This document shows, in pieces, positions 1 to 64,000 of a stretch of DNA of 64,000 nucleotides. A program made the position numbers and the translations under genes. Within the stretch, counting starts at the first letter, position 1, and each line of letters opens with the position of its first letter. The stretch lies in contig CAZFVQ010000015.1 in NCBI GenBank assembly GCA_964522415.1, forward strand, positions 12,601 to 76,600. Reading direction: 5' to 3'. The notes beneath the pieces are model-generated. The model was not told the DNA's origin. It was given only the letters and a program-made list of their open reading frames with translations, and searched no databases. Source of the DNA: an uncultured Rikenellaceae bacterium (GTDB lineage: Bacteria; Bacteroidota; Bacteroidia; Bacteroidales; VadinHA17).

Positions 1-286
1 TGATAATAGGTTTTGCTGCATTGAAACTTGCAATATCTGTATTAACTACTAATAGTTTCCTCCATTTCTTAATCCAGTCTTTTAGAAATACTTCCTTCCC
101 CCTATACTCATCAATTTCCTGTTCGACAAAGTCAATGGTTTTGAAGCAGCCCAGCCTTATTAAATCTTCTATTTCCTCCCAAATTGCAGTAAATACAGGA
201 TTTCCCCTTTTAAAATTAAAGTCCAATCGCATCAGGGCACTTGTGTCAATAACATAAACCGTATTTCCTTCACTGAATAAGTCCAT
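1..286 (-). CDS. DUF4411-like (PIN-like) protein, N-terminal 95 aa; the gene runs off the left edge
   Basis: Absent from the ORF track because there is no stop in the window. The ATG at 286 lies 2 nt after the stop of the ImmA/IrrE gene, and the frame is open to position 1. The translation MDLFSEGNTVYVIDTSALMRLDF...AIWEEIEDLIRLGCFKTIDFVEQEIDEY resembles the DUF4411 N-terminus that usually follows HTH-ImmA/IrrE genes. Confidence 0.6.
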   Translation of the reverse strand, partial: MDLFSEGNTVYVIDTSALMRLDFNFKRGNPVFTAIWEEIEDLIRLGCFKTIDFVEQEIDEYRGKEVFLKDWIKKWRKLLVVNTDIASFNAAKPII

Positions 287-288
287 TG

Positions 289-1431
289 TTAAGCGTTCAG
301 AAATTGACGGGTCTTGGGAATATAGGACAACTTAACGCCCAGAAAATCAGACAAATCTTTAATATTAATGCGGTTTTGGTCAAATGCCATGAATGCCAGG
401 CTAATATAGGTTTTACCTTTTTCCTGGACCGCCTCTTTGGCTAAATTTCGCCCTTCCGAATTTTTTGCCCTTCCGAAGGGCGGCTTGTTCCATTGTTTGT
501 GTTTTTCTTTATAAAAAGCAGCTGTGGTAAGCTTCTGTTCAAATAAGCTCCTCAGAATTGCCAGAGGGCCAACATGAAAATGCCTGCCAAGCTCAGCCAG
601 GTCCTTTAATAACCATTCTTTCTGACCTTGCTCCTGATATGAGCGAACAATATCCTTACGCAATAATTCTTCTGAGGGCACTAATACTTCAGCAGCAAAA
701 GCGTTACACCATTTTTCCACTTCCCATTGCGGATACAGAGATAAATCACTTATCGCATTCTCATTTAATAAGATGTGTCCCAGTTCATGAAATAGGGTAA
801 ATGTTTTTGAGTGATCCTGTTCGCCACCTCTTTTTATGCCTATAATCGGAATAAGATCATCTACAATGGCAAAACCCCGTACATTGTCTTGTGTTAAGCT
901 TAGTTGAAATACAGCAATGCCCAGGTTTTCAATGCGTTCTATGTAAACTTCTAATGCTATTCTGACATCTTCAATTTCCCTTATTTCGTCTAAATGAAGC
1001 AGTTGACGAATTTTTTCTGCAACTTCCTGCGGATTATTCTTTAATGATTCAGATAAATTGAATTTGGGAAATGGCATTCCCATTTCTTCGCGCAACTCAA
1101 CAAACGATTGAGCCAAAGCTCTTGCCTTACGGACTGCCATAATGGTTTTTTCATGAAAATAACCAAGTTCCTTTGAATCAATGCTACGTCTATCTGCAGG
1201 AAACGGTTTTTCCTTTGGTGGATTATTAAGTAAAAATGTAGCAATAGTCCGTTTGTATGTTTTTGAAAATGCCTTAAGCTCTGCCAGGGTGGGCTGTTTC
1301 CCACCTGATTCTAATTGAACCAACCGCTTAGGCGAAATACCGGTACTTTCAGAAGCCTGTGCCTGGCTCAGAGCAAGCGATTCCCTCGCCCAGACAAGGA
1401 CTTCATGATTGATGTGAATACTTTCCTTCAT
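289..1431 (-). CDS. XRE-type HTH fused to an ImmA/IrrE-family zinc metallopeptidase
   Basis: The N-terminal HTH reads LALSQAQASESTGISPKRLVQLESG. The HEXXH zinc site reads FTLFHELGHILL. The track start at 1458 is a TTG, and the ATG at 1431 (MKESIHINHEV) is more likely. Confidence 0.85.
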   Translation of the reverse strand: MKESIHINHEVLVWARESLALSQAQASESTGISPKRLVQLESGGKQPTLAELKAFSKTYKRTIATFLLNNPPKEKPFPADRRSIDSKELGYFHEKTIMAVRKARALAQSFVELREEMGMPFPKFNLSESLKNNPQEVAEKIRQLLHLDEIREIEDVRIALEVYIERIENLGIAVFQLSLTQDNVRGFAIVDDLIPIIGIKRGGEQDHSKTFTLFHELGHILLNENAISDLSLYPQWEVEKWCNAFAAEVLVPSEELLRKDIVRSYQEQGQKEWLLKDLAELGRHFHVGPLAILRSLFEQKLTTAAFYKEKHKQWNKPPFGRAKNSEGRNLAKEAVQEKGKTYISLAFMAFDQNRINIKDLSDFLGVKLSYIPKTRQFLNA

Positions 1432-1514
1432 GGAAACTTTGATTAAATGTTGTAACAAATTAAGAAGGCAATTCCCAAATATTTGGTTGTACTTTTAAAA
1501 CCGATAATCTTCCT

Positions 1515-1661
1515 TTACGGATCAACTTTATTACTTTTTCCACGTCTTGATTGTCGGTTTTGAACGTACCCATTTACCAGGTTGTAGTTCTTACCGGATT
1601 TCTCAACCAGCAAAGTCTGTTTTATTCCTTTATCTTCCAGTACTTCTTCAATTCTGTTCAT
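1515..1661 (-). CDS. Short XRE-like HTH ORF (48 aa), possibly a truncated or frameshifted remnant
   Basis: It is below the track cutoff. The translation MNRIEEVLEDKGIKQTLLVEKSGKNYNLVNGYVQNRQ matches the first helices of small Bacteroidota XRE regulators, then ends in unrelated residues (SRRGKSNKVDP*). Confidence 0.4.
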   Translation of the reverse strand: MNRIEEVLEDKGIKQTLLVEKSGKNYNLVNGYVQNRQSRRGKSNKVDP

Positions 1662-1819
1662 GTGGTCAATGATTCAGACTACTAAAATAGTTCTTAATTA
1701 TTGACTTATCTCATATTTCAATATAAGAAGTGTTTGAATTATTGTTTCACTGTCCTTCACGCTGTTAATAAAAATGCTCTTTGGGTTTTACAAAGGCCTG
1801 TTATAGCCAGTACCCTTTA

Positions 1820-2227
1820 TTAAGGCCTGTGTATAAGGTTTATCTCTGATAGTTCCTGTCCGATTTGATGAATTCCAAGCAGAATTTTTTCTGTTTGGGC
1901 ATCAGAGGGTTTCTTACGACCCTGTACATACTGAGAAAGCAAGGTTGGATTCATTCCAATCTTGTTGGCAAGAAACTTAGCGTTAATGACTTTGTAGTAC
2001 TGGAAGAACTGTTTAAAGTCAATCTCAAACTTAAGGTTCTCTTGAGTAATACGAATGCTTTCTTTTTCAAAAAAGAGGTTTGCAGCTTCAAGAGCATTAT
2101 CAAATAACTCAGGAATAGTCCTGCCAGTAGTATAGATAGGATAGTCCTCAGAAAAGGCAGAAAAGCCTGTATCTGTCTTTTCCACTATCATTTTTATCTT
2201 TTTGTTTGTTGTTTTCATCTCCATCAC
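1820..2227 (-). CDS. hicB: HicB-family antitoxin with a C-terminal HTH
   Basis: The N-terminal HicB-like fold pattern reads TGFSAFSEDYPIYTTGRTIPEL...ALEAANLFFE. The C-terminal HTH reads LANKIGMNPTLLSQYVQGRKKP. It lies 14 nt downstream of hicA. Confidence 0.8.
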   Translation of the reverse strand: MMEMKTTNKKIKMIVEKTDTGFSAFSEDYPIYTTGRTIPELFDNALEAANLFFEKESIRITQENLKFEIDFKQFFQYYKVINAKFLANKIGMNPTLLSQYVQGRKKPSDAQTEKILLGIHQIGQELSEINLIHRP

Positions 2228-2241
2228 TTATATTAATTCTC

Positions 2242-2427
2242 CTACGTCAGACCAGCATCCTTGAGTATCTTTTTCTCAAGCCCTTTACCTACTTCCTGAC
2301 TGCCATGGTTTGGGAAGATGATCATACCTGGTTTCTTGTCATGTTTAAGTTTTACATGCGAACCTTTTTGTGATATGGGATACCAACCATCTTTTGTCAG
2401 GATCTTATATAGCTCAGAACATTTCAT
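2242..2427 (-). CDS. hicA: HicA-family mRNA interferase toxin
   Basis: 61 aa with the signature KILTKDGW...KGSHVKLKH...IFPNHGSQEVGKGLEKKILKDAGL, typical of HicA/YcfA. Confidence 0.85.
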   Translation of the reverse strand: MKCSELYKILTKDGWYPISQKGSHVKLKHDKKPGMIIFPNHGSQEVGKGLEKKILKDAGLT

Positions 2428-2610
2428 TGTCTGCTGATAGGCTATAACGACACAAAGGTAAATAATAATTTACCTGAACGCAAATATTCTTTCATTTTTG
2501 TGCCGGCATGGGCTATAGCTTATATCAGGTGTAACTTATATCCTGAAACCCGGCCGGAAAAACTAATCAATGAATCTGCCCCGACAGCTCATTATTCCGG
2601 AATTTTATTA

Positions 2611-2618
2611 TAAATTTG
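2611..2618 (+). promoter_or_regulatory. Bacteroidota -7 promoter box TAAATTTG (TAnnTTTG)
   Basis: Exact match to the TAnnTTTG consensus, 20 nt upstream of the ATG at 2638. Confidence 0.4.
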
Positions 2619-2637
2619 GTTTGTCAATTCTCTGTCT

Positions 2638-3540
2638 ATGAAAGTCAATATATATCTCCTTCTGACAACTGTTATTTTAATCTCATTTTCCTGCAGACAA
2701 AAGACCGCGGAAAAATTCATTTTCAATCCGGTTTTCTCAACCCTTTCTGAAGATTCCTCCGGAAGTACTGACCGGGAAACAAAATATGAAGCCTATTACG
2801 GACTGCTGACCCCGGTCGAAATCTGCTCGATATTCAACAGGCTTGGAGTGACTTATGACAATGCAGCCCTGAATCCGGTATCAAACAGCGACTCATACAT
2901 GAGCATTGCAAAAGCTGCAGTCAATACCGGCATTTACGGAGTGGATTTCGGTTACCTGAAAATGTTCGGACTGGGACAGGATGTGATCAATTACATGGTT
3001 ACCATACGCAGGATGAGCAACAGGCTGGGGATTCCGGATTACCTGATGCTGAATCCCCTCAGACAGATTGAAAGTGATATTGCTGATCCTGACACCGTGA
3101 CTGCCCTTATGGGAAAAGCTTTTTCCGATCTCAAGGACCATCTGATGAGGAACGAAAGGGAGAGTATTGCAGGACTGATACTCATGGGCGGATGGGTTGA
3201 AGCAATGTTCATTGCAACCCAGCTGGCATATGATCACGAAAACCCCGATCCGGTAGTGATACAAAAAATCGCTGAACAGAAATACACCCTGAAATCCCTG
3301 CTGAGTTTCATGAAAAATTACTATGACGACCCGGTGGTGGTTTATTACATGAAAAAACTGAAATATCTCAATAATTACTTCGACAGCTTCGACATTTATT
3401 TCAAACCGGGTGATCTTGAAATAGATACCCTCAAGAAGGTACTGCGTTCCTCGGGTGCTGACATGACTATCACGCTTCCAACCCTTGACATGATAAAGGA
3501 TTATGTCGCAAAGCTGAGAACTGAAATGGTAACACCCTGA
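2638..3540 (+). CDS. Lipoprotein of unknown function, first gene of the A2M-pbpC cluster
   Basis: Signal peptide plus lipobox-like ILISFSC. Same strand as the A2M gene and 57 nt upstream of it. I recognise no family. Confidence 0.7.
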   Translation: MKVNIYLLLTTVILISFSCRQKTAEKFIFNPVFSTLSEDSSGSTDRETKYEAYYGLLTPVEICSIFNRLGVTYDNAALNPVSNSDSYMSIAKAAVNTGIYGVDFGYLKMFGLGQDVINYMVTIRRMSNRLGIPDYLMLNPLRQIESDIADPDTVTALMGKAFSDLKDHLMRNERESIAGLILMGGWVEAMFIATQLAYDHENPDPVVIQKIAEQKYTLKSLLSFMKNYYDDPVVVYYMKKLKYLNNYFDSFDIYFKPGDLEIDTLKKVLRSSGADMTITLPTLDMIKDYVAKLRTEMVTP

Positions 3541-3597
3541 GATATTATCCGGGGAATTCGTACTTTTAAATACTAAATCCGTTAATTTGTTTTCATC

Positions 3598-6500
3598 ATG
3601 AAATCCTTCCGATATTTCATCATCACGATATTTGTCATTCTCATTGTTTCATGCGGAAGGGGTGACAAATCCTCACAAAAACCGGGACTGTCAACAGTTC
3701 CCGGGCTGTCAGAGACAATTCTTCCCCTTGATAAAGGATTCAGCCGTTATATCTCGGCCTATACATCAGGTACCATACCTGCCGCTTCAGTCATCGAAAT
3801 ACGTTTCACTCCCGGATTTGCCGCCGTGGCAGGCAAACAGCTGCCAGCAGGACTTTTCGAATTCAGTCCCGCAATAAAGGGCAAAACCGAATGGACCGAT
3901 GAATCAACCCTGGCATTCACGCCGTCAAAGCCTCTTGATCCGGGGAAAGCATATACGGGCGGACTGAATATCCACAAGCTCGGCAGCGTTGAAGAAAGAC
4001 TGAAGGTATTCCCTTTCAGGATACAAACACTCAAAAAAGATTTCAGCATAAACCTTGGTGCCCCTGAAAGCAGTCCGGCAGGAGACAGATATACCATAAG
4101 CGGGGAACTGATAACCCCGGATTATATTCCCGATGCGGAAACAGAAGGCTATCTGGAAGTAAGGCTGAACAGAAAGAAGATCGACATAAAATGGGAGCAT
4201 GAGGACAATCCCGTGCACAGGTTCACGGTGGCCGGCATAGCCAGGGAAGACAGGGCCGGGGAACTTACAATCTCATGGGACGGCACAGCTTCGGGTATCA
4301 GGAGAAAGGGTTCACAAAATATCAGCATACCGGCCACAGGCGATTTCATTGTAATGGATGTCAGAACCCGTTCAGGCGATAATCCGGCAATCGATATCAT
4401 CTTCTCCGATCCCGTGGATGAATCGCAGGAAACGGAAGGCCTTATCTTCCTCGATCCCGCCACCCGGATCACAACAAGCATCAGCAGGAATGTGGTAAGT
4501 CTTGTTCCTGCGGAAGGATTCCCCCAAATGGTAACGCTCAACATTGAACCGTCGGTCAGAAACACCAGAGGCAGATCCCTCCCGGCAGCTTTTTCATCAA
4601 AACTCGAATTCGCAGCTCTCAGGCCGGAAATAAGACTGATTGGCAAAGGCATTATCATGCCGGCATCACAAAACCTGGTATTCCCGTTCAAAGCAGCCAA
4701 CCTGAAAGCTGTTGACCTGAAAATTATTAAGATATTCGAAAACAACCTCCCCTATTTTCTGCAGGAAAGTGATATCGACAGGGGGTATTATATCAAACGC
4801 TTCGGGCGGGCGGTTTATTCCGGAAGAATTGATCTTCACGGCGAAGAAGGATTAGGGTCCGGAGCCGGGAATACCGGAACCGGGACAGGCACGGGGAGCG
4901 GGAACACCGGAGTTGGTCCGGGAACCGGAACCGGATCATGGAACCTTTATACCATTGACCTTGCCGATTATATAAATGTTGAACCGGGAGTCCTTTACAA
5001 TGTCCGGCTCAGCATGAGGAGATCCTATTCATTGCTTTCATGTCCGGGCAGCGACCAGCCTTCCCGCTATGAAGAACTCCTCGACGAAGCCCGGGAAATG
5101 GAAAAGGCATACTTCGATGATCCTGATGATTATTTTGATGACAGCCAGGAATCCATCTACTATTCAATGAATTTTCGCTGGGAGGACCGTGATGACCCAT
5201 GCATGGACGCATATTACAGTCCCGACAGAAACGTGTCGAGGAATATTCTGGCATCAAATCTCGGACTGATCGCCAAGATGGGCGAAGACAACATCCTTCA
5301 TGTAACGGTAAACGACCTGCTGACCGCAACGCCTGTGAACGAGGTGCGGATAAGGGTCTATGATTACCAGATGCAGCAGATTGTATCGGGAAGCACCGAC
5401 CATGAGGGATTCTTTTCACTGTACTGTCCGGGGAAGCCGTTCCTGGTAACAGCAAACAAGGACCGGGACCGTAATTATCTCAAAGTGAATGACGGATCAT
5501 CACTCTCGCTCAGTTCCTTTGATGTCTCGGGAACAAGGCCCGAAAAGGGAATAAAAGCATTTATCCACGGTGAAAGGGATGTATGGAGACCGGGTGATTC
5601 AATATACCTTTCCCTGTTCATCAGGGACCTGCTGGATGATTTTCCCGCTGATCATCCCGTGCAGTTCGAACTTATCAATCCCCATGAACAGAAAGTGGAT
5701 TACCAGATCCATAAATTCGACGGAAAGGGGCTGATCGTTGTCAGGACAGCAACTGATGAAGATGCTGTTACAGGGAATTACCGGGCACAGTTCAGGATAG
5801 GAGTTGCCATCTTTACAAAACGGATACGTGTTGAGACCATCAAGCCCAACCGCCTGAAAATAAATCTTGCCTTCCCTTCAGGAACACTCGGCGGAAGCGA
5901 ACACAGCATCACCGGAAACCTCGGTGTGAAATGGCTCAACGGGGCAGTGGCAAAAAACCTCAATGCTTCGGTGGACTATCTCCTGAAACACTCAAAAACC
6001 GAATTCCCGAAATACAGCCAGTATGTGTTCGATGATCCGGTTGCAGATTATTATGCCGAAACAGTGAACATCTTCAGTAACAGGATTGATGACAATGGAA
6101 ATGCTCTTATAACATTCAGTCCGGGTGAACAGGTAAATGCCCCCGGAATGCTTAATGCCCTGTTCACGGTGAAGGTCACGGAACCGGGCGGAGACGAAAG
6201 CATAATACAGTCAGACTATAAATATGCGCCCTACCCTGTTTTTGTGGGTATCAATCTGCCGGGACTCGGCGATAAGGGCAGGACTCTTTATACCGACACT
6301 GACAATAATGTCAGGATCATTACGGTAAATGAAAAGGGCGTGCCTGTCAGCTCGGAGGTGGAGCTGACCATCTACAAACTGTCATACAGATGGTGGTGGG
6401 AATCGGATAATGAATACCTTGCGGATTATATTTCCGGGCGTATCCACAAGCCTGTCATAAGGCAGAGGCTGATAAGTCCTGCGGGCGGAACAAGCGTCAG

Positions 6501-9243
6501 TTTCAATATTGACAGGAAGGAATGGGGCAGGTACCTGATACGGGCAAGCACCCCGTCAGGACATTCAACAGGAAAAATACTGCTTGTCGACTGGCCATGG
6601 GAATATGGCATGAAGCCGGGTGCCGACGGAGCCACTCTCCTTGCAATAAATACCGACAAGGAGAAATATCATCCGGGCGATGAAGTAAGATTGTCCTTCC
6701 CCTCACCCGAAAATGCCCGGGCCATCATATCATTGGAAAATGCGACGGGAGTACTCAGCCATATCCACACAAAAACGGACAGGGGAAATACCGAGGTCCG
6801 TTTCAGGATAACTGCCGGAATGGCTCCCAACGTCTATGCCCATGTATCGGTTATTCAGCCTCACAGTCAGACAATCAATGATATGCCTGTACGTCTTTAC
6901 GGCATAGCCGCTATTTTGGTGGAAGACCCGGATTCACGGCTTCGGCCCGTGATAAATGCCCCGAAGGAAGTCAGATCGCAGCAATCTTTCGAAATAAGTG
7001 TAAATGAAGCTTCAGGCAGGGAAATGTCATACACCCTGGCTATCGTTGATGAAGGATTGCTTGACATCACCGGCTTCAGGACACCTGATCCCTGGAATTA
7101 TTTCTACGCCCGTGAGGCTCTCGGCGTAAAAACATGGGATCTGTATGACCAGGTTTTCGGATCCTTCGGGGGAACCCTCGACAGGATATTTGCAGTCGGA
7201 GGCGATGAGAGTCTTGTCGACAGATCAGCAAACAAGGCCCAGAGGTTCATTCCGGTGGTGAAATTCCTCGGACCTTTCAATCTCCGCCAGGGAAAGACGA
7301 ATACTCACACAATCACCCTTCCGCAGTACACAGGATCTGTCAGGACAATGGTCACGGCCGGAAATGAAAATGCCTACGGAGCAGCCGACAGGTCAATACT
7401 CGTGAAGGATCCCCTGATGGTGCTGGTCACTGCTCCCAGAGTAATAGGTCCGGGAGAAAAAGCCGCTCTTCCCGTTACCGTTTTCATAAACAGAAATAAT
7501 ATCAGGACAGTGAGTCTTAAAGCCGAAGGAAATGAATTCATAAGCTTTCCGAAGGCTTCAGAAACCCTGTCGGCAGACGGCAGCGGCGAACTGGATACCG
7601 AATTTGTTTTTACTGCCGGCGGAAAAACCGGAACGGCAGTAATCAAAGTGACTGCCACCGGCGGCGGCGAAACAGCCGTTCATGAAATCCAGATTGCCGT
7701 CCGGAGCCCCAATCCTCCTGAAACAAGATCAGAGCTTAAACTCCTGAAACCGGGAGAAAAATGGGAAACATCCTTCAGTCCTTTCGGAACGGAGGGATCC
7801 GCTTCAGCCGCAATAGAACTGTCCGGACTCCCTTCAGCGAACCTCGGGAAGCACCTTGACTATCTTGTCAGTTATCCTCACGGCTGCACTGAACAGATCG
7901 TCTCAGCAGCATTTCCGCAGATATTTTCCGCGGATCTGTTTAAAAACGATACAGCCTTTGCGGAACAGCCGGCATCAAACATAAAAGAAGCTATCAGCAA
8001 AATCCTTTCAAGGCAGATGGTCAGCGGAGGCCTCGGATCCTGGCCCGGCTCATACCAGGCGGATAACTGGATAACATCCTATACCGGACATTTCATGATT
8101 GAGGCTGAGAGGAAGGGATATAACATAACATCGGGATTCAGGCAGAAATGGACGGCATATCAGAAAAAGGCTGCGCGCGAATGGAGGTATGACCCCCGGA
8201 ATATCCAGACTTCAAATGATCAGGCCTACCGCCTTTTCACCCTTGCTCTTGCCGGCTCCCCGGAAAAAGGAGCCATGAACAGACTGAGGGAAACACAGGA
8301 TGTTCCCGCCCTTTCGCGCTGGCTGCTTGCAGCTGCATTCGCAGCAAGCGGACGGAACGAAGTTGCGGGCTCTCTCCTGGATGTCCGGAACACCTCAACG
8401 GAACCGGAATATCAGTATTCCTACTACGGAAGCCCTCTCCGCGACAAGGCAATAATTCTTTATACCCTCACACTCCTTGACAGAAAGGAACAGGCCCTCC
8501 CCCTGCTGAGGGAGATATGCGGCAGTCTCACGGAAAATTCATGGCACAGTACCCATTCACTTGCCTGGGGACTGTTTGCGTATATGAAATGGGTACAGGC
8601 AGTGCCTTCGGATGACAAATCTCCTGCAAGGATCAGCATCAGCTTCAATAACAGGAAATCCGAAAAAAGTATTGGTTCCCGGGAGTTGTTGTCGGAAAAG
8701 CTGGATATGATTCCGGGATCCAATTCACTCACAGTGGTCAACAATTCCGGAACAACGGTTTATGCCGGTCTTGTGAGAAAAGGGATAGCGCCGGCATCCG
8801 ATGTTACAGCCATTGAGAAGGGATTAAGAATGAAGGTTGATTATGTAAATACACGTCTGGAACCGATTGACCACAGGAAGCTGATGATGGGAACCGGTTT
8901 CCTGATGGTGGTCAGGGTGACAAACACAGGCTTTTCGCGGGTTGATGACATTGCCCTCACAAGAATGGTCCCTCCGGGATGGGAGATCAGGAACATCAGA
9001 CTCCATGAGGCAGACTACGGCATCAGGGAAAGTGCGTCGGACTATACAGATATCAGGGATGACCGTGTATATAATTATTTCAGTCTCGGAAAGGGAGAAA
9101 CAAAAACATTTGTTCTCCTCCTGAATGCTGCTTACAAGGGAGAATATTTCCAGCCGGCAATATGGTGCGAGGCAATGTATACGAAAGATTGTCATGCACG
9201 GCATCCGGGCGGCAGAGTGACTGTTACCGGAGATCAGAATTGA
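3598..9243 (+). CDS. Bacterial alpha-2-macroglobulin family lipoprotein (1881 aa) with an intact thioester motif
   Basis: Lipoprotein signal IVSCGR. The thioester CTEQ in YPHGCTEQIVSAAFPQ is encoded at 7885-7896. Size and position beside pbpC fit the family. Confidence 0.9.
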   Translation: MKSFRYFIITIFVILIVSCGRGDKSSQKPGLSTVPGLSETILPLDKGFSRYISAYTSGTIPAASVIEIRFTPGFAAVAGKQLPAGLFEFSPAIKGKTEWTDESTLAFTPSKPLDPGKAYTGGLNIHKLGSVEERLKVFPFRIQTLKKDFSINLGAPESSPAGDRYTISGELITPDYIPDAETEGYLEVRLNRKKIDIKWEHEDNPVHRFTVAGIAREDRAGELTISWDGTASGIRRKGSQNISIPATGDFIVMDVRTRSGDNPAIDIIFSDPVDESQETEGLIFLDPATRITTSISRNVVSLVPAEGFPQMVTLNIEPSVRNTRGRSLPAAFSSKLEFAALRPEIRLIGKGIIMPASQNLVFPFKAANLKAVDLKIIKIFENNLPYFLQESDIDRGYYIKRFGRAVYSGRIDLHGEEGLGSGAGNTGTGTGTGSGNTGVGPGTGTGSWNLYTIDLADYINVEPGVLYNVRLSMRRSYSLLSCPGSDQPSRYEELLDEAREMEKAYFDDPDDYFDDSQESIYYSMNFRWEDRDDPCMDAYYSPDRNVSRNILASNLGLIAKMGEDNILHVTVNDLLTATPVNEVRIRVYDYQMQQIVSGSTDHEGFFSLYCPGKPFLVTANKDRDRNYLKVNDGSSLSLSSFDVSGTRPEKGIKAFIHGERDVWRPGDSIYLSLFIRDLLDDFPADHPVQFELINPHEQKVDYQIHKFDGKGLIVVRTATDEDAVTGNYRAQFRIGVAIFTKRIRVETIKPNRLKINLAFPSGTLGGSEHSITGNLGVKWLNGAVAKNLNASVDYLLKHSKTEFPKYSQYVFDDPVADYYAETVNIFSNRIDDNGNALITFSPGEQVNAPGMLNALFTVKVTEPGGDESIIQSDYKYAPYPVFVGINLPGLGDKGRTLYTDTDNNVRIITVNEKGVPVSSEVELTIYKLSYRWWWESDNEYLADYISGRIHKPVIRQRLISPAGGTSVSFNIDRKEWGRYLIRASTPSGHSTGKILLVDWPWEYGMKPGADGATLLAINTDKEKYHPGDEVRLSFPSPENARAIISLENATGVLSHIHTKTDRGNTEVRFRITAGMAPNVYAHVSVIQPHSQTINDMPVRLYGIAAILVEDPDSRLRPVINAPKEVRSQQSFEISVNEASGREMSYTLAIVDEGLLDITGFRTPDPWNYFYAREALGVKTWDLYDQVFGSFGGTLDRIFAVGGDESLVDRSANKAQRFIPVVKFLGPFNLRQGKTNTHTITLPQYTGSVRTMVTAGNENAYGAADRSILVKDPLMVLVTAPRVIGPGEKAALPVTVFINRNNIRTVSLKAEGNEFISFPKASETLSADGSGELDTEFVFTAGGKTGTAVIKVTATGGGETAVHEIQIAVRSPNPPETRSELKLLKPGEKWETSFSPFGTEGSASAAIELSGLPSANLGKHLDYLVSYPHGCTEQIVSAAFPQIFSADLFKNDTAFAEQPASNIKEAISKILSRQMVSGGLGSWPGSYQADNWITSYTGHFMIEAERKGYNITSGFRQKWTAYQKKAAREWRYDPRNIQTSNDQAYRLFTLALAGSPEKGAMNRLRETQDVPALSRWLLAAAFAASGRNEVAGSLLDVRNTSTEPEYQYSYYGSPLRDKAIILYTLTLLDRKEQALPLLREICGSLTENSWHSTHSLAWGLFAYMKWVQAVPSDDKSPARISISFNNRKSEKSIGSRELLSEKLDMIPGSNSLTVVNNSGTTVYAGLVRKGIAPASDVTAIEKGLRMKVDYVNTRLEPIDHRKLMMGTGFLMVVRVTNTGFSRVDDIALTRMVPPGWEIRNIRLHEADYGIRESASDYTDIRDDRVYNYFSLGKGETKTFVLLLNAAYKGEYFQPAIWCEAMYTKDCHARHPGGRVTVTGDQN

Positions 9244-11771
9244 AGGGATATGTAAAAATCATACTGATTGCTGCCGGGGTGATCATTATTCCGGTCCTGC
9301 TGTCGCCACTTCCCCGCTTCAGCTCTCCTCTCTCAACGGTTGTGGAGGCCGCGGACGGGACTCTGCTGGGTGCGCGGATAGCAGAAGACGGTCAGTGGAG
9401 ATTCCCCGGAGGATATGAAGTACCGGAAAGATTTGAAAAAGCATTGCTGACCTTTGAGGACAGGTATTTCTATCTGCATCCGGGAATAAACCCTGTTTCG
9501 GTCGTCAGGGCCCTGATCACCAATATAAAAGCAGGGAAGATCCTGAGCGGCGGAAGCACAATAACCATGCAGCTTGCCAGGCTCTCATCCGGAAATATCT
9601 CAAGAAGCTATTCCGCCAAGATGAGAGAAATGCTTTCTGCGCTCAAGCTGGAGCTTTTCCGGTCAAAAAAGAAAATACTCGCTATCTATGCCGCAAACGC
9701 TCCCTTCGGAGGCAATACAGTCGGACTCGATGCTGCCGCCTGGCGATACCTGGGGAAGCCGCCAGCCGGTATGTCATGGGCGGAAGCTGCTGCCCTGGCT
9801 GTGCTGCCCAACTCACCCGCCCTCGTCCATCCCGGAAGGAACCAGGATATACTCAGAACAAAGCGTGATGAACTCCTGGAGAAACTGTACAGACGAAACT
9901 GTTTCGATTCACTGACACTGATTCTTTCACTCGATGAACCCCTGCCGGGTGAGCCCAGGGCACTTCCTTCACAGGCACCGCATCTTACGGACTATTTCTT
10001 TAAGCACAACAGGGGGGAGAAGATCAGGACGACAATAGATCCGGTGCTTCAGGACAGAGCAAATTGGGTGATCCGTACTCATCAGAAGGAATTATCGGGA
10101 AACCTGATACATAATTCAGCATGCATCATCGTGAAGGTTGAAACGGGTGAAGTCATGGCCTATGTCGGCAACAGTCCCGCGGAAAGTTCCGGCCGGCACG
10201 GGAATGATGTCGACATAATAAGGTCTCCGCGAAGTACCGGCAGTATTCTGAAACCCCTTCTGTACGCAGGTATGCAGCAATCGGGAGATATTCTTCCGAA
10301 CAGTCTTGTAGCGGATATCCCCTCGCGTTTCCAGGGCTTTTCTCCAAAAAACTTCGACCTGAGCTACAGCGGAGCCGTTCCTGCTTCCCTGGCATTGTCA
10401 CAGTCCCTCAACATACCTTCCGTCAAAATGCTTCAGCAGTACAGCCCGGAAAAAATGCTTGTCCTCCTCAGGAAAACCGGATTCACCTCATTCAACAGAC
10501 CGGCTTCTCATTACGGATTGTCACTGATCCTCGGGGGCGGGGAAACTTCACTATGGGAACTTGCCGGAGTATATTCCTCATTGTCAAGAGTGCTGAACAG
10601 ATACAACAGGGAAGGGAATTACAGTGATGATGACTATCACATGCCGGTACTGACTCCTGTTCCTGCATCCATGTCAACCTCCCGGCCGGTACCATTATCA
10701 GAACCCGTACCGGCTACAATACCCGCATCCGCAACGACAAGCCGGAAAGCACCTGTTCCCACTTCCCGCCCTGCACCCGTGTCAGCCTTCCGGCCGGTAC
10801 CATTATCAGAACCCGTACCGGCATCCCGGACAGTAGCCGTACCTGCAGAGGAAAACAGGAAATCAAAACGGGAACCCTCCGCTTCTGCTCCGGCCCTGTC
10901 CGCATCTTCCATCTGGCTGACTTATGAAGCCCTGAGGAAAGTCAACAGGCCTGAGGGAGAATCCGGATGGCAGTTCTTCTCATCTTCGGGTACATTAGCC
11001 TGGAAAACCGGAACAAGCTTCGGATTCCGTGATGCCTGGGCCCTGGGCACAACACCCGGTTATGTAATCGCTGTATGGGCAGGAAATGCAGACGGTGAGG
11101 GCAGACCGGGACTGACGGGCATTGGTTCCGCTGCTCCAATATTATTTGATCTCGCCGGAATAATGGGGAGCAAGGAATGGTTTTCAGAACCGTCGGATGA
11201 AATGACACTGATCCGGGTCTGTTCCCAAAGCGGATTCAGGGCCGGTCCCGACTGTCCCGAAACCATGGAGAAAATGGCCTGCGTGAACGGTTTGCGCAGC
11301 GAAGCCTGTCCGTACCACAGGATAATCCACCTGGATGAAAGCGGGACTATGCAGGTAAATTCGGATTGTGCGCCGGCCAGCAGTATCAGGAATGAATCCT
11401 GGTTCATCCTTCCTCCTGCAATGGAATATTTCTACCGCCGCACACATCCCGGATACAAAACGCTTCCGCCCTTTGCCCCGGGCTGTCTGCCCGGCAGGGA
11501 CATTCCCGCAATGGAGTTCATATATCCCACACCGGGAATAAAAATATTCATCCCCAGGGACCAGACAGGTGAAATGACCAGGATAATCTCGGAAGTCGCC
11601 CACAGGAATCCTTCAAAAAAGATCTTCTGGCATCTCGATGACAAGTTCCAGATCACAACAAGATCCATTCACCAGGTTGAGATCCTTGCCGGAGCAGGTA
11701 ACCATTCCCTGACAGCCGTGGATGAAGACGGTAATACCATAAATTGCTCATTCAGCATCACCGGGAGATAG
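9240..11771 (+). CDS. pbpC: Penicillin-binding protein 1C (bifunctional glycosyltransferase/transpeptidase)
   Basis: GT51 motifs: EDRYFYLHPGINP and GGSTITMQLA. Transpeptidase motifs: SILK (SxxK), SLN and KTGTS. The start is uncertain: a TTG at 9240 overlaps the A2M stop (TTGA), and the track ATG at 9162 lies 82 nt inside the A2M gene. Confidence 0.85.
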   Translation: MKGYVKIILIAAGVIIIPVLLSPLPRFSSPLSTVVEAADGTLLGARIAEDGQWRFPGGYEVPERFEKALLTFEDRYFYLHPGINPVSVVRALITNIKAGKILSGGSTITMQLARLSSGNISRSYSAKMREMLSALKLELFRSKKKILAIYAANAPFGGNTVGLDAAAWRYLGKPPAGMSWAEAAALAVLPNSPALVHPGRNQDILRTKRDELLEKLYRRNCFDSLTLILSLDEPLPGEPRALPSQAPHLTDYFFKHNRGEKIRTTIDPVLQDRANWVIRTHQKELSGNLIHNSACIIVKVETGEVMAYVGNSPAESSGRHGNDVDIIRSPRSTGSILKPLLYAGMQQSGDILPNSLVADIPSRFQGFSPKNFDLSYSGAVPASLALSQSLNIPSVKMLQQYSPEKMLVLLRKTGFTSFNRPASHYGLSLILGGGETSLWELAGVYSSLSRVLNRYNREGNYSDDDYHMPVLTPVPASMSTSRPVPLSEPVPATIPASATTSRKAPVPTSRPAPVSAFRPVPLSEPVPASRTVAVPAEENRKSKREPSASAPALSASSIWLTYEALRKVNRPEGESGWQFFSSSGTLAWKTGTSFGFRDAWALGTTPGYVIAVWAGNADGEGRPGLTGIGSAAPILFDLAGIMGSKEWFSEPSDEMTLIRVCSQSGFRAGPDCPETMEKMACVNGLRSEACPYHRIIHLDESGTMQVNSDCAPASSIRNESWFILPPAMEYFYRRTHPGYKTLPPFAPGCLPGRDIPAMEFIYPTPGIKIFIPRDQTGEMTRIISEVAHRNPSKKIFWHLDDKFQITTRSIHQVEILAGAGNHSLTAVDEDGNTINCSFSITGR

Positions 11772-11970
11772 AGAATACTGCCGGCCGGAATAAAAAATTC
11801 CTTTCCGGATCACCGGTAAGGGGAAAAAATTATCTTTATATCCTGAAACTGAAATGAAAATCTCAGAGGCATCCTTTGGTTACGGCATGAAACAGTTTCA
11901 GTCTATAAGCAGCTTAATCAACTGCCCGGCTAAGTGTTACAGGTTCAATTGAAATTTAAAAATCAGAATA

Positions 11971-12213
11971 ATGGCAAAAACAGAACGGATTCTTGTTTTC
12001 AACAATGAAATAGAAGCAAGGCTTCTTGGTGAAATTCTTCTTTCAAAGGGGATTCCTCATATCATTAGATCGTTTCATGATTCAGCCTATGATGGTCTGT
12101 TTCAGTTACAGTCCGGATGGGGTGTTCTGGAAAGTCCGGAAAACTTCAAGGATGAAATCATGAAGATCTACAATGAAATGACTTCCCCGGAAAACCGCAT
12201 TGATCCGGTTTGA
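11971..12213 (+). CDS. Small hypothetical protein (80 aa), DUF2007-like pattern
   Basis: Isolated ORF in a 700-bp gap. The weak resemblance (ILVFNNEIEARLLGEILLSKGIPH) is to small signal-transducing DUF2007 proteins. Confidence 0.45.
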   Translation: MAKTERILVFNNEIEARLLGEILLSKGIPHIIRSFHDSAYDGLFQLQSGWGVLESPENFKDEIMKIYNEMTSPENRIDPV

Positions 12214-12495
12214 ATTTCTTATCTGCATTCCTCAAAGTCCGGGACCCGTTCCGGTTTTTTATTCTCTTTCAGGGCTCCCGGGGGGAAAATTATTAATCAG
12301 CAGGAAGCAGAAGCTTCTTCGGAAATTCATCTGATCCCGGTTCCATAAAATTGAGAAACTATCAAAATAAAAATTTTCTATACCTTTGAATCACAGATGT
12401 TCTGAACGATTTCTCAAATTTTTTCTTGATTTCTTCGAATAATTTTTTCACCTTCGTGTATTAACCGGGCTGCAGCAAGGCAAATAAACTATCGT

Positions 12496-13389
12496 ATGGA
12501 AATACAGGGAGAAAAGAAATCTCTTTTTATATTGAACCCTTATGCGGGTATAATCCCTGTCAAAATAATAATATCCGAAGAACTTAAAAGAAGGAAGAAT
12601 CAATTATCATATTTCAAGTCATTGAGCATTGATGATTCAGGGTCAAGAATAAAGCAATCATTTCACAAGTACGACATATTTGTTGCAGCCGGGGGTGACG
12701 GAACAGTGAGGAGTGTGGCATCGGAACTTATCGGAACAGATAAGATCCTCGGAGTGCTTCCGATGGGTTCCGGAAACGGTTTTGCCAAGGAACTGGGATT
12801 CAGGACAAATATCCGCTCTCTTCTGAAGGATATAAAGAAAGCCGAAAAGCTTCAGATCGATATAATAAAGATAAACGACATGAATTGCCTGAACGTTGCA
12901 GGTATCGGACTTGACAGCTTTGTGGCACATTCCTTCGACAGACTCAAAACACGGGGATTCTGGTCCTATGCCTGGGTGACCATAATTAATTTCGTCAGGC
13001 TGAAGCCCGTTCATATAGAAATCATTCCGGAGGACGGAGAAAAAATTACTGAAGATCTGTTTGTTTTAACCATCGCCAATACCAGGCAGTTCGGCAATAA
13101 TGCATTTATAGCCCCCGATGCCAGACCGGATGACGGTATCATTGATCTGGTAATGATACGGCCTTTCCCGAAGTTTATGTTCCCGGTATTCATTTACAGG
13201 CTTTTCAGGGGAACCCTGAAAGAATCGAAATATGTAAAATACCTGAAAACAGACAGGCCTCTGACCATCAGAACCAGTGAAACAAAATTTCATGTCGACG
13301 GCGAGCCGGTCGAAATTCCCGGAGATGTGACAGTAAAGGTCATCAGCAATGCCCTGTCAGTACTTAAAACCAGAAATAATAAACTATGA
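12496..13389 (+). CDS. Diacylglycerol/lipid kinase family protein (YegS/BmrU type)
   Basis: Motifs VAAGGDGTVRSVASEL and LPMGSGNGFAKELG. Confidence 0.85.
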   Translation: MEIQGEKKSLFILNPYAGIIPVKIIISEELKRRKNQLSYFKSLSIDDSGSRIKQSFHKYDIFVAAGGDGTVRSVASELIGTDKILGVLPMGSGNGFAKELGFRTNIRSLLKDIKKAEKLQIDIIKINDMNCLNVAGIGLDSFVAHSFDRLKTRGFWSYAWVTIINFVRLKPVHIEIIPEDGEKITEDLFVLTIANTRQFGNNAFIAPDARPDDGIIDLVMIRPFPKFMFPVFIYRLFRGTLKESKYVKYLKTDRPLTIRTSETKFHVDGEPVEIPGDVTVKVISNALSVLKTRNNKL

Positions 13390-13562
13390 ACCTGAACAGC
13401 AGGTTCCCAGCAGGGGACCCGGTACCGGTCCGGATCATCCTCAGTACAAATCCCGGGAAGGAGAAAGCCGGGACAAAAAGCAGGACAGGCCACCGATAAA
13501 CCGGAGCAGGTTCCCGATAAACCGGACAGGTAATCTGACCATTAAATTTAAATTATAAAGAG

Positions 13563-14555
13563 ATGAAACGCAGAGATTTTGTGGAAAAAACTATGATCGC
13601 CGGGGGAATGATGGCTCCCGTTGCAGGTTTATCAACTCACGGCATGCAGGACAAGCCTGTTACGCCCGAAGGGGAGATAGTCATTGAGAAAGCTGTTGCC
13701 GGCAGGCCTCATGAAGGAAAAGTGCTTGCGGCAATACAGCCGCATTGTGATGATATAGCCTATTATGCCGCAGGCACCGTTGCCAAGCTCATTCATGAGG
13801 GCTATACCGCATACCTGATCAGGACGACCAATGATGATGCCGCGGGAAGTGGCAATTCATACGGGGAAAGAGCGCTGAACAATGAAATATCCAATGAAGC
13901 ATTTGCCAGGGTAATGGGATTCAAAAAGGTCTATGACCTCGGTTACCGCAATCACCGGATGGATGAATACAACATTCAGGAAATAAAGGGAAGACTCATA
14001 TTCCTGTTCAGGATGCTGAAAGTTGATACTGTCATCAGCTTTGATCCCTGGGATCATTACGAAGAGAATCCCGACCATTATGTTACTGCCCGTGCAGTTG
14101 AAACTGCCCGCTGGATGGCAGGAATGAACACCGATTATCCCGAACAGGTTGAAGCAGTCGGACAACATACAGTGATCGAACGGTATTATTATGCAAGAGG
14201 TCCGCAGGTATTCAACAGGATTGTGGACATATCGGACTTTATCGAAAAGAAAATCGAAGCAAACATGGCTGTTGTTTCACAGGGAAGCGGCGGTCATTCC
14301 GGTTCAAACCTCAGGAAAAGTCTGGCAAAGGAAGGAAAGAAGCTTCCTCTTCTTGGCAATGACGACCACAGTGCTGATTATAACTATATAAAGAATCTCA
14401 TGCTGGATAAGTATTCGGAGCAGATGAGAGGTATTCCTTCCGACAGGGAAGTGGGGAAAAAATATGGTCTGGAATGGGCCGAGCGCTTCAAATATTTCGG
14501 CCCGTCAAAACGGAGGCTGAATGACTATATCCGTGACAATACGGTTAAATTATAA
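13563..14555 (+). CDS. PIG-L/LmbE-family deacetylase with a Tat-type signal
   Basis: Twin-arginine leader MKRRDFVEKTMIAGG. PIG-L motif AIQPHCDDIAYYAAGT. Confidence 0.8.
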   Translation: MKRRDFVEKTMIAGGMMAPVAGLSTHGMQDKPVTPEGEIVIEKAVAGRPHEGKVLAAIQPHCDDIAYYAAGTVAKLIHEGYTAYLIRTTNDDAAGSGNSYGERALNNEISNEAFARVMGFKKVYDLGYRNHRMDEYNIQEIKGRLIFLFRMLKVDTVISFDPWDHYEENPDHYVTARAVETARWMAGMNTDYPEQVEAVGQHTVIERYYYARGPQVFNRIVDISDFIEKKIEANMAVVSQGSGGHSGSNLRKSLAKEGKKLPLLGNDDHSADYNYIKNLMLDKYSEQMRGIPSDREVGKKYGLEWAERFKYFGPSKRRLNDYIRDNTVKL

Positions 14556-14607
14556 GCCGCCCGCTTCCATAATGGGAGGTTTTTCAAAAATCTTTCGGAC
14601 ACTGGTG

Positions 14608-14693
14608 ATCTGCGTATTATAATACCTGGTTAACAGTTATTATAATACGCAGATATTATGTCATTCCGGCTGTAAATCCCGGATCCGGGATTT
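14608..14693. terminator. Two hairpins between convergent genes, probably a bidirectional terminator
   Basis: A 17-bp stem, ATCTGCGTATTATAATA...TATTATAATACGCAGAT, spans 14608-14653. A perfect 20-nt palindrome, AAATCCCGGATCCGGGATTT, spans 14674-14693. Confidence 0.5.
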
Positions 14694-14705
14694 AAAACAA
14701 AGTCT

Positions 14706-16724
14706 TTATTTCAGGTAAAAAGTCAGGGGCACAACCATTTGCACATCTACGGTTTTGCCGGCCTGTTTTCCGGGTTTCCAGTCGGGCATACTCCCCACAA
14801 GCCTGACAGCCTCAGCATCCAGTGAGGGATAAACAGCCTTGAGGACTTTCGCATTTTTAACCCTGCCCTCCCTGTCAACAACAAAAACAACATTTACCAG
14901 ACCGCTTATTCCGGCTTTAACAGCGTCATCAGGATACTTCATTCTTTGCAGCAGCCAGCGTCTCATGGCATCTGCACCTCCGCCGGGGAACTCAGGAAGC
15001 TCCTCAACGATAGTGAATGGTTCTTTCTGCTTTTCCTGACCGGAAGCATATCCGCCGGCACTGACTTCAGGTTTATCGCCTGATGAAATATTACCGGTTT
15101 TTGTGGTTATAATAATCACTCCGCCCTTTGCCTCCTCCCCATAAAGTCTGGTCGCTCTTTCACCTTTCAATACGGTTATGGATTGAATAAGATCAGGATT
15201 TATTGAATTTACAGTGATATCTGTTTTGACGTCGTCAAGTATTATAAGAGGGTTTCCGACTGGTTCGGCAGAGCTGCTTCGTATTTCTATGCCTTTGGCT
15301 TCCGGAGGCGATATGGCTGCATCACCGCCCTGCCTAACTGCCGGGGACAGATTTGAAGCTGTACTTTTCCCGGATGACGGCGGGGGTGGTGGCGGCGGTG
15401 TAGGAAAACCGACTCCGGAACTCAAAACCTTAATGGTATCCTTTTCCATTGATATCATCATTTCAGAACCAAAGACAGGCTTCAGTACCTTCGATTTGAA
15501 TCCCACATAGCTTACAGCAAGCATGGCGTCATCCGGAACACTGCCAAGCTGAAAGAATCCCTTACTATCCGAAATTGTTCCGGTTGTTGTTCCTCTTATC
15601 ACTATTACAGCACCTTCCAGAGGTCCTCCGCCCTTCTGAACAATTGTTCCCTTTACTGCACCGGCCGCAATATCTGCAGCGGGAATTATCTTTTCTGCCT
15701 CAATCCCGGTTTCCTTTCCGCTTTCCCCTGCCAACACGCTGACTTCTCCGGGAAGAGCATCGGCCGTTCCTTTATCCGCAGCTTTGATTCCTTCGGATAA
15801 GACAGCTGTAAGCGGATCATTAATGCCCGTATTTTCATTAACATCAATATACCTGTATTCCGGTTTTGAGAATGAATACAGGATAATTGCAAAAACAGGA
15901 AGAATTAAAAGTATTTTGAACTTCCTGAATGGTGAGGTTTCTATTTTTTTCATCATGTGAAATCGTTTTTTGTTACGTGAATAATTAAATGAATTTGTAA
16001 GACTGATAACCTTTGAGCTAAACAGCTGATTAATCATAGCTGCTCTATAGACTGCCGGATTTACAGAAGTCTGGAGAGCCTGTCTGTCAGCAAGATACTC
16101 ATGGTTCTGTCTTATAAGACCGGAATAAATCCAGATAAACGGATTCATCCACTGCACTATACGCAGTAATTCACATAGTAAGAGGTCAAGCCAGTGATTC
16201 TGGTTAACATGAACGAGCTCATGATTCATGATCTCCCCGGCTTCATCTTCTTCAACAGCAGGATCGATGAAAATATAGTTGAAAAATGAAAATGAAGAGG
16301 GAAATCCCGAAACCCTGACAAGCTTTACGGATCCACTGTAACTTACACCTGTTTTGCGGATTGCATTCACAAGCAGGAGAAGATGATATATTATCCTGTA
16401 TACGAGAAATATTACACCGGAAAGATATAATATGATCATTACTGTTGACAGAATAGAAGTAGCTGAAGCAAATTCTTTTACCTCTGCTATTGCATCTTCC
16501 GTAAGCGGTAATACTGATTCCGTTCCGTTAAGTGAACCTGCCGGAACTTCTACCTGATAGTGAATGGTAATAAGCGGGAAAATAAATGAAACTATGATCC
16601 CGGAAAGAAGGTATAAGCGGTTCAGTGAAAAAAATCTTTCATTCTGCAGAAATAAAAGATAAACAGCCGCAAATCCTGTCAGCCATAATGCCGACTTTAC
16701 TATGTATAATGTAAATGTTTCCAT
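14706..16724 (-). CDS. BlaR1-like M56 peptidase sensor fused to CarboxypepD_reg-like, plug-like and TonB C-terminal domains
   Basis: N-terminal TM segments and the HEXXH site NHELVHVNQNHW. A PPPPPPP linker. The segment ITVLKGERATRLYGEEAKGGVIIITTK. The C-terminal TonB domain reads EELPEFPGG...GLVNVVFVVDREGRV. Confidence 0.85.
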   Translation of the reverse strand: METFTLYIVKSALWLTGFAAVYLLFLQNERFFSLNRLYLLSGIIVSFIFPLITIHYQVEVPAGSLNGTESVLPLTEDAIAEVKEFASATSILSTVMIILYLSGVIFLVYRIIYHLLLLVNAIRKTGVSYSGSVKLVRVSGFPSSFSFFNYIFIDPAVEEDEAGEIMNHELVHVNQNHWLDLLLCELLRIVQWMNPFIWIYSGLIRQNHEYLADRQALQTSVNPAVYRAAMINQLFSSKVISLTNSFNYSRNKKRFHMMKKIETSPFRKFKILLILPVFAIILYSFSKPEYRYIDVNENTGINDPLTAVLSEGIKAADKGTADALPGEVSVLAGESGKETGIEAEKIIPAADIAAGAVKGTIVQKGGGPLEGAVIVIRGTTTGTISDSKGFFQLGSVPDDAMLAVSYVGFKSKVLKPVFGSEMMISMEKDTIKVLSSGVGFPTPPPPPPPSSGKSTASNLSPAVRQGGDAAISPPEAKGIEIRSSSAEPVGNPLIILDDVKTDITVNSINPDLIQSITVLKGERATRLYGEEAKGGVIIITTKTGNISSGDKPEVSAGGYASGQEKQKEPFTIVEELPEFPGGGADAMRRWLLQRMKYPDDAVKAGISGLVNVVFVVDREGRVKNAKVLKAVYPSLDAEAVRLVGSMPDWKPGKQAGKTVDVQMVVPLTFYLK

Positions 16725-17101
16725 TATTTTTTCTTGTTCTTCATCCTGAGCTCTTTTTTCATATCCTCAAGGAGTTCATCCAGCTCCCCCATCGAAAGAT
16801 CTTTTTCTTTTGCGAAGAATGATGCCATTGCAGGAAATGAGTTATCAAAATAACTCTCCAGCAGCCTGAACAGCTGACTTCCGGAATACTCACTTTTCGA
16901 AATCACAGGAAAATAAACATAAACGTTTCCATATACTTTATGGCTCACAAATCCTTTCTTTTCCAGTACCCTGACAACAGTGGAAACTGTATTCCGTGCA
17001 GGTTTGGGATCTTCGAAGCGGTCACGTATATCCCTGATCACTCCTTCACCCATATCCCACAATATCTGCATAATCTCTTCCTCGGCCCGTGTAAGTTTCA
17101 T
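16724..17101 (-). CDS. BlaI/MecI/CopY-family transcriptional repressor
   Basis: MKLTRAEEEIMQILW...TVSTVVRVLEKKGFV winged helix. Its stop overlaps the blaR1-like start (TAATG). Confidence 0.9.
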   Translation of the reverse strand: MKLTRAEEEIMQILWDMGEGVIRDIRDRFEDPKPARNTVSTVVRVLEKKGFVSHKVYGNVYVYFPVISKSEYSGSQLFRLLESYFDNSFPAMASFFAKEKDLSMGELDELLEDMKKELRMKNKKK

Positions 17102-17175
17102 ATTATATAAAGGTATGATATGTTATTAATTCATTGCATTTCTACTGCGTTGAAGCATTACTGCATTGCAAATAT

Positions 17176-17235
17176 ATGACTAGTTTTATAGTCATGCAAA
17201 TATTTTTGACTAAAAATGACTATGTTTTTAGTCAT
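17176..17235. promoter_or_regulatory. Two 20-bp palindromes, putative BlaI-type operators
   Basis: ATGACTAGTTTTATAGTCAT at 17176-17195 and ATGACTATGTTTTTAGTCAT at 17216-17235. Both have the form ATGACTA-N6-TAGTCAT and lie 75-135 nt upstream of the blaI-like start. Confidence 0.5.
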
Positions 17236-17277
17236 TTTTGTAATTGCCTGATCTAAAAATTCTTGCCATCCTGGTTT

Positions 17278-17456
17278 TTGGATTAACCCTGAAGTATAAA
17301 AAATCCCTGACGATGAATTTTCCGGATTAATCCCGATTTTGGAAAAGATTCCTGCTGACGTGTTCCCCGGATTAACCCCGATTTTGGAAAAGATTCCTGC
17401 TGACGTGTTCCCCGGATTAACCCCGATTTTGGAAAAGATTCCTGACAACGAATTTC
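17278..17456. repeat. 45-bp tandem repeat, about 4 copies (two perfect, the outer ones degenerate)
   Basis: The unit CCGGATTAACCCCGATTTTGGAAAAGATTCCTGCTGACGTGTTCC occurs at 17322, 17367 and 17412, with a degenerate copy before 17322. Confidence 0.9.
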
Positions 17457-17541
17457 CAGAACTTCAGCAATTAGTTTATTTATTTTCGACGAATCAATAA
17501 TTTTACCTAATTTGCAGATCAGAATCTAAAACTTATAAACC

Positions 17542-18279
17542 ATGAAGAAACACAGTATTTACCTTTTTCCATTGACGCTTATTTTTTTCATCACACTTGC
17601 ATCATGTGCAGAGAGCACCAATAAACTCACCAGTCAGGAAAAGAAAGACGGCTGGACACTACTCTTCAACGGCAAGGATTTTACCGGTTGGCGGCAGTAT
17701 GGCGGAAGCGAAATGCCTGCTAACTGGATGATCGAGGACAATGCCATGAAAGTGTTTTTAGGTGAAGGCAGAAAAGACGGGCAGGGTGCAGGCGGTGACA
17801 TAATCTATTCATCAAGGGAATTCAGGAATTTCGAACTCTCAATCGACTGGAAAACAGCTCCGGAGGGTAATTCAGGCATTTTCTACAATGTGAAGGAAAT
17901 TCCCGGATCGGCAATTTACTCTGCATCACCCGAGATACAGATACTGGACAATGAAAATGCAAGCGACAACAAGATTGACAGTCACCTGGCAGGATCACTC
18001 TATGACATGCTGCCTGCCATACCACAAAACGCCAGACCCGCGGGCGAATGGAATACCATTGTCATTCGTGTTAAGGACGGCAGGGTTACACATAGCCAGA
18101 ACGGAGAGAAAGTGGTTGAATACGAACTCTGGACTCCCGAATGGGACGAAATGGTCGAAAACAGCAAATTCAGAGATTTCCCCGGATTCACTGCCGGAAT
18201 TCCACGGGAAGGCTATATCGGGCTTCAGGACCATGGTTACACCATATGGTTCAGAAACATCAAGATCAGGGAACTGTAA
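17542..18279 (+). CDS. DUF1080 (3-keto-disaccharide hydrolase-like) lipoprotein
   Basis: Lipobox LASC. Motifs DGWTLLFNGKDFTGW and the C-terminal GYIGLQDHGYTIWFRNIKIREL are typical of DUF1080. Confidence 0.85.
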   Translation: MKKHSIYLFPLTLIFFITLASCAESTNKLTSQEKKDGWTLLFNGKDFTGWRQYGGSEMPANWMIEDNAMKVFLGEGRKDGQGAGGDIIYSSREFRNFELSIDWKTAPEGNSGIFYNVKEIPGSAIYSASPEIQILDNENASDNKIDSHLAGSLYDMLPAIPQNARPAGEWNTIVIRVKDGRVTHSQNGEKVVEYELWTPEWDEMVENSKFRDFPGFTAGIPREGYIGLQDHGYTIWFRNIKIREL

Positions 18280-18396
18280 ACGGTTTTTAAAGCGGGGATG
18301 ATATTACTCATAGGAACCCGTCTGACTGAGCCCGGATAAAATAATATTCCAAATATTATCCCGTTTAACGGGACACATCAAAAACCTAATAAACAT

Positions 18397-21075
18397 ATGA
18401 AAAGAAAAATTACATGGCTGGCAGGCGCAATACTATTTGCTCTTGCTTCCTTCATGACCGATTCAACGGCGCAACAGCTGACAGATTACAACTACAGGGG
18501 ATCACTTGATGCTCTCGGCAATGCTGTCACCAACGACGTTCAGTTCAACGGTTATACAAACCACTGGTGGAATGATTACAAAAAATGGTACAGATACGGA
18601 AGTCTTTATAAAATAGCTATTCCCGACGTTGAAAAGAAAATTATCCAGAGCAGGATTGACATGGCTGAAGACATGGGCCTTCCGGGTCTGTGGATGCAGG
18701 AAGGATTCCTGACAGGCTGGCTTGAGGGACAATGCACTCTGCTCGACAATCCGTCCCCGGCTGAGCTCTCCGGTGCTGCCTCGAAAGGCAACGTCCTGGT
18801 AATCACCTCACCTTCATCGGAAACGGGGAAAATCCTTCACTCAAAATATACCGGAAATGAAAAATGGAAACAGATACTGAAAAGTTACCAGTTCAATGAT
18901 CCTTTTCTGACAGTTGTCGACGCATTCATACTCGAAAACGGTAACAGGAAGATATTCGTGATCTCTTCCGGCAATCATGCGTCGGCCATGAAAGTAAAAG
19001 ACCTGATGGAAAATGTAAAAACAGTTCTTTCTAAATATGATTTGCATAAGGGATGGTTTGCCACTGAAACCCTCCTGAAATCGGTAACCTGCACACCCGG
19101 CCATCCTCTTGAAATAATCGGCAGGGGAATGAACGAGGGCAACTCCTGGTTTGTCTTCAACGGATATATGGATTTTTTCCTGAAGGATGAACTGGATGAC
19201 TGGCTCTCAAGAACAAAACAGCCGGTAGTAGCAGATGTCGGCTTCTCTCCCGTTTTCGGACTCGATAATTATGACGGGCTCCAGGTACAGGACATGCCGG
19301 ACAAGCAGTCATGGATAGATTTTGCACATTCCAGGAACGGCTATGTCTTCCGCCCCGTCTGGGATCCTGCAAGCGATCCGTATAATTATGACGGCTACAT
19401 AGCCACAGCCGGCAACAAACTGCAGATAGACAGTGAAAACGTTCCGTTTATAGTTAACACAGGCGGACTGCTGAATAATCTTGTCCCGTCAATGATACTG
19501 TTCATTGACAAAGGGGAGAAACTTAGCAAAAAACAGTTGTTCGATGCCATCATGGCACGCAGGGAGGTTGGCATAACACAGGAAGGTATCGTGATGGGTC
19601 CTGCAGGATTCAGAACTGCAATGCAGATGCTGTTCCTCGACAGACTGTACCTGGAAAATTATTTCGGTGACCGTATTGACCTGGATGCCGTAATGGAGGG
19701 TTACACTCTCAGTTTCAGCATCACCAATACATATGATCAGCCCGTGACCGGAACATGGGATGTTCAGCTTCCCGAAGGAATACTTTCAGATGACTCAAAG
19801 GGAGCATCAGTCACAATCCCTGCAAGGGGCAGTACTACAGTCCGCCTGAATATCAGGCCCGATGCCCGGGGAATGGATGATGCCAATCCCATTGTGGCCG
19901 GTTTCAAATGGGGCGAAAACGAAAAATATACCATGTGCGTCATGGAAATGCCGCCTGCCATCTCCGTCCACAAAATCATTTACGGACATGCACCCCTGGT
20001 GTCATTTCCCGTAAGCATTCATAACTTCACCACTGAAACCAGGTATCCGGTAACTGTAAAAGTGACTGACAGCAAAAGACCAACAAAGCCTGTCTTCACC
20101 TCAACACAGTACGGAACAAATCCCACGGGAAGCTATGCCGATCTCAAATTTGATCTTAAAGTGCCGGCCGGAAACTATGAAGTGGAAGTGACAGCCCTGG
20201 GAATAAAAACATACAGTCAGCTCGGCGTGGGAAAGGCTTCAGGAAAAGTTTATGCCTATGCCACTGACCTGAACAATGACGGGACAGACGAATTCAGGCT
20301 GGAAAACGACAGTGTAAGGATTACTCTTCTGGCAACAGGGGCAAGAGTGATTGAATATGTCGTCAAGAGCCGTAATGACAATGTCCTCTTTAAGTTATGG
20401 CCGGAAAAATCCGGGGATGACAAACGTCCGAACCGCATGTGGGGATATTATCCCTATGGAGGCTTCGAGGATTTCCTTGGCCAGGCAAGTATGGAAACCC
20501 ATAAGGTCTACGATGCCGAACTTGTCAAAAGCGAAGGTGATTATGTACAGGTGAAAATGAGTGCCGATTACTATGGAAACAAGCTTGAAAAGATTTTTAC
20601 CCTTTATGGCAATTCTCCCCTTCTTGAAGTACGATATGCCATAAAATTCATTAATCCCGAAGCCAATGTCATCGGTCCCCAGCCTATCCTGGAACTGGGC
20701 AAATCGCACTGGACCGAAGATGTGTTCATAACTCCCACGATAGGAGGTCATGAGGAATTCCGGATGAGACCGGAAGATTATTACGGAAGGGCAATAATGA
20801 TTGAGGAAGGCTGGAACGCCGGATATGACACAAAGGAAGATATAGCATTCATTGGTGCATTTCCCGTTGAACAGCCGATTTTCCTCCATATGTGGATGAA
20901 TCATCCCCGCAACAGTGATGCTCATCATTACTATGTTGAATTTCAGCCATGGACACCCATATACCAGAAGAACACCATGTACTTTACATATTATCTGTGG
21001 GCTTCGGGAGGCAAATGGGAATCAGCCCTGAAGGAAATGAGAAACAGAAACCTGATATCAGTACGTAAAAAATAA
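18397..21075 (+). CDS. Secreted protein of unknown function (892 aa)
   Basis: Signal peptide MKRKITWLAGAILFALASF. Long uninterrupted ORF in a glycan cluster. The C-terminal beta-sandwich-like region (ENDSVRITLLATGARVIEYV) loosely recalls accessory domains of GH57/GH38 enzymes. Confidence 0.7.
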   Translation: MKRKITWLAGAILFALASFMTDSTAQQLTDYNYRGSLDALGNAVTNDVQFNGYTNHWWNDYKKWYRYGSLYKIAIPDVEKKIIQSRIDMAEDMGLPGLWMQEGFLTGWLEGQCTLLDNPSPAELSGAASKGNVLVITSPSSETGKILHSKYTGNEKWKQILKSYQFNDPFLTVVDAFILENGNRKIFVISSGNHASAMKVKDLMENVKTVLSKYDLHKGWFATETLLKSVTCTPGHPLEIIGRGMNEGNSWFVFNGYMDFFLKDELDDWLSRTKQPVVADVGFSPVFGLDNYDGLQVQDMPDKQSWIDFAHSRNGYVFRPVWDPASDPYNYDGYIATAGNKLQIDSENVPFIVNTGGLLNNLVPSMILFIDKGEKLSKKQLFDAIMARREVGITQEGIVMGPAGFRTAMQMLFLDRLYLENYFGDRIDLDAVMEGYTLSFSITNTYDQPVTGTWDVQLPEGILSDDSKGASVTIPARGSTTVRLNIRPDARGMDDANPIVAGFKWGENEKYTMCVMEMPPAISVHKIIYGHAPLVSFPVSIHNFTTETRYPVTVKVTDSKRPTKPVFTSTQYGTNPTGSYADLKFDLKVPAGNYEVEVTALGIKTYSQLGVGKASGKVYAYATDLNNDGTDEFRLENDSVRITLLATGARVIEYVVKSRNDNVLFKLWPEKSGDDKRPNRMWGYYPYGGFEDFLGQASMETHKVYDAELVKSEGDYVQVKMSADYYGNKLEKIFTLYGNSPLLEVRYAIKFINPEANVIGPQPILELGKSHWTEDVFITPTIGGHEEFRMRPEDYYGRAIMIEEGWNAGYDTKEDIAFIGAFPVEQPIFLHMWMNHPRNSDAHHYYVEFQPWTPIYQKNTMYFTYYLWASGGKWESALKEMRNRNLISVRKK

Positions 21076-21087
21076 AACCAACAGAAA

Positions 21088-22911
21088 ATGAAGTCATCAG
21101 AAAAAACAGCAATTGCATTACTATTCGCTTTCCTTTTGATCTTTCCCCTGACGGCACAAAGAGCAAAACAAAGTGAGACTCTGCAGATAAAGAATATTGA
21201 ACTATTATATCCAAGTCCGGGTGTTCCTTATTATCATCTTAAGGCAGACCTGGAACTGCCCCGTTCCTCAATGATAGAGGTTGAAGCCGAAGTCAACGGC
21301 AAGGTTCTCCGTTATCTGAACCTTCACAAGGCAGGAGAGGAAGAAGATCCTTCCCTGCCGGCCATGACACACCGCCCGCCTTCGGGCGCAGGCCTTTCCC
21401 AGGATAACACCCTGTACAGGGATATGAGCGTTATCGGCTGGGTCAAATGGCAGCCCGGACAGTCTTACCAGATAAGACTCAGGATCAGGATGAAGGATAA
21501 TATCCAGGCTTCCCAGAAGGACCAGATCATTACGGCAGTAAGGACACTTACTGCTCCTGAAAAAGTGAAAGCATTCGATCCTGCATGGAAAAGCTATAAA
21601 TCAGTCGTGCTGACTGAAACCGCGGGAATAGACAGGAAAGCTGAACCTGTGGAAGTTCTTCTCGCATTCTATCCCGATGAGGCAAATGATATCAAGAGGG
21701 ATATAAGGGTGGTTGCAGTTGATCCGGTAAGCTATGAGCTGACAGAAGTCACGTCACAGGTTTATGATATCCAACAACATCTGGAGGAGGATGACCTTGC
21801 CCCGGATGAAGACGGAAGACCAACAAGAGATGTTCCTGTCTGGTTCCCGACAGTATCCGCAAGAGTTGCCTTCCTTGCAGACGTGCCGGCCCGCTCCAGC
21901 CGTATATTCCATATTTATTACAACAACCCGGATGCCCTGGCTAAGGTGTACATGTCAGACCTGACAGTTCAGGGCGAAGGTCCCGGACTTCAGATCGAGA
22001 ATAAGCAGCTGTCGGTTGTTCTTCATCCCAAATCGGGACACCTCGACCAGATGACACTTAAAAACAAATCCGGATTCCCGCTCTACCATCGCAAGGAAAC
22101 AAACGGAGCCATTCACTGGAATCCTGAAATCTATACACCTCCGAGACCATGGACACATACATCCGACTGGGATCCGCCACAGAACATAAGTTCATACTCC
22201 GGCCCGGTAAAAGCAGAAGCTTCAGTATGGGGCAACCTTCGCGAAATACCCGAAGTGGATGCTTCGGTCAGATATGAGTTTTATCCCGGGAAACCCTATT
22301 TCATCAGTTCAACAGTGATGAGAATAAATGAAACAATGCACTGCAACGCACTCCGCAACGGTGAAATAGTGATTAAAAGGGAACTGATAACCCATGCCGC
22401 ATGGTATGATGTTATCAGGGATAAAGTAATAATATATGATGTGACGAAGATGCCGGATCTCACGGACCTCTTCATGGAAGCAGACGTTCCGTGGATCACT
22501 TTCTATAATGTGGAGGAGGGTGTGGGCTTTGCAGGTATACAGCTTGACTATTCAAATTCCGGACTGGAGAATCCGACAAGGCTGCTCAATCCCTTCTTTT
22601 ATATAACAGGAGGCCCCTGGATATACTGGGCCAGGGCATTATCCCTGCCCTTCCTTTCATCGAACATGCAACAGATGGTGCCAGCCATGAAAGGAAACAT
22701 TTTTTCAGAAAAATGGGCTTACCTGATGTATGAAACGGCAAAGGGTTCAGAACCCTGGGCTCCTGTTCTTGAACATATGAAAGCCCTGACCAGTCCCCTG
22801 CGCATTCAGCTTGTGGAAGAAGTGGATGACAGGGTTTCAAAAACCGTAACAGAACTCTATGTAGGAGAAGGAAAAACCGGATGGGAAGGGCGTGATACCG
22901 GAAGGCACTGA
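21088..22911 (+). CDS. Secreted protein of unknown function (607 aa)
   Basis: Signal peptide; starts 12 nt after the preceding gene. I recognise no family. Confidence 0.7.
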   Translation: MKSSEKTAIALLFAFLLIFPLTAQRAKQSETLQIKNIELLYPSPGVPYYHLKADLELPRSSMIEVEAEVNGKVLRYLNLHKAGEEEDPSLPAMTHRPPSGAGLSQDNTLYRDMSVIGWVKWQPGQSYQIRLRIRMKDNIQASQKDQIITAVRTLTAPEKVKAFDPAWKSYKSVVLTETAGIDRKAEPVEVLLAFYPDEANDIKRDIRVVAVDPVSYELTEVTSQVYDIQQHLEEDDLAPDEDGRPTRDVPVWFPTVSARVAFLADVPARSSRIFHIYYNNPDALAKVYMSDLTVQGEGPGLQIENKQLSVVLHPKSGHLDQMTLKNKSGFPLYHRKETNGAIHWNPEIYTPPRPWTHTSDWDPPQNISSYSGPVKAEASVWGNLREIPEVDASVRYEFYPGKPYFISSTVMRINETMHCNALRNGEIVIKRELITHAAWYDVIRDKVIIYDVTKMPDLTDLFMEADVPWITFYNVEEGVGFAGIQLDYSNSGLENPTRLLNPFFYITGGPWIYWARALSLPFLSSNMQQMVPAMKGNIFSEKWAYLMYETAKGSEPWAPVLEHMKALTSPLRIQLVEEVDDRVSKTVTELYVGEGKTGWEGRDTGRH

Positions 22912-22964
22912 AAACTGACGGAACAGATCAAAAAAGAAATACTTAACAATCCAGTGCCAATCAC

Positions 22965-23807
22965 ATGACATTCACAAGACGTAGTTTCATCAAAACAACC
23001 GGGGCAGGACTGATTGCTGCCGGAGTCCCTGTGCTTGCAGCAGATTCAGTCAGTCTCCCTGCTCCTGAGACAAAGTATCCTTTCAGACTGGCCATTGCCG
23101 GTTTTACTTTTGCAAAATTCAATCTCGACCAGACACTGGAGATGATGAAAAAAGTAAACGTGGGTTTACTTGGAGTAAAAGATTTTCATCTTCCGCTCGA
23201 CAGCTCACAGGAAGTGATCAACCGGACACTGGAAAAGATGAAATCCTTCGGCGTTGAACCCTACGGAGTGGGTCCCATCTACATGAAAAGCGAAGAAGCC
23301 GTTGATCAGGCTTTTGCCTATGCAAAGCGGGTCGGGACAAACACTCTTGTGGGAGTACCTGATATCCATCTTCTTCCATATGTGGAGAAGAAGGTGAGGG
23401 AATATAACATTCGCCTGGCCATCCATAATCACGGACCGGATCTTGAGCTCTACCCGGGAGCCATTGATGTATGGAAGGAGGTCAGGAATCTTGACCCGCG
23501 CATGGGATTCTGTCATGATATTGCACATTCGGTCAGACTGGGGCAGGATCCTTTTCAGGATTTCCTGAATTACAAAGAAAGGATTTTTGATTTTCATATC
23601 TGGGATGTGGATAAGCCGGAAAAAGCCGGCTGGTGTGTTGAATCCGGACGTGGGATAATTGATTTCCCGCGCTTCTTCAGAATGCTCCGTGAACACAACT
23701 ACACCGGAACATGCAGCCTGGAATATGCAAAAGACATGGATGATCCGCTGGCAGGAATAGCCGAATCAATCGGTTATTTCCGGGGTGTGCTTGACGCCAT
23801 TGGCTAA
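22965..23807 (+). CDS. Sugar phosphate isomerase/epimerase (xylose isomerase-like TIM barrel) with a Tat signal
   Basis: Leader MTFTRRSFIKTTGAG. The LAIHNHG...HDIAH metal-site pattern fits the family. Confidence 0.85.
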   Translation: MTFTRRSFIKTTGAGLIAAGVPVLAADSVSLPAPETKYPFRLAIAGFTFAKFNLDQTLEMMKKVNVGLLGVKDFHLPLDSSQEVINRTLEKMKSFGVEPYGVGPIYMKSEEAVDQAFAYAKRVGTNTLVGVPDIHLLPYVEKKVREYNIRLAIHNHGPDLELYPGAIDVWKEVRNLDPRMGFCHDIAHSVRLGQDPFQDFLNYKERIFDFHIWDVDKPEKAGWCVESGRGIIDFPRFFRMLREHNYTGTCSLEYAKDMDDPLAGIAESIGYFRGVLDAIG

Positions 23808-23871
23808 GCACCGCTGTAACAACCATGTAATGAATTTACATACAAGAGTGTGACTATTAAATTATTGACAG

Positions 23872-26139
23872 ATGAGAACTGCAAAACTGTTTATTTTAAT
23901 ACTGGGATCTGTTATCCTGAATCATGGCTGTACAACTGAAAACCGGATGATCAGGGAACCTGTCGATTATGTGAATCCTTATATCGGAAACATAAGTCAC
24001 CTGCTGGTTCCTACCTATCCGACGGTTCATCTGCCAAACAGTATGCTCAGGGTATATCCCGAAAGAACTGATTATACAACTTTGAAACTGCGGGGACTAC
24101 CCCTGGTGGTGACCAGTCACAGGGGCCGTTCGGCTTTCAGTCTCAGTCCTTTTCAGGGAGAATTGGACAATGCCGGTCCGGTTATCAACTATACCTGGGA
24201 TCACGAGAAAATAAGTCCGTATTCATATTCCGTTGTTCTTGATGAGCAGAATATCGGGGTAAGGTTGGGTGTTTCACAACAGTCGGCACTTTATGAGTTT
24301 ACTTTCTCAAAGGACGATAAAAGCAATATCATACTGAATTCAGGGAACGGGGAAATGAAGTGGGACGGAAAGGCTGTTTCCGGATACCAGAATATTGATA
24401 ACCGGACAAAAGTCTTTCTTTATCTTGAATCTGACATAAAACCCTCTTCCGCGGGTGTCCTGAAAGAGGGACAGGTTGATGAATCACTCACAGAAGCCGC
24501 CGGAAGGAATGCAGCCATTCTTCTCAGTTTCCCTGACCGGACCGGGACACTTAAAATACGATATGGTATTTCTTTTATTGATGCTGATCAGGCAAAGAAA
24601 AACCTTGAACGTGAGATAAAAGATTTCGATATCGGCAGGATCCATTCCGAAGGCCGCAGAATATGGAATGAGACTCTTGACAGGATCAGGGTTACGGGCG
24701 GGTCGGAAGATGACAGGACAGTTTTTTATACATCCATTTACCGTACTTATGAACGACCGGTGAATATAACCGAGGACGGCAGGTATTTCAGCGCTTTTGA
24801 TGGTAAAATTCATGATTCCGAAGGTGTTCCGTTTTATACGGATGACTGGATATGGGATACCTACAGGGCAACCCATCCCCTGAGGATACTGACGGAACCT
24901 CTGCTTGAGACCAATATTATCAGATCATTTCTCAGAATGACTGAGCAGATGGAAAATCCCTGGATGCCCACCTTCCCCGGAATAACCGGTGACAGCCGGA
25001 GTATGAATTCCAATCATGGTGTGGCAACAGTCATTGATGCATACAGAAAAGGACTGACGGATTTTGATCTGGAACAGGCATATGAAGTCTGCAGGAGAGC
25101 AATCACGGAAAAAACCCTTGCTCCCTGGTCAGGCAAACCTGCCGGCAGACTCGATGAGTTTTACAAAGAACATGGTTATATTCCTGCTCTGGCTGAAAAT
25201 GAAAAGGAAACAATACCGGAAATTCATTCTTTTGAGAAAAGACAGGCAGTAGCTGTTACACTTGGTACTGCCTATGACCAGTGGTGTCTGGCACAGATTG
25301 CAAAAGAGCTGGGAAAAACAGATGATTACCGGTATTTCCTTGAATGTTCCTATAATTACCGCAGACTTTTCAATGCAGAAACTGACTTTTTTCATCCGAA
25401 AGACAGCAGGGGTAATTTTATTACGCCCTTTGACTATAAGTTTTCAGGCGGCATGGGCGCCCGTGACTATTATGATGAAAACAATGCTTACACATACAGA
25501 TGGGATGTACAGCATAATATTGCCGATCTGATAAGCCTGATGGGAGGTAATGAAAAGTTTGTCATGAGACTTGATGAGACTTTCAATGAACCTCTTGGTA
25601 AAAGCAAGTATGCATTTTATGCCCAGCTGCCTGATCAGACCGGTAACGTGGGCCAGTTCTCAATGGCAAATGAACCTTCTCTCCATATTCCCTATCTGTA
25701 TAATTATGCAGGCCAGCCATGGCGTACGCAGAAACTGATAAGGACACTGCTTTTTGAATGGTTCCGCAACGATCTGATGGGGATTCCCGGCGATGAGGAC
25801 GGAGGCGGAACAACTGCATTTGTAGTGTTTTCAAAGCTTGGCTTCTACCCGGTCACCCCGGGATCTCCGACATATAATATCGGCAGCCCGGTATTTACTG
25901 AGTCAGTGATGGATCTTGGAAACGGAAAGGAATTTAAAATCGTGGCAGTCAACTGTTCAGAAGAAAATAAATATATTCAGTCGGCCAGGCTTAATGGCAA
26001 GGAGTGGAACAAACCCTGGTTCAGTCATGATGATATCAGGGATGGTGCAACACTCGAACTTGTAATGGGTCCGGCTCCTGAACGCCAATGGGGAAGTGGT
26101 CCGGATTCAGCTCCGCCCTCTGCCGAAAAAATTGAATAA
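23872..26139 (+). CDS. GH92-family alpha-mannosidase
   Basis: VNPYIGN near the N-terminus and the hallmark GIPGDEDGGGTTAFVVFSKLGFYPVTPGSP. Confidence 0.9.
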   Translation: MRTAKLFILILGSVILNHGCTTENRMIREPVDYVNPYIGNISHLLVPTYPTVHLPNSMLRVYPERTDYTTLKLRGLPLVVTSHRGRSAFSLSPFQGELDNAGPVINYTWDHEKISPYSYSVVLDEQNIGVRLGVSQQSALYEFTFSKDDKSNIILNSGNGEMKWDGKAVSGYQNIDNRTKVFLYLESDIKPSSAGVLKEGQVDESLTEAAGRNAAILLSFPDRTGTLKIRYGISFIDADQAKKNLEREIKDFDIGRIHSEGRRIWNETLDRIRVTGGSEDDRTVFYTSIYRTYERPVNITEDGRYFSAFDGKIHDSEGVPFYTDDWIWDTYRATHPLRILTEPLLETNIIRSFLRMTEQMENPWMPTFPGITGDSRSMNSNHGVATVIDAYRKGLTDFDLEQAYEVCRRAITEKTLAPWSGKPAGRLDEFYKEHGYIPALAENEKETIPEIHSFEKRQAVAVTLGTAYDQWCLAQIAKELGKTDDYRYFLECSYNYRRLFNAETDFFHPKDSRGNFITPFDYKFSGGMGARDYYDENNAYTYRWDVQHNIADLISLMGGNEKFVMRLDETFNEPLGKSKYAFYAQLPDQTGNVGQFSMANEPSLHIPYLYNYAGQPWRTQKLIRTLLFEWFRNDLMGIPGDEDGGGTTAFVVFSKLGFYPVTPGSPTYNIGSPVFTESVMDLGNGKEFKIVAVNCSEENKYIQSARLNGKEWNKPWFSHDDIRDGATLELVMGPAPERQWGSGPDSAPPSAEKIE

Positions 26140-26217
26140 ATATTGTTATTTTGAATGAACAGACCCAGCAGGCTTTTCAGAAGGGTAGAGCCATCCTGTT
26201 CCCGGGCTTCTCATTTG

Positions 26218-26292
26218 TGGGGCGTACTGGATTCGAACCAGTGACCTCTTGCCTGTCAAGCAAGCGTTCTGAACCAACTGAACTAACGTCCC
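26218..26292 (-). tRNA. tRNA-Val (anticodon GAC)
   Basis: The reverse complement folds as a 75-nt cloverleaf: GGGACGT-TA-GTTC..GAAC-G-CTTGC-TTGACAG-GCAAG-AGGTC-ACTGG-TTCGAAT-CCAGT-ACGCCCC-A. There is one A4:C69 mismatch in the acceptor stem, and no CCA is encoded. Confidence 0.85.
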
Positions 26293-26326
26293 TTTTTCAC
26301 ATTGGCTTCGGATTCCGGCTGTTTAC

Positions 26327-26500
26327 ACTGTTAACAGGTCTTCTGAATTTCCGGGCACCCGCAGGTTCCATCTGTTAACAAGTCTGCCGTATTTCCGGGC
26401 ACCCGCTGGTTCCATCTGTTAACAAGTCTGCCGTATTTCCGGGCACCCGCTGGTTCCGTCTGTTAACAAGTCTGCTGTATTTCCGGTCAACCGGGGAACC
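26327..26500. repeat. 44-bp tandem repeat, about 4 copies
   Basis: CTGTTAACA starts at 26328, 26372, 26416 and 26460. The unit is TCTGTTAACAAGTCTGCCGTATTTCCGGGCACCCGCTGGTTCCA. Confidence 0.9.
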
Positions 26501-26528
26501 CCCTGCCAGCTGCAAAAATAGTAAATGC

Positions 26529-27659
26529 TTATGAAAAATCAAATCCAGACACATAGGCAGGGGCATCATAGAATTTTTCCTGCTCTTCCGCGGTCAGATT
26601 GACAAATTTTACATAAACGAGTCCCGGCTTGGCATTGAGCATCCTGTTAAGGGCTCCCAGCCTTCCTGAGGTCCGCATTGTGTCATACAACTCACTCCGG
26701 TCGTCGAGCCACATCAGTCCGGTGTGAAAGCCTTCCGATGCACAGACAGATTCAAGAAGGGTATAAAGAAGGGATTCCTTCCCTTTTTTGCAGTAAATGG
26801 CATCAAACACCAGGAAATGAAAAATACCCGGACTGAACAGGCGGCGGAACAAGGGTATGAGAGGAAGAACTTTCATCATCACCCAGCCCCATATACCGGG
26901 AATATTATATATTTCGTTGGAGGCCGGAAAAGCATTTACACCGGCAACTATCTCATCTCCTTCCTTCAAAACATAATACCTGTTGCCGTAAAAAGCATAA
27001 TCCGCAGTAAAAAGAGAATAATCACGGTAATAATCCCTGAGCAATTCATGCATTTCCGGTATCTCATTCTCCCGTATCAGTGATACCCGCCTGTCAGGCC
27101 GGGGGCTGAACCTGCTGAAAGCAACTGTAAGGAATGATCTGATATACTCGAAACCCGCCTTGTGGACGAGGTCTTTTGCCCTCTCATTCACACTTTCAAG
27201 AAAAGCATACAAAATATGCCTGTCTTTTTCAAAAACATCAGGCAATCCGAGCAGATGGGGCTTCCCAAAAATCTCAAGTGTCCTGGTTTTAAAAGAATCG
27301 AAAGGTTCCGGTCTTATCTCCCTGACCTGTCTTCTTCTCCTGCTCCTGGTATCCGACTGTAACAGTGAAAGAAAAGCCAGATACTTGATGAAAGTGGAAG
27401 GATATTTAAGATCATCCTGTCCTGAAATACGGTAGCAGGCTCCGGCCGTTGCCGTAATCTTATTCTTTTTATAGAGGGATATGAACCTGATCCGGTCCTT
27501 ATAGGCAGCTATCCGTTCAGAAATATCCTGAAAGGTAAACCTCATACCTCCTTCCGACCCCTGGACAGCCCGGCTGAGAATGTTGATAATGCCTTCATCA
27601 GCACTGTCTGTAACCCTTATTTCAAGTCCGTGAAAATCAAAAATCGTTTTTTCAGTCAT
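26529..27659 (-). CDS. Hypothetical protein (376 aa), possibly an acyl-CoA N-acyltransferase-like fold
   Basis: Long ORF with normal composition. The only hint is a weak GNAT-like segment, DAIYCKKGKESLLYTLLESV. Confidence 0.55.
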   Translation of the reverse strand: MTEKTIFDFHGLEIRVTDSADEGIINILSRAVQGSEGGMRFTFQDISERIAAYKDRIRFISLYKKNKITATAGACYRISGQDDLKYPSTFIKYLAFLSLLQSDTRSRRRRQVREIRPEPFDSFKTRTLEIFGKPHLLGLPDVFEKDRHILYAFLESVNERAKDLVHKAGFEYIRSFLTVAFSRFSPRPDRRVSLIRENEIPEMHELLRDYYRDYSLFTADYAFYGNRYYVLKEGDEIVAGVNAFPASNEIYNIPGIWGWVMMKVLPLIPLFRRLFSPGIFHFLVFDAIYCKKGKESLLYTLLESVCASEGFHTGLMWLDDRSELYDTMRTSGRLGALNRMLNAKPGLVYVKFVNLTAEEQEKFYDAPAYVSGFDFS

Positions 27660-27753
27660 AATCTGTTTTCTGATCCTTATTAATTCAAAAATCCGGATTC
27701 AAAACCAATTTATCGGTTTAGACCTGAATCTCCATTGTATCAGTTTAACCGAA

Positions 27754-29577
27754 TCAGCGAATCCAAAGCCACTGGAATTTTATTTCTTCCCTGTCCTGCG
27801 GATTTATCTCCATCTCAATGTTATAGTAACCGGAATTATCAAAATTTATTATCCCGGCACGGCGCGACCTGAACTCATCGATAACCCAGTCAGAATCAGG
27901 TTCGGCAACCGTTTTGCCGCTTGATGACACTTTATGGGAAATTGTTTCCCGGGCAGCCCTTATCCGGATAGTGCCTTTGTCCGTTCCACCCTGGTAACTG
28001 TAAGATATATCAAATGTTTTCGGTCCCGGCCTGTCAATATATATTTTCCACTTCAGGGCAACGGGCTCTTCTATGGCAGCATAGGCAGGAACAGTGCCCC
28101 TGCGTTGTTTATTCACGGTTTTCAGGGCAATACCGTAATTATCAATATTCCACGGGGTAAGGGAATATCCACCATCCATGTTTTTGGCAACCAGACCTTC
28201 ATGAATCATGGGTTTCCCGTCATATTCAAGCACAACGACAGATACATAGGGATCAGGTGCGGATCCCGGCAGGGTGATGGTCGCTGAAGCCCCGTCATGC
28301 ACATATTTAAGTGATTTCTTCTGTTTATCGGCCAGAAGGTATACTCTTGAAGGTTTTGATGTTACCCCGCTGAAACACAATTTATTGTCAAGCGGATAGC
28401 TGAACAGGTGAAGATACAGTCTTGTACCGCCTGCCCTTTCCCTGCAGGTAATCCTGCCCCAGTCGTGGTAGTCCACCGGAAGTTCAAATGCCTTACAGCC
28501 ATAAACGGATTCACCATTTGTTTCCATCCATTTCCCCATTTCACGAAGGCGTACCTCAATCTCATAAGGCACATCGCCATTTGCCCTCGGACCAATGTTT
28601 AAAAGATAATTTCCGTTAAGGCTTACGTTATTGATCAGTGATTGTAGCAGTGATGTCGTTGATTTCCACTCGGTATCCCGCCGGTGGAAACCCCAGGAAT
28701 GAGACACTGTGGCAGGGGATTGCCACGGGAAATCCTGCAGCTGGCTTCCAATCTGATTATCCCCCATTTCATGAATATCCACATCACTGTCTTCCTTTAC
28801 CGAAAGACCCAAACGGGAATTAATAAGACATTGCGGCTGCAGTTCGCGAATAAGGCTTTTAAGCTGCATGAGCTGTTCACGGCTGACCACGGTCCTGGAA
28901 TGATGGATCCACATGTCGAACCAGATAAGATCGATGGGACCGTAATTCGTCAGCAGTTCCCGCATCTGGGGAATGACCTTGTTCTGCCAGTAGAGATCAT
29001 AGTCTTCGGGCCTGATTCCCGTTATCTCCATCCTGTGATTCCAGCCATACTCATGCTCCCAGTCAATCCAGTGCGAATAATAAAGGCCGAGCCTCAGGCC
29101 GTGCTTATGACAGGCCTCAGCCAGTTCCCCCAGTATATCGCGGGAGGGATTTGTATGCCGGGCAACATTATAAAGGCTTGCCCTGCTGTCCCACAGTGCA
29201 AATCCGTCATGATGCTTGGCAGTGAGAACCACGTATTTCATACCTGCTTCCTTTGCAAGAAGGACCCATTTCTCCGGATCAATCTCATCCCATTTAAACC
29301 GGTCGGCAAGAGCCAGGTATTCTTCCCCGTCAATACTGTTTCTGTACTGAATCCACTCAGCGTAGTTATTGTCATTTCTCAGGATTTCCCCTTTCCAGAC
29401 TCCTTCGGCTCCGCTGTATAGTCCCCAGTGAATAAACATACCATAGCGGGCTTCAACAAACCATCCGGCTCTTTCGTTTACAAATGACTGACCATTAAGC
29501 AGTACAAACGATGAGAAAAAAATGAAAAATACTGTCACTGTCCTTAACGAAGAATTTGCTTTCATAATTGCCTTCAT
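27754..29577 (-). CDS. GH29 alpha-L-fucosidase with a C-terminal accessory domain
   Basis: Signal peptide and the hallmark WFVEARYGMFIHWGLYS, followed by HHDGFALWDS. Confidence 0.9.
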   Translation of the reverse strand: MKAIMKANSSLRTVTVFFIFFSSFVLLNGQSFVNERAGWFVEARYGMFIHWGLYSGAEGVWKGEILRNDNNYAEWIQYRNSIDGEEYLALADRFKWDEIDPEKWVLLAKEAGMKYVVLTAKHHDGFALWDSRASLYNVARHTNPSRDILGELAEACHKHGLRLGLYYSHWIDWEHEYGWNHRMEITGIRPEDYDLYWQNKVIPQMRELLTNYGPIDLIWFDMWIHHSRTVVSREQLMQLKSLIRELQPQCLINSRLGLSVKEDSDVDIHEMGDNQIGSQLQDFPWQSPATVSHSWGFHRRDTEWKSTTSLLQSLINNVSLNGNYLLNIGPRANGDVPYEIEVRLREMGKWMETNGESVYGCKAFELPVDYHDWGRITCRERAGGTRLYLHLFSYPLDNKLCFSGVTSKPSRVYLLADKQKKSLKYVHDGASATITLPGSAPDPYVSVVVLEYDGKPMIHEGLVAKNMDGGYSLTPWNIDNYGIALKTVNKQRRGTVPAYAAIEEPVALKWKIYIDRPGPKTFDISYSYQGGTDKGTIRIRAARETISHKVSSSGKTVAEPDSDWVIDEFRSRRAGIINFDNSGYYNIEMEINPQDREEIKFQWLWIR

Positions 29578-29657
29578 TGCTTAAACTGAATATCCGTATA
29601 ACTATCATGGATCTGCTGAGCCCGGTAAATCAATTCGTCCAGCAGCTCAATCTCTCT

Positions 29658-30425
29658 TCATTTATAAACTGTTGTTTTTGAATCCAGGCTTCCAAATACT
29701 TTCTGAAGCAGGGGAGTGACCCTTGCACCAACTTCCTTTCTTATTTTAAATTCCTCATTTTCAACTTTCATAAACATTCCGGAAAGAGCTTTCCCCGTAA
29801 GAAAATCATCCAGATCAGTATTTACAGGATTCAGTCCGGCAAGTTTCCCGGCAACTGAGTTTGCGATGGAATTCCATTTTGAAGTAAGGCTGTTCCATGA
29901 TTCCTTTGTTGATATGTTTCCGACTATCTTCTTTTCCGTGGATGCCTGTATCTTCGGTTTATAAAGAGCATACAGTTCATCGAAAGTAGTGCTTTTCAGA
30001 TAATTTGTCGCGGCATTGTCAGCTCCGTTCAGAATGCCGAAGGCATCCCTGACCGTCATTTGCCTGATGCTGTTAACAAATACGGGGGCCACCTCCCTTG
30101 CAGCATCCTCGGCAGCCCGGTTGATCCTCAGTATGACATCCTCTACCAGCTTGTCCCCGCCGGGAATCCTTGAAATGTTTTCAACTATCACTCTTGCCTC
30201 ATCCGGAAGAAGGATTTTTACCAGCTCATCCCTGTAGTATCCGTCCGTTTTTGAAAGCAGGCCGGCAGCATTTACCGCCCCGGTGGAGAGAGCCTCCCTG
30301 AGTCCGTTAACAACCTCGGTTTCAGTGAGGGGGACATTTACTGTGGTCTGAAGAACTTTAGTAAGTTCTGCACATGATGTCAGAAAAAATAATGATGTCA
30401 GAAAAAATAAAACCCTTGTCTTCAT
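29658..30425 (-). CDS. DUF4197-family lipoprotein
   Basis: MKTRVLFFLTSLFFLTSC lipobox. LTETEVVNGLREALSTGAVNAAGLLSKTDGYY matches the DUF4197 pattern. The ATG at 30425 is preferred over the track start at 30452. Confidence 0.75.
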   Translation of the reverse strand: MKTRVLFFLTSLFFLTSCAELTKVLQTTVNVPLTETEVVNGLREALSTGAVNAAGLLSKTDGYYRDELVKILLPDEARVIVENISRIPGGDKLVEDVILRINRAAEDAAREVAPVFVNSIRQMTVRDAFGILNGADNAATNYLKSTTFDELYALYKPKIQASTEKKIVGNISTKESWNSLTSKWNSIANSVAGKLAGLNPVNTDLDDFLTGKALSGMFMKVENEEFKIRKEVGARVTPLLQKVFGSLDSKTTVYK

Positions 30426-30508
30426 TTGCAGATAAATTGAAATTCCCTGCAATATACAAAATATCAGAAATGCTTTTATCAGACATTTTCCTCTCCTGTA
30501 TCATTCTC

Positions 30509-30681
30509 CCTGAGAAACAGCCTGCCCGGCGCCCGAAAGGCCGGAATGTCCTGACAGGAAACAGCCTTTCGGCACCCATAGGGCCGGAATGTCCTGACAG
30601 GAAACAGCCTGCCGGCACCCATAGGGCCGGAATGTCCTGACAGGAAACAGCCTGCCGGCACCCATAGGGCCGGTATGTCCT
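30509..30681. repeat. 43-bp tandem repeat, about 4 copies
   Basis: CCTGACAGG starts at 30550, 30593 and 30636, with degenerate copies at 30509 and 30679. Each unit contains a CCGGC-N9-GCCGG hairpin. Confidence 0.9.
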
Positions 30682-30683
30682 GA

Positions 30684-31355
30684 TCAGGCAGTCGCTTTCA
30701 TCAGGCTTTCTGCAATGATCAGATCTTCAGGAGTGGTTATTTTGATATTTTCCCTGTTGCCTTCAACAAGATTTATTCTTTCCCCGGTCCTTTCCAGTAC
30801 CATTGCATCATCGGTGAATTCCGGCCGGTAATCCTGAAGAAAAGCTTTTTTTATCAGATCCGTATGAAACACCTGGGGTGTCTGTACAAGTCTTATTCCT
30901 GTCCTTTCCAGCGGTTTATTCCAGTCGCCGGAAATCATCCTGAGTGAATCCGAAGGAGATATCACCGGAATGGCATTGCCGAGTCTTGCTGCAGTTTCAA
31001 AACATCTGACGATAGTATCAATGCTGACAAGGGGCCTTACTCCGTCGTGAACGGCAACAAGTCCGGCTCCGGTAATTAACTCCAGTCCGTTCCTCACCGA
31101 GTGAAAGCGTGTAACTCCGCCCCCTGCAATTTTATGAGGAATGGAGAATGAATATTTTTCCCGGAGCTCATTCCAGTATCCCATAAGGCTTTCAGGCAGT
31201 ACGACAATTATTTCAATGGAATTGTCAAACAGTCTGAATTTCTCGATTGTATGCATCAACACAGGCTTCCCGGCAATTTCAATGAACTGCTTCGGTATGT
31301 CGCTTTTCATCCTCTCACCGGATCCTCCTGCAACAACAATGGCATAACTCGTCAT
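30684..31355 (-). CDS. ispD: 2-C-methyl-D-erythritol 4-phosphate cytidylyltransferase
   Basis: AIVVAGGSGERMKSDIPKQFIEIAGKPVLMHT and VAVHDGVRP. Confidence 0.9.
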   Translation of the reverse strand: MTSYAIVVAGGSGERMKSDIPKQFIEIAGKPVLMHTIEKFRLFDNSIEIIVVLPESLMGYWNELREKYSFSIPHKIAGGGVTRFHSVRNGLELITGAGLVAVHDGVRPLVSIDTIVRCFETAARLGNAIPVISPSDSLRMISGDWNKPLERTGIRLVQTPQVFHTDLIKKAFLQDYRPEFTDDAMVLERTGERINLVEGNRENIKITTPEDLIIAESLMKATA

Positions 31356-31445
31356 GGGACAAAAGGATAATACATTAACTCCTGCTGTTCTGTCTTTATT
31401 CCTCCCGGCAAGATTCAGGGGAGATACTGGCTGATGTGGAAAGAT

Positions 31446-33098
31446 TCAGTCTTTCGTATACAGAAATCTCCTAATGCTCCTTTTAGGTGTTTTGACAAAT
31501 TCCTCGTGATGGAGTCTGAATTTGTTGACAGCCATATAATCGGGAAGCCGTTCATTAACCCCTTTTCTGATCTTTTCCAGTATCTCCGGCAGCTGATCAT
31601 CCTGGATATTATCTCTTTTCAGCATTTCAGAATCCGGGAAAATAAGTCCGATCAGTTTGTTATCTTCTTCTATTACAAGTGATTCAGCTATATAATCCAT
31701 GTTGTTAATGACAGCTTCTATCTCTTCGGGGAAGATATTCTTTCCGGATGATCCGAGAAGCATCGTTTTACTTCTTCCCTTAATAAAAATATTCCTGTCC
31801 CTGTCCATCAGTCCGAGATCGCCGGTATGCATCCAGCCTTTTTCATCGATTACCTCTCCGGTGGCCTTCTCATTTTTGTAATAACCGAGCATGACATTTT
31901 CGCCGCGGAGAATTATTTCACCCATTATTTTCTGCGGATCGGGTGAATCAATTGTCACTTCGAGAGTATCAACCGGTCTTCCCGATGCTCCGGGTTTCGT
32001 GGTATCGTGGGATGCATAACTGATCAACGGACCACATTCGGTCATGCCGTATCCCACAGTGAATCTCAATCCTATCTTCTTGAAAAAATGTTCCGCTTCT
32101 GGATTGAAGGCTGCTCCTCCAATAACAATTTCATGAAACCTTCCGCCGAATGATTCCTCAAGCGTTTCCCTGATTTTCTTGTGAAGTATCTTTTTGATTC
32201 CCGGTATGGCAAGAAGGACTTTCATATGCGGTTTGCTGATCACCGGAAGAATCTGTTTCTTGAAAATCTTCTCAATGACCAGGGGTACAGAAATAATTAG
32301 CCTGGGTCGTATGTCCTTGAATGCCTGAATGATCACATGTGGCGAAGGTGTTTTTGAAAGTATTGTTATATGACATCCGTAGGTAAAGGGAAAAAGAAAT
32401 TCAAAAGCACAGCCGTATGTATGTGCCAGGGGAAGGAATGAGACCAGCGAATCCCCGGGTTTAAGCGGCATGTTATTCTGGGCAAACCTGACATTGGCTG
32501 CAAGACTGTTATGGGACAGCATGACTCCTTTTGAAAAACCGGTTGTTCCTCCCGTATAGCTGATGACAGCAAGCTTATCATTGCTGACCCCGGAAAAATG
32601 GATATCAGCAGGCTTAAGGTCCGGATATTCCTTGTTGAATTTATCCTCAACCGCCTCGTATACATCGTTTATAGTCTTGTCGGCCGATTTTATCATTTTG
32701 AGAGTATCAACCGATACCGAAGCTTGTATTGCAGGAATTTTTGAAGAATCGATCGTTTCAAAAATCTTGTCATCCACAAACAGTATCTTTGAATCTGAAT
32801 GATTTATAAGATTCATCAGATCATCCGGCTTAAAGTCGGGAAGTATTGGTACAATCACGGCGCCATAGGTGACGGTTGCAAGATAGATCATACACCAGTT
32901 CGCGGAATTTCTTCCTGCAAGTGCTATCTTATCACCCTCCCCGATGCCCGAATCCCTGAAAAAAATATGGAGTTTAAGGATATGTTCCGCTATCTGCCGG
33001 TAGGTATATTCCTTTTCCTTATAATTTGACAAAGCTTCAATTTCCCAGTTCTGCCTTATACTTTCTTCAATATAGCCTATGAGGCGTTCTTTTATCAT
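31446..33098 (-). CDS. AMP-dependent synthetase / long-chain fatty-acid-CoA ligase
   Basis: AMP-binding motif YTGGTTGFSKGVMLSH and the late motif GWMHTGDLG. Confidence 0.9.
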   Translation of the reverse strand: MIKERLIGYIEESIRQNWEIEALSNYKEKEYTYRQIAEHILKLHIFFRDSGIGEGDKIALAGRNSANWCMIYLATVTYGAVIVPILPDFKPDDLMNLINHSDSKILFVDDKIFETIDSSKIPAIQASVSVDTLKMIKSADKTINDVYEAVEDKFNKEYPDLKPADIHFSGVSNDKLAVISYTGGTTGFSKGVMLSHNSLAANVRFAQNNMPLKPGDSLVSFLPLAHTYGCAFEFLFPFTYGCHITILSKTPSPHVIIQAFKDIRPRLIISVPLVIEKIFKKQILPVISKPHMKVLLAIPGIKKILHKKIRETLEESFGGRFHEIVIGGAAFNPEAEHFFKKIGLRFTVGYGMTECGPLISYASHDTTKPGASGRPVDTLEVTIDSPDPQKIMGEIILRGENVMLGYYKNEKATGEVIDEKGWMHTGDLGLMDRDRNIFIKGRSKTMLLGSSGKNIFPEEIEAVINNMDYIAESLVIEEDNKLIGLIFPDSEMLKRDNIQDDQLPEILEKIRKGVNERLPDYMAVNKFRLHHEEFVKTPKRSIRRFLYTKD

Positions 33099-33168
33099 GT
33101 TATCAGATTTTAGTTAACTATTTTTTCATTATCCCTAATATAAGAGGAAAAAAATATTAATTGCCGGT

Positions 33169-33582
33169 TTATACAAAATACATTACAAGAATGGCCAGCA
33201 TGGAAATAACATTCACAACCGTGAAAAAATAATTGTATTTCTCTCGTTTTTTGCTGAAAGTGCCCAGTTTACGTGCAAATATTCCGATATTCGGGGCAAA
33301 CAGTACAATCAGAAAAGCAAAAAACTCAACTCCGTGGAACACTGTTCCGAGTCCGCCTTTCACCAGTGAGGCCAGATACACAATTATCAGCAGTACTGAA
33401 AGGTATACCAAATAGCTGATCTTAAGGAGAAGTGTTGAAACCAGTCTGCGCTTATGAAGCTGATGGGGTTTCAGATAAGCATATGCCAGTGCAAAAATTA
33501 TCACGATAAAGACTGCACCCAGTATGTAATTCAATATATCCTTAAAATTAGCCACGTCAGCAGTAATTACTTTCATGTTCAT
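33169..33582 (-). CDS. Small integral membrane protein (about 4 TM segments), unknown function
   Basis: Hydrophobic segments throughout. Its start overlaps the stop of the upstream ROK gene. Confidence 0.6.
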   Translation of the reverse strand: MNMKVITADVANFKDILNYILGAVFIVIIFALAYAYLKPHQLHKRRLVSTLLLKISYLVYLSVLLIIVYLASLVKGGLGTVFHGVEFFAFLIVLFAPNIGIFARKLGTFSKKREKYNYFFTVVNVISMLAILVMYFV

Positions 33583-34550
33583 GCTTCAAGCTCTGACCAT
33601 ACCAGTGAACTTGCACCAAGAACGGCGGCATTCTGTGTGCTGAGTCCGGAAGCAAGCAGTTTCACTTTCCCTTTGTAAATACTCAGCAGGTTTTCTTCCA
33701 TATATTCCTTTGCAGGTTCAAATATAAGATCTTCTGCCAGGGCCAGGCCCCCGAACAGGAATATTGCCTCCGGATTTGTATGTGCCACCACATCGGCCAG
33801 TTTGAAGCCAAGCATTCTTCCCGTATGCAGGAATGCCCTGAGAGCAAGCGGATCTCCCCGCAATGCCGCATCATGAATTATCTTGGCATCAAGCTCTTCA
33901 AAGCTGTATTTCCTCAGTTCACTGGGCTGAATACTGTCAGCCATGATCTTAAGCAGAGACCTTTTTATTCCCGTTGCCGATACGTATGTCTCGAGACAAC
34001 CTTTTCTTCCGCATCCGCAGTCACGGTTTGACGGACCGGGCCGGATTGCCGTATGACCTATTTCGCCGGCAAAGCCGGCATGGCCGTAAACGAGCTTTCC
34101 GTCAATTACAAATCCGCTTCCCAGCCCGGTCCCCAGAGTAATCACAACAAAATTCTTCATTCCCCTGGCTGCGCCATAAATCATTTCACCTACAGCGGCT
34201 GCATTTGCATCATTGGTCACTGTCACCGGCAGGCTGGTATGCCTGCGGAATTCGGCGGCAATCGGCACTATTCCCTTCCATGGCAGTCCGGCAGCATATT
34301 CAATGGTGCCGCAATTAATATTACCCATGGGTGCACCCACGCCGTATCCCTTTAATTCGACACCCTTACCGGCTTTGTTGATACAAAGCTGGATTTTTTC
34401 ATGCAGGGCTGCTACAAACACCTCTATCTCATCATAATGAGAAGTTGTAACCCTGTCCTCAGCCAGAATATTTCCCTGCCGGTCAACCAATCCGAATATG
34501 GTATTGGTTCCCCCAATGTCAATACCTGCCGCTACTTCCTTTTTTGTCAT
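33579..34550 (-). CDS. ROK-family sugar kinase
   Basis: GIDIGGTNT, the zinc motif CGCGRKGCLETY and GHAGFAGEIGH. Confidence 0.9.
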   Translation of the reverse strand: MTKKEVAAGIDIGGTNTIFGLVDRQGNILAEDRVTTSHYDEIEVFVAALHEKIQLCINKAGKGVELKGYGVGAPMGNINCGTIEYAAGLPWKGIVPIAAEFRRHTSLPVTVTNDANAAAVGEMIYGAARGMKNFVVITLGTGLGSGFVIDGKLVYGHAGFAGEIGHTAIRPGPSNRDCGCGRKGCLETYVSATGIKRSLLKIMADSIQPSELRKYSFEELDAKIIHDAALRGDPLALRAFLHTGRMLGFKLADVVAHTNPEAIFLFGGLALAEDLIFEPAKEYMEENLLSIYKGKVKLLASGLSTQNAAVLGASSLVWSELEA

Positions 34551-34657
34551 TCAAGTAAGATAAGAATCCGTTGTTTTTCCGGATCATTCCGGCCGGAGGA
34601 TTTCGCAACATGCGCTGTTCAGACCGGATGATCTCTGTAATGACTGTTACCCGGACC

Positions 34658-35674
34658 TTATTCAGGCAGGTATATATTACCTACTTTCCTGGCTCTTTGT
34701 GGTTTATCCAGATCCAGACCCAGTGCGACACCGGTTTCAACAAGAATATTCCAGCCGGCTGCCAGCTGCAGGTATTCTGCATATTCACCGCCGTCAGGTA
34801 TTATGACTGTCGGGAAAATTGTCTGTTTTGCCGATATAGCCACAATATTTATTCCCACGCCTTTCACCAGACATTCATTGAATTGCTCCTGGTCTGCTTC
34901 AAAGGGGTCAACCCATATCAGAACTTCATTCTTATCCATCACCTCCTCAATTCCGTGAAGTGCAAAAGTCCCTTCAAGGAAATCAGATTTCTTCCTTATT
35001 ATCTCATTGGCCTTAAGTCCAAGTTCACCGGCGACACCGTTTTCCCTGCCTGCAAAATATACAAAATCCGCATTTTTGATGATCTCGGTTATCTCATTTC
35101 TGACGGGAGAAGTGAGTACCTGTTCCAGTTTCCCGGCAAATTCTTCCAGTCCTTCCATCCCCCTGCCTTCCAGGTTCCTGAGGAGTGAATCATAGAACAG
35201 TGCCTGTTCCAGTACCGACTTTGTTGCAGCTACAGCCTTTTCCCTGCCACATGAGAGGACATGGGTATCGTGTACCAGTTCCTCAAGCTTGGTGTTCTTA
35301 TTTGCTGTAAGGCCAAATATGGCATTATGATTCCCTGCCTTCAGATCGAGAATCAGTCTTATCACCTCCTTGGTCTGTCCGGAATTTGAGGACGCAAACA
35401 CTGCCATGTCATCCAGTGCATATTCCCTGACCTGTGTGGATCCTTCGGTAAAGACAGGCATTCCGAATCCTCTTTTCAGCATGGCGGAAATTGCCCTTTT
35501 GGCGGGAAAGATCCGGCTGCTGCCCTCTCCGGTCAGCATCAGACCCTTTTTTGATTTTATTGAACCAACAAACCTTTCTGACACTTCCGGACTGAAAGAT
35601 CTGACTATTCCGGGTGTTTCCAGCATTTCTGCCACAAGGGCAAACCTGCTGTATTTTTCTTCTTTTAAATTCAT
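34658..35674 (-). CDS. SIS-domain sugar-phosphate isomerase/deaminase (GlmS C-terminal / AgaS-like)
   Basis: Two SIS-like halves: LTGEGSSRIF..ASSNSGQTKE and FAGRENGVAGELGLKANE. There is no glutaminase domain. Confidence 0.85.
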   Translation of the reverse strand: MNLKEEKYSRFALVAEMLETPGIVRSFSPEVSERFVGSIKSKKGLMLTGEGSSRIFPAKRAISAMLKRGFGMPVFTEGSTQVREYALDDMAVFASSNSGQTKEVIRLILDLKAGNHNAIFGLTANKNTKLEELVHDTHVLSCGREKAVAATKSVLEQALFYDSLLRNLEGRGMEGLEEFAGKLEQVLTSPVRNEITEIIKNADFVYFAGRENGVAGELGLKANEIIRKKSDFLEGTFALHGIEEVMDKNEVLIWVDPFEADQEQFNECLVKGVGINIVAISAKQTIFPTVIIPDGGEYAEYLQLAAGWNILVETGVALGLDLDKPQRARKVGNIYLPE

Positions 35675-35699
35675 GTTATGATGATTAAAATGATCGTTG

Positions 35700-36470
35700 T
35701 TATAATTGTTTTACCAAAAATTCTGCCAGTTCTTCCTGTACCAGAGGATCTTTCTGAAAACCTCCTCCCAGGTGCTGCCAGTAAACTTCTGCATATTCCA
35801 CTCCGGCCATTTTGCCGTAGTTCCTGTTACCTTCAAGCACATATCCGAAGAAATCATCAATCTTATGCATGTGCCTCATAAGATCAATCTGTGAAATATG
35901 ATTCGACAGCATTTCCTTCTTTGCTTCAATAACGGAAGTTATATCGACCAGGAAATGCGGTGGATTAAGCTGTGCCCCAAGCGGATCGGACAATGTAAGC
36001 GGTGAGGAATGATACAGCAGGGGTGTAACTTCAAGTGGCTTTTCCTCTACCGGTACGGGATCAAGGGAAGCCACCATTGCTGCCGACTCTACTATATTGG
36101 CCGTTGTCCGGTGATCAGTGTGATAATCATTCGGAAGGTGAGTAAACACGATTCCGGCTCTTACCCTGCGCATCAGGGAAATAGTTTTCAGTCTCATCTC
36201 CTTTGAGTCGAAAAGGAAACCATCAACACCACCAAGTGTATAATATTCTGCATCAAGAACTGCTGCTGCTTTTTGGGCTTCCCCAAACCGTATCCTGGCT
36301 GTTTCCTCCATGTTGGTGTTGCAACCGCCCAGATCTCCCCCGGTCATGGTTGCTATTACAATCTTATATCCCTTGTCTTTCAGAAGTTTCAATACTCCGG
36401 CATTCCATGCTTCGGCATCATCCGGATGTGCATTGATGGAAAGAACGACTTTGTTGAATTTATTTGCCAT
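35700..36470 (-). CDS. PIG-L/LmbE-family N-acetylglucosaminyl deacetylase (BshB1-like pattern)
   Basis: VLSINAHPDDAEAWNAG..ATMTGGDLG and HTDHRTT. Confidence 0.85.
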   Translation of the reverse strand: MANKFNKVVLSINAHPDDAEAWNAGVLKLLKDKGYKIVIATMTGGDLGGCNTNMEETARIRFGEAQKAAAVLDAEYYTLGGVDGFLFDSKEMRLKTISLMRRVRAGIVFTHLPNDYHTDHRTTANIVESAAMVASLDPVPVEEKPLEVTPLLYHSSPLTLSDPLGAQLNPPHFLVDITSVIEAKKEMLSNHISQIDLMRHMHKIDDFFGYVLEGNRNYGKMAGVEYAEVYWQHLGGGFQKDPLVQEELAEFLVKQL

Positions 36471-36479
36471 AATATATAT

Positions 36480-37688
36480 TTATTTAATTTTTACCATTTT
36501 CTTTTCAAGCCTCGTGAATTCAGGAAGGTCACCCACCAGAGGCCTGATATATTCCATGAATTCCTCCGACACATTATTTCTTTCTTCATTGAAATAATCC
36601 TCGGGCATGGGTTTGGCTGCAATAGCCACTTCCTTCAGCGGGACTTTCCCGAAACGGATCATATATGGCTCATCCGACATTCTGTTGATGCTCACCATGT
36701 ATCCTGTTTCTCCCTTATTTGCCAGTTTGACTGCCTCTACACCGCAGAGATAGGCTTCCTCAAGATCCGTTTGAGAGGCTCTTACAAAATCACTCATTAT
36801 CAGCGATTCGGTAATCTGGAATTCCCCGCGGTATCCGAATTTTTCAGTTATCATCCTGTGAAGATTAATAGCCACACTGGTACCTCCCATGGCTCCAAAC
36901 TCTATATTATTGAATTTATCCTTTGTGTCCGAAGCACTGACAGGTGTACCGTCGGCATATTTCAGTCCTTCCCCGCAGACTACCGACACCCATCCGTAGT
37001 TTTTGATGCATTTCTCAACATCAGTCAGGAATTTTTCACGGTCAAAGACAAATTCCGGAGTATAGACCAGATGAGGCGCATCATCCTCTTCCCTGCGGGC
37101 CATGGCTGTTGCTGCAGCCAGCCATCCTGCATCCCTTCCGATAGTCTGATATATCAGGAATTTATCGACTCTCTGCATGTCCCTGGCAAGAATCCCGGAC
37201 TGCATCACATTCAGAATATTTGTCCGGGCAGCCGAAGCATATCCCGGTGTATGATCAGTTCCGAACAAATCATTATCAACGGTCTTCGGAATCCCTATTC
37301 CCCTTAGTTCATAATTCTGATCGCGGCAATAAGCCTCTACCCTGTTGATGGTATCCATGGTATCATTGCCCCCGATCAGGAAAAAATAGCGTATGTTATA
37401 TTTTTTAAGTACCGAGAGTATCGCGGGCAGATCCTCATCCTTCACCTTGTGTCTTGAAGATCCCAGCGCAGAAGAGGGAGTATTCCGCAGTCCCTTGATC
37501 ACCGAGGGAGACTGTTTGCCCAGGTCATACATCACTTCCTTCATGAAACCTTCGATACCATAATGCATACCATAGATTTCACGGATATTGGTTGAAAGAG
37601 AACCGGCTTCAATGACTCCTGCCAGACTGGAATTGATAACCGAAGTCGGACCACCTGACTGTCCGATAATTGCGTTTCCTTTAAGCAT
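36480..37688 (-). CDS. pfp: Pyrophosphate-dependent 6-phosphofructokinase
   Basis: The PFK fold reads GQSGGPTSVINSS. IGGNDT has Asp at the position that is Gly in ATP-dependent PFKs. GIPKTVDNDL has Lys in the PKT motif. Both are the known PPi-type discriminators. Confidence 0.85.
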   Translation of the reverse strand: MLKGNAIIGQSGGPTSVINSSLAGVIEAGSLSTNIREIYGMHYGIEGFMKEVMYDLGKQSPSVIKGLRNTPSSALGSSRHKVKDEDLPAILSVLKKYNIRYFFLIGGNDTMDTINRVEAYCRDQNYELRGIGIPKTVDNDLFGTDHTPGYASAARTNILNVMQSGILARDMQRVDKFLIYQTIGRDAGWLAAATAMARREEDDAPHLVYTPEFVFDREKFLTDVEKCIKNYGWVSVVCGEGLKYADGTPVSASDTKDKFNNIEFGAMGGTSVAINLHRMITEKFGYRGEFQITESLIMSDFVRASQTDLEEAYLCGVEAVKLANKGETGYMVSINRMSDEPYMIRFGKVPLKEVAIAAKPMPEDYFNEERNNVSEEFMEYIRPLVGDLPEFTRLEKKMVKIK

Positions 37689-37715
37689 ATTTCTTATGTT
37701 TTTTTATTTGATGAT

Positions 37716-38429
37716 TCACTTGAATTTCAGTAATCCGAAAAATTCCGGACGGTGATAATCGGGGTTGGGAGTATTTATCGGATTCCATGTCACATAATGC
37801 GGAACAGTCAGTTTATCCCCGCACTTATAGAAATTGGCTCTGAAAGTTTTTCCCTTCAGATCCCTGATTTCATGACGGAAAAATACTTCAAAAGGTATGG
37901 CTACGGTGATATTCCATGAAAAATTGCCGATACGCTCGCTCACGGGCTTGTCTCCAACCGAAGACTTTCTTCTGATCTTTGAAATTATTTCCGGATCCAC
38001 GGTTCTGCTGTTCGATCTTTCAGTACCGTTTCCCAGCAAAATAGTGCCTATGCCGTTTATTTCAAAATTATAGTATATCCCGTCATCAGAGGGTGATACA
38101 AAGAATTCAACGCAGGAATCCTCATAAACACCCTGGTTTGAGCGGGTTTTTTCTGCCTTGAAATATTCTTCGGTGACATAAAACTTCAGAAGTATCTCAT
38201 TATCGGTGTAGGCAATTGCAAAGCTCACATCCGGCTTGTAACTGAAATCGTTCCAGTTCAGTACATCAACTGCTTCCTTCTTTATGTTCCTGTCAAGACT
38301 AAGGGATATTTCATCCAGATCAGGACAGGCTGTGGAAAACTTCAGTTTCTCAACTTCAATCACTTTCATTTGCATCGGGTTTAAGTTCAAAATCACAAAG
38401 AACACAATATACAACAAAGATTGATACAT
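37716..38429 (-). CDS. Carbohydrate-binding family 9-like protein
   Basis: C-terminal ANFYKCGDKLTVPHYVTWNPINTPNPDYHRPEFFGLLKF. It is a paralog of 60130-60882. The start is uncertain; an internal MQMKV is possible. Confidence 0.7.
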   Translation of the reverse strand: MYQSLLYIVFFVILNLNPMQMKVIEVEKLKFSTACPDLDEISLSLDRNIKKEAVDVLNWNDFSYKPDVSFAIAYTDNEILLKFYVTEEYFKAEKTRSNQGVYEDSCVEFFVSPSDDGIYYNFEINGIGTILLGNGTERSNSRTVDPEIISKIRRKSSVGDKPVSERIGNFSWNITVAIPFEVFFRHEIRDLKGKTFRANFYKCGDKLTVPHYVTWNPINTPNPDYHRPEFFGLLKFK

Positions 38430-38449
38430 ATTTCCTTCGTTTTTAAAAG

Positions 38450-39403
38450 TTATGTGAGCATTTCATTCCAGACAAGAGCAGCTGCTCCGAGGACCGCAGC
38501 ATTTTTTTCGGCTATGCCGGAAGGCAGGATTTTCACGGTTCCCCTGAAAATGGGCTGAACATTTTTCTCAACATATTTCCTTACGGGTTCAAAAAGCATT
38601 TCCCCTGCTTTCGCCAGTCCGCCAAAGAGGAACACTGCTTCGGGACTTGAAAATCCAATGGCATTATGAATGCCGAAAGCCAGTTTTTCAGCTGTGAAAT
38701 CCAAAGCCCTGACAGCTACCGGATCATTTGCAGCAGCTGCTTCAGCTATTCTTTTCGAAGTGAGTTCAGATGGCTTTATATCCCTGAGAATACTTTGCTC
38801 CTTCATTTCACTCAGCAGAAGAAGGACAGTCCTGACCAGTCCGGAAGCCGAAGCATAGGTTTCATAACAGCCTTTCCGGCCGCAGCCGCATTCCCTGCCT
38901 CCGGGAACAATCGTCACATGTCCGAGTTCTCCTGCAAATCCAGTATGCCCGTATACCATCTGTCCGTTTATCATTATCCCGCTGCCAAGGCCGGTGCCAA
39001 GAGTCAGAACAATAAAATCCTTCATGTTTTTTGCCCCTCCGAAAATCATTTCGCCCATTGCCGCGGCATTGGCATCGTTGGTGACAATAACGGGAACATC
39101 TATTTCTGCCCTGATCAGATCACCAAGGGGAACTATGCCTTTCCAGGCAAGATTAGGGGCAAGCTCAATAGTGCCTTTGTAATAATTGGCATTGGGCGCA
39201 CCTATTCCTATTCCCAGCAATTTATACCCTCCCGGTGACAACAGTTCATTGATGGCTGCAACCAGTGCAGAAACAAAATCATTTATCAAGGGATAACTGG
39301 CAGTATTCAGGCTTCCTTCAGCCAAAACCCCGCCTTCCCTGTCCACAAGGCCGTAAACAGTATTGGTTCCTCCAATATCCACGCCGGCTACAATTTCTTT
39401 CAT
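38450..39403 (-). CDS. ROK-family sugar kinase (second paralog)
   Basis: GVDIGGTNT, CGCGRKGCYETY and GHTGFAGELGH. It aligns along its whole length with 33579-34550. Confidence 0.9.
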   Translation of the reverse strand: MKEIVAGVDIGGTNTVYGLVDREGGVLAEGSLNTASYPLINDFVSALVAAINELLSPGGYKLLGIGIGAPNANYYKGTIELAPNLAWKGIVPLGDLIRAEIDVPVIVTNDANAAAMGEMIFGGAKNMKDFIVLTLGTGLGSGIMINGQMVYGHTGFAGELGHVTIVPGGRECGCGRKGCYETYASASGLVRTVLLLLSEMKEQSILRDIKPSELTSKRIAEAAAANDPVAVRALDFTAEKLAFGIHNAIGFSSPEAVFLFGGLAKAGEMLFEPVRKYVEKNVQPIFRGTVKILPSGIAEKNAAVLGAAALVWNEMLT

Positions 39404-39442
39404 CTGTCTGTAATTTAAATTTAATGGTCAGATTACCTGATT

Positions 39443-41242
39443 CTACCTTCTGGTTTTTGTACCTGCAGGAGCTTTTCTGATAGTTTTTACATTCTTTTCA
39501 CTTATATCCCAGACAAACTCCAGAACCCAGTTTTCCTTTATTTCAATAGTCTGCAGCATGTATGAAACCGGTTCCGGCTGACGTCCTGCCTGAAAATCAC
39601 CCGGAGTCCATTTACCGTCATTGTTGAGATCATAAATGACACGGACCTGGTAAAATCCTTTATCAAGCAGGGGAAATTCAACCCTGCCATCCTTCTCCAT
39701 AAACATTTCCCTTACAATCTTTTCATCATCGGTAAGAAGCTGGATTATCCTGCTTCCTTCATGGTTGTTTACGTCAAGCACCAGTTTCCCGTATGATTCC
39801 TCATCTTTTACCGTGAATTTATAGGCTGACGAATCGGAATGTTCGCCGTAAATATTCCCGAAAGACTCGGAATCGGCTATAAAAATATAGTTTTTATTCA
39901 TACCAAGTTTACCTTCCACGCTTATCCTGCAAGAATTTGTACTGTCAATGTTCATGCTGAAAGGTATTCTTTTCAGATCGCTTTCTTCCTGTTCATACAG
40001 CCTTATTCGTGATGTATCCGGCTCACGGAAGGGGGTCTGCGAATTAAAAACAAGCTGTTCTCCCGGCTTAAGGGAAGCAGAACTGATATTTGAGGTAAAC
40101 CTGAAAGGTGTTGGTTTCATCCTGCCCCTGGCCGGTGTACGGGGAGCTATGAATCTCATCATTATCGTATCCTCCCTGAGAACATTGACCCCGGCACTGT
40201 CAGTAAAGGGATATTTTACGACCGTACTGATCACCGGCCGGTTGTAAAGTGCACTGTCTGCAATCCATACCCTGATGGAGTCACCCGCCCTGTTGCTTTC
40301 GGTAAAATATGAACCCGGTTCAGCTTCCGGTATGGAAAAATGAAATCCCAGAGTGTCCGGCGGAAGAGAAAGGGTATAACTCAGCCCGTAGGCTGCATTT
40401 CTTGATGAAGAAGTCAGATACCGGATTTTCTTTTCATGCTGAAAGAGAAAGAGCCTGTAATCTCCCTGTAAAACTATTGTATCAGCTGCTTTCGGATCTT
40501 TTGGCAGCGATCTGAGGGAATCCTGACTCACGGGAATCCAGTTTTTTTCGGGAGTAACAGATATTGCAGAATCCAGGAAAGCTATTTCCTCATCGGGAAG
40601 ATTGAAATTCTTGCTGTTATCTGCATCCTTCAGGGCATAAATCCTGTATTCCCGGGCAGCTACATTATCTATCCTGAAATATCCGTCCTTATCCGCCACA
40701 GCTATATATGACGGGATTTCCTTCATGAATGCCGAATCCTCCTTTTGAATGTACAGAACAACGAGCGTTGCTTCAGGAGGATTGAGATCATCAGCTTTAA
40801 GAACATTCCCGGTAACGGAAAGGGAATCAATAAAGGGTCCGGTTGAAAAAACAAACTGAAAATTGTTTATGGCATTCCCCTCATTCAGATCCCGTACCGC
40901 ATCCTGAAAATAAAAGGTGTATGTTGTACTGTCCCTCAGTTCTTCTTCATACCTGATAACAATATCCTTCCCCCTTATACTGATCTCAGGCGTCCTTTTC
41001 ATGGGCGGCGACACCATGAATTTCTCATTTATTTTATCAAGTACCAGATATTCATCAAAAGAAATGACGATCCTGTTACCCCGGAAATTCCTTGCACCAT
41101 TCTCCGGAATACTTTTCAGAACTACCGGGGGTTCAGTATCCCGGGGACCTCCCGTCGGAGAACTTATCTTGGCGCATCCTGCAGCCAGTATAAATCCGCT
41201 GACAACATACATGATATACCTGTATATGTTCGCTTTCTCCAT
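39443..41242 (-). CDS. Ig-like (SbsA/Big_5-type) domain lipoprotein
   Basis: Lipobox ILAAGC followed by PTGGPRDTEPPVVLKSIPENGARNF, typical of the Ig-like N-terminal domain. Confidence 0.7.
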   Translation of the reverse strand: MEKANIYRYIMYVVSGFILAAGCAKISSPTGGPRDTEPPVVLKSIPENGARNFRGNRIVISFDEYLVLDKINEKFMVSPPMKRTPEISIRGKDIVIRYEEELRDSTTYTFYFQDAVRDLNEGNAINNFQFVFSTGPFIDSLSVTGNVLKADDLNPPEATLVVLYIQKEDSAFMKEIPSYIAVADKDGYFRIDNVAAREYRIYALKDADNSKNFNLPDEEIAFLDSAISVTPEKNWIPVSQDSLRSLPKDPKAADTIVLQGDYRLFLFQHEKKIRYLTSSSRNAAYGLSYTLSLPPDTLGFHFSIPEAEPGSYFTESNRAGDSIRVWIADSALYNRPVISTVVKYPFTDSAGVNVLREDTIMMRFIAPRTPARGRMKPTPFRFTSNISSASLKPGEQLVFNSQTPFREPDTSRIRLYEQEESDLKRIPFSMNIDSTNSCRISVEGKLGMNKNYIFIADSESFGNIYGEHSDSSAYKFTVKDEESYGKLVLDVNNHEGSRIIQLLTDDEKIVREMFMEKDGRVEFPLLDKGFYQVRVIYDLNNDGKWTPGDFQAGRQPEPVSYMLQTIEIKENWVLEFVWDISEKNVKTIRKAPAGTKTRR

Positions 41243-41412
41243 CCGATTCGGATTTTTAAGGGTTTACAAACTTACATCAATTTTTTTTATCAATGTAATC
41301 AGCTCAGTAACTTTAAGCAGTAGCATTTCCCGGAATACAGGTCTCCTCCTTTGTTTTAGCCAGGGATTTCAAACTTTATCCTGCTTTAGGTATTCTCTAT
41401 TTGCATATTTTA

Positions 41413-41420
41413 TACCTTTG
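41413..41420 (+). promoter_or_regulatory. -7 promoter box TACCTTTG
   Basis: Exact TAnnTTTG match 23 nt upstream of the lgt ATG. Confidence 0.4.
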
Positions 41421-41442
41421 GATTTTATCTAATTTCTGAAAA

Positions 41443-42255
41443 ATGCATTTTCTTGTTATCCCATGGGATGTTGATCCTGAGATTTTCAGGGTAGGATCTT
41501 TTGCAATAAGATGGTACGGCCTGTTGTTCGCCTCGGGTTTTTTATTCGGATATATAATAATGAACAGGATTTTCAAAAATGAAAATCTTCCCGAAGCTTC
41601 CCTTGACAGACTGACAATATACATGGCAGTCGGAGTAATCGCCGGAGCAAGACTTGGTCATTGCCTGTTCTATGAACCGGGTTATTACCTCTCCCATCCG
41701 GGCGAAATCCTGAAGATATGGCATGGCGGACTGGCAAGTCATGGTGCTGCCATAGGGATATTGATCGCGATATGGTTGTTTGTAAGGAAGGAAAAAAAGG
41801 ATTATGCCTGGGCCCTCGATCGTATTGCCATTGTCGTTGCCCTGGCCGGCTTTTTTATAAGGATAGGCAACCTGATGAATTCCGAAATATATGGTGTCGA
41901 AACCACTCTTCCCTGGGGTTTTGTTTTCCTGAGAAACGGAGAGAACGCACCGAAGCATCCCACCCAGATCTATGAAGCCCTTGCCTACCTGCTGATATTC
42001 ATTCTCCTTTACCGCCTTTACTGGAGAAAAAAAGGAGAACATTTCCAGGGCACGCTTATCAGTCTTGCCATGATACTGATTTTCACCGCAAGATTCTTTC
42101 TGGAATTCCTGAAGGAAGTCCAGGTGGATTTTGAACAGGGAATGGCATTGAATATGGGTCAGATCCTCAGCATTCCATTTGTCATTGCCGGTTCTGTCTG
42201 GCTCTGGTACAGCCTGAAAAACAAAAAGACCGCCGCAATAAAAAGGAAGAAATGA
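41443..42255 (+). CDS. lgt: Prolipoprotein diacylglyceryl transferase
   Basis: FAIRWYGLLFASGFLFGY, GARLGHCLFYEP, WHGGLASHGA and HPTQIYEA. Confidence 0.9.
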   Translation: MHFLVIPWDVDPEIFRVGSFAIRWYGLLFASGFLFGYIIMNRIFKNENLPEASLDRLTIYMAVGVIAGARLGHCLFYEPGYYLSHPGEILKIWHGGLASHGAAIGILIAIWLFVRKEKKDYAWALDRIAIVVALAGFFIRIGNLMNSEIYGVETTLPWGFVFLRNGENAPKHPTQIYEALAYLLIFILLYRLYWRKKGEHFQGTLISLAMILIFTARFFLEFLKEVQVDFEQGMALNMGQILSIPFVIAGSVWLWYSLKNKKTAAIKRKK

Positions 42256-42294
42256 GTCCGGGCCTCTGTCAGAACTGTGACCCGGCAGAAACAG

Positions 42295-42876
42295 CTACTT
42301 TGCAAGTATTCCGTGAAACAGGACATCCAGGATGCCATTGAGCCTGTTTTCAATATCCATCTCCTTTCTCTTCCAGAAAAGTGGTACTTCCAGACCCTTG
42401 AGGGCAGTCTGGACAGCAAGTGCAGTAAATTCACTATTGGGTACATTGAAAACCTTTTTCCTGGCACCGTCATAGAGAATGAGTCTCAGAATTGCCAGTT
42501 CCTCACGGTCATACTTGACCCTCACACTCTCTATAAAATCAAAATGATCAAGATCCTTGTCAAAGATGGCATTATAATAATTGGATAGTTTTTCGAACGA
42601 TTTCATTCTGACAAAAACATAGTTCCGAAGCTTTTCAATAGGTGAATCAACTGCTTTTATTGTTTTAGTCAGCTCATTTCTAAGCATATTGGCTTCATTC
42701 ATTACCACTGCCTTGAATATTTCTTCCTTACCGCTGAAATAGTAATAAATGGAACTTTTGCCCATTTTAAGAGCCCGGGCAATCTCTTCCATTGAGGTTT
42801 TCTTAAATCCGTAACGACTGAAAATAGTGCCTGAGATCATAATGATCCGCTTTCTATATTCTTCTTTATCAACCAT
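42295..42876 (-). CDS. TetR/AcrR-family transcriptional regulator
   Basis: FSRYGFKKTSMEEIARALKMGKSSIYYYFSGKEEIF. The ATG at 42876 is preferred over the TTG at 42942. Confidence 0.85.
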   Translation of the reverse strand: MVDKEEYRKRIIMISGTIFSRYGFKKTSMEEIARALKMGKSSIYYYFSGKEEIFKAVVMNEANMLRNELTKTIKAVDSPIEKLRNYVFVRMKSFEKLSNYYNAIFDKDLDHFDFIESVRVKYDREELAILRLILYDGARKKVFNVPNSEFTALAVQTALKGLEVPLFWKRKEMDIENRLNGILDVLFHGILAK

Positions 42877-43051
42877 AAAACGTTCTTCAGAAGACTGATC
42901 GGTTCTTTTGACAAAAATACAATATAAAACTTCAACATTCAAATATTTCTACTATTCCGGTCGAAGTTTTGAATATGCTTTTATGGATGTATCCGGTGGA
43001 AAGGTTAAACGAATCGGTCAAAATGATTTTCGAATATCTTTTTTATTTTTA

Positions 43052-43059
43052 TAAATTTG
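43052..43059 (+). promoter_or_regulatory. -7 promoter box TAAATTTG
   Basis: Exact TAnnTTTG match. It lies only 5 nt before the track TTG start (43064) but 44 nt before the ATG at 43103, which argues for the later start. Confidence 0.4.
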
Positions 43060-43102
43060 ATCGTTGAACGCGACTTGTTTTCAGATAAAATCAAATAAAC
43101 AA

Positions 43103-43702
43103 ATGGAAGGTGTTGTAAAATTCAATTGCCACTGGACCCAGTGCGGGCCCTTAATATCAGATGATCAGTATGAAATAATCAATTACTGGAGGGAGATACT
43201 GTATAATATGGATCTGATAGGAGCCTATGAGAACGGTGTGGGATTCGGAAATATAAGCCTGAGAATCAGGGGCGGAAATCAATTCATCATAACAGGTTCG
43301 GCGACGGGAGAAATTCCCGAACTTGAACCGGAACATTATGTAAAAGTCAATTCATTCAATATTGATGATAATGCAGTACAGTGCGCCGGTCCTCTCAAAG
43401 CGTCATCTGAATCACTTACGCATGCAGCAATTTACCTGGCCGATCCCGATGTCAATGCCATAGTTCACGTTCACAATATAGCGCTATGGAATGAAATCAT
43501 TTATAAGGTACCGACGACCAATCCGGCTATGGAATACGGAACAACAGGACTGGCAAAGGATATTTTCCGGCTTTTCAGCGATTCAGATGTGTTTGAAAAA
43601 AGAATAATTGTCATGGCAGGCGATCGTGCCGGAATACTTACATTCGGTCAGGACATGGATGAGGCAGTTAACATTCTCATGCGATATCTCGGTAAGGAAT
43701 AA
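43103..43702 (+). CDS. Class II aldolase/adducin-family protein
   Basis: GNISLRI..FIITGSATG, SSESLTHAAIY and the VHVHN metal ligand pattern. Confidence 0.75.
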   Translation: MEGVVKFNCHWTQCGPLISDDQYEIINYWREILYNMDLIGAYENGVGFGNISLRIRGGNQFIITGSATGEIPELEPEHYVKVNSFNIDDNAVQCAGPLKASSESLTHAAIYLADPDVNAIVHVHNIALWNEIIYKVPTTNPAMEYGTTGLAKDIFRLFSDSDVFEKRIIVMAGDRAGILTFGQDMDEAVNILMRYLGKE

Positions 43703-43929
43703 TGGTAAAAACAGGCATTATAGGAGGTTCGGGACTGGAAGATCCCGACATACTGGATTCACCCGAAATAATCAAAGTCAGCAATAAATACGGCAGTCCG
43801 GCTTCCCCTCTTATATGCGGAAAAATAAGCAACACTGAAACAGTTATCCTGTCGCGGCACGGGAAAGATCATACCCCAATAGCTTATCCCTTTGACAGGC
43901 ATCTGAGGTCATTACTGGAAAAAAGATGA
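43702..43929 (+). pseudogene. mtnP: 5'-methylthioadenosine/purine nucleoside phosphorylase, N-terminal remnant (75 aa of about 270)
   Basis: MVKTGIIGGSGLEDPDIL...KYGSPASPLICGKISNTETVILSRHGKDH matches the MTAP N-terminus. The sequence then diverges and stops, and the next gene starts in an ATGA overlap. Confidence 0.7.
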
Positions 43930-45278
43930 ACAGCCGGTTACATTTGTTTTTCTTCATGCTGATACTGCTACTGTTATTATCCCAGCCTGCTGTTGCTCAG
44001 GATTCTGATTCATTTTTTAAATTTGATCTCCTCGTTCGTTACCGCTTCGAATTATGGGATGGTTTCAATGCAAAAAACTACGGGGATGACAGTCCTGATG
44101 CTATCGGAAATCTGAATGATAAATTTCTTCTCCAGAGGATTATTCCGGGGGTAATTTACAGGAAGGGTAAGATAAATGCAGAATTCCATATGCAGGATTC
44201 AAGAGCCTTCGGCTGGTCCCTGAGCCGTAAAAATTATCCGGATCTGTATAAGATCGGCAACCCCTTGTCGGAACATTCATTTTACGTAATGAATCCGCAG
44301 GAAGAATATTTCGAAATATATGATCTTTTTGTCGAGTACAGGGAATTACTGAAGAATCTGTCTGTTAAGATAGGCCGCCAGAAGATTTTTTATGGCGACT
44401 GGAGAATCTTTGAAATGTCCCAGTGGGGAAATACCGGAAGATATACCTGGGATGCAATAAAAGTTTCCTACAGAAAGAATGATGAATATATTGATGTTTT
44501 CGGAGGAGGGACAAAAATACATGATCCTGAAAAAACCCACGTGCCGTTCACACATCTGGAATACCTGGGAGGTGGTATTTATTCACATAAAAAGCTGACT
44601 CCCTGGCTGAATGCAGAAACTTTCTATGCCCTGAAGATCCAGGGTACAGCCGATTATATCAGAACCCAGTCAATAAACAGGAACTGGATGGGTATAAACT
44701 TTTTAAGTCCTGAAGACAAAAGGTTCTCATATGATATTCTTTATGCACATGAATTCGGCAATGAAGCAGGACACAGGATCAAGGCTCACGGATTTGGATT
44801 AAAGACGGTATACAGGTTTGACGGCCTGCCGGCAGCACCGGAACTCAGTCTGGCTTATTATTATGCTTCCGGAGACAAGCCGGGGGATGATATAATTCAC
44901 ACTTTTGATCCGGTATATGGTTCCCGGGCCAGATTCCACGGATTTATGGGATTCGTTTCCTGGTCCAATCTCAGTAATCCGCAGTTCTCCCTTAAGCTTA
45001 ACAGTCCCGGGAAGAGGATGTATGTTGAACTCAAACACATGCTTTTCTATATTCCCGAACCTGAGAACTGTATTTTTCTGAACACCATGAAGCTGAAGAA
45101 TGGAAATAATCATCTTGGTAATGAAACCAATCTGTACTTCAGGCATCAGCATGACAAACACTGGCAGCTTACCGGTATTCTTGGATATTTTAGGCCGGGA
45201 GATATTGAACAGATCAGTTTCAAAGAACCTGAAAATGCTTTCTGGATGGCGCTTCAGATACAATACTCATTAAACTGA
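43926..45278 (+). CDS. Outer-membrane beta-barrel protein (alginate-export/porin-like)
   Basis: Signal peptide LLLLSQPAVAQD. FKFDLLVRYRFELWDGFN and an alternating aromatic-rich strand pattern run to the C-terminus. Confidence 0.6.
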   Translation: MNSRLHLFFFMLILLLLLSQPAVAQDSDSFFKFDLLVRYRFELWDGFNAKNYGDDSPDAIGNLNDKFLLQRIIPGVIYRKGKINAEFHMQDSRAFGWSLSRKNYPDLYKIGNPLSEHSFYVMNPQEEYFEIYDLFVEYRELLKNLSVKIGRQKIFYGDWRIFEMSQWGNTGRYTWDAIKVSYRKNDEYIDVFGGGTKIHDPEKTHVPFTHLEYLGGGIYSHKKLTPWLNAETFYALKIQGTADYIRTQSINRNWMGINFLSPEDKRFSYDILYAHEFGNEAGHRIKAHGFGLKTVYRFDGLPAAPELSLAYYYASGDKPGDDIIHTFDPVYGSRARFHGFMGFVSWSNLSNPQFSLKLNSPGKRMYVELKHMLFYIPEPENCIFLNTMKLKNGNNHLGNETNLYFRHQHDKHWQLTGILGYFRPGDIEQISFKEPENAFWMALQIQYSLN

Positions 45279-45311
45279 CCGGAATAATATGATCTGGTAA
45301 TCATTCTTTAC

Positions 45312-45490
45312 ATGCAAAACTGGAAAAGAGTATTCGGCATTATCTGGAGCGGACAACTGATTTCAACATTTCAACGGAGGGACTTTTCAGATGAGCATTG
45401 TGGAAGTATGCTGGGGATTGGGAATGCTTGCCGGCGGAGCATTCTTTATTCCGGCATTAAGGTCCATGGCTGCAAGAAAGTTGGTATAAA
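45312..45490 (+). pseudogene. Degraded MFS-transporter remnant
   Basis: MQNWKRVFGIIWSGQLIST resembles the N-terminus of Bacteroidota MFS exporters. A different frame then reads GLGMLAGGAFFIPALRSMAARK, a TM-like segment. No intact ORF remains. Confidence 0.35.
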
Positions 45491-45615
45491 TATTTTTCGA
45501 AATGGCTGTTGGTTTTTTTATAACAATTGGTTAATATTGCAGTCCGTTTTCTGTATGCCGGTAGCTGAACGGATTAAGGCTGTACACAGCCCGTTCACCC
45601 GAAGTATAAATAACC

Positions 45616-45675
45616 GGGCCCATAGCTCAGACGGTTAGAGCATCCCGACCACAGGTCGGGAGGGTCGTTGGTTCA
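45616..45675 (+). pseudogene. Truncated tRNA copy (pseudo-tRNA)
   Basis: The first 27 nt (GGGCCCATAGCTCAGACGGTTAGAGCA) and GGGTCGTTGGTTC are identical to the tRNA-Met 78 nt downstream. The anticodon arm differs (CCCGA-CCACAGG-TCGGG). The 3' half of the T arm and the acceptor strand are missing. Confidence 0.6.
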
Positions 45676-45693
45676 TTAACATATTTATTTCCG

Positions 45694-45767
45694 GGGCCCA
45701 TAGCTCAGACGGTTAGAGCACCTGACTCATAATCAGGGGGTCGTTGGTTCGATCCCAACTGGGCCCA
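45694..45767 (+). tRNA. tRNA with CAT anticodon (elongator Met, or Ile2 if lysidinylated)
   Basis: 74-nt cloverleaf: GGGCCCA-TA-GCTC..GAGC-A-CCTGA-CTCATAA-TCAGG-GGGTC-GTTGG-TTCGATC-CCAAC-TGGGCCC-A. It is not initiator-like, because it has a G1:C72 pair and no GGG/CCC anticodon stem. Confidence 0.9.
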
Positions 45768-45773
45768 CATTAA

Positions 45774-45806
45774 CCCGCCATCGCTAAAGCTATGGCGGGT
45801 TTTTTA
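45774..45806 (+). terminator. Rho-independent terminator after tRNA-Met
   Basis: CCCGCCAT-N10-ATGGCGGG followed by TTTTTT. Confidence 0.6.
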
Positions 45807-46329
45807 TTTATATCCGTTCTGCCGTATGTTTTACCTGATGTGAGGGCTGAGACATTTTTACAGAATTTTTCAGTTACCCGGACGGGTGAATTCATTAACT
45901 CATTCATTGTCCTGAACAGGGAAACCAGACCATGCAGCCTGCATCATAAAAAACTAAATGAAGACACTGTTTACTTTCATGTTGAAAAGGCCGGCAGGAA
46001 CACCGGAACCATTTGAATCAGAGAGATCAGCCTTACAAATATTTTTCAACCAAACCAAACAAATCCTGTAGTTGAATTGTTTATAAATCTGAATCCGTTT
46101 TTTTAAATCAGCAAATATTGTTTGTAGGCTGAATTCATTATACATCATAAAATCCAGCTGAAAATTTAATATATAAACTTGAAAATGATAGACTTATTAG
46201 CTGTTTAACAGCTGCTCTGCCCGAAGTTTTCAGAAAAGCAAGTGGCATGAACTACCTTGTTCGATGAATTACAGGCGACTATAAAATAATGTTATCTGAA
46301 CGACATTGACTTAAAAATTAAAACAAAAA

Positions 46330-49300
46330 ATGAAAAGCGTATTTGCTCTTCTGCTGCTTGTTTCCACAATCACCTTACATGCACAAAACCCCGTGTGTTA
46401 TGTTTATCATGGATGCGGTGGCGCCACAGTAGCTGCCTACCCGGGAGACCCGGAGTGGACAAACATCACCTATGAATTTCAGCGGTTTTTCGAAGGTAAC
46501 TGGGTTACAATTCATCAGACAATTGAAAACTACCACCTGGTAATTCCCGGTGATATTAGCGTTGCAACCCAATACCGTGCAAGACTGCGCAACAATGTGA
46601 CCCTCCAGGAAATCATTTCAAACAGTGTAATTGTTGACCCTGCAAGATACAATGATGCTGTGGTTAAACCCGAACCAAAATTAACCTTTTATTGGGGAAC
46701 CATTGCCACAAGCGGATCCAACTATGTTGATGTGCAACCAATAGCGTCTCCGTTTCTGACGAGTATGCGGCCGCCGTTCACCTTCACCATTAAAAAGAAA
46801 GATGGTCCTGTTTTTGATCAGAAATTATCAACCAACGTTGTACGTTTTGACAGAAACATTGAAGCGAATCAGGAATATGTAGTTACTGTTAAGGATTATT
46901 GCAATCAGGTTGACTCAGTGACCGGAAATATTGCATTTGTACCCAGGGGCCGTATAGTTGAAAGAAGTTGCAGCGGTGCAAGCATGGAAGTGTACAGTGT
47001 TTTCGTCGGAGAGAACTTTGACGGCCGGCTGCCCCTTACTTTTGGCCTGGCGCCGCTTCATGACACCATTCTTTCAACTGCTGTACCCCAAAGTATTATT
47101 GATGGAATTAGCTATAACTACTCTGAAGGAATAATTACAGGCTTAACAGAAAAACGCTATGTGCTCAATGCAAAAGACAGGTTCGGAGTGCTTTCAAGAT
47201 ATTCTGTAATCAGCACCGGCATTGACTATCCTGTGGCGGTCTGGAGGGGCTATGGTTCCTATGGCGGCTTCTGTGAATACTATATAACTCTGATGGGCGA
47301 TTATCCGGAGCATGGTGTCCGGCTGGCCGGCACCAATGATCCATATATCTTTACTCCCGGACTGACCGTAAACAATCTGAGGTTAGGAAAAACATATGAA
47401 ATTGTAGTGCGCGACAGCTGCGGCAGATTAAGTAAGCCGACAATTCAATTTTTCCCGGCCGTGGATCCTGTTATCACTTCTGCTGAGATTTATGAAGAAG
47501 ATTGTAAAACAAAATTAACCGTAAATGCACAAACCTGTTCCGATAACCCCGAATACCTGTTAAAAATCTCTCAGGGTAATCCGGGTGTGTGGCAGTCTTC
47601 AAACCTTTTTGTATATGAAAGCATTACAGGTTGTGACACAGTTTTTGTCAGAGACGGTGACAACGTAATATTTCAGGAGGTCTGTACCGGCACCCTTCAG
47701 GCAGATGCTTTTATTTATCCTGTTTCAGACATTTGCGGAAGTCCTTATGAATTAATCGTGGATACTGACAATGGCTCTCCTCCTTACACATTTGAAATAA
47801 GTTCTGATGGAATAAATTTCTCTGACCCTGCAGACGATGGTTTCTTCACCCAGCTGCCACCCGGAATCTACACGGTAAGAGTAACTGATGCCTGCGGGCA
47901 ATCAGTTGTTATCATACCCGAAGATGGAATTGCAGGTGGCTTATTCGAGGTAACAGAATCAGGGTTCATTGGTGAATGCGGCGCCTCAGGAGGATATCTG
48001 CACATAAATATTGATTCTGGTTCAGATTTTCCTGTGAATCACCCGCCATACAAATACTCTGTTCGGGAGATAATCACCGGTTCAGGGTACAATATCAGTT
48101 ATGGCAGTGTTATTACCAGCGGTGAAACAACTGATACGGATTTCTTTATCTACGATTTGCCGGGCAGTAAACGTTATGGCGTTTTTATTACCAATGACTG
48201 TGATGATCCGTTTACACTTAAAGACCGGGCATTCAATGATTTTGTTATTTCCGGCTGTGATCAGTTTATAAGCGTCTGGAACCTTGCCATTCCCGGCGGG
48301 GCAGATACGGAAATAACTTTTAACGTGGCAACGGGCGGCACAGTTGCCTATACCTGGGAAACCATTCCTGCCGCTTATTCCGGTTCCGGAACATTCATCG
48401 GACCGTCGGCAACCATTGGTAACCTGCCTGCCGGTGCCACAATTCGTCTGAATATTCAGCCCGAAAACCTGAAAAGGTTCTTTATTGACGGTGGTATTGA
48501 CCGTAACAGACTGACACTGGTGGAGAACTGGGGCAGCACAGCCTGGACAAGTATGGAACTGGCATTTAATGGTTGTGCGAATCTTCAGATAACTGCCGTA
48601 GATGTGCCGGACCTGTCAGGCGTTACAAGTATGGAACTGATGTTCCAGTATTGCATTGCCCTGGATTCACCTGAAAATATCAACACCTGGAATACGGCTT
48701 CTGTTACCAATATGAGTTATATGTTTGCCGGGGCCACCAGTTTCAACCGGGACATCGGTTCATGGAATACATCTTCTGTTAATGATATGAGTGGTATGTT
48801 CAGGGAAGCATATGCCTTTGACCGGGATATTGGCACCTGGAACACGGCTGCTGTAACCAGTATGAGTAATATGTTCGCCTGGGCCTCCGGCTTTAACCGG
48901 AACATCGGTTCATGGACTTTAAACCCCGGAGTTATGCTGGAATATATGTTTGACGGCAGTGGCATGAGTTGTATTTCCTATTCCGCAACACTGGCAGGCT
49001 GGTATGCTAATCCATCTACTCCTTTAAACAGGGTACTGGGAGCCACAGGCATGCAATACGGCACATATGCCGAAACTGCAAGAGCTTATCTGACAGGAAT
49101 AATGGGATGGACGATAGAAGGCGATTCCTTTGTAAACGAAAGCTGTGAAGGACTCATGACAGGCATCACAGACACAAATTCAGGTGAGCTGAAAAAGATT
49201 ACAGCATGGATGGAAAGAGACGAGATTGTAATTAACGGAATTACTGAAAAAGCAGTTGCCGTATTATACGATTTAAGGGGAAATGCGATATGGATAAGAA

Positions 49301-49422
49301 AAATTGAAGAGACTGGGACCAACAGGATTAATGTCAATGGTCTTATCACCGGAATATATGTTTTACTCGTTAATGAAAATGGCAAAGACAGCAGCATTAA
49401 ACTCTTTATATCAGGGAAATAA
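46330..49422 (+). CDS. BspA-type leucine-rich-repeat (DUF285) surface protein with SprB-like N-terminal repeats and a T9SS C-terminal sorting domain
   Basis: Signal peptide. Repeated modules end in V(R/T/K)D.CG. DUF285 repeats read NTASVTNMSYMFAGATSFNRDIGSWNTSSVNDMSGMF. The C-terminus VAVLYDLRGNAIW...GIYVLLVNENGKDSSIKLFI is typical of the T9SS type A tail. Confidence 0.85.
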   Translation: MKSVFALLLLVSTITLHAQNPVCYVYHGCGGATVAAYPGDPEWTNITYEFQRFFEGNWVTIHQTIENYHLVIPGDISVATQYRARLRNNVTLQEIISNSVIVDPARYNDAVVKPEPKLTFYWGTIATSGSNYVDVQPIASPFLTSMRPPFTFTIKKKDGPVFDQKLSTNVVRFDRNIEANQEYVVTVKDYCNQVDSVTGNIAFVPRGRIVERSCSGASMEVYSVFVGENFDGRLPLTFGLAPLHDTILSTAVPQSIIDGISYNYSEGIITGLTEKRYVLNAKDRFGVLSRYSVISTGIDYPVAVWRGYGSYGGFCEYYITLMGDYPEHGVRLAGTNDPYIFTPGLTVNNLRLGKTYEIVVRDSCGRLSKPTIQFFPAVDPVITSAEIYEEDCKTKLTVNAQTCSDNPEYLLKISQGNPGVWQSSNLFVYESITGCDTVFVRDGDNVIFQEVCTGTLQADAFIYPVSDICGSPYELIVDTDNGSPPYTFEISSDGINFSDPADDGFFTQLPPGIYTVRVTDACGQSVVIIPEDGIAGGLFEVTESGFIGECGASGGYLHINIDSGSDFPVNHPPYKYSVREIITGSGYNISYGSVITSGETTDTDFFIYDLPGSKRYGVFITNDCDDPFTLKDRAFNDFVISGCDQFISVWNLAIPGGADTEITFNVATGGTVAYTWETIPAAYSGSGTFIGPSATIGNLPAGATIRLNIQPENLKRFFIDGGIDRNRLTLVENWGSTAWTSMELAFNGCANLQITAVDVPDLSGVTSMELMFQYCIALDSPENINTWNTASVTNMSYMFAGATSFNRDIGSWNTSSVNDMSGMFREAYAFDRDIGTWNTAAVTSMSNMFAWASGFNRNIGSWTLNPGVMLEYMFDGSGMSCISYSATLAGWYANPSTPLNRVLGATGMQYGTYAETARAYLTGIMGWTIEGDSFVNESCEGLMTGITDTNSGELKKITAWMERDEIVINGITEKAVAVLYDLRGNAIWIRKIEETGTNRINVNGLITGIYVLLVNENGKDSSIKLFISGK

Positions 49423-49722
49423 ATCATCGGCTCCATTTAGTACAAACTTATCATACAGGGTCTGTGCTGTGTACTTAAATATATGGCCGCGGATAGGGAA
49501 TAAATCAGTTTGAGTTACAAGATCATTTGCTCCCTGCGGTTCTATTGCCGTTTCCTTGATAGCGATGCGTTTAGCGACCTTCTTACCGACGATTTTCCAA
49601 CAAATGAAATCATGCGTTTTTATCACCTGTCTGCCAACGATCTGGAGTCATATAGATCGGGGGAAACGCACGACAACAGTATAATGCAAATTTTAAAATG
49701 ATAAAACCTTAAAAGTTATAAC

Positions 49723-49755
49723 TTTCTTTTGCAGCCGGTCTGGTAACAAGATTTC
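49723..49755 (+). repeat. Left copy of the imperfect direct repeat flanking the three-gene cassette
   Basis: TTTCTTTTGCAGCCGGTCTGGTAACAAGATTTC aligns with 51668-51703 with 3 mismatches and a 2-nt indel. Weaker similarity (TGATTC..AATCTTT) continues about 50 bp further. Confidence 0.65.
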
Positions 49756-49845
49756 GAACTTATTTAAGAACATTTTGTAAAAGAATGATTCTTGAATCTT
49801 TTTCTTAATTTGCATATCTTTATGCTTTGCATTTAAACTGAAAAG

Positions 49846-50577
49846 ATGAGCAAATTACCAAATGCTCCCTTATTAGAGGTAATTTTCGAATTAAGATGGA
49901 AGATTACCAATAAAAACGATTTAAGCAGATGTCAATATTTACATGGAGATCTTTACTCCAGGTTAAGTGAAAAATATCCAATAAGGGAGTCGTTAACCCC
50001 AATTGAATTACCATCAGAACTGCTAATCAATAATCCAGCTCATAGATTCAGAACAAATAAGGGAGGTTATCCTTTGTTTCAAGTGGGTCCTGGAATAATT
50101 ACATTAAATACCATTGACGATACCTACGCTTGGTCTGAATACTTTGAATTAATTAAAGAATTAATTCACAACTTTTTCAAGGTATATCCATTGATCGAAC
50201 ATGAAAAATTTACTCCTAATCTGAGATATGTAGATTTTTTCAAAATAGATCCGGAAAAAGAAAACCTGATTGAATTCGTCAGAAATTCGTTGAACACAAG
50301 TATCGAACAACGATTCTATAGTGAACCTGATTTTCCCTCTGTAATTACTTTGAACTTTGCCTACCCTACAAAGCTTGGGCAATTTATTTTTAATCTTAAT
50401 AATGGGAATAATCAACGAGCTGAAAAAGGACTAATCCTACAGACTGGAGTAAAGGGTATGGAATTCACTCCTAATACTGAAGAATTATTTACTTGGATTA
50501 ATGAATCGCATGAATTTTGTAGCGATATATTTAAAAAGCTAACTGCAGGCTCTTTATATGAATCTTTTAAATCATAA
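49846..50577 (+). CDS. TIGR04255-like protein (sporadically distributed family, function unknown)
   Basis: The N-terminal signature LPNAPLLEVIFELRWKI and the mid-protein LRYVDFFKI match my recollection of TIGR04255. AT-rich codon usage. Confidence 0.7.
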   Translation: MSKLPNAPLLEVIFELRWKITNKNDLSRCQYLHGDLYSRLSEKYPIRESLTPIELPSELLINNPAHRFRTNKGGYPLFQVGPGIITLNTIDDTYAWSEYFELIKELIHNFFKVYPLIEHEKFTPNLRYVDFFKIDPEKENLIEFVRNSLNTSIEQRFYSEPDFPSVITLNFAYPTKLGQFIFNLNNGNNQRAEKGLILQTGVKGMEFTPNTEELFTWINESHEFCSDIFKKLTAGSLYESFKS

Positions 50578-50578
50578 T

Positions 50579-50920
50579 ATGATCTCCTTCCCGTTCATAT
50601 TCTTACCTTGCTATTTGGAAACTGCCACCACAGTTGAAGCGACAAAAGAGGTATGGAATGATTATTATATTGAAATGTTTGAACCCAGACGATTTCTTAA
50701 CTATTCGGAAATGGAAGGATTAAAAACCATTAAGAATAATAAACTGACTACTGTTACATTTGATTCTGATGTTAAAAACACAAATACATCAGGGGAAGTC
50801 TATCAGGATTCTCTTTCGGGTAATTATGACATCCATATTCCAATAATCATCAACAAGTCCTTTCATTTCAAGGGAAAAGTCAAATCCATCTCAAGATATA
50901 AAATATCCATCAATATTTAA
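50579..50920 (+). CDS. Orphan small protein (113-120 aa)
   Basis: The ATG at 50579 is 1 nt after the upstream stop; the alternative ATG at 50558 overlaps the upstream gene by 20 nt. Hydrophobic N-terminus ISFPFIFLPCYL. I recognise no family. Confidence 0.55.
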   Translation: MISFPFIFLPCYLETATTVEATKEVWNDYYIEMFEPRRFLNYSEMEGLKTIKNNKLTTVTFDSDVKNTNTSGEVYQDSLSGNYDIHIPIIINKSFHFKGKVKSISRYKISINI

Positions 50921-50928
50921 TCTCAATC

Positions 50929-51456
50929 ATGGATTACCCTTGGTACACTATTTTAAAAAATAATGAAGAAATTCAGCAGGGTGATTTAATACCTGATTGC
51001 CCAATAATAATCCCACCTCCCAAAATAGAAGCTGATAAAGAACTTGATATTAAAGTTGAATTGATGGATGCAATTGTTCTTTCTCAAACCTGTGATCTCA
51101 TCCATGGGAAAGTAGATATTGTTTTAATGTGCCCTCTTTATTTGAAAAGTTTTGTTGAATCATTAAAGGATAAGAAAGCTATTAGAGAGGTAGTAGAAAA
51201 TCTTCGTAAGGGTTTCTTGTATAGTTACCATCTACTTAATAACTCAGATGTTATAGAAGATTTGAAAGACTACCAAGTAGTAGACTTTAAAAATGTTTAT
51301 GGGGTTAAATTCGATTTATTAAAGGGATTAATACAGGAAAGGGAATCAAGATATAGATTATTACCCCCATATCGAGAACATCTATCTCAAGCATTTGCCA
51401 GATATTTTATGAGAGTGGGCCTTCCTCAGGACATAAAAATAGAAGGATATTATTAA
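50929..51456 (+). CDS. Orphan protein (175 aa), unknown function
   Basis: Starts 8 nt after the previous stop. Notable motifs are QGDLIPDCPIII, AIVLSQTCDL, VLMCPLY and the C-terminal LLPPYREHLSQAFARYFMRVGLPQD. Confidence 0.65.
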   Translation: MDYPWYTILKNNEEIQQGDLIPDCPIIIPPPKIEADKELDIKVELMDAIVLSQTCDLIHGKVDIVLMCPLYLKSFVESLKDKKAIREVVENLRKGFLYSYHLLNNSDVIEDLKDYQVVDFKNVYGVKFDLLKGLIQERESRYRLLPPYREHLSQAFARYFMRVGLPQDIKIEGYY

Positions 51457-51667
51457 TTGTTTCAGATTAAATCATAAAATCTATACTTTATCCGAATCCT
51501 GTAACAGATCCCTCCCATTATTAGTCCTCTCATACTGAGCTTTCATCTATTGAGTTATGTTCTCGTTGTTTCCAAATTTATGTTACATTTTTTCATGCCT
51601 CCTTTTGAAGTGGTCAAAATCGGACTGCTATAAGGTATAATCAGACACTATCAAGACCAATTGGAGA

Positions 51668-51703
51668 TTTCTTTTTTGCTGCCGGCCTGGTAACACGATT
51701 TTC
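51668..51703 (+). repeat. Right copy of the imperfect direct repeat flanking the three-gene cassette
   Basis: TTTCTTTTTTGCTGCCGGCCTGGTAACACGATTTTC; see 49723-49755. Confidence 0.65.
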
Positions 51704-51959
51704 AAAAATCCACTCAACGGAATACTTTGATTCATCCAAATCTTTCATACAGATTATTTTTAAACAAACAGAATGAATATCCCGAAATATCAGTTTAACC
51801 TGATTAATTCATAAACCCCTTATTCAGTATAAAGATACACTTTTTGCTCTGATCCCTTTCCGGTTACTGACTGATTCATCCTCACGGGAGTTACTCCGGA
51901 TGAGATCCGGGCAAGCTGCAAGAAAATTCCCGGGATTGATCATTTCAGAAAAAAAAGAA

Positions 51960-51967
51960 TATATTTG
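51960..51967 (+). promoter_or_regulatory. -7 promoter box TATATTTG
   Basis: Exact TAnnTTTG match 9 nt before the P1 helix of the riboswitch. Confidence 0.45.
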
Positions 51968-51975
51968 CTCTGCGA

Positions 51976-52180
51976 TTACAGGTTCCCGGATCAGTCAGAT
52001 ACTGACCCGGGCGAAGAGGGAATCCTGTGAAAAACAGGAGCTGTACCCGCAGCTGTAAGTCCTGCAAGCGTTCCGGCAAACCCTGCCACTGTTAAACTCC
52101 AGGTGAGATGGGAAGGCAGCCGGAACAGGACAAGCCAGAAGACCTGCCTGTAACATGCTTCGTAGCTTTCGGGTGAAAGG
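51976..52180 (+). promoter_or_regulatory. Cobalamin (B12) riboswitch
   Basis: The P1 helix pairs TTACAGG (51976-82) with CCTGTAA (52147-53). The core reads AGAGGGAATCCTGTGAAAAACAGGAGCTGTACCCGCAGCTGTAAG, followed by GCCACTG, GGGAAGGC and the B12 box AGCCAGAAGACCTGCC. A 3' hairpin, GCTTTC-GGGT-GAAAG, follows. Confidence 0.85.
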
Positions 52181-52311
52181 CAAAGAATGAAATCTTAAAT
52201 GTTTCCATCTCCGCCTTTTTGTTATTTCTGCGAAGGATCCTGCATGTAAACTGCATCGTCATTTAATGATGCAGCTGTCGCAATGTTTACACAACGAGCA
52301 ACTTGACAGAA

Positions 52312-54225
52312 ATGGGAACAAAAACATTGCTATTTATCAGATCAGCCTTGTTGACAATATTGTCAATAATTTATGGGTCGGCAGTTTTTGCACAATCCAT
52401 TGCCGACACCATAATTCAAATCCCTGATGTGGTAATAAAAGCTTCCCGGTTTCAACAGTTCAGAAATGATATTAAAACAGATGAATTCACTTCTGAAGAG
52501 CTGAGTCCTTATTCAGGGGAATCACTCGGCCGTTTCCTGATAAGCAAAACGGCTCTGAATGTCAAAGGTTATGGAGTTGGCGGTGCATTGAGCAATATTT
52601 CCCTGCGGGGTACCTCAACAAGTCATGTCCAGGTTAACTGGAACGGCTTTCCCATCAATTCAGTCACCCTGGGCTCATCAGACTTTTCATTTATCCCTGT
52701 TGCCGGATTCGATAATATATCTGTTGTGTACGGAGCTCCGGGGGCTCTTTACGGAAGCGGTACATTTGGCGGAGCTGTCAATCTGGATAATAACCTGAAA
52801 ACGGTGAGTGCGCTGAAAGGATCAGTAAGTATAAGTTATGAATCCCTCGAAACCATCAACGGCAGCATGTCATTTACTATCGGAAACAACAGGCTGGCAT
52901 GGAAAACCAATGCATGGGGAACACTTTCCGGTAATAAGTTTAGCTACTATGATTATATCCTGCAGAACGACAGAAAGCAAACAGACGGCCAGTGGCATAA
53001 TACAGGTACTATTCAGCAGTTTATATTCCGTCTTTCACCGTCATCAACCATTGAAGCAGGATTATGGTATCAGGTAAAGGCCTTTAATATTCCATCACGG
53101 ATAGGATCGGTATCTTATGAACATCAGAGGGATTCAACCCTGAAATTCTTTACAGCCTGGAAAAAATCGGGCAGCCACTGGGGTATGGAAGCAAAAACAG
53201 CAATTTTCAGGGATTACCAGCGCTATACCCAGAAAGCATCTGAACAGGCGGCATCATATAGTATAGACTCAAGGATCAGGTCAAATCAATACTATGGAGA
53301 TGTGAATTTCAGATATCATCCGGGTCAGCATATTTCGATCGATGCAGGACTGATTGCCACTTTTATCAATGCGGATGTGTCAGCCTACGGGAAGAGAAAA
53401 GAGGAAAGAGGGCTGACAGCTTTTACAGGAATAAAATATGATACAGACCGCTTTTCATGTCAGGCAGGATTAAGAAAAGAGTGGAATTCCAATTTCAGTT
53501 CCGGTGTATTGTCCTCATTCGGAATGACAAGGCAAATGAAAGATGAGAGGTGGAAACTGAGAGTCAATATTTCACAGAAATTCCGTAAGCCCACATTTAA
53601 TGATCTTTTCTGGATGCCCGGAGGGAACCCTGACTTAAAGCCCGAAACAGGGTATTCGCTTGAAGCCGGTTCTTCCGTGACGATCCTTGAAAAAGAAAAA
53701 GCCACGCTGTCAGCCGATGCAGGAATCTACTGGTCAAAAATAAATAATATGATCGTGTGGCGGCCTGCCGGGATCTACTGGACCGCCATGAATCACCAGA
53801 GAGTATATTCTGCCGGAATGGACGGCAAACTGATTCTGGAGGTGACACACAGAAAACTAAAATACCGCTCGGCACTTAATTTAATGCTGAACAAGTCTGA
53901 TGTACAATCCTATGTTCCGGGAGAACATGAAAAAATGCTGTATTCCCCCCGTATAATCACTTCATGGGAAAACAGCCTGTCGGCAGGAATATTTGATTTT
54001 GTTGTTGATCATCATTTTACAGCAGACCGATTTTACGATGACAGTTCATTGCTGAAGCCTTACCAGGTTCTTGATATGAAAAGCGGAGTGAAGATTCCTG
54101 TCGGGAACGGACATCTGGGTATTCATCTGACTGTTAATAATCTGACAAACACCACTTATGAACTTATCAGGCTATACCCGGTGCCGGGTCGTTACTGGTC
54201 AGTCAGAATAAACTATTCCTTTTAA
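52312..54225 (+). CDS. btuB: TonB-dependent outer-membrane receptor, BtuB-type (downstream of the B12 riboswitch)
   Basis: Plug region DVVIKASR...ISLRGTSTSHVQVNWNGFPIN. C-terminal YWSVRINYSF. The ATG at 52312 is preferred over the TTG at 52303. Confidence 0.85.
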   Translation: MGTKTLLFIRSALLTILSIIYGSAVFAQSIADTIIQIPDVVIKASRFQQFRNDIKTDEFTSEELSPYSGESLGRFLISKTALNVKGYGVGGALSNISLRGTSTSHVQVNWNGFPINSVTLGSSDFSFIPVAGFDNISVVYGAPGALYGSGTFGGAVNLDNNLKTVSALKGSVSISYESLETINGSMSFTIGNNRLAWKTNAWGTLSGNKFSYYDYILQNDRKQTDGQWHNTGTIQQFIFRLSPSSTIEAGLWYQVKAFNIPSRIGSVSYEHQRDSTLKFFTAWKKSGSHWGMEAKTAIFRDYQRYTQKASEQAASYSIDSRIRSNQYYGDVNFRYHPGQHISIDAGLIATFINADVSAYGKRKEERGLTAFTGIKYDTDRFSCQAGLRKEWNSNFSSGVLSSFGMTRQMKDERWKLRVNISQKFRKPTFNDLFWMPGGNPDLKPETGYSLEAGSSVTILEKEKATLSADAGIYWSKINNMIVWRPAGIYWTAMNHQRVYSAGMDGKLILEVTHRKLKYRSALNLMLNKSDVQSYVPGEHEKMLYSPRIITSWENSLSAGIFDFVVDHHFTADRFYDDSSLLKPYQVLDMKSGVKIPVGNGHLGIHLTVNNLTNTTYELIRLYPVPGRYWSVRINYSF

Positions 54226-54257
54226 TATCTTTTAAAATCCATCTAAAACCAATAATT

Positions 54258-55352
54258 ATGAAAAAATTCAGATTGAAAACCCTGTTTCCTGCCTTTACTG
54301 CCATGTTTCCCGCATTTGCCCTGATTACAGTGCTCCTGCTGGTCTCATCATGTGAAAAGATCGAGGATGAACCGCCTTTGACAATCAATAACCTGAAAGG
54401 TATGTTTGTTGTGTGTGAAGGAGTTTATGGCCAGGCAAACGGTGATATCAGCTTTTATGATTCAAAGACCGGTCAGACGACAAAAAATCTTTACTACTCA
54501 GTGAATGGAGTGGAACCCGGCGATGTTGTGCAATCATTTGAAATAGCAGACACCCTCGGATTTATTGTTGTAAACAATTCACAGAAGGTTACAGTGGTAA
54601 ATATGAAGAATTTCAAAGTGGTCAAACATATTACCGGCTTTTCCTATCCCCGCAGTGTTGTCCGTGCCGATGAGAACACGGTATATGTATCGAACGGAAA
54701 CGGATCATCAGATAATTTTATTTACAAAATTAACCTGTCGACCCTGGAGATAAGCGGATCCCTCCCGCTAAGCACAGGACCGGAAAAACTGATCAGAGTG
54801 AATTCAAAAGTATATGCAGCAATTTCAGGCGGATGGGATAATGACGGCAACACGGTGATCGGAATCGATCCCCTGACCTTCTCGGTTACCGACACTTATA
54901 ATGTGGCTTCAGTTCCCGTTGACATAGTAGCCGACAAGAACAATAATATATGGGCATATTGCAAAGGTGTTGCTGATTACACAAACTGGCCGGATGTAAG
55001 CTATAATGATGCCGGGATAAGCAGGATCAACATATCTGACAATACGGTGAGCTCATTCCCGATTAGCAGTATGAGCTCTTCCGGAATCAATAATATAGCG
55101 GCAGGAAAAGATGGCAGCACGATTTATTATCTTAACGATGCTCTTTATCCCATGCCGGTAACTGCAACCGCATTACCGGAAAGCAAACTTGCCGATCAGG
55201 GATTTTACGGTCTGGATGTGGATCCGGAGACCGGTAATATCGTCTGTCTGGATGCAGTCAATTCCAAAGCTGTTATTTATAATACAGCAGGGGTGAAACA
55301 ATTTGAATTTGAAACGGCAAAATTTCCCTGTTCAGTGGTTTTCAGCTATTAA
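54258..55352 (+). CDS. Beta-propeller surface lipoprotein (YncE/DUF5074-like), possible BtuG-type B12-capture protein
   Basis: Lipobox LVSSC, repeated propeller-blade-like segments, and a position immediately downstream of btuB. Confidence 0.55.
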   Translation: MKKFRLKTLFPAFTAMFPAFALITVLLLVSSCEKIEDEPPLTINNLKGMFVVCEGVYGQANGDISFYDSKTGQTTKNLYYSVNGVEPGDVVQSFEIADTLGFIVVNNSQKVTVVNMKNFKVVKHITGFSYPRSVVRADENTVYVSNGNGSSDNFIYKINLSTLEISGSLPLSTGPEKLIRVNSKVYAAISGGWDNDGNTVIGIDPLTFSVTDTYNVASVPVDIVADKNNNIWAYCKGVADYTNWPDVSYNDAGISRINISDNTVSSFPISSMSSSGINNIAAGKDGSTIYYLNDALYPMPVTATALPESKLADQGFYGLDVDPETGNIVCLDAVNSKAVIYNTAGVKQFEFETAKFPCSVVFSY

Positions 55353-55359
55353 GAAACAA

Positions 55360-55500
55360 CTGGCGGTCATTAAGAGATTCAATGATGACTGCCAGTCCTA
55401 AAAGATTCTACTGTGTCTGCCAGTCCTAAGAAATTCAACGGTGACTCCCTGCCTCAAGAGGTTCAACAGCGACTGGCAGTCTTAAGAGATTCAATGGTGA
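55360..55500. repeat. 28-29-bp tandem repeat, 5 copies
   Basis: Units start at 55360, 55389, 55417, 55445 and 55473 (CTGSCAGTCYTAAGAGATTCAAYGGTGA-like). The last copies form the 3' end of nrdG. Confidence 0.85.
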
Positions 55501-56098
55501 CTCCCTCCCTGAATTGCTGCAGAACCAGGGGGTCACCTTTGAATTCCTTTTTTAATTTCTCAACAATTTCTTCTGTATGAAACCCGGGAACCAGTGTGGT
55601 TCTGAACTGATACTGAACTCCGGAAGTTCTTAAAATACTGACTGATTCTGAAATACACTGAATAAGGCTGGGGCTGGAAGATCCGGTAATTTCATAATAC
55701 GCGGAAGGGTTAAGCAATGTCTTGATATCCATAGCAACAAAATCGACAAGTTTCGCAGAGACAAGTTCCCTCAGCATTACCGGATTACTGCCGTTGGTGT
55801 CAAGTTTGATCCTGTAGCCGGAATTCCTGACAAGTTTAATAAATTCAGGCAGGTCCGGATGAACAGTCGGTTCTCCTCCTGAAATAACCACACCATCTAT
55901 CCATTGCTTGCGGATATTCAGGTAAGAAAGTATTTCTTCAGTTTCTATATCTTCTGTTTCATTGAACAAACCGGGAAGGACCAGGGAGGGATTATGACAG
56001 TATCCACACCGGAAATTGCAACCCCGGGTAAAAATCACAGCAGTAATCATTCCCTCCCAGTCGATCAGACTATGTTTAAGAAACCCGCCGATCCGCAT
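55463..56098 (-). CDS. nrdG: Anaerobic ribonucleoside-triphosphate reductase activating protein (radical SAM)
   Basis: CNFRCGYCHNP cluster motif and VVISGGEPT. Its start overlaps the nrdD stop (TAATG). Confidence 0.9.
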   Translation of the reverse strand: MRIGGFLKHSLIDWEGMITAVIFTRGCNFRCGYCHNPSLVLPGLFNETEDIETEEILSYLNIRKQWIDGVVISGGEPTVHPDLPEFIKLVRNSGYRIKLDTNGSNPVMLRELVSAKLVDFVAMDIKTLLNPSAYYEITGSSSPSLIQCISESVSILRTSGVQYQFRTTLVPGFHTEEIVEKLKKEFKGDPLVLQQFREGVTIESLKTASRC

Positions 56099-58302
56099 TA
56101 GCGGGATTTATTTAATTCCGGAATCAGAGATGCCTTTTCAGGGATTTCCTGATTTTCTTTCGTTCCCTGATTTTCCTCCATTCCCGTATTACCGGTGTCC
56201 GGCCTGAACAGCTTCCTGTCTTTAAATTCCTGCTTCTTCCCTTTGTTCCATTGGTTAACCGGCCTCATATACCCGACAATCCTGCTATATACGTCGGTTT
56301 CTGAATTACACTCAGGGCAGCTGAAGTGTTCTCCCGGAATATAGCCATGTGAGGGACAGATGCTGAAAGTAGGAGAGATGGTTATATAAGGAAGGTGAAA
56401 AGTTTTTGTTATTTTCCTGATCAGGTTTTTTGCAGATATGGCCGGCATATTTGTATCCCCGGTAAAAACATGCAGAACCGTACCGCCGGTATATTTCACC
56501 TGCAGATCATCCTGCAACGATAATACTTCATATATATCATCAGAATAACCGACCGGCAAATGAGTTGAGTTTGTGTAATAGGGTGCAGCTCCTTCCTTAT
56601 ATGCCTTCTGGTTTGCAGTGATTATATCAGGATATTGTATTGTGTCAATCCGTGCAAACCTGAATGCAGTGCTTTCAGCCGGAGTAGCTTCGAGATTATA
56701 GATATTGCCGGTTTCTTCCTGAAACTCTTCCAGCACGTTTTTCATAAAATCCATTACCCTGATGGCAAAAGACTTGCTTTCCGGATGACCAATATCTTTT
56801 CCGAGGAAATTAAGACAACATTCGTTCATCCCGTTTATTCCGATAGTTGAAAAGTGGTTTTTCCAATAGCAGTTAAACCTCTTATAAATATCACGCAAGT
56901 AGAATTTTGAATATGGATACAGGCCTTTTTCTGTATAATTTTCAATCGTTTTACGTTTTATCTCGAGACTCTCCCGTGCAAGAGCCATCAGGTTTTTAAG
57001 CTTTTCAAAAAAGTTATTCTCTGAAATAGCTTCGTAGCCAAGTTTTGAAAGATTAATAGTTACCACGCCAACAGAACCGGTAAGAGGATTGGAAGCAAAT
57101 AATCCGCCCCCGCGTTTGATTAATTCTCTTTTATCAAGACGAAGACGGCAACACATGCTTCTTACATCATCAGGTTTCATGTCAGAATTCACAAAATTGG
57201 AAAAATAAGGTATGCCATATTTTGCAGTCATTTCCCAAATTGAATCGTAATCAGAATTATCCCAGTCAAAATCCGGTGTAATATTATAGGTTGGTATTGG
57301 AAAAGAGAACAGACTTCCCGCTGCATCACCTTCGAGCATTACTTCTGCAAAGGCCTTGTTCAGCAGGGTTATTTCGTTTTGAAAACTGCCATATACATCT
57401 TCCTGTATCTCACCTCCCCATACAATCTGTTCCTGTTTAAGAAAATCCGGAACATGAAGATCCATTGTAATATTTGTGAAAGGAGTCTGAAAACCTACTC
57501 TGGTAGGTATGTTCATATTAAAAAGAAATTCCTGGATACATTGTTTAATTTGCTTATAATCAAGATTATCCTTTCTGATATATGGAGCAAGCAAAGTGTC
57601 AAAATTTGAGAAAGCCTGTGCTCCCGCAGCCTCACCCTGCATCGTATAGAAGAAATTCACAATTTGTCCGAGAGCAGTCCTGAAATGTCTTGCCGGCTTT
57701 GTCTGCGTCTTCCCGTTAACACCCCTGAATCCTGACAGAAGCAGGTCCCTCAGATCCCAGCCGACACAATAAACACTCAGAAACCCGAGGTCATGAATAT
57801 GGAAATACCCCTGCTTATGGGCTGAGGAGATATTCTCTGGATAAATCCTGTCAAGCCAGTACTGTGAAGTGATTGTAGTGGAGATATGCTGATTCAGTCC
57901 CTGAAGGGAATATGCTGAATTGGCACTTTCATTGACCCTCCAGTCAGATATACCAAGATAATCGTCAACAACTTCAATGTTGGAAAATAATTCCTGTGCA
58001 TTTCTTACCAGCTCCCTTTGTTTTCTGTAAAGGATATAAGCCTTTGCCAGTTGAAAATCACCATCTTCAAACAATGTCCTTTCAACCTGGTCTTGTACAA
58101 GTTCCACTGTAGGTAATTCCCGGATTTCTAATTCTGACAGTTTTTCCAAAACATCTGCCGATAATCTGTTCGCTTTTGCCCTGTCAGGACGGCCGATGGC
58201 ACGTGTTGCTTTAAAAACAGCATTTTCGATTTTCTCCCGGTTGAAGGATACAACATCGCCGTTACGTTTAATGATTTGTGAAAAAAATAGTTTACCATTC
58301 AT
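56098..58302 (-). CDS. nrdD: Anaerobic ribonucleoside-triphosphate reductase (class III)
   Basis: ATP cone IIKRNGDVVSFNREKIENAV. C-terminal Zn ribbon CPSHGY..CPECNSE. Glycyl-radical motif SRIVGYMRP. The ATG at 58302 is used because the 50 upstream track codons overlap the riboswitch. Confidence 0.9.
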   Translation of the reverse strand: MNGKLFFSQIIKRNGDVVSFNREKIENAVFKATRAIGRPDRAKANRLSADVLEKLSELEIRELPTVELVQDQVERTLFEDGDFQLAKAYILYRKQRELVRNAQELFSNIEVVDDYLGISDWRVNESANSAYSLQGLNQHISTTITSQYWLDRIYPENISSAHKQGYFHIHDLGFLSVYCVGWDLRDLLLSGFRGVNGKTQTKPARHFRTALGQIVNFFYTMQGEAAGAQAFSNFDTLLAPYIRKDNLDYKQIKQCIQEFLFNMNIPTRVGFQTPFTNITMDLHVPDFLKQEQIVWGGEIQEDVYGSFQNEITLLNKAFAEVMLEGDAAGSLFSFPIPTYNITPDFDWDNSDYDSIWEMTAKYGIPYFSNFVNSDMKPDDVRSMCCRLRLDKRELIKRGGGLFASNPLTGSVGVVTINLSKLGYEAISENNFFEKLKNLMALARESLEIKRKTIENYTEKGLYPYSKFYLRDIYKRFNCYWKNHFSTIGINGMNECCLNFLGKDIGHPESKSFAIRVMDFMKNVLEEFQEETGNIYNLEATPAESTAFRFARIDTIQYPDIITANQKAYKEGAAPYYTNSTHLPVGYSDDIYEVLSLQDDLQVKYTGGTVLHVFTGDTNMPAISAKNLIRKITKTFHLPYITISPTFSICPSHGYIPGEHFSCPECNSETDVYSRIVGYMRPVNQWNKGKKQEFKDRKLFRPDTGNTGMEENQGTKENQEIPEKASLIPELNKSR

Positions 58303-58378
58303 GTTAAATGAATTTAAGATTAGTAATGGTAACCTGCGGGGGATTTTAAGGATGCCTGCAAATGGCAGAAATTCACTT

Positions 58379-58562
58379 GCTTTTCGCCCGAAAGCTACGA
58401 AATTTTGCATCGGCAGGTCTTCTGGCTTGTTCTGTTTCAATCGCCTTCCCACTCCTCCGGGAGCAGTGGCGTGATGATTGAACCTTGAAATGGAACTTAC
58501 AGCTACGGGGATAGCTCCGGACTCACACCGGATTCCCTATTAATCTTATAAGAACCGATTGC
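58379..58562 (-). promoter_or_regulatory. Cobalamin (B12) riboswitch upstream of nrdDG
   Basis: The reverse complement reads AATAGGGAATCCGGTGTGAGTCCGGAGCTATCCCCGTAGCTGTAAG..GCCACTG..GGGAAGGC..AGCCAGAAGACCTGCC, followed by TTCGTAGCTTTCGGGCGAAA. That 3' element is the same as in the btuB riboswitch. Confidence 0.8.
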
Positions 58563-58566
58563 AGAA

Positions 58567-58574
58567 CAAAAATA
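58567..58574 (-). promoter_or_regulatory. -7 promoter box TATTTTTG (minus strand)
   Basis: Exact TAnnTTTG match 5 nt upstream of the riboswitch P1 region. Confidence 0.4.
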
Positions 58575-58843
58575 ACCATATAAAGTATCAGATACATTTT
58601 AAATTATCCAGATGAATGAGTAAGTTATTAACACGGCTCTCCTGAAACCGGATGCGGATCCTGCCGGACGGATTGTGCCCGGTTCTTTACATTTCATATG
58701 GAAAGAAAATGAAATTTCAGGTGATCAAAAGGTGAAAGTTTAAAAAAAAAAGTAATATTGCCGTAGTTTCCTGGGGAAGTCTGCAGAAACGCAGATATGC
58801 AGAGACCAGGATAAGTACAAATCACCAGGATTAGAAAATTAAT

Positions 58844-60052
58844 ATGTTCAGCAGAAGAAAATTTCTCAAATCCGGCCTTCTGGCAGCCGGCGGTATAACA
58901 GTATCATCGGGGGTTTCAGGCAGGGAATTCAAAGAAGAAAAGAAAATTATTTACCGTACTCTCGGAAAAACCGGTCTCACAGTTCCGGTAATAGGAATGG
59001 GAGTGATGATAGCAGATAATCCGAATCTTGTGAAAGCAGCAATAGATCAGGGCATCACCTTCTTTGATACTGCACACAGCTATCAGAACGGCAGAAATGA
59101 AGAAATGCTCGGAAGGGTTTTCAGGGATTATCCAAGGGATTCCTTTTATATCTCGACAAAGATCGGACCGGCAGGGGTGAACAGGGCAGTTGGCCTGCCG
59201 ACACGGGAAACAACAGCAAAGGATTTCCTTTCAAAATTTGATCTTAGCCTGAAGAGACTGGGAATGGAATATGTTGACATCCTCTATTTACATCTGGTTA
59301 ATACTCCTGAAATGGTTAATTTCAAACCAATAATCAGGGCCATGCAGCAGCTCAGGAAAGAAGGCAGGGCAAGATTCATCGGAATCTCAACCCATAAACT
59401 GCCAGCTGTGATTGATGCAGTTATAAAAGCCGGACATTGGGATGTTATCGAGACAACCTATAACTTTTTAAATACCGAGTTGATCAGACAGAATGCGGAA
59501 CCACCCGTTCATGGCATGGAGGAAGCCCTGCAAAAGGCAGGTGATGCCGGTCTGGGTGTGGTTGCAATGAAAGCACTGGCAGGCGGGGGTTTCCTTGACA
59601 AGGAAAGGACAAAGCCCATAAATGCATCTGCTGCAATAAAATGGGTATTGTCAAATCCGAATGTGCATGTCGTGATTCCGGGCATGACAACATTTGATCA
59701 TCTGGACACCGATATTAAGCTGCTTGAGGATATTGCCCTGACCGAACAGGAAGAGAAGGATATCTATATTGCCCGGGCAGAAACAGGCCTTTTCTGCAAA
59801 TCGTGCGATAACTGTATCCCGGGTTGCAGGTTTAATCTGCCAATACCGGAAATCATGCGCGCCTACATGTATGCCTACGGATATTCAAATCTTCAGCTGG
59901 CACATACACTGCTCACTGATCTTGCAGTCGGAGACGATCCCTGCAGACTTTGTGACGAATGTACTTCTGCCTGTTCAATGAACTTCAATATACGGGAGAA
60001 GATTACCGACATATCACGACTGGTAAATGTTCCGCCTGACTTCATTGTTTAA
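58844..60052 (+). CDS. Aldo/keto reductase with a Tat signal and a C-terminal Fe-S cysteine cluster domain
   Basis: Leader MFSRRKFLKSGLLAAGG. AKR core FFDTAHSYQNGRNE. Cysteine clusters CKSCDNCIPGC and CRLCDECTSAC. Confidence 0.85.
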   Translation: MFSRRKFLKSGLLAAGGITVSSGVSGREFKEEKKIIYRTLGKTGLTVPVIGMGVMIADNPNLVKAAIDQGITFFDTAHSYQNGRNEEMLGRVFRDYPRDSFYISTKIGPAGVNRAVGLPTRETTAKDFLSKFDLSLKRLGMEYVDILYLHLVNTPEMVNFKPIIRAMQQLRKEGRARFIGISTHKLPAVIDAVIKAGHWDVIETTYNFLNTELIRQNAEPPVHGMEEALQKAGDAGLGVVAMKALAGGGFLDKERTKPINASAAIKWVLSNPNVHVVIPGMTTFDHLDTDIKLLEDIALTEQEEKDIYIARAETGLFCKSCDNCIPGCRFNLPIPEIMRAYMYAYGYSNLQLAHTLLTDLAVGDDPCRLCDECTSACSMNFNIREKITDISRLVNVPPDFIV

Positions 60053-60129
60053 GCGGACCGGGATATCATGATTTCATCCGGAATATATCAGACAGATCCA
60101 TTAACATACAACATAAACAAATTCACGGT

Positions 60130-60882
60130 ATGATCAACTTTACACAGATTTTATTGATAATGCTTCTCAATACCGGTTATTCCTGGTTTTTCCAGCAGCC
60201 GGATCAGCAGAGCAAAGATCGGGAATATGCCTATCCGGTAAAACAGGCAGACAGCCCTCCGGCAATTAATGCAGTCTGGAACAAGAAATTCTGGAACAGG
60301 GCAGATAAGACAAGTCTGAAAAATTATATGGGGGATTATCCGTCACACTTCCCCAAAACCCAGGTAAGAGTGAAATATGATGAGAATTATATTTATGTGA
60401 TTTTTCGTGTAAAGGACAATTATGTCAGAGCCGTAGCCACGAAAACCAACGGGCCGGTGTTTCAGGACAGTTGTGTCGAGTTCTTCTTCACACCCGGTCC
60501 GGATGTAAGCAGAGGCTATTTCAACCTGGAAACAAACTGCAAGGGAGTGTTTCTTTTTCAATATAAGGATAGCAATAATAAACAAGCCTTTGTTGACCTT
60601 GATGATGCCCGGCAGATAGAAATCTCGCATTCCCTGGAAGAGAATGTGGAAAATGAAATAGCAAAGCCACTGACCTGGATCATAGAATACCGCATTCCCT
60701 TTTCTGTTCTTTCAAAGTATATGGAAGTGGATGTCCCCGGACCCGGAGTTCAGTGGAGAGCTAATTTTTACAAATGTGCTGACATGACTTCACATCCACA
60801 CTGGCTCACATGGGCTCCTGTCCATTTTCCCAAACCAAGTTTCCATCGTCCGGAATTCTTTGGATGGCTGAATTTTGAATAA
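60130..60882 (+). CDS. Carbohydrate-binding family 9-like protein (paralog of 37716-38429)
   Basis: DSCVEFFFTP and the C-terminal ANFYKCADMTSHPHWLTWAPVHFPKPSFHRPEFFGWLNF. Confidence 0.7.
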   Translation: MINFTQILLIMLLNTGYSWFFQQPDQQSKDREYAYPVKQADSPPAINAVWNKKFWNRADKTSLKNYMGDYPSHFPKTQVRVKYDENYIYVIFRVKDNYVRAVATKTNGPVFQDSCVEFFFTPGPDVSRGYFNLETNCKGVFLFQYKDSNNKQAFVDLDDARQIEISHSLEENVENEIAKPLTWIIEYRIPFSVLSKYMEVDVPGPGVQWRANFYKCADMTSHPHWLTWAPVHFPKPSFHRPEFFGWLNFE

Positions 60883-61020
60883 ACGGTTTCAGGGAGTATC
60901 CGGGGACTGTCCTGATACGTAAAAGTACCACTGGCAAGGCAGTTAAAATACCTCTTTTAAAGATACGGAGCCCTGCAGACTCAGTCATTTGTATATTTTT
61001 GATTTCCTAAACTGACTGCT

Positions 61021-62313
61021 ATGCTTTCACTCACACTGCTGGCAATCTTCTGCCTTCTTTTCCCCGTATTCCTTATCTGGCTGACAAAAAAGTATTCATT
61101 TTTTAAAAAGATTGGAGCGATTGTACTGGCCTATGCCACCGGAATCCTTATTGCAAATACAGGCATACTGCCGAAGAGCAGTGATGCCTACCAGGAGGCC
61201 ACCATTGGTCAGAACCGCGCATATATCCCGAAGGCTGAGCTCCACGAATTGGCAGAAGCAGGGATACTCTCAAAAAGTGATCTGAGCTACAACGGCATTG
61301 CCATGGTACAGGACAGTATGCAGAGTGCCCTGATACTGCTTGCCATACCGCTGATACTCTTTTCCCTGAATGTCAGAAGATGGCTGAAATTTTCAGGAAA
61401 GGGCTTTCTATCCATGCTTCTGGCCCTGGTATCTGTTATGGCAGTCGTTATCACCGGTTACCTGATCTTCAGGGACAGAGTTGAAGAGGCGGAAAAAATC
61501 GGGGGAATGCTGATCGGCCTTTATACCGGAGGATCAGTAAACCTGGCCTCAATAGCACTGGCTCTGAATGTTGATCCTCATGCCTTTATAATGACCAATA
61601 CCTATGACATGATAATCGGTGCCCTGGTGATATTCTTCTTTATCACTGCCGGACCGGCGTTTTTCAGATTTTTCCTGCCTCCTTTCGAAGCACCTGCTGA
61701 CGGAACGGTTCATAAATCAGATGCTGAGGGAATAAACAGGCAGCTGACTGAAGATTTTGACGACTATTCAGGCATATTCAGCAGAGATGTCTTCATACCG
61801 CTGCTGGGTGCCATCGGACTGTCCCTGGTTATCCTTGTACTGGGACTTGCCGTCAGCTTCCTTATTCCCGGGGTACCAATGACAATATCAGTGATTCTTA
61901 CCATCACCACGCTGGGTGTGGCAGCTTCTTTCATAAGACCGGTGAGGAAAATCAAAAAAACTTATCAGCTGGGAATGTACTTCATTGTGGCCTTTTCCAT
62001 TGTCATCGCCACCAGATGCGACCTGTCAGTTATTTTCCAGGCGAAATACCTTAACCTCCTTTATTTTGTCAGCTATGTGGTTTTTGGTTCCCTGTTTCTG
62101 CATCTCCTGCTTTCATGGATATTCAGGATCCCTGCGGATGACTATATGATTACCACCACCGGATTTGTATATTCGCCACCTTTTGTACCGATGGTGGCCG
62201 CAGCACTGAAAAACAGGGATGTAATCCTTACCGGACTGGCCACCGGCATGATAGGATGGATTATAGGCAACTACATAGGTGTTGCCTTCGGCATGTGGCT
62301 CGACAAACTATAG
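61021..62313 (+). CDS. DUF819-family integral membrane protein
   Basis: About 10-12 TM segments. The N-terminus LFPVFLIWLTKKYSFFKKIGAIVLAYATGILIAN resembles DUF819 proteins. Confidence 0.7.
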   Translation: MLSLTLLAIFCLLFPVFLIWLTKKYSFFKKIGAIVLAYATGILIANTGILPKSSDAYQEATIGQNRAYIPKAELHELAEAGILSKSDLSYNGIAMVQDSMQSALILLAIPLILFSLNVRRWLKFSGKGFLSMLLALVSVMAVVITGYLIFRDRVEEAEKIGGMLIGLYTGGSVNLASIALALNVDPHAFIMTNTYDMIIGALVIFFFITAGPAFFRFFLPPFEAPADGTVHKSDAEGINRQLTEDFDDYSGIFSRDVFIPLLGAIGLSLVILVLGLAVSFLIPGVPMTISVILTITTLGVAASFIRPVRKIKKTYQLGMYFIVAFSIVIATRCDLSVIFQAKYLNLLYFVSYVVFGSLFLHLLLSWIFRIPADDYMITTTGFVYSPPFVPMVAAALKNRDVILTGLATGMIGWIIGNYIGVAFGMWLDKL

Positions 62314-62445
62314 TCAGGGACCGGGAGGACTGACAGGAATACATGTGACCTGACAAACTACAGGCGGAACCGGGAGGATTGACAGGCATACACATGACCT
62401 GACAAACTACAGGCGGAACCGGGGAGGCTTAACATGCATAGGGAA
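62302..62445. repeat. 49-50-bp tandem repeat, about 2.8 copies
   Basis: GACAAACTA starts at 62302, 62352 and 62401. The first copy overlaps the last codons of the DUF819 gene. Confidence 0.85.
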
Positions 62446-62488
62446 TTATTATTAAATTGAGTTTGTGTATATATTTTAACCTGCCTCT

Positions 62489-64000
62489 ATGAAAATAACC
62501 CGAACCTTCGATTTGCTGGAACGATATGCTTCCTTGCCCGATAAAGAAGATGCACTTTGCCATAAACAGGCAGGACAATGGAAAAAATACAGTTCGCGTG
62601 AATACTGCGAACTAACCCGGAATCTCAGCTACGGACTTCACGGACTGGGGCTCCGCAAGGGAGACATGGTGATTACAGTGTCGTCAAACCGCCCGGAATG
62701 GAACTTTGCCGATCTTGCCATGGCAATGCTGGGGATAATACATGTACCTGTCTTTCCCTCACTCACTACATCGGAATATGAGTATATCATCAGGAACTGC
62801 AGGGCAAAGGCAGTGTTTGTATCCGACGCAAAGCTCCTGAAGCTTGTAAGACCTGCTGCCATTGCCGCTGACAGTTCCATGCACATCTTTACCTTCGACA
62901 GGATTGAGGGAAGCCGGCACTGGCTCGGGCTGGCCGAAGACGGAAGCAAGTCTTCCGAAGAAACCCGCAATACCGTACACTCCATAAGCAGGAGCATACA
63001 GCCCGGTGACTGTGCCGTTCTCATATACACCTCAGGTACTACGGGCAAACCCAAAGGGGTGATGCTTTCGCACCGCAACCTGGTAGGCAACTTCCTGGCC
63101 GCCGCTGAGGTGTTCGGACTGAAACCGGAAGACAAATTCATGAGTATCCTTCCTTTGTGCCATGTGGGCGGACGCATGGGCAACTACCAGACACAATACA
63201 GCAATACCAGTATCTACTATGTTGAAAATATGGGTGCAATTTCTGCCAACATGCAGGAGATAAAACCTGACGGTTTCGATGCCGTACCCCGTATTCTCGA
63301 GAAATTCTATAATGGAATCATATCCAGGGGCAAACAGCTGACAGGCATCAAAAAGAAATTCTTCTTCGCTGCAGTCAGGCTGGGCGACAACTACAAACCC
63401 TTCGGCGAAAACGGATGGTTCTATGAATTGAAACTGGCCCTGGCTGACAAACTTGTTTTCAGTAAATGGAGAGCCGCTCTGGGCAACAGGGTACGCCTTG
63501 TGGGCTGCGGGGGAGCAAGCCTTTCTCCAAAGCTGGAAAGGATATTCTGGGCTGCCGGCATTAAGATCATCAATATGTACGGCCTTACGGAAACATCGCC
63601 CATTATTACAATAAACCGTCAGCACAAGGGTGCCCTGAAACTCGGATCAGTAGGATCCGTCATTGAAGGTGTAGATGTTAAAATAGCCGGGGATGGCGAG
63701 ATATTATGCAAGGGACACAATGTAATGCTCGGATATTACAATGATCCTGATCTCACGGCATCTGCCTTTGATGAGGAAGGCTGGTTCCGTACCGGAGATA
63801 TCGGACATATTTCCGGAGGCCGTTTCCTGATGGTCACCGACAGGAAAAAAGAAATATTCAAGCTTTCCAGCGGCAAGTTCATCGCACCCCAGCTTATCGA
63901 GAACGTTTTCAAGGAATCACCAATGATCGATCAGATAATGATTGTGGGAGAACATGAAAAATTCGTCAGCGCACTGATATCCCCCGACCTGAGATATTTT
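62489..64000 (+). CDS. AMP-dependent synthetase / long-chain fatty-acid-CoA ligase (3' end outside the window)
   Basis: Absent from the track because there is no stop in the window. The ATG at 62489 opens a frame that runs to 64000, with YTSGTTGKPKGVMLSHRN and GWFRTGDIG. Confidence 0.85.
   Translation, partial: MKITRTFDLLERYASLPDKEDALCHKQAGQWKKYSSREYCELTRNLSYGLHGLGLRKGDMVITVSSNRPEWNFADLAMAMLGIIHVPVFPSLTTSEYEYIIRNCRAKAVFVSDAKLLKLVRPAAIAADSSMHIFTFDRIEGSRHWLGLAEDGSKSSEETRNTVHSISRSIQPGDCAVLIYTSGTTGKPKGVMLSHRNLVGNFLAAAEVFGLKPEDKFMSILPLCHVGGRMGNYQTQYSNTSIYYVENMGAISANMQEIKPDGFDAVPRILEKFYNGIISRGKQLTGIKKKFFFAAVRLGDNYKPFGENGWFYELKLALADKLVFSKWRAALGNRVRLVGCGGASLSPKLERIFWAAGIKIINMYGLTETSPIITINRQHKGALKLGSVGSVIEGVDVKIAGDGEILCKGHNVMLGYYNDPDLTASAFDEEGWFRTGDIGHISGGRFLMVTDRKKEIFKLSSGKFIAPQLIENVFKESPMIDQIMIVGEHEKFVSALISPDLRYF

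Follow-up and report, generated by a model that had tools for sequence, protein, structure and literature searches.

The question raised by this locus is whether three closely packed genes in the 64-kb window (the whole stretch of DNA that was analysed) form, as a sequence-only reading had suggested, a mobile conflict or defence module, and what each of their products might do. The three open reading frames lie on the + strand and encode p1 (49846..50577, 243 aa), p2 (50558..50920, or from 50579, 120 or 113 aa) and p3 (50929..51456, 175 aa), and their tight packing was verified: from the first ATG (50558), p2 overlaps p1 by 20 nt, the second ATG lies 1 nt after the p1 stop, and p2 and p3 are separated by 8 nt. 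The p2 ortholog of a close copy (L087) starts at the position of this second ATG. The foreign base composition of the cassette, described as richer in AT than any other part of the window, also held up, since GC content in 1-kb windows is 0.322 at 50-51 kb and 0.344 at 51-52 kb, the lowest values in the 64 kb, the next-lowest being 0.375-0.377. The genes are preceded by a leader (49756..49845, + strand), presumably the promoter region, which is 82-93% identical in three other copies (L109, L081 and L087) and is kept in them although the DNA upstream differs from one to another; the sigma-70 model used to scan it is uninformative for Bacteroidota. On the other side, a non-coding 3' tail (51457..51666, + strand) travels with the cassette, as seen from its homology to other copies. 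No Rfam family was found inside the cassette, the sole match being a cobalamin riboswitch downstream. The location had also been called tRNA-linked, a description that fails in the window, where the closest tRNA (tRNA-Met, 45694-45768) is 3.9 kb upstream of the cassette and separated from it by a gene for a 1030-aa T9SS cargo protein, and that is clearly justified only for closely related cassettes on other contigs.

The comparison with other genomes showed that the three genes are a conserved unit. Among 71 genomic loci with at least 1.3 kb of DNA upstream of p3, a custom profile detected TIGR04255, the family of p1, within 1.6 kb upstream of p3 in 48, to which NCBIfam added one more (L077). 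All three genes are present in 41 of these loci, p2 and p3 in 14, and p1 and p3 with an unrecognised small ORF between them in seven; TIGR04255 precedes the p2-p3 pair in about 70% of the loci, and the partners thus do co-occur with it. A small ORF abuts p3 in every one of the 78 loci having upstream DNA, its end no more than about 30 nt from where p3 starts, with median gaps of 3 nt between p2 and p3 and 5 nt between p1 and p2. An obligate small gene next to a gene in the toxin position, within one operon, is the arrangement of type II toxin-antitoxin (TA) systems. In Methanotrichaceae, among others, the p2-p3 core is found on its own, lacking p1. Purifying selection acts on all three genes, with dN/dS values among close copies of 0.04-0.19 (0.04-0.16 for p1, 0.15-0.19 for p2 and 0.10-0.16 for p3).

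The assignment of p1 to TIGR04255 was confirmed by an end-to-end match to the NCBIfam profile (91.4 bits against a curated cutoff of 30, E 8e-26), with residues 3-242 aligned on positions 1-252 of 252. This family, annotated in many genomes, has no assigned function in NCBIfam, and the literature search found no paper mentioning it. The AF2 model of p1 (pLDDT 91) predicts a two-lobed, two-repeat TBP-like or helix-grip fold, for which only weak matches (TBP, Bet v1/START and the viral VETF-L) and no informative structural homolog were found; a search of the p1 profile against PDB sequences gave no match. The invariant polar residues of p1 are E11, E15, D35, R47, Q79, T86, N88, T89 and D130. The first genes of about 240 aa in Lachnospiraceae-type loci (L061, L063, L067 and L074) and a 373-aa ORF (L034) were considered as further TIGR04255 members and rejected, as they have no NCBIfam tie; hhalign of the first genes to TIGR04255, run for L034, L061 and L063, gave no match either.

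The two partners of p1 had been said to match nothing recognisable. This stands as far as Pfam, NCBIfam and PADLOC are concerned, as neither protein has a match there, but the family of p3 is very large, and that of p2 evolves fast. A search with the single p2 sequence retrieved only nine homologs, while a synteny-based profile picks up the middle ORF at 61 of 78 loci, with the alignment confined to the C-terminus. About 35 residues at this end are conserved (D-I-x-I-P-I-I-I-N-K-S-F-H-F-K-G-K-V-K-S-I-S-R-Y-K) and lysine-rich, and the N-terminal part is variable, with a dN/dS of 0.31 against L087. Positive selection on p2 was not seen among close copies, where dN/dS is at most 0.31, and no DNA-binding antitoxin domain is recognisable in the protein. 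In loci lacking p1, p2 is shorter (median longest ORF of 96 vs 115 aa, Mann-Whitney p = 9e-5), which fits the notion that the N-terminal extension of p2 serves p1.

At 90% clustering the p3 family counts 3925 homologs, and at 50% identity it falls into 2102 clusters; it is much more conserved than p1. Its members, of about 178 aa, are unannotated and occur as stand-alone proteins in Bacteroidota, Chloroflexota, Planctomycetota, Desulfobacterota, Lachnospiraceae and Methanothrix. They share the motifs QGD and LSQxCDL, together with a C-terminal helix that is invariant and highly basic (LLPPYREHLSQAFARYFMRVGLPQD); residues C24, Q53, C55, D56, H101, D119 and H151 are invariant, and C68 is conserved as well. 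The 3' end of the gene shows BLASTN identities of 80-89% across phyla, and synonymous sites in the invariant block are saturated. An RNA or DNA element embedded in this 3' end was ruled out by a synonymous entropy ratio of 0.95, compared with 0.98 elsewhere: synonymous sites are as variable here as in the rest of the gene, so that only the protein sequence is conserved.

When the AF2 model of p3 (pLDDT 77) was compared with the PDB by Foldseek, 19 of the top 20 matches were MazF-type or Kid toxins and the remaining one was the type III toxin CptN. The scores are modest (E 5e-3 to 0.2, probability 0.72-1.0, TM 0.36-0.43 by query and 0.43-0.63 by target), so that the model points to a toxin-like fold of the MazF/Kid/ToxN type by weak resemblance. 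At the sequence level, p3 has no Pfam match at E <= 1, MazF/PemK (PF02452) included, its profile retrieves nothing from the PDB sequences, MazF included, and hhalign to Bacillus subtilis MazF gives a probability of 0.2%. In MazF endoribonucleases, the central strand is preceded by a catalytic Arg and the next strand is followed by a Thr or Ser (R29 and T52 in E. coli); the equivalents in p3, placed by eye in a register set without structural alignment, read (I/M)D(S/A) and C-P, and on this inspection the two catalytic positions appear not to be conserved. The presence of the seven invariant p3 residues instead of those of MazF could indicate a different chemistry.

The mobility of the cassette, proposed earlier from the window alone, was substantiated: it is transferred whole, both among unrelated contexts and to the genomes of phages. 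Copies 82-93% identical in nucleotide sequence are found in four unrelated contexts (the window, L081/L082, L087 and L109), which include AbiEii with an SNF2 helicase, IS66 and a 3' fragment of tRNA-Met; AbiEii adjoins the cassette in L081. The tRNA-Met fragment lies 45-270 nt from the cassette, and L081 and L082 diverge at it, as expected of an att core. Distant cassettes, with about 40% p3 identity, lie between the phage genes terS and terL. One of them (L101) keeps the same gene order at this place, with a p3 match at E 2.8e-56 and first and middle genes that the profiles do not recognise, and another cassette (L103) has a Mu-F-like head gene and an antirepressor as neighbours; the phage-borne copies occupy moron-like slots, as does a distant TIGR04255 gene in a Pantoea prophage, described below. 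The overall distribution is very wide and patchy, covering bacterial phyla and archaea. Searches of phage and plasmid collections gave p3 matches in none of 50,697 phage records, none of 72,556 plasmid records and three of 2.9 million IMG/VR contigs. The ORFs flanking 80 loci (n = 240) are mostly housekeeping genes, with a few restriction-modification genes, three integrases and two PIN proteins, and no family appears more than five times. There is therefore no enrichment of known defence genes around the cassette, and the idea that it sits in defence islands was not borne out, single cases such as AbiEii in L081 aside.

These observations could be integrated by assuming that the region constitutes a TA-like conflict operon of three components, which is self-contained and spreads horizontally, with p3 as the effector, p2 as its neutraliser or adaptor and p1 as an accessory sensor, a reading to which we give about even chances. 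In this model, p3 would be the toxic component, its predicted MazF/Kid/ToxN-type fold being elaborated with extra helices and with the basic, invariant C-terminal helix, and its target would probably be RNA or another nucleic-acid-bound target. The obligate partner p2 would bind and neutralise p3 through its conserved C-terminal residues, and its variable N-terminal extension would connect it to p1, an accessory subunit that may have joined the p2-p3 core in most lineages. By analogy with the chaperone of toxin-antitoxin-chaperone (TAC) systems or with the sensor of abortive-infection systems, p1 might sense a trigger or control the stability of p2. Carried by integrative elements and phages, the module could act in addiction or in phage defence by abortive infection. 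The proposal of a conflict or defence module made in the sequence-only reading thus gains from the conservation of the unit, its mobility and the MazF-like fold predicted for p3, and finds no backing in the flanking repeat as a hallmark, in an empty site or in defence islands.

Known systems resemble the cassette in part. As in the type II systems MazEF, Kid-Kis and CcdAB, a small upstream partner is translationally coupled to a protein with a predicted MazF/Kid-like fold, and the pair is obligate, is found on mobile DNA and is patchily distributed. However, p3 has no sequence relation to PF02452, lacks by inspection the MazF catalytic residues, and is longer by some 60 aa, containing helical inserts as well as the C-terminal helix; moreover, p2 has no AbrB- or RHH-type DNA-binding domain, and the operon usually has TIGR04255 as its third gene. 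TAC systems (HigBA-SecB-like) are also three-gene TA-like operons. Their antitoxins carry a chaperone-addiction segment, which the p2 extension resembles in being present only together with the third gene. This likeness, drawn from sequence and models, has its limits: p1 is not SecB-like by sequence or by fold, with a predicted TBP-like two-repeat fold instead, the gene order differs, and the extension is N-terminal in p2 and C-terminal in TAC antitoxins. Type III systems (ToxIN, CptIN) have toxins of about 170-190 aa with a MazF-related fold, and CptN is among the fold matches of p3. Nevertheless, a type III system with an RNA antitoxin was ruled out, as no tandem repeats were found by TRF in 49400-52000, and the DNA upstream of p3 encodes a protein under purifying selection rather than a repeat array. 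A MazF-like domain interrupted by helices also serves as a defence effector in type II Gabija, where the split MazF-like protein GajC works with the GajB helicase (PMC13069673); in contrast, the cassette has other partners, none of them a helicase, and no demonstrated sequence relation to that system. With respect to TIGR04255 itself, p1 is a full-length member, and what is new here is its recurrent genomic partner, the p2-p3 pair. None of the three proteins has a match in PADLOC-DB 2.0.0 at E <= 1, and the three-gene module is missing from PADLOC 2.0 and Pfam as well as from the literature searched.

Three other explanations of the module have to be weighed. One holds that p3 is a thiol-dependent enzyme, such as a Cys-His-Asp protease or a transferase, and that p2 is its substrate or pro-peptide, from which the basic C-terminal peptide is released or on which it is modified. 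The invariant C55 lies in the SQxCD motif at the N-terminus of a predicted helix, the invariant H101 and D119 lie on neighbouring predicted strands, and this reading would also account for the apparent absence of the MazF catalytic residues and for a p2 whose body varies and whose lysine-rich end is conserved. However, the helix in question is only four residues long, the conservation of C24 and C68 could mean a structural metal or disulfide site, and the p3 fold matches above a probability of 0.5 are nearly all MazF, Kid or CptN toxins, with no protease fold among them; we regard this explanation as unlikely.

Even less credit can be given to a reversal of roles, in which p1 would be the effector and p2 and p3 its regulators or immunity proteins. 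The many invariant polar residues of p1 speak for it, as does a Pantoea prophage in which the interval from the lysis genes to terS holds a distant TIGR04255 gene and two further small genes; these small partners are unrelated to p3, and p1 could thus be the constant, active part. Against it, p2 and p3 do without p1 in at least 14 of the 71 loci, p3 is always preceded by a small gene, and it is the p3 family that is far more conserved and has the predicted toxin-like fold. It seems just as improbable that the genes serve an ordinary cellular function, for instance in RNA processing or regulation, and are merely transferred often. The mostly housekeeping neighbours, the absence of a PADLOC match and a p3 conservation unusually strong for a toxin would suit such a role, which is harder to reconcile with the patchy spread over distant phyla and archaea, the near-identical copies at unrelated loci, the positions between terS and terL or beside att-like junctions, AbiEii and IS66, and the foreign composition in the window.

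A broader version of the conflict-operon reading can be put forward only tentatively, with confidence well short of even: TIGR04255-p2-p3 may be an immune or abortive-infection system of three components, widespread in Bacteria and Archaea and so far overlooked, its effector a new MazF/ToxN-fold clade whose chemistry is its own (the invariant Cys, Asp and His and the arginine-rich helix, in place of the MazF active site), and the TBP-like TIGR04255 protein a new type of trigger sensor that also pairs with other effectors in prophages. If the conflict-operon reading is right, TIGR04255 would acquire its first biological role, a role would be found for a very large unannotated family whose C-terminal motif is among the most invariant in mobile genes, and the repertoire of MazF-fold toxins would be widened by a three-component architecture, and possibly by a novel activity. 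At 1.6 kb, the three-gene cassette is a compact candidate that can be cloned directly for work on toxicity, neutralisation and phage defence.

A last matter concerns the ends of the cassette, which was reported to be bracketed by imperfect direct repeats. These do exist: the left copy (49723..49755, + strand) has a gapless core at 49727-49754 and the right copy (51668..51703, + strand) one at 51674-51701, and the cores are identical at 25 of 28 positions, with weak similarity outside them; the repeat reaches 33-36 nt when a T-rich extension and a 2-nt indel are counted. With up to 3 mismatches allowed, the 64 kb contain no further copy, and none arose in 100 shuffles. Homology to other copies of the cassette extends on the left to 49702 (L109) or 49734 (L081), and on the right to 51612 (L081-L086) or 51666 (L109). 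The left copy therefore lies within the DNA that moves with the cassette, and L109, L081 and L082 carry a variant, GGTGCCAGTTTGGTGCCA(A/G)GATT, at the equivalent position; the right copy begins 1-2 nt beyond the shared DNA and was found only in contigs matching the window. Both copies are present in contigs 99.6-100% identical to it (L090, L091, L093, L094, L098 and L099). No flanking repeat exists at L081 and L087, and at the right junction of L109 the DNA past the cassette end does not resemble it. The repeat is thus not a general feature of the cassette, and its standing as a hallmark has to be given up.

It might still be argued that the two copies are attL/attR-type sites, or a duplicated target, marking the entry of the cassette, which would then be an excisable mini-element. 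We consider this rather improbable. A mobile cassette bounded by repeats should show them around independent copies or leave an empty site, and neither was found: when contigs of this organism with the flanking 1030-aa or DUF5074 genes were searched for those covering the site, 10 of 10 carried cassette sequence, and no empty or single-repeat site appeared among them. In addition, the cassette of the window has no integrase or transposase within it or next to it, JGI metagenome contigs do not contain the 25-nt repeat motif, and the L081, L087 and L109 junctions described above do not fit. On the other hand, the repeat is far above chance expectation, its left copy is within the shared DNA and its right copy 1-2 nt outside, and a related motif, GGTGCCAGTTT(T)GGTGCCA, occurs on both sides of the tRNA-Met-derived core in L109 and L082, in the manner of integrase arm-type sites. 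Strain variation, moreover, begins close by, as two of the near-identical contigs (L090 and L094) part from the window after 51764, 60 nt beyond the right copy.

The cassette consists of three ORFs on the + strand, p1 (49846-50577, 243 aa), p2 (50558-50920, 120 aa, or 113 aa if started at the ATG at 50579) and p3 (50929-51456, 175 aa). Two 1-kb windows over them have GC contents of 0.322 and 0.344, the minimum of the 64 kb (usual range 0.40-0.50), and p1 proved to be a full-length TIGR04255 member (91.4 bits against an NCBIfam cutoff of 30). Given these ORFs, the lowest GC, the bracketing direct repeat and the TIGR04255 match, what the sequence-only reading had described, a repeat-flanked, AT-rich group of same-strand genes headed by a TIGR04255 gene, is therefore present in the window. 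Neither Pfam nor PADLOC 2.0 gave any match for the three proteins, and no NCBIfam model was matched by p2 or p3. The cassette lies between a T9SS cargo gene and a cobalamin riboswitch (RF00174, 51963-52165, +; 104.7 bits, E 1.8e-26), the latter placed upstream of genes for a TonB-dependent receptor (52303-54225) and a DUF5074 protein (54258-55352), in what looks like a B12-uptake operon.

The idea that p2 and p3 are orphans had to be abandoned. A first search gave 3925 homologs of p3 as 90%-identity clusters. Exhaustive profile searching then gave 2102 clusters at the 50% identity level (E <= 1e-10 for 1154), almost all being stand-alone proteins of 165-215 aa. Conservation within the family is extreme: the (near-)invariant positions are Q17-G18-D19, C24-P25, S52-Q53-x-C55-D56-L57, Y100-H101 and D119-F120, and the C-terminal block LLPPYREHLSQAFARYFMRVGLPQD is invariant as well. 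No change is seen in the C-terminal 26 residues from Bacteroidota through to Methanothrix, with the synonymous sites of this region (51337-51452, residues ~137-175) saturated, a protein-level constraint unusually strong for a mobile gene; an RNA element embedded in the 3' end of p3 is excluded by this saturation. With a single genome scanned for each GTDB species, 250 p3 loci were obtained; the 80 retained come from Bacteroidota, Chloroflexota, Planctomycetota, Desulfobacterota, Acidobacteriota, Lachnospiraceae and Methanotrichaceae/Methanosarcinales archaea. As for p2, it appeared orphan-like in a single-sequence search (only 9 homologs), and a profile built from ORFs occupying the middle-gene position recognised 61 of 78 middle ORFs. 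According to the profile alignment, conservation is confined to the final ~35 residues, with the lysine-rich pattern D-x4-K-x-P-x-K-x-F-K-x-K-V-K-I-K-S-I-x-K-x-x-P-K, the remainder being highly variable.

Gene content was counted at the 71 loci where p3 is preceded by 1.3 kb or more of DNA. All three genes were recognisable in 41, only p2 and p3 in 14, p1 and p3 with a small unrecognised middle ORF in 7, and p3 alone by profiles in 9; at these last nine a small ORF still abuts p3, often preceded by a ~240-aa ORF, and one of them (L077) has a TIGR04255 member by NCBIfam. The association of the partners with TIGR04255, proposed from the window, recurs elsewhere, and the cassette is a conserved unit. 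These counts, together with the tight spacing (median intergenic distance 5 nt for p1-p2 and 3 nt for p2-p3), led to the conclusion that the p2-p3 pair is the core and TIGR04255 a frequent third component, found at about 70% of loci. In addition, p2 is longer alongside p1 (median longest ORF 115 vs 96 aa, Mann-Whitney p = 9e-5, with related archaea making up 8 of the 13 p1-less loci), which suggests that its N-terminal part serves p1 and its C-terminal part p3. Comparison of close copies shows purifying selection on each of the three genes, with dN/dS of 0.04-0.16 for p1, 0.15-0.19 for p2 and 0.10-0.16 for p3. In a Chloroflexia MAG (L034, 367-1488), p3 directly follows a 373-aa ORF that fits the p2 profile at its C-terminus (E 3e-8) and is not recognisable as TIGR04255; p2 may here be fused to a first-gene-like domain. 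Two Acidobacteriota MAGs (L071, 3118-5433; L072, 2-643) have a ClpA/ClpB-like AAA+ gene, with no TIGR04255 in that place, followed by a 156-aa ORF and p3; this gene could be another partner or be there by chance.

The whole cassette occurs near-identical (82-93%) in unrelated contexts, which bears out the proposal of a mobile unit. Contigs L081-L086 share 91.6% identity with 49734-51612, their cassettes adjoining AbiEii and an SNF2 helicase or an IS66 transposase; in L087 (82% over 49775-51500) it is placed after a sugar-utilisation operon, and L109 is 93% identical over 49702-51666. In L109, 43 nt (1791-1833) match the 3' part of the tRNA-Met in the window without a difference, and the cassette starts 45 nt later; ARAGORN called no tRNA in this contig and the piece is therefore a fragment. 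The same fragment lies 230 nt upstream of the cassette in L081 and L082 (3531-3577 in both), running in all three contigs from the anticodon loop to the acceptor end, and L081 and L082 diverge exactly within it, as expected for the att-site core of an integrative element targeting tRNA-Met. The motif GGTGCCAGTTT(T)GGTGCCA flanks this core on both sides in L109 (1656-1674 and 1879-1896) and L082 (3399-3417 and 3803-3820), and these paired copies may be integrase arm-type sites. Just upstream of the window's tRNA-Met (45694-45768), a truncated tRNA-like sequence (45615-45680, +; GGGCCCATAGCTCAGACGGTTAGAGCA...GTCGTTGGTTCA), not called by ARAGORN, shares with it the 5' part and the start of the T-arm, and may be a scar left by recombination at this tRNA-Met locus.

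Against such mobility, searches of phage and plasmid record collections gave no match to p3. Among IMG/VR sequences, L101 presents the same three-gene arrangement between terS and terL (p3, E 2.8e-56; first and middle genes not recognised by the p1 and p2 profiles), L103 has it adjoining a Mu-F-like head gene and an antirepressor, and L105 encodes TIGR04255, a 115-aa protein and a distantly p3-like protein (209 aa, motif ILSNTCDI). In the Pantoea sp. Lij88 plasmid NZ_CP118267.1 (L108, 4992-6840), three genes lie between the prophage lysis genes and terS: a distant TIGR04255 member, then two hypothetical genes of 189 and 149 aa that are not related to p3. This suggests that TIGR04255 may have more than one kind of partner. 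Also against mobility, no gene family recurred among the 240 immediate neighbours of the cassette in the 80 genomes, most of these neighbours being housekeeping genes. The behaviour of the cassette is that of a selfish module, scattered and standing alone, and not that of a defence-island resident.

When the predicted p3 model (pLDDT 77, pTM 0.73) was compared with the PDB by Foldseek, 19 of the top 20 matches were MazF-type or Kid toxins (S. aureus, B. subtilis YdcE, E. coli, M. tuberculosis, K. pneumoniae and Kid) and one was the type III toxin CptN, at probabilities of 0.72-1.0 but with E no better than 5e-3 (and up to 0.2) and a TM of 0.43-0.63 on the target; Pfam, PDB sequences and a MazF comparison gave no link at sequence level. 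By inspection, LSQxCD after the central strand of p3 occupies the place of MazF V(L/I)(S/Q)(N/P)D, and the MazF catalytic Arg and Thr appear not to be conserved; an active or binding site of another kind may be built from the invariant Cys, Asp and His together with several Arg in the C-terminal helix. For p1 the predicted structure is confident (pLDDT 91) and shows two S1-H1-S2-S5-H2 repeats, a TBP-like/helix-grip architecture. Its matches are weak in the PDB (TBP, Bet v1/START, TplEi; TM < 0.3) and in BFVD (unnamed phage proteins, large subunits of giant-virus early transcription factors), so that no function follows.

The best-supported reading, to which we would give roughly an even chance, is a tripartite toxin-antitoxin-like conflict module. 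In it, p3 would be a MazF-fold effector, p2 its obligate neutraliser or adaptor through the conserved C-terminus, and p1 an accessory sensor or stabiliser engaging the N-terminal extension of p2; toxin-antitoxin-chaperone and sensor-containing abortive-infection systems would be functional analogues. A type III toxin-antitoxin architecture was excluded for the cassette. In one rival, p3 is a thiol enzyme with p2 as target; the invariant Cys and the apparent lack of the MazF catalytic pair speak for it, the MazF-type fold matches against it. In a second, p1 is the effector, for which the different partners at L108 speak and against which the loci where p2 and p3 occur without p1. In a third, the operon has a non-conflict function, for which its housekeeping neighbours speak and against which its near-identical copies in unrelated contexts. 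No function is assigned to p1, p2 or p3 in Pfam, NCBIfam (TIGR04255 itself being functionless), PADLOC 2.0 or PHROGs annotations, TIGR04255 is not mentioned in the searched literature, and PDB fold and sequence comparisons of the cassette proteins gave solely the weak MazF-type resemblance of p3. MazF-like domains have a recent precedent as defence effectors in type II Gabija (PMC13069673). The putative module would be of a known kind, in which a MazF-fold effector serves a toxin-antitoxin or abortive-infection system, and is made up of three uncharacterised families.

A further rival concerns only the direct repeats (49723-49755 and 51668-51703), namely that they are att-type sites. They are real, as had been claimed: the cores (49727-49754 and 51674-51701) agree at 25 of 28 positions, and the window has no further match with <=3 mismatches, while 100 shuffles gave none. 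Their role in defining the cassette did not hold, because L081 and L087 have no flanking repeat and the right junction of L109 bears no resemblance to it. The left copy lies within DNA travelling with the cassette and is a local, diverged version of the GGTGCCA-type motif, while the right copy begins 1-2 nt past the end of L109 homology (51666) and turned up only where a contig matches the window at 99.6-100% identity. No recombinase was found for a repeat-bounded cassette, nor any empty site, since every contig of the window's organism covering the position contains cassette sequence. The repeat may mark a recombination-prone junction. Strain-level structural variation occurs immediately after the right copy: at 51764, 60 nt beyond it, two of these contigs with otherwise 99.97-99.98% identity, L090 and L094, change over to genes (11436-15093 and 6052-9709, respectively) for an AraC regulator, a 371-aa protein, a carboxylesterase and a DUF5916 protein, all missing from the window.
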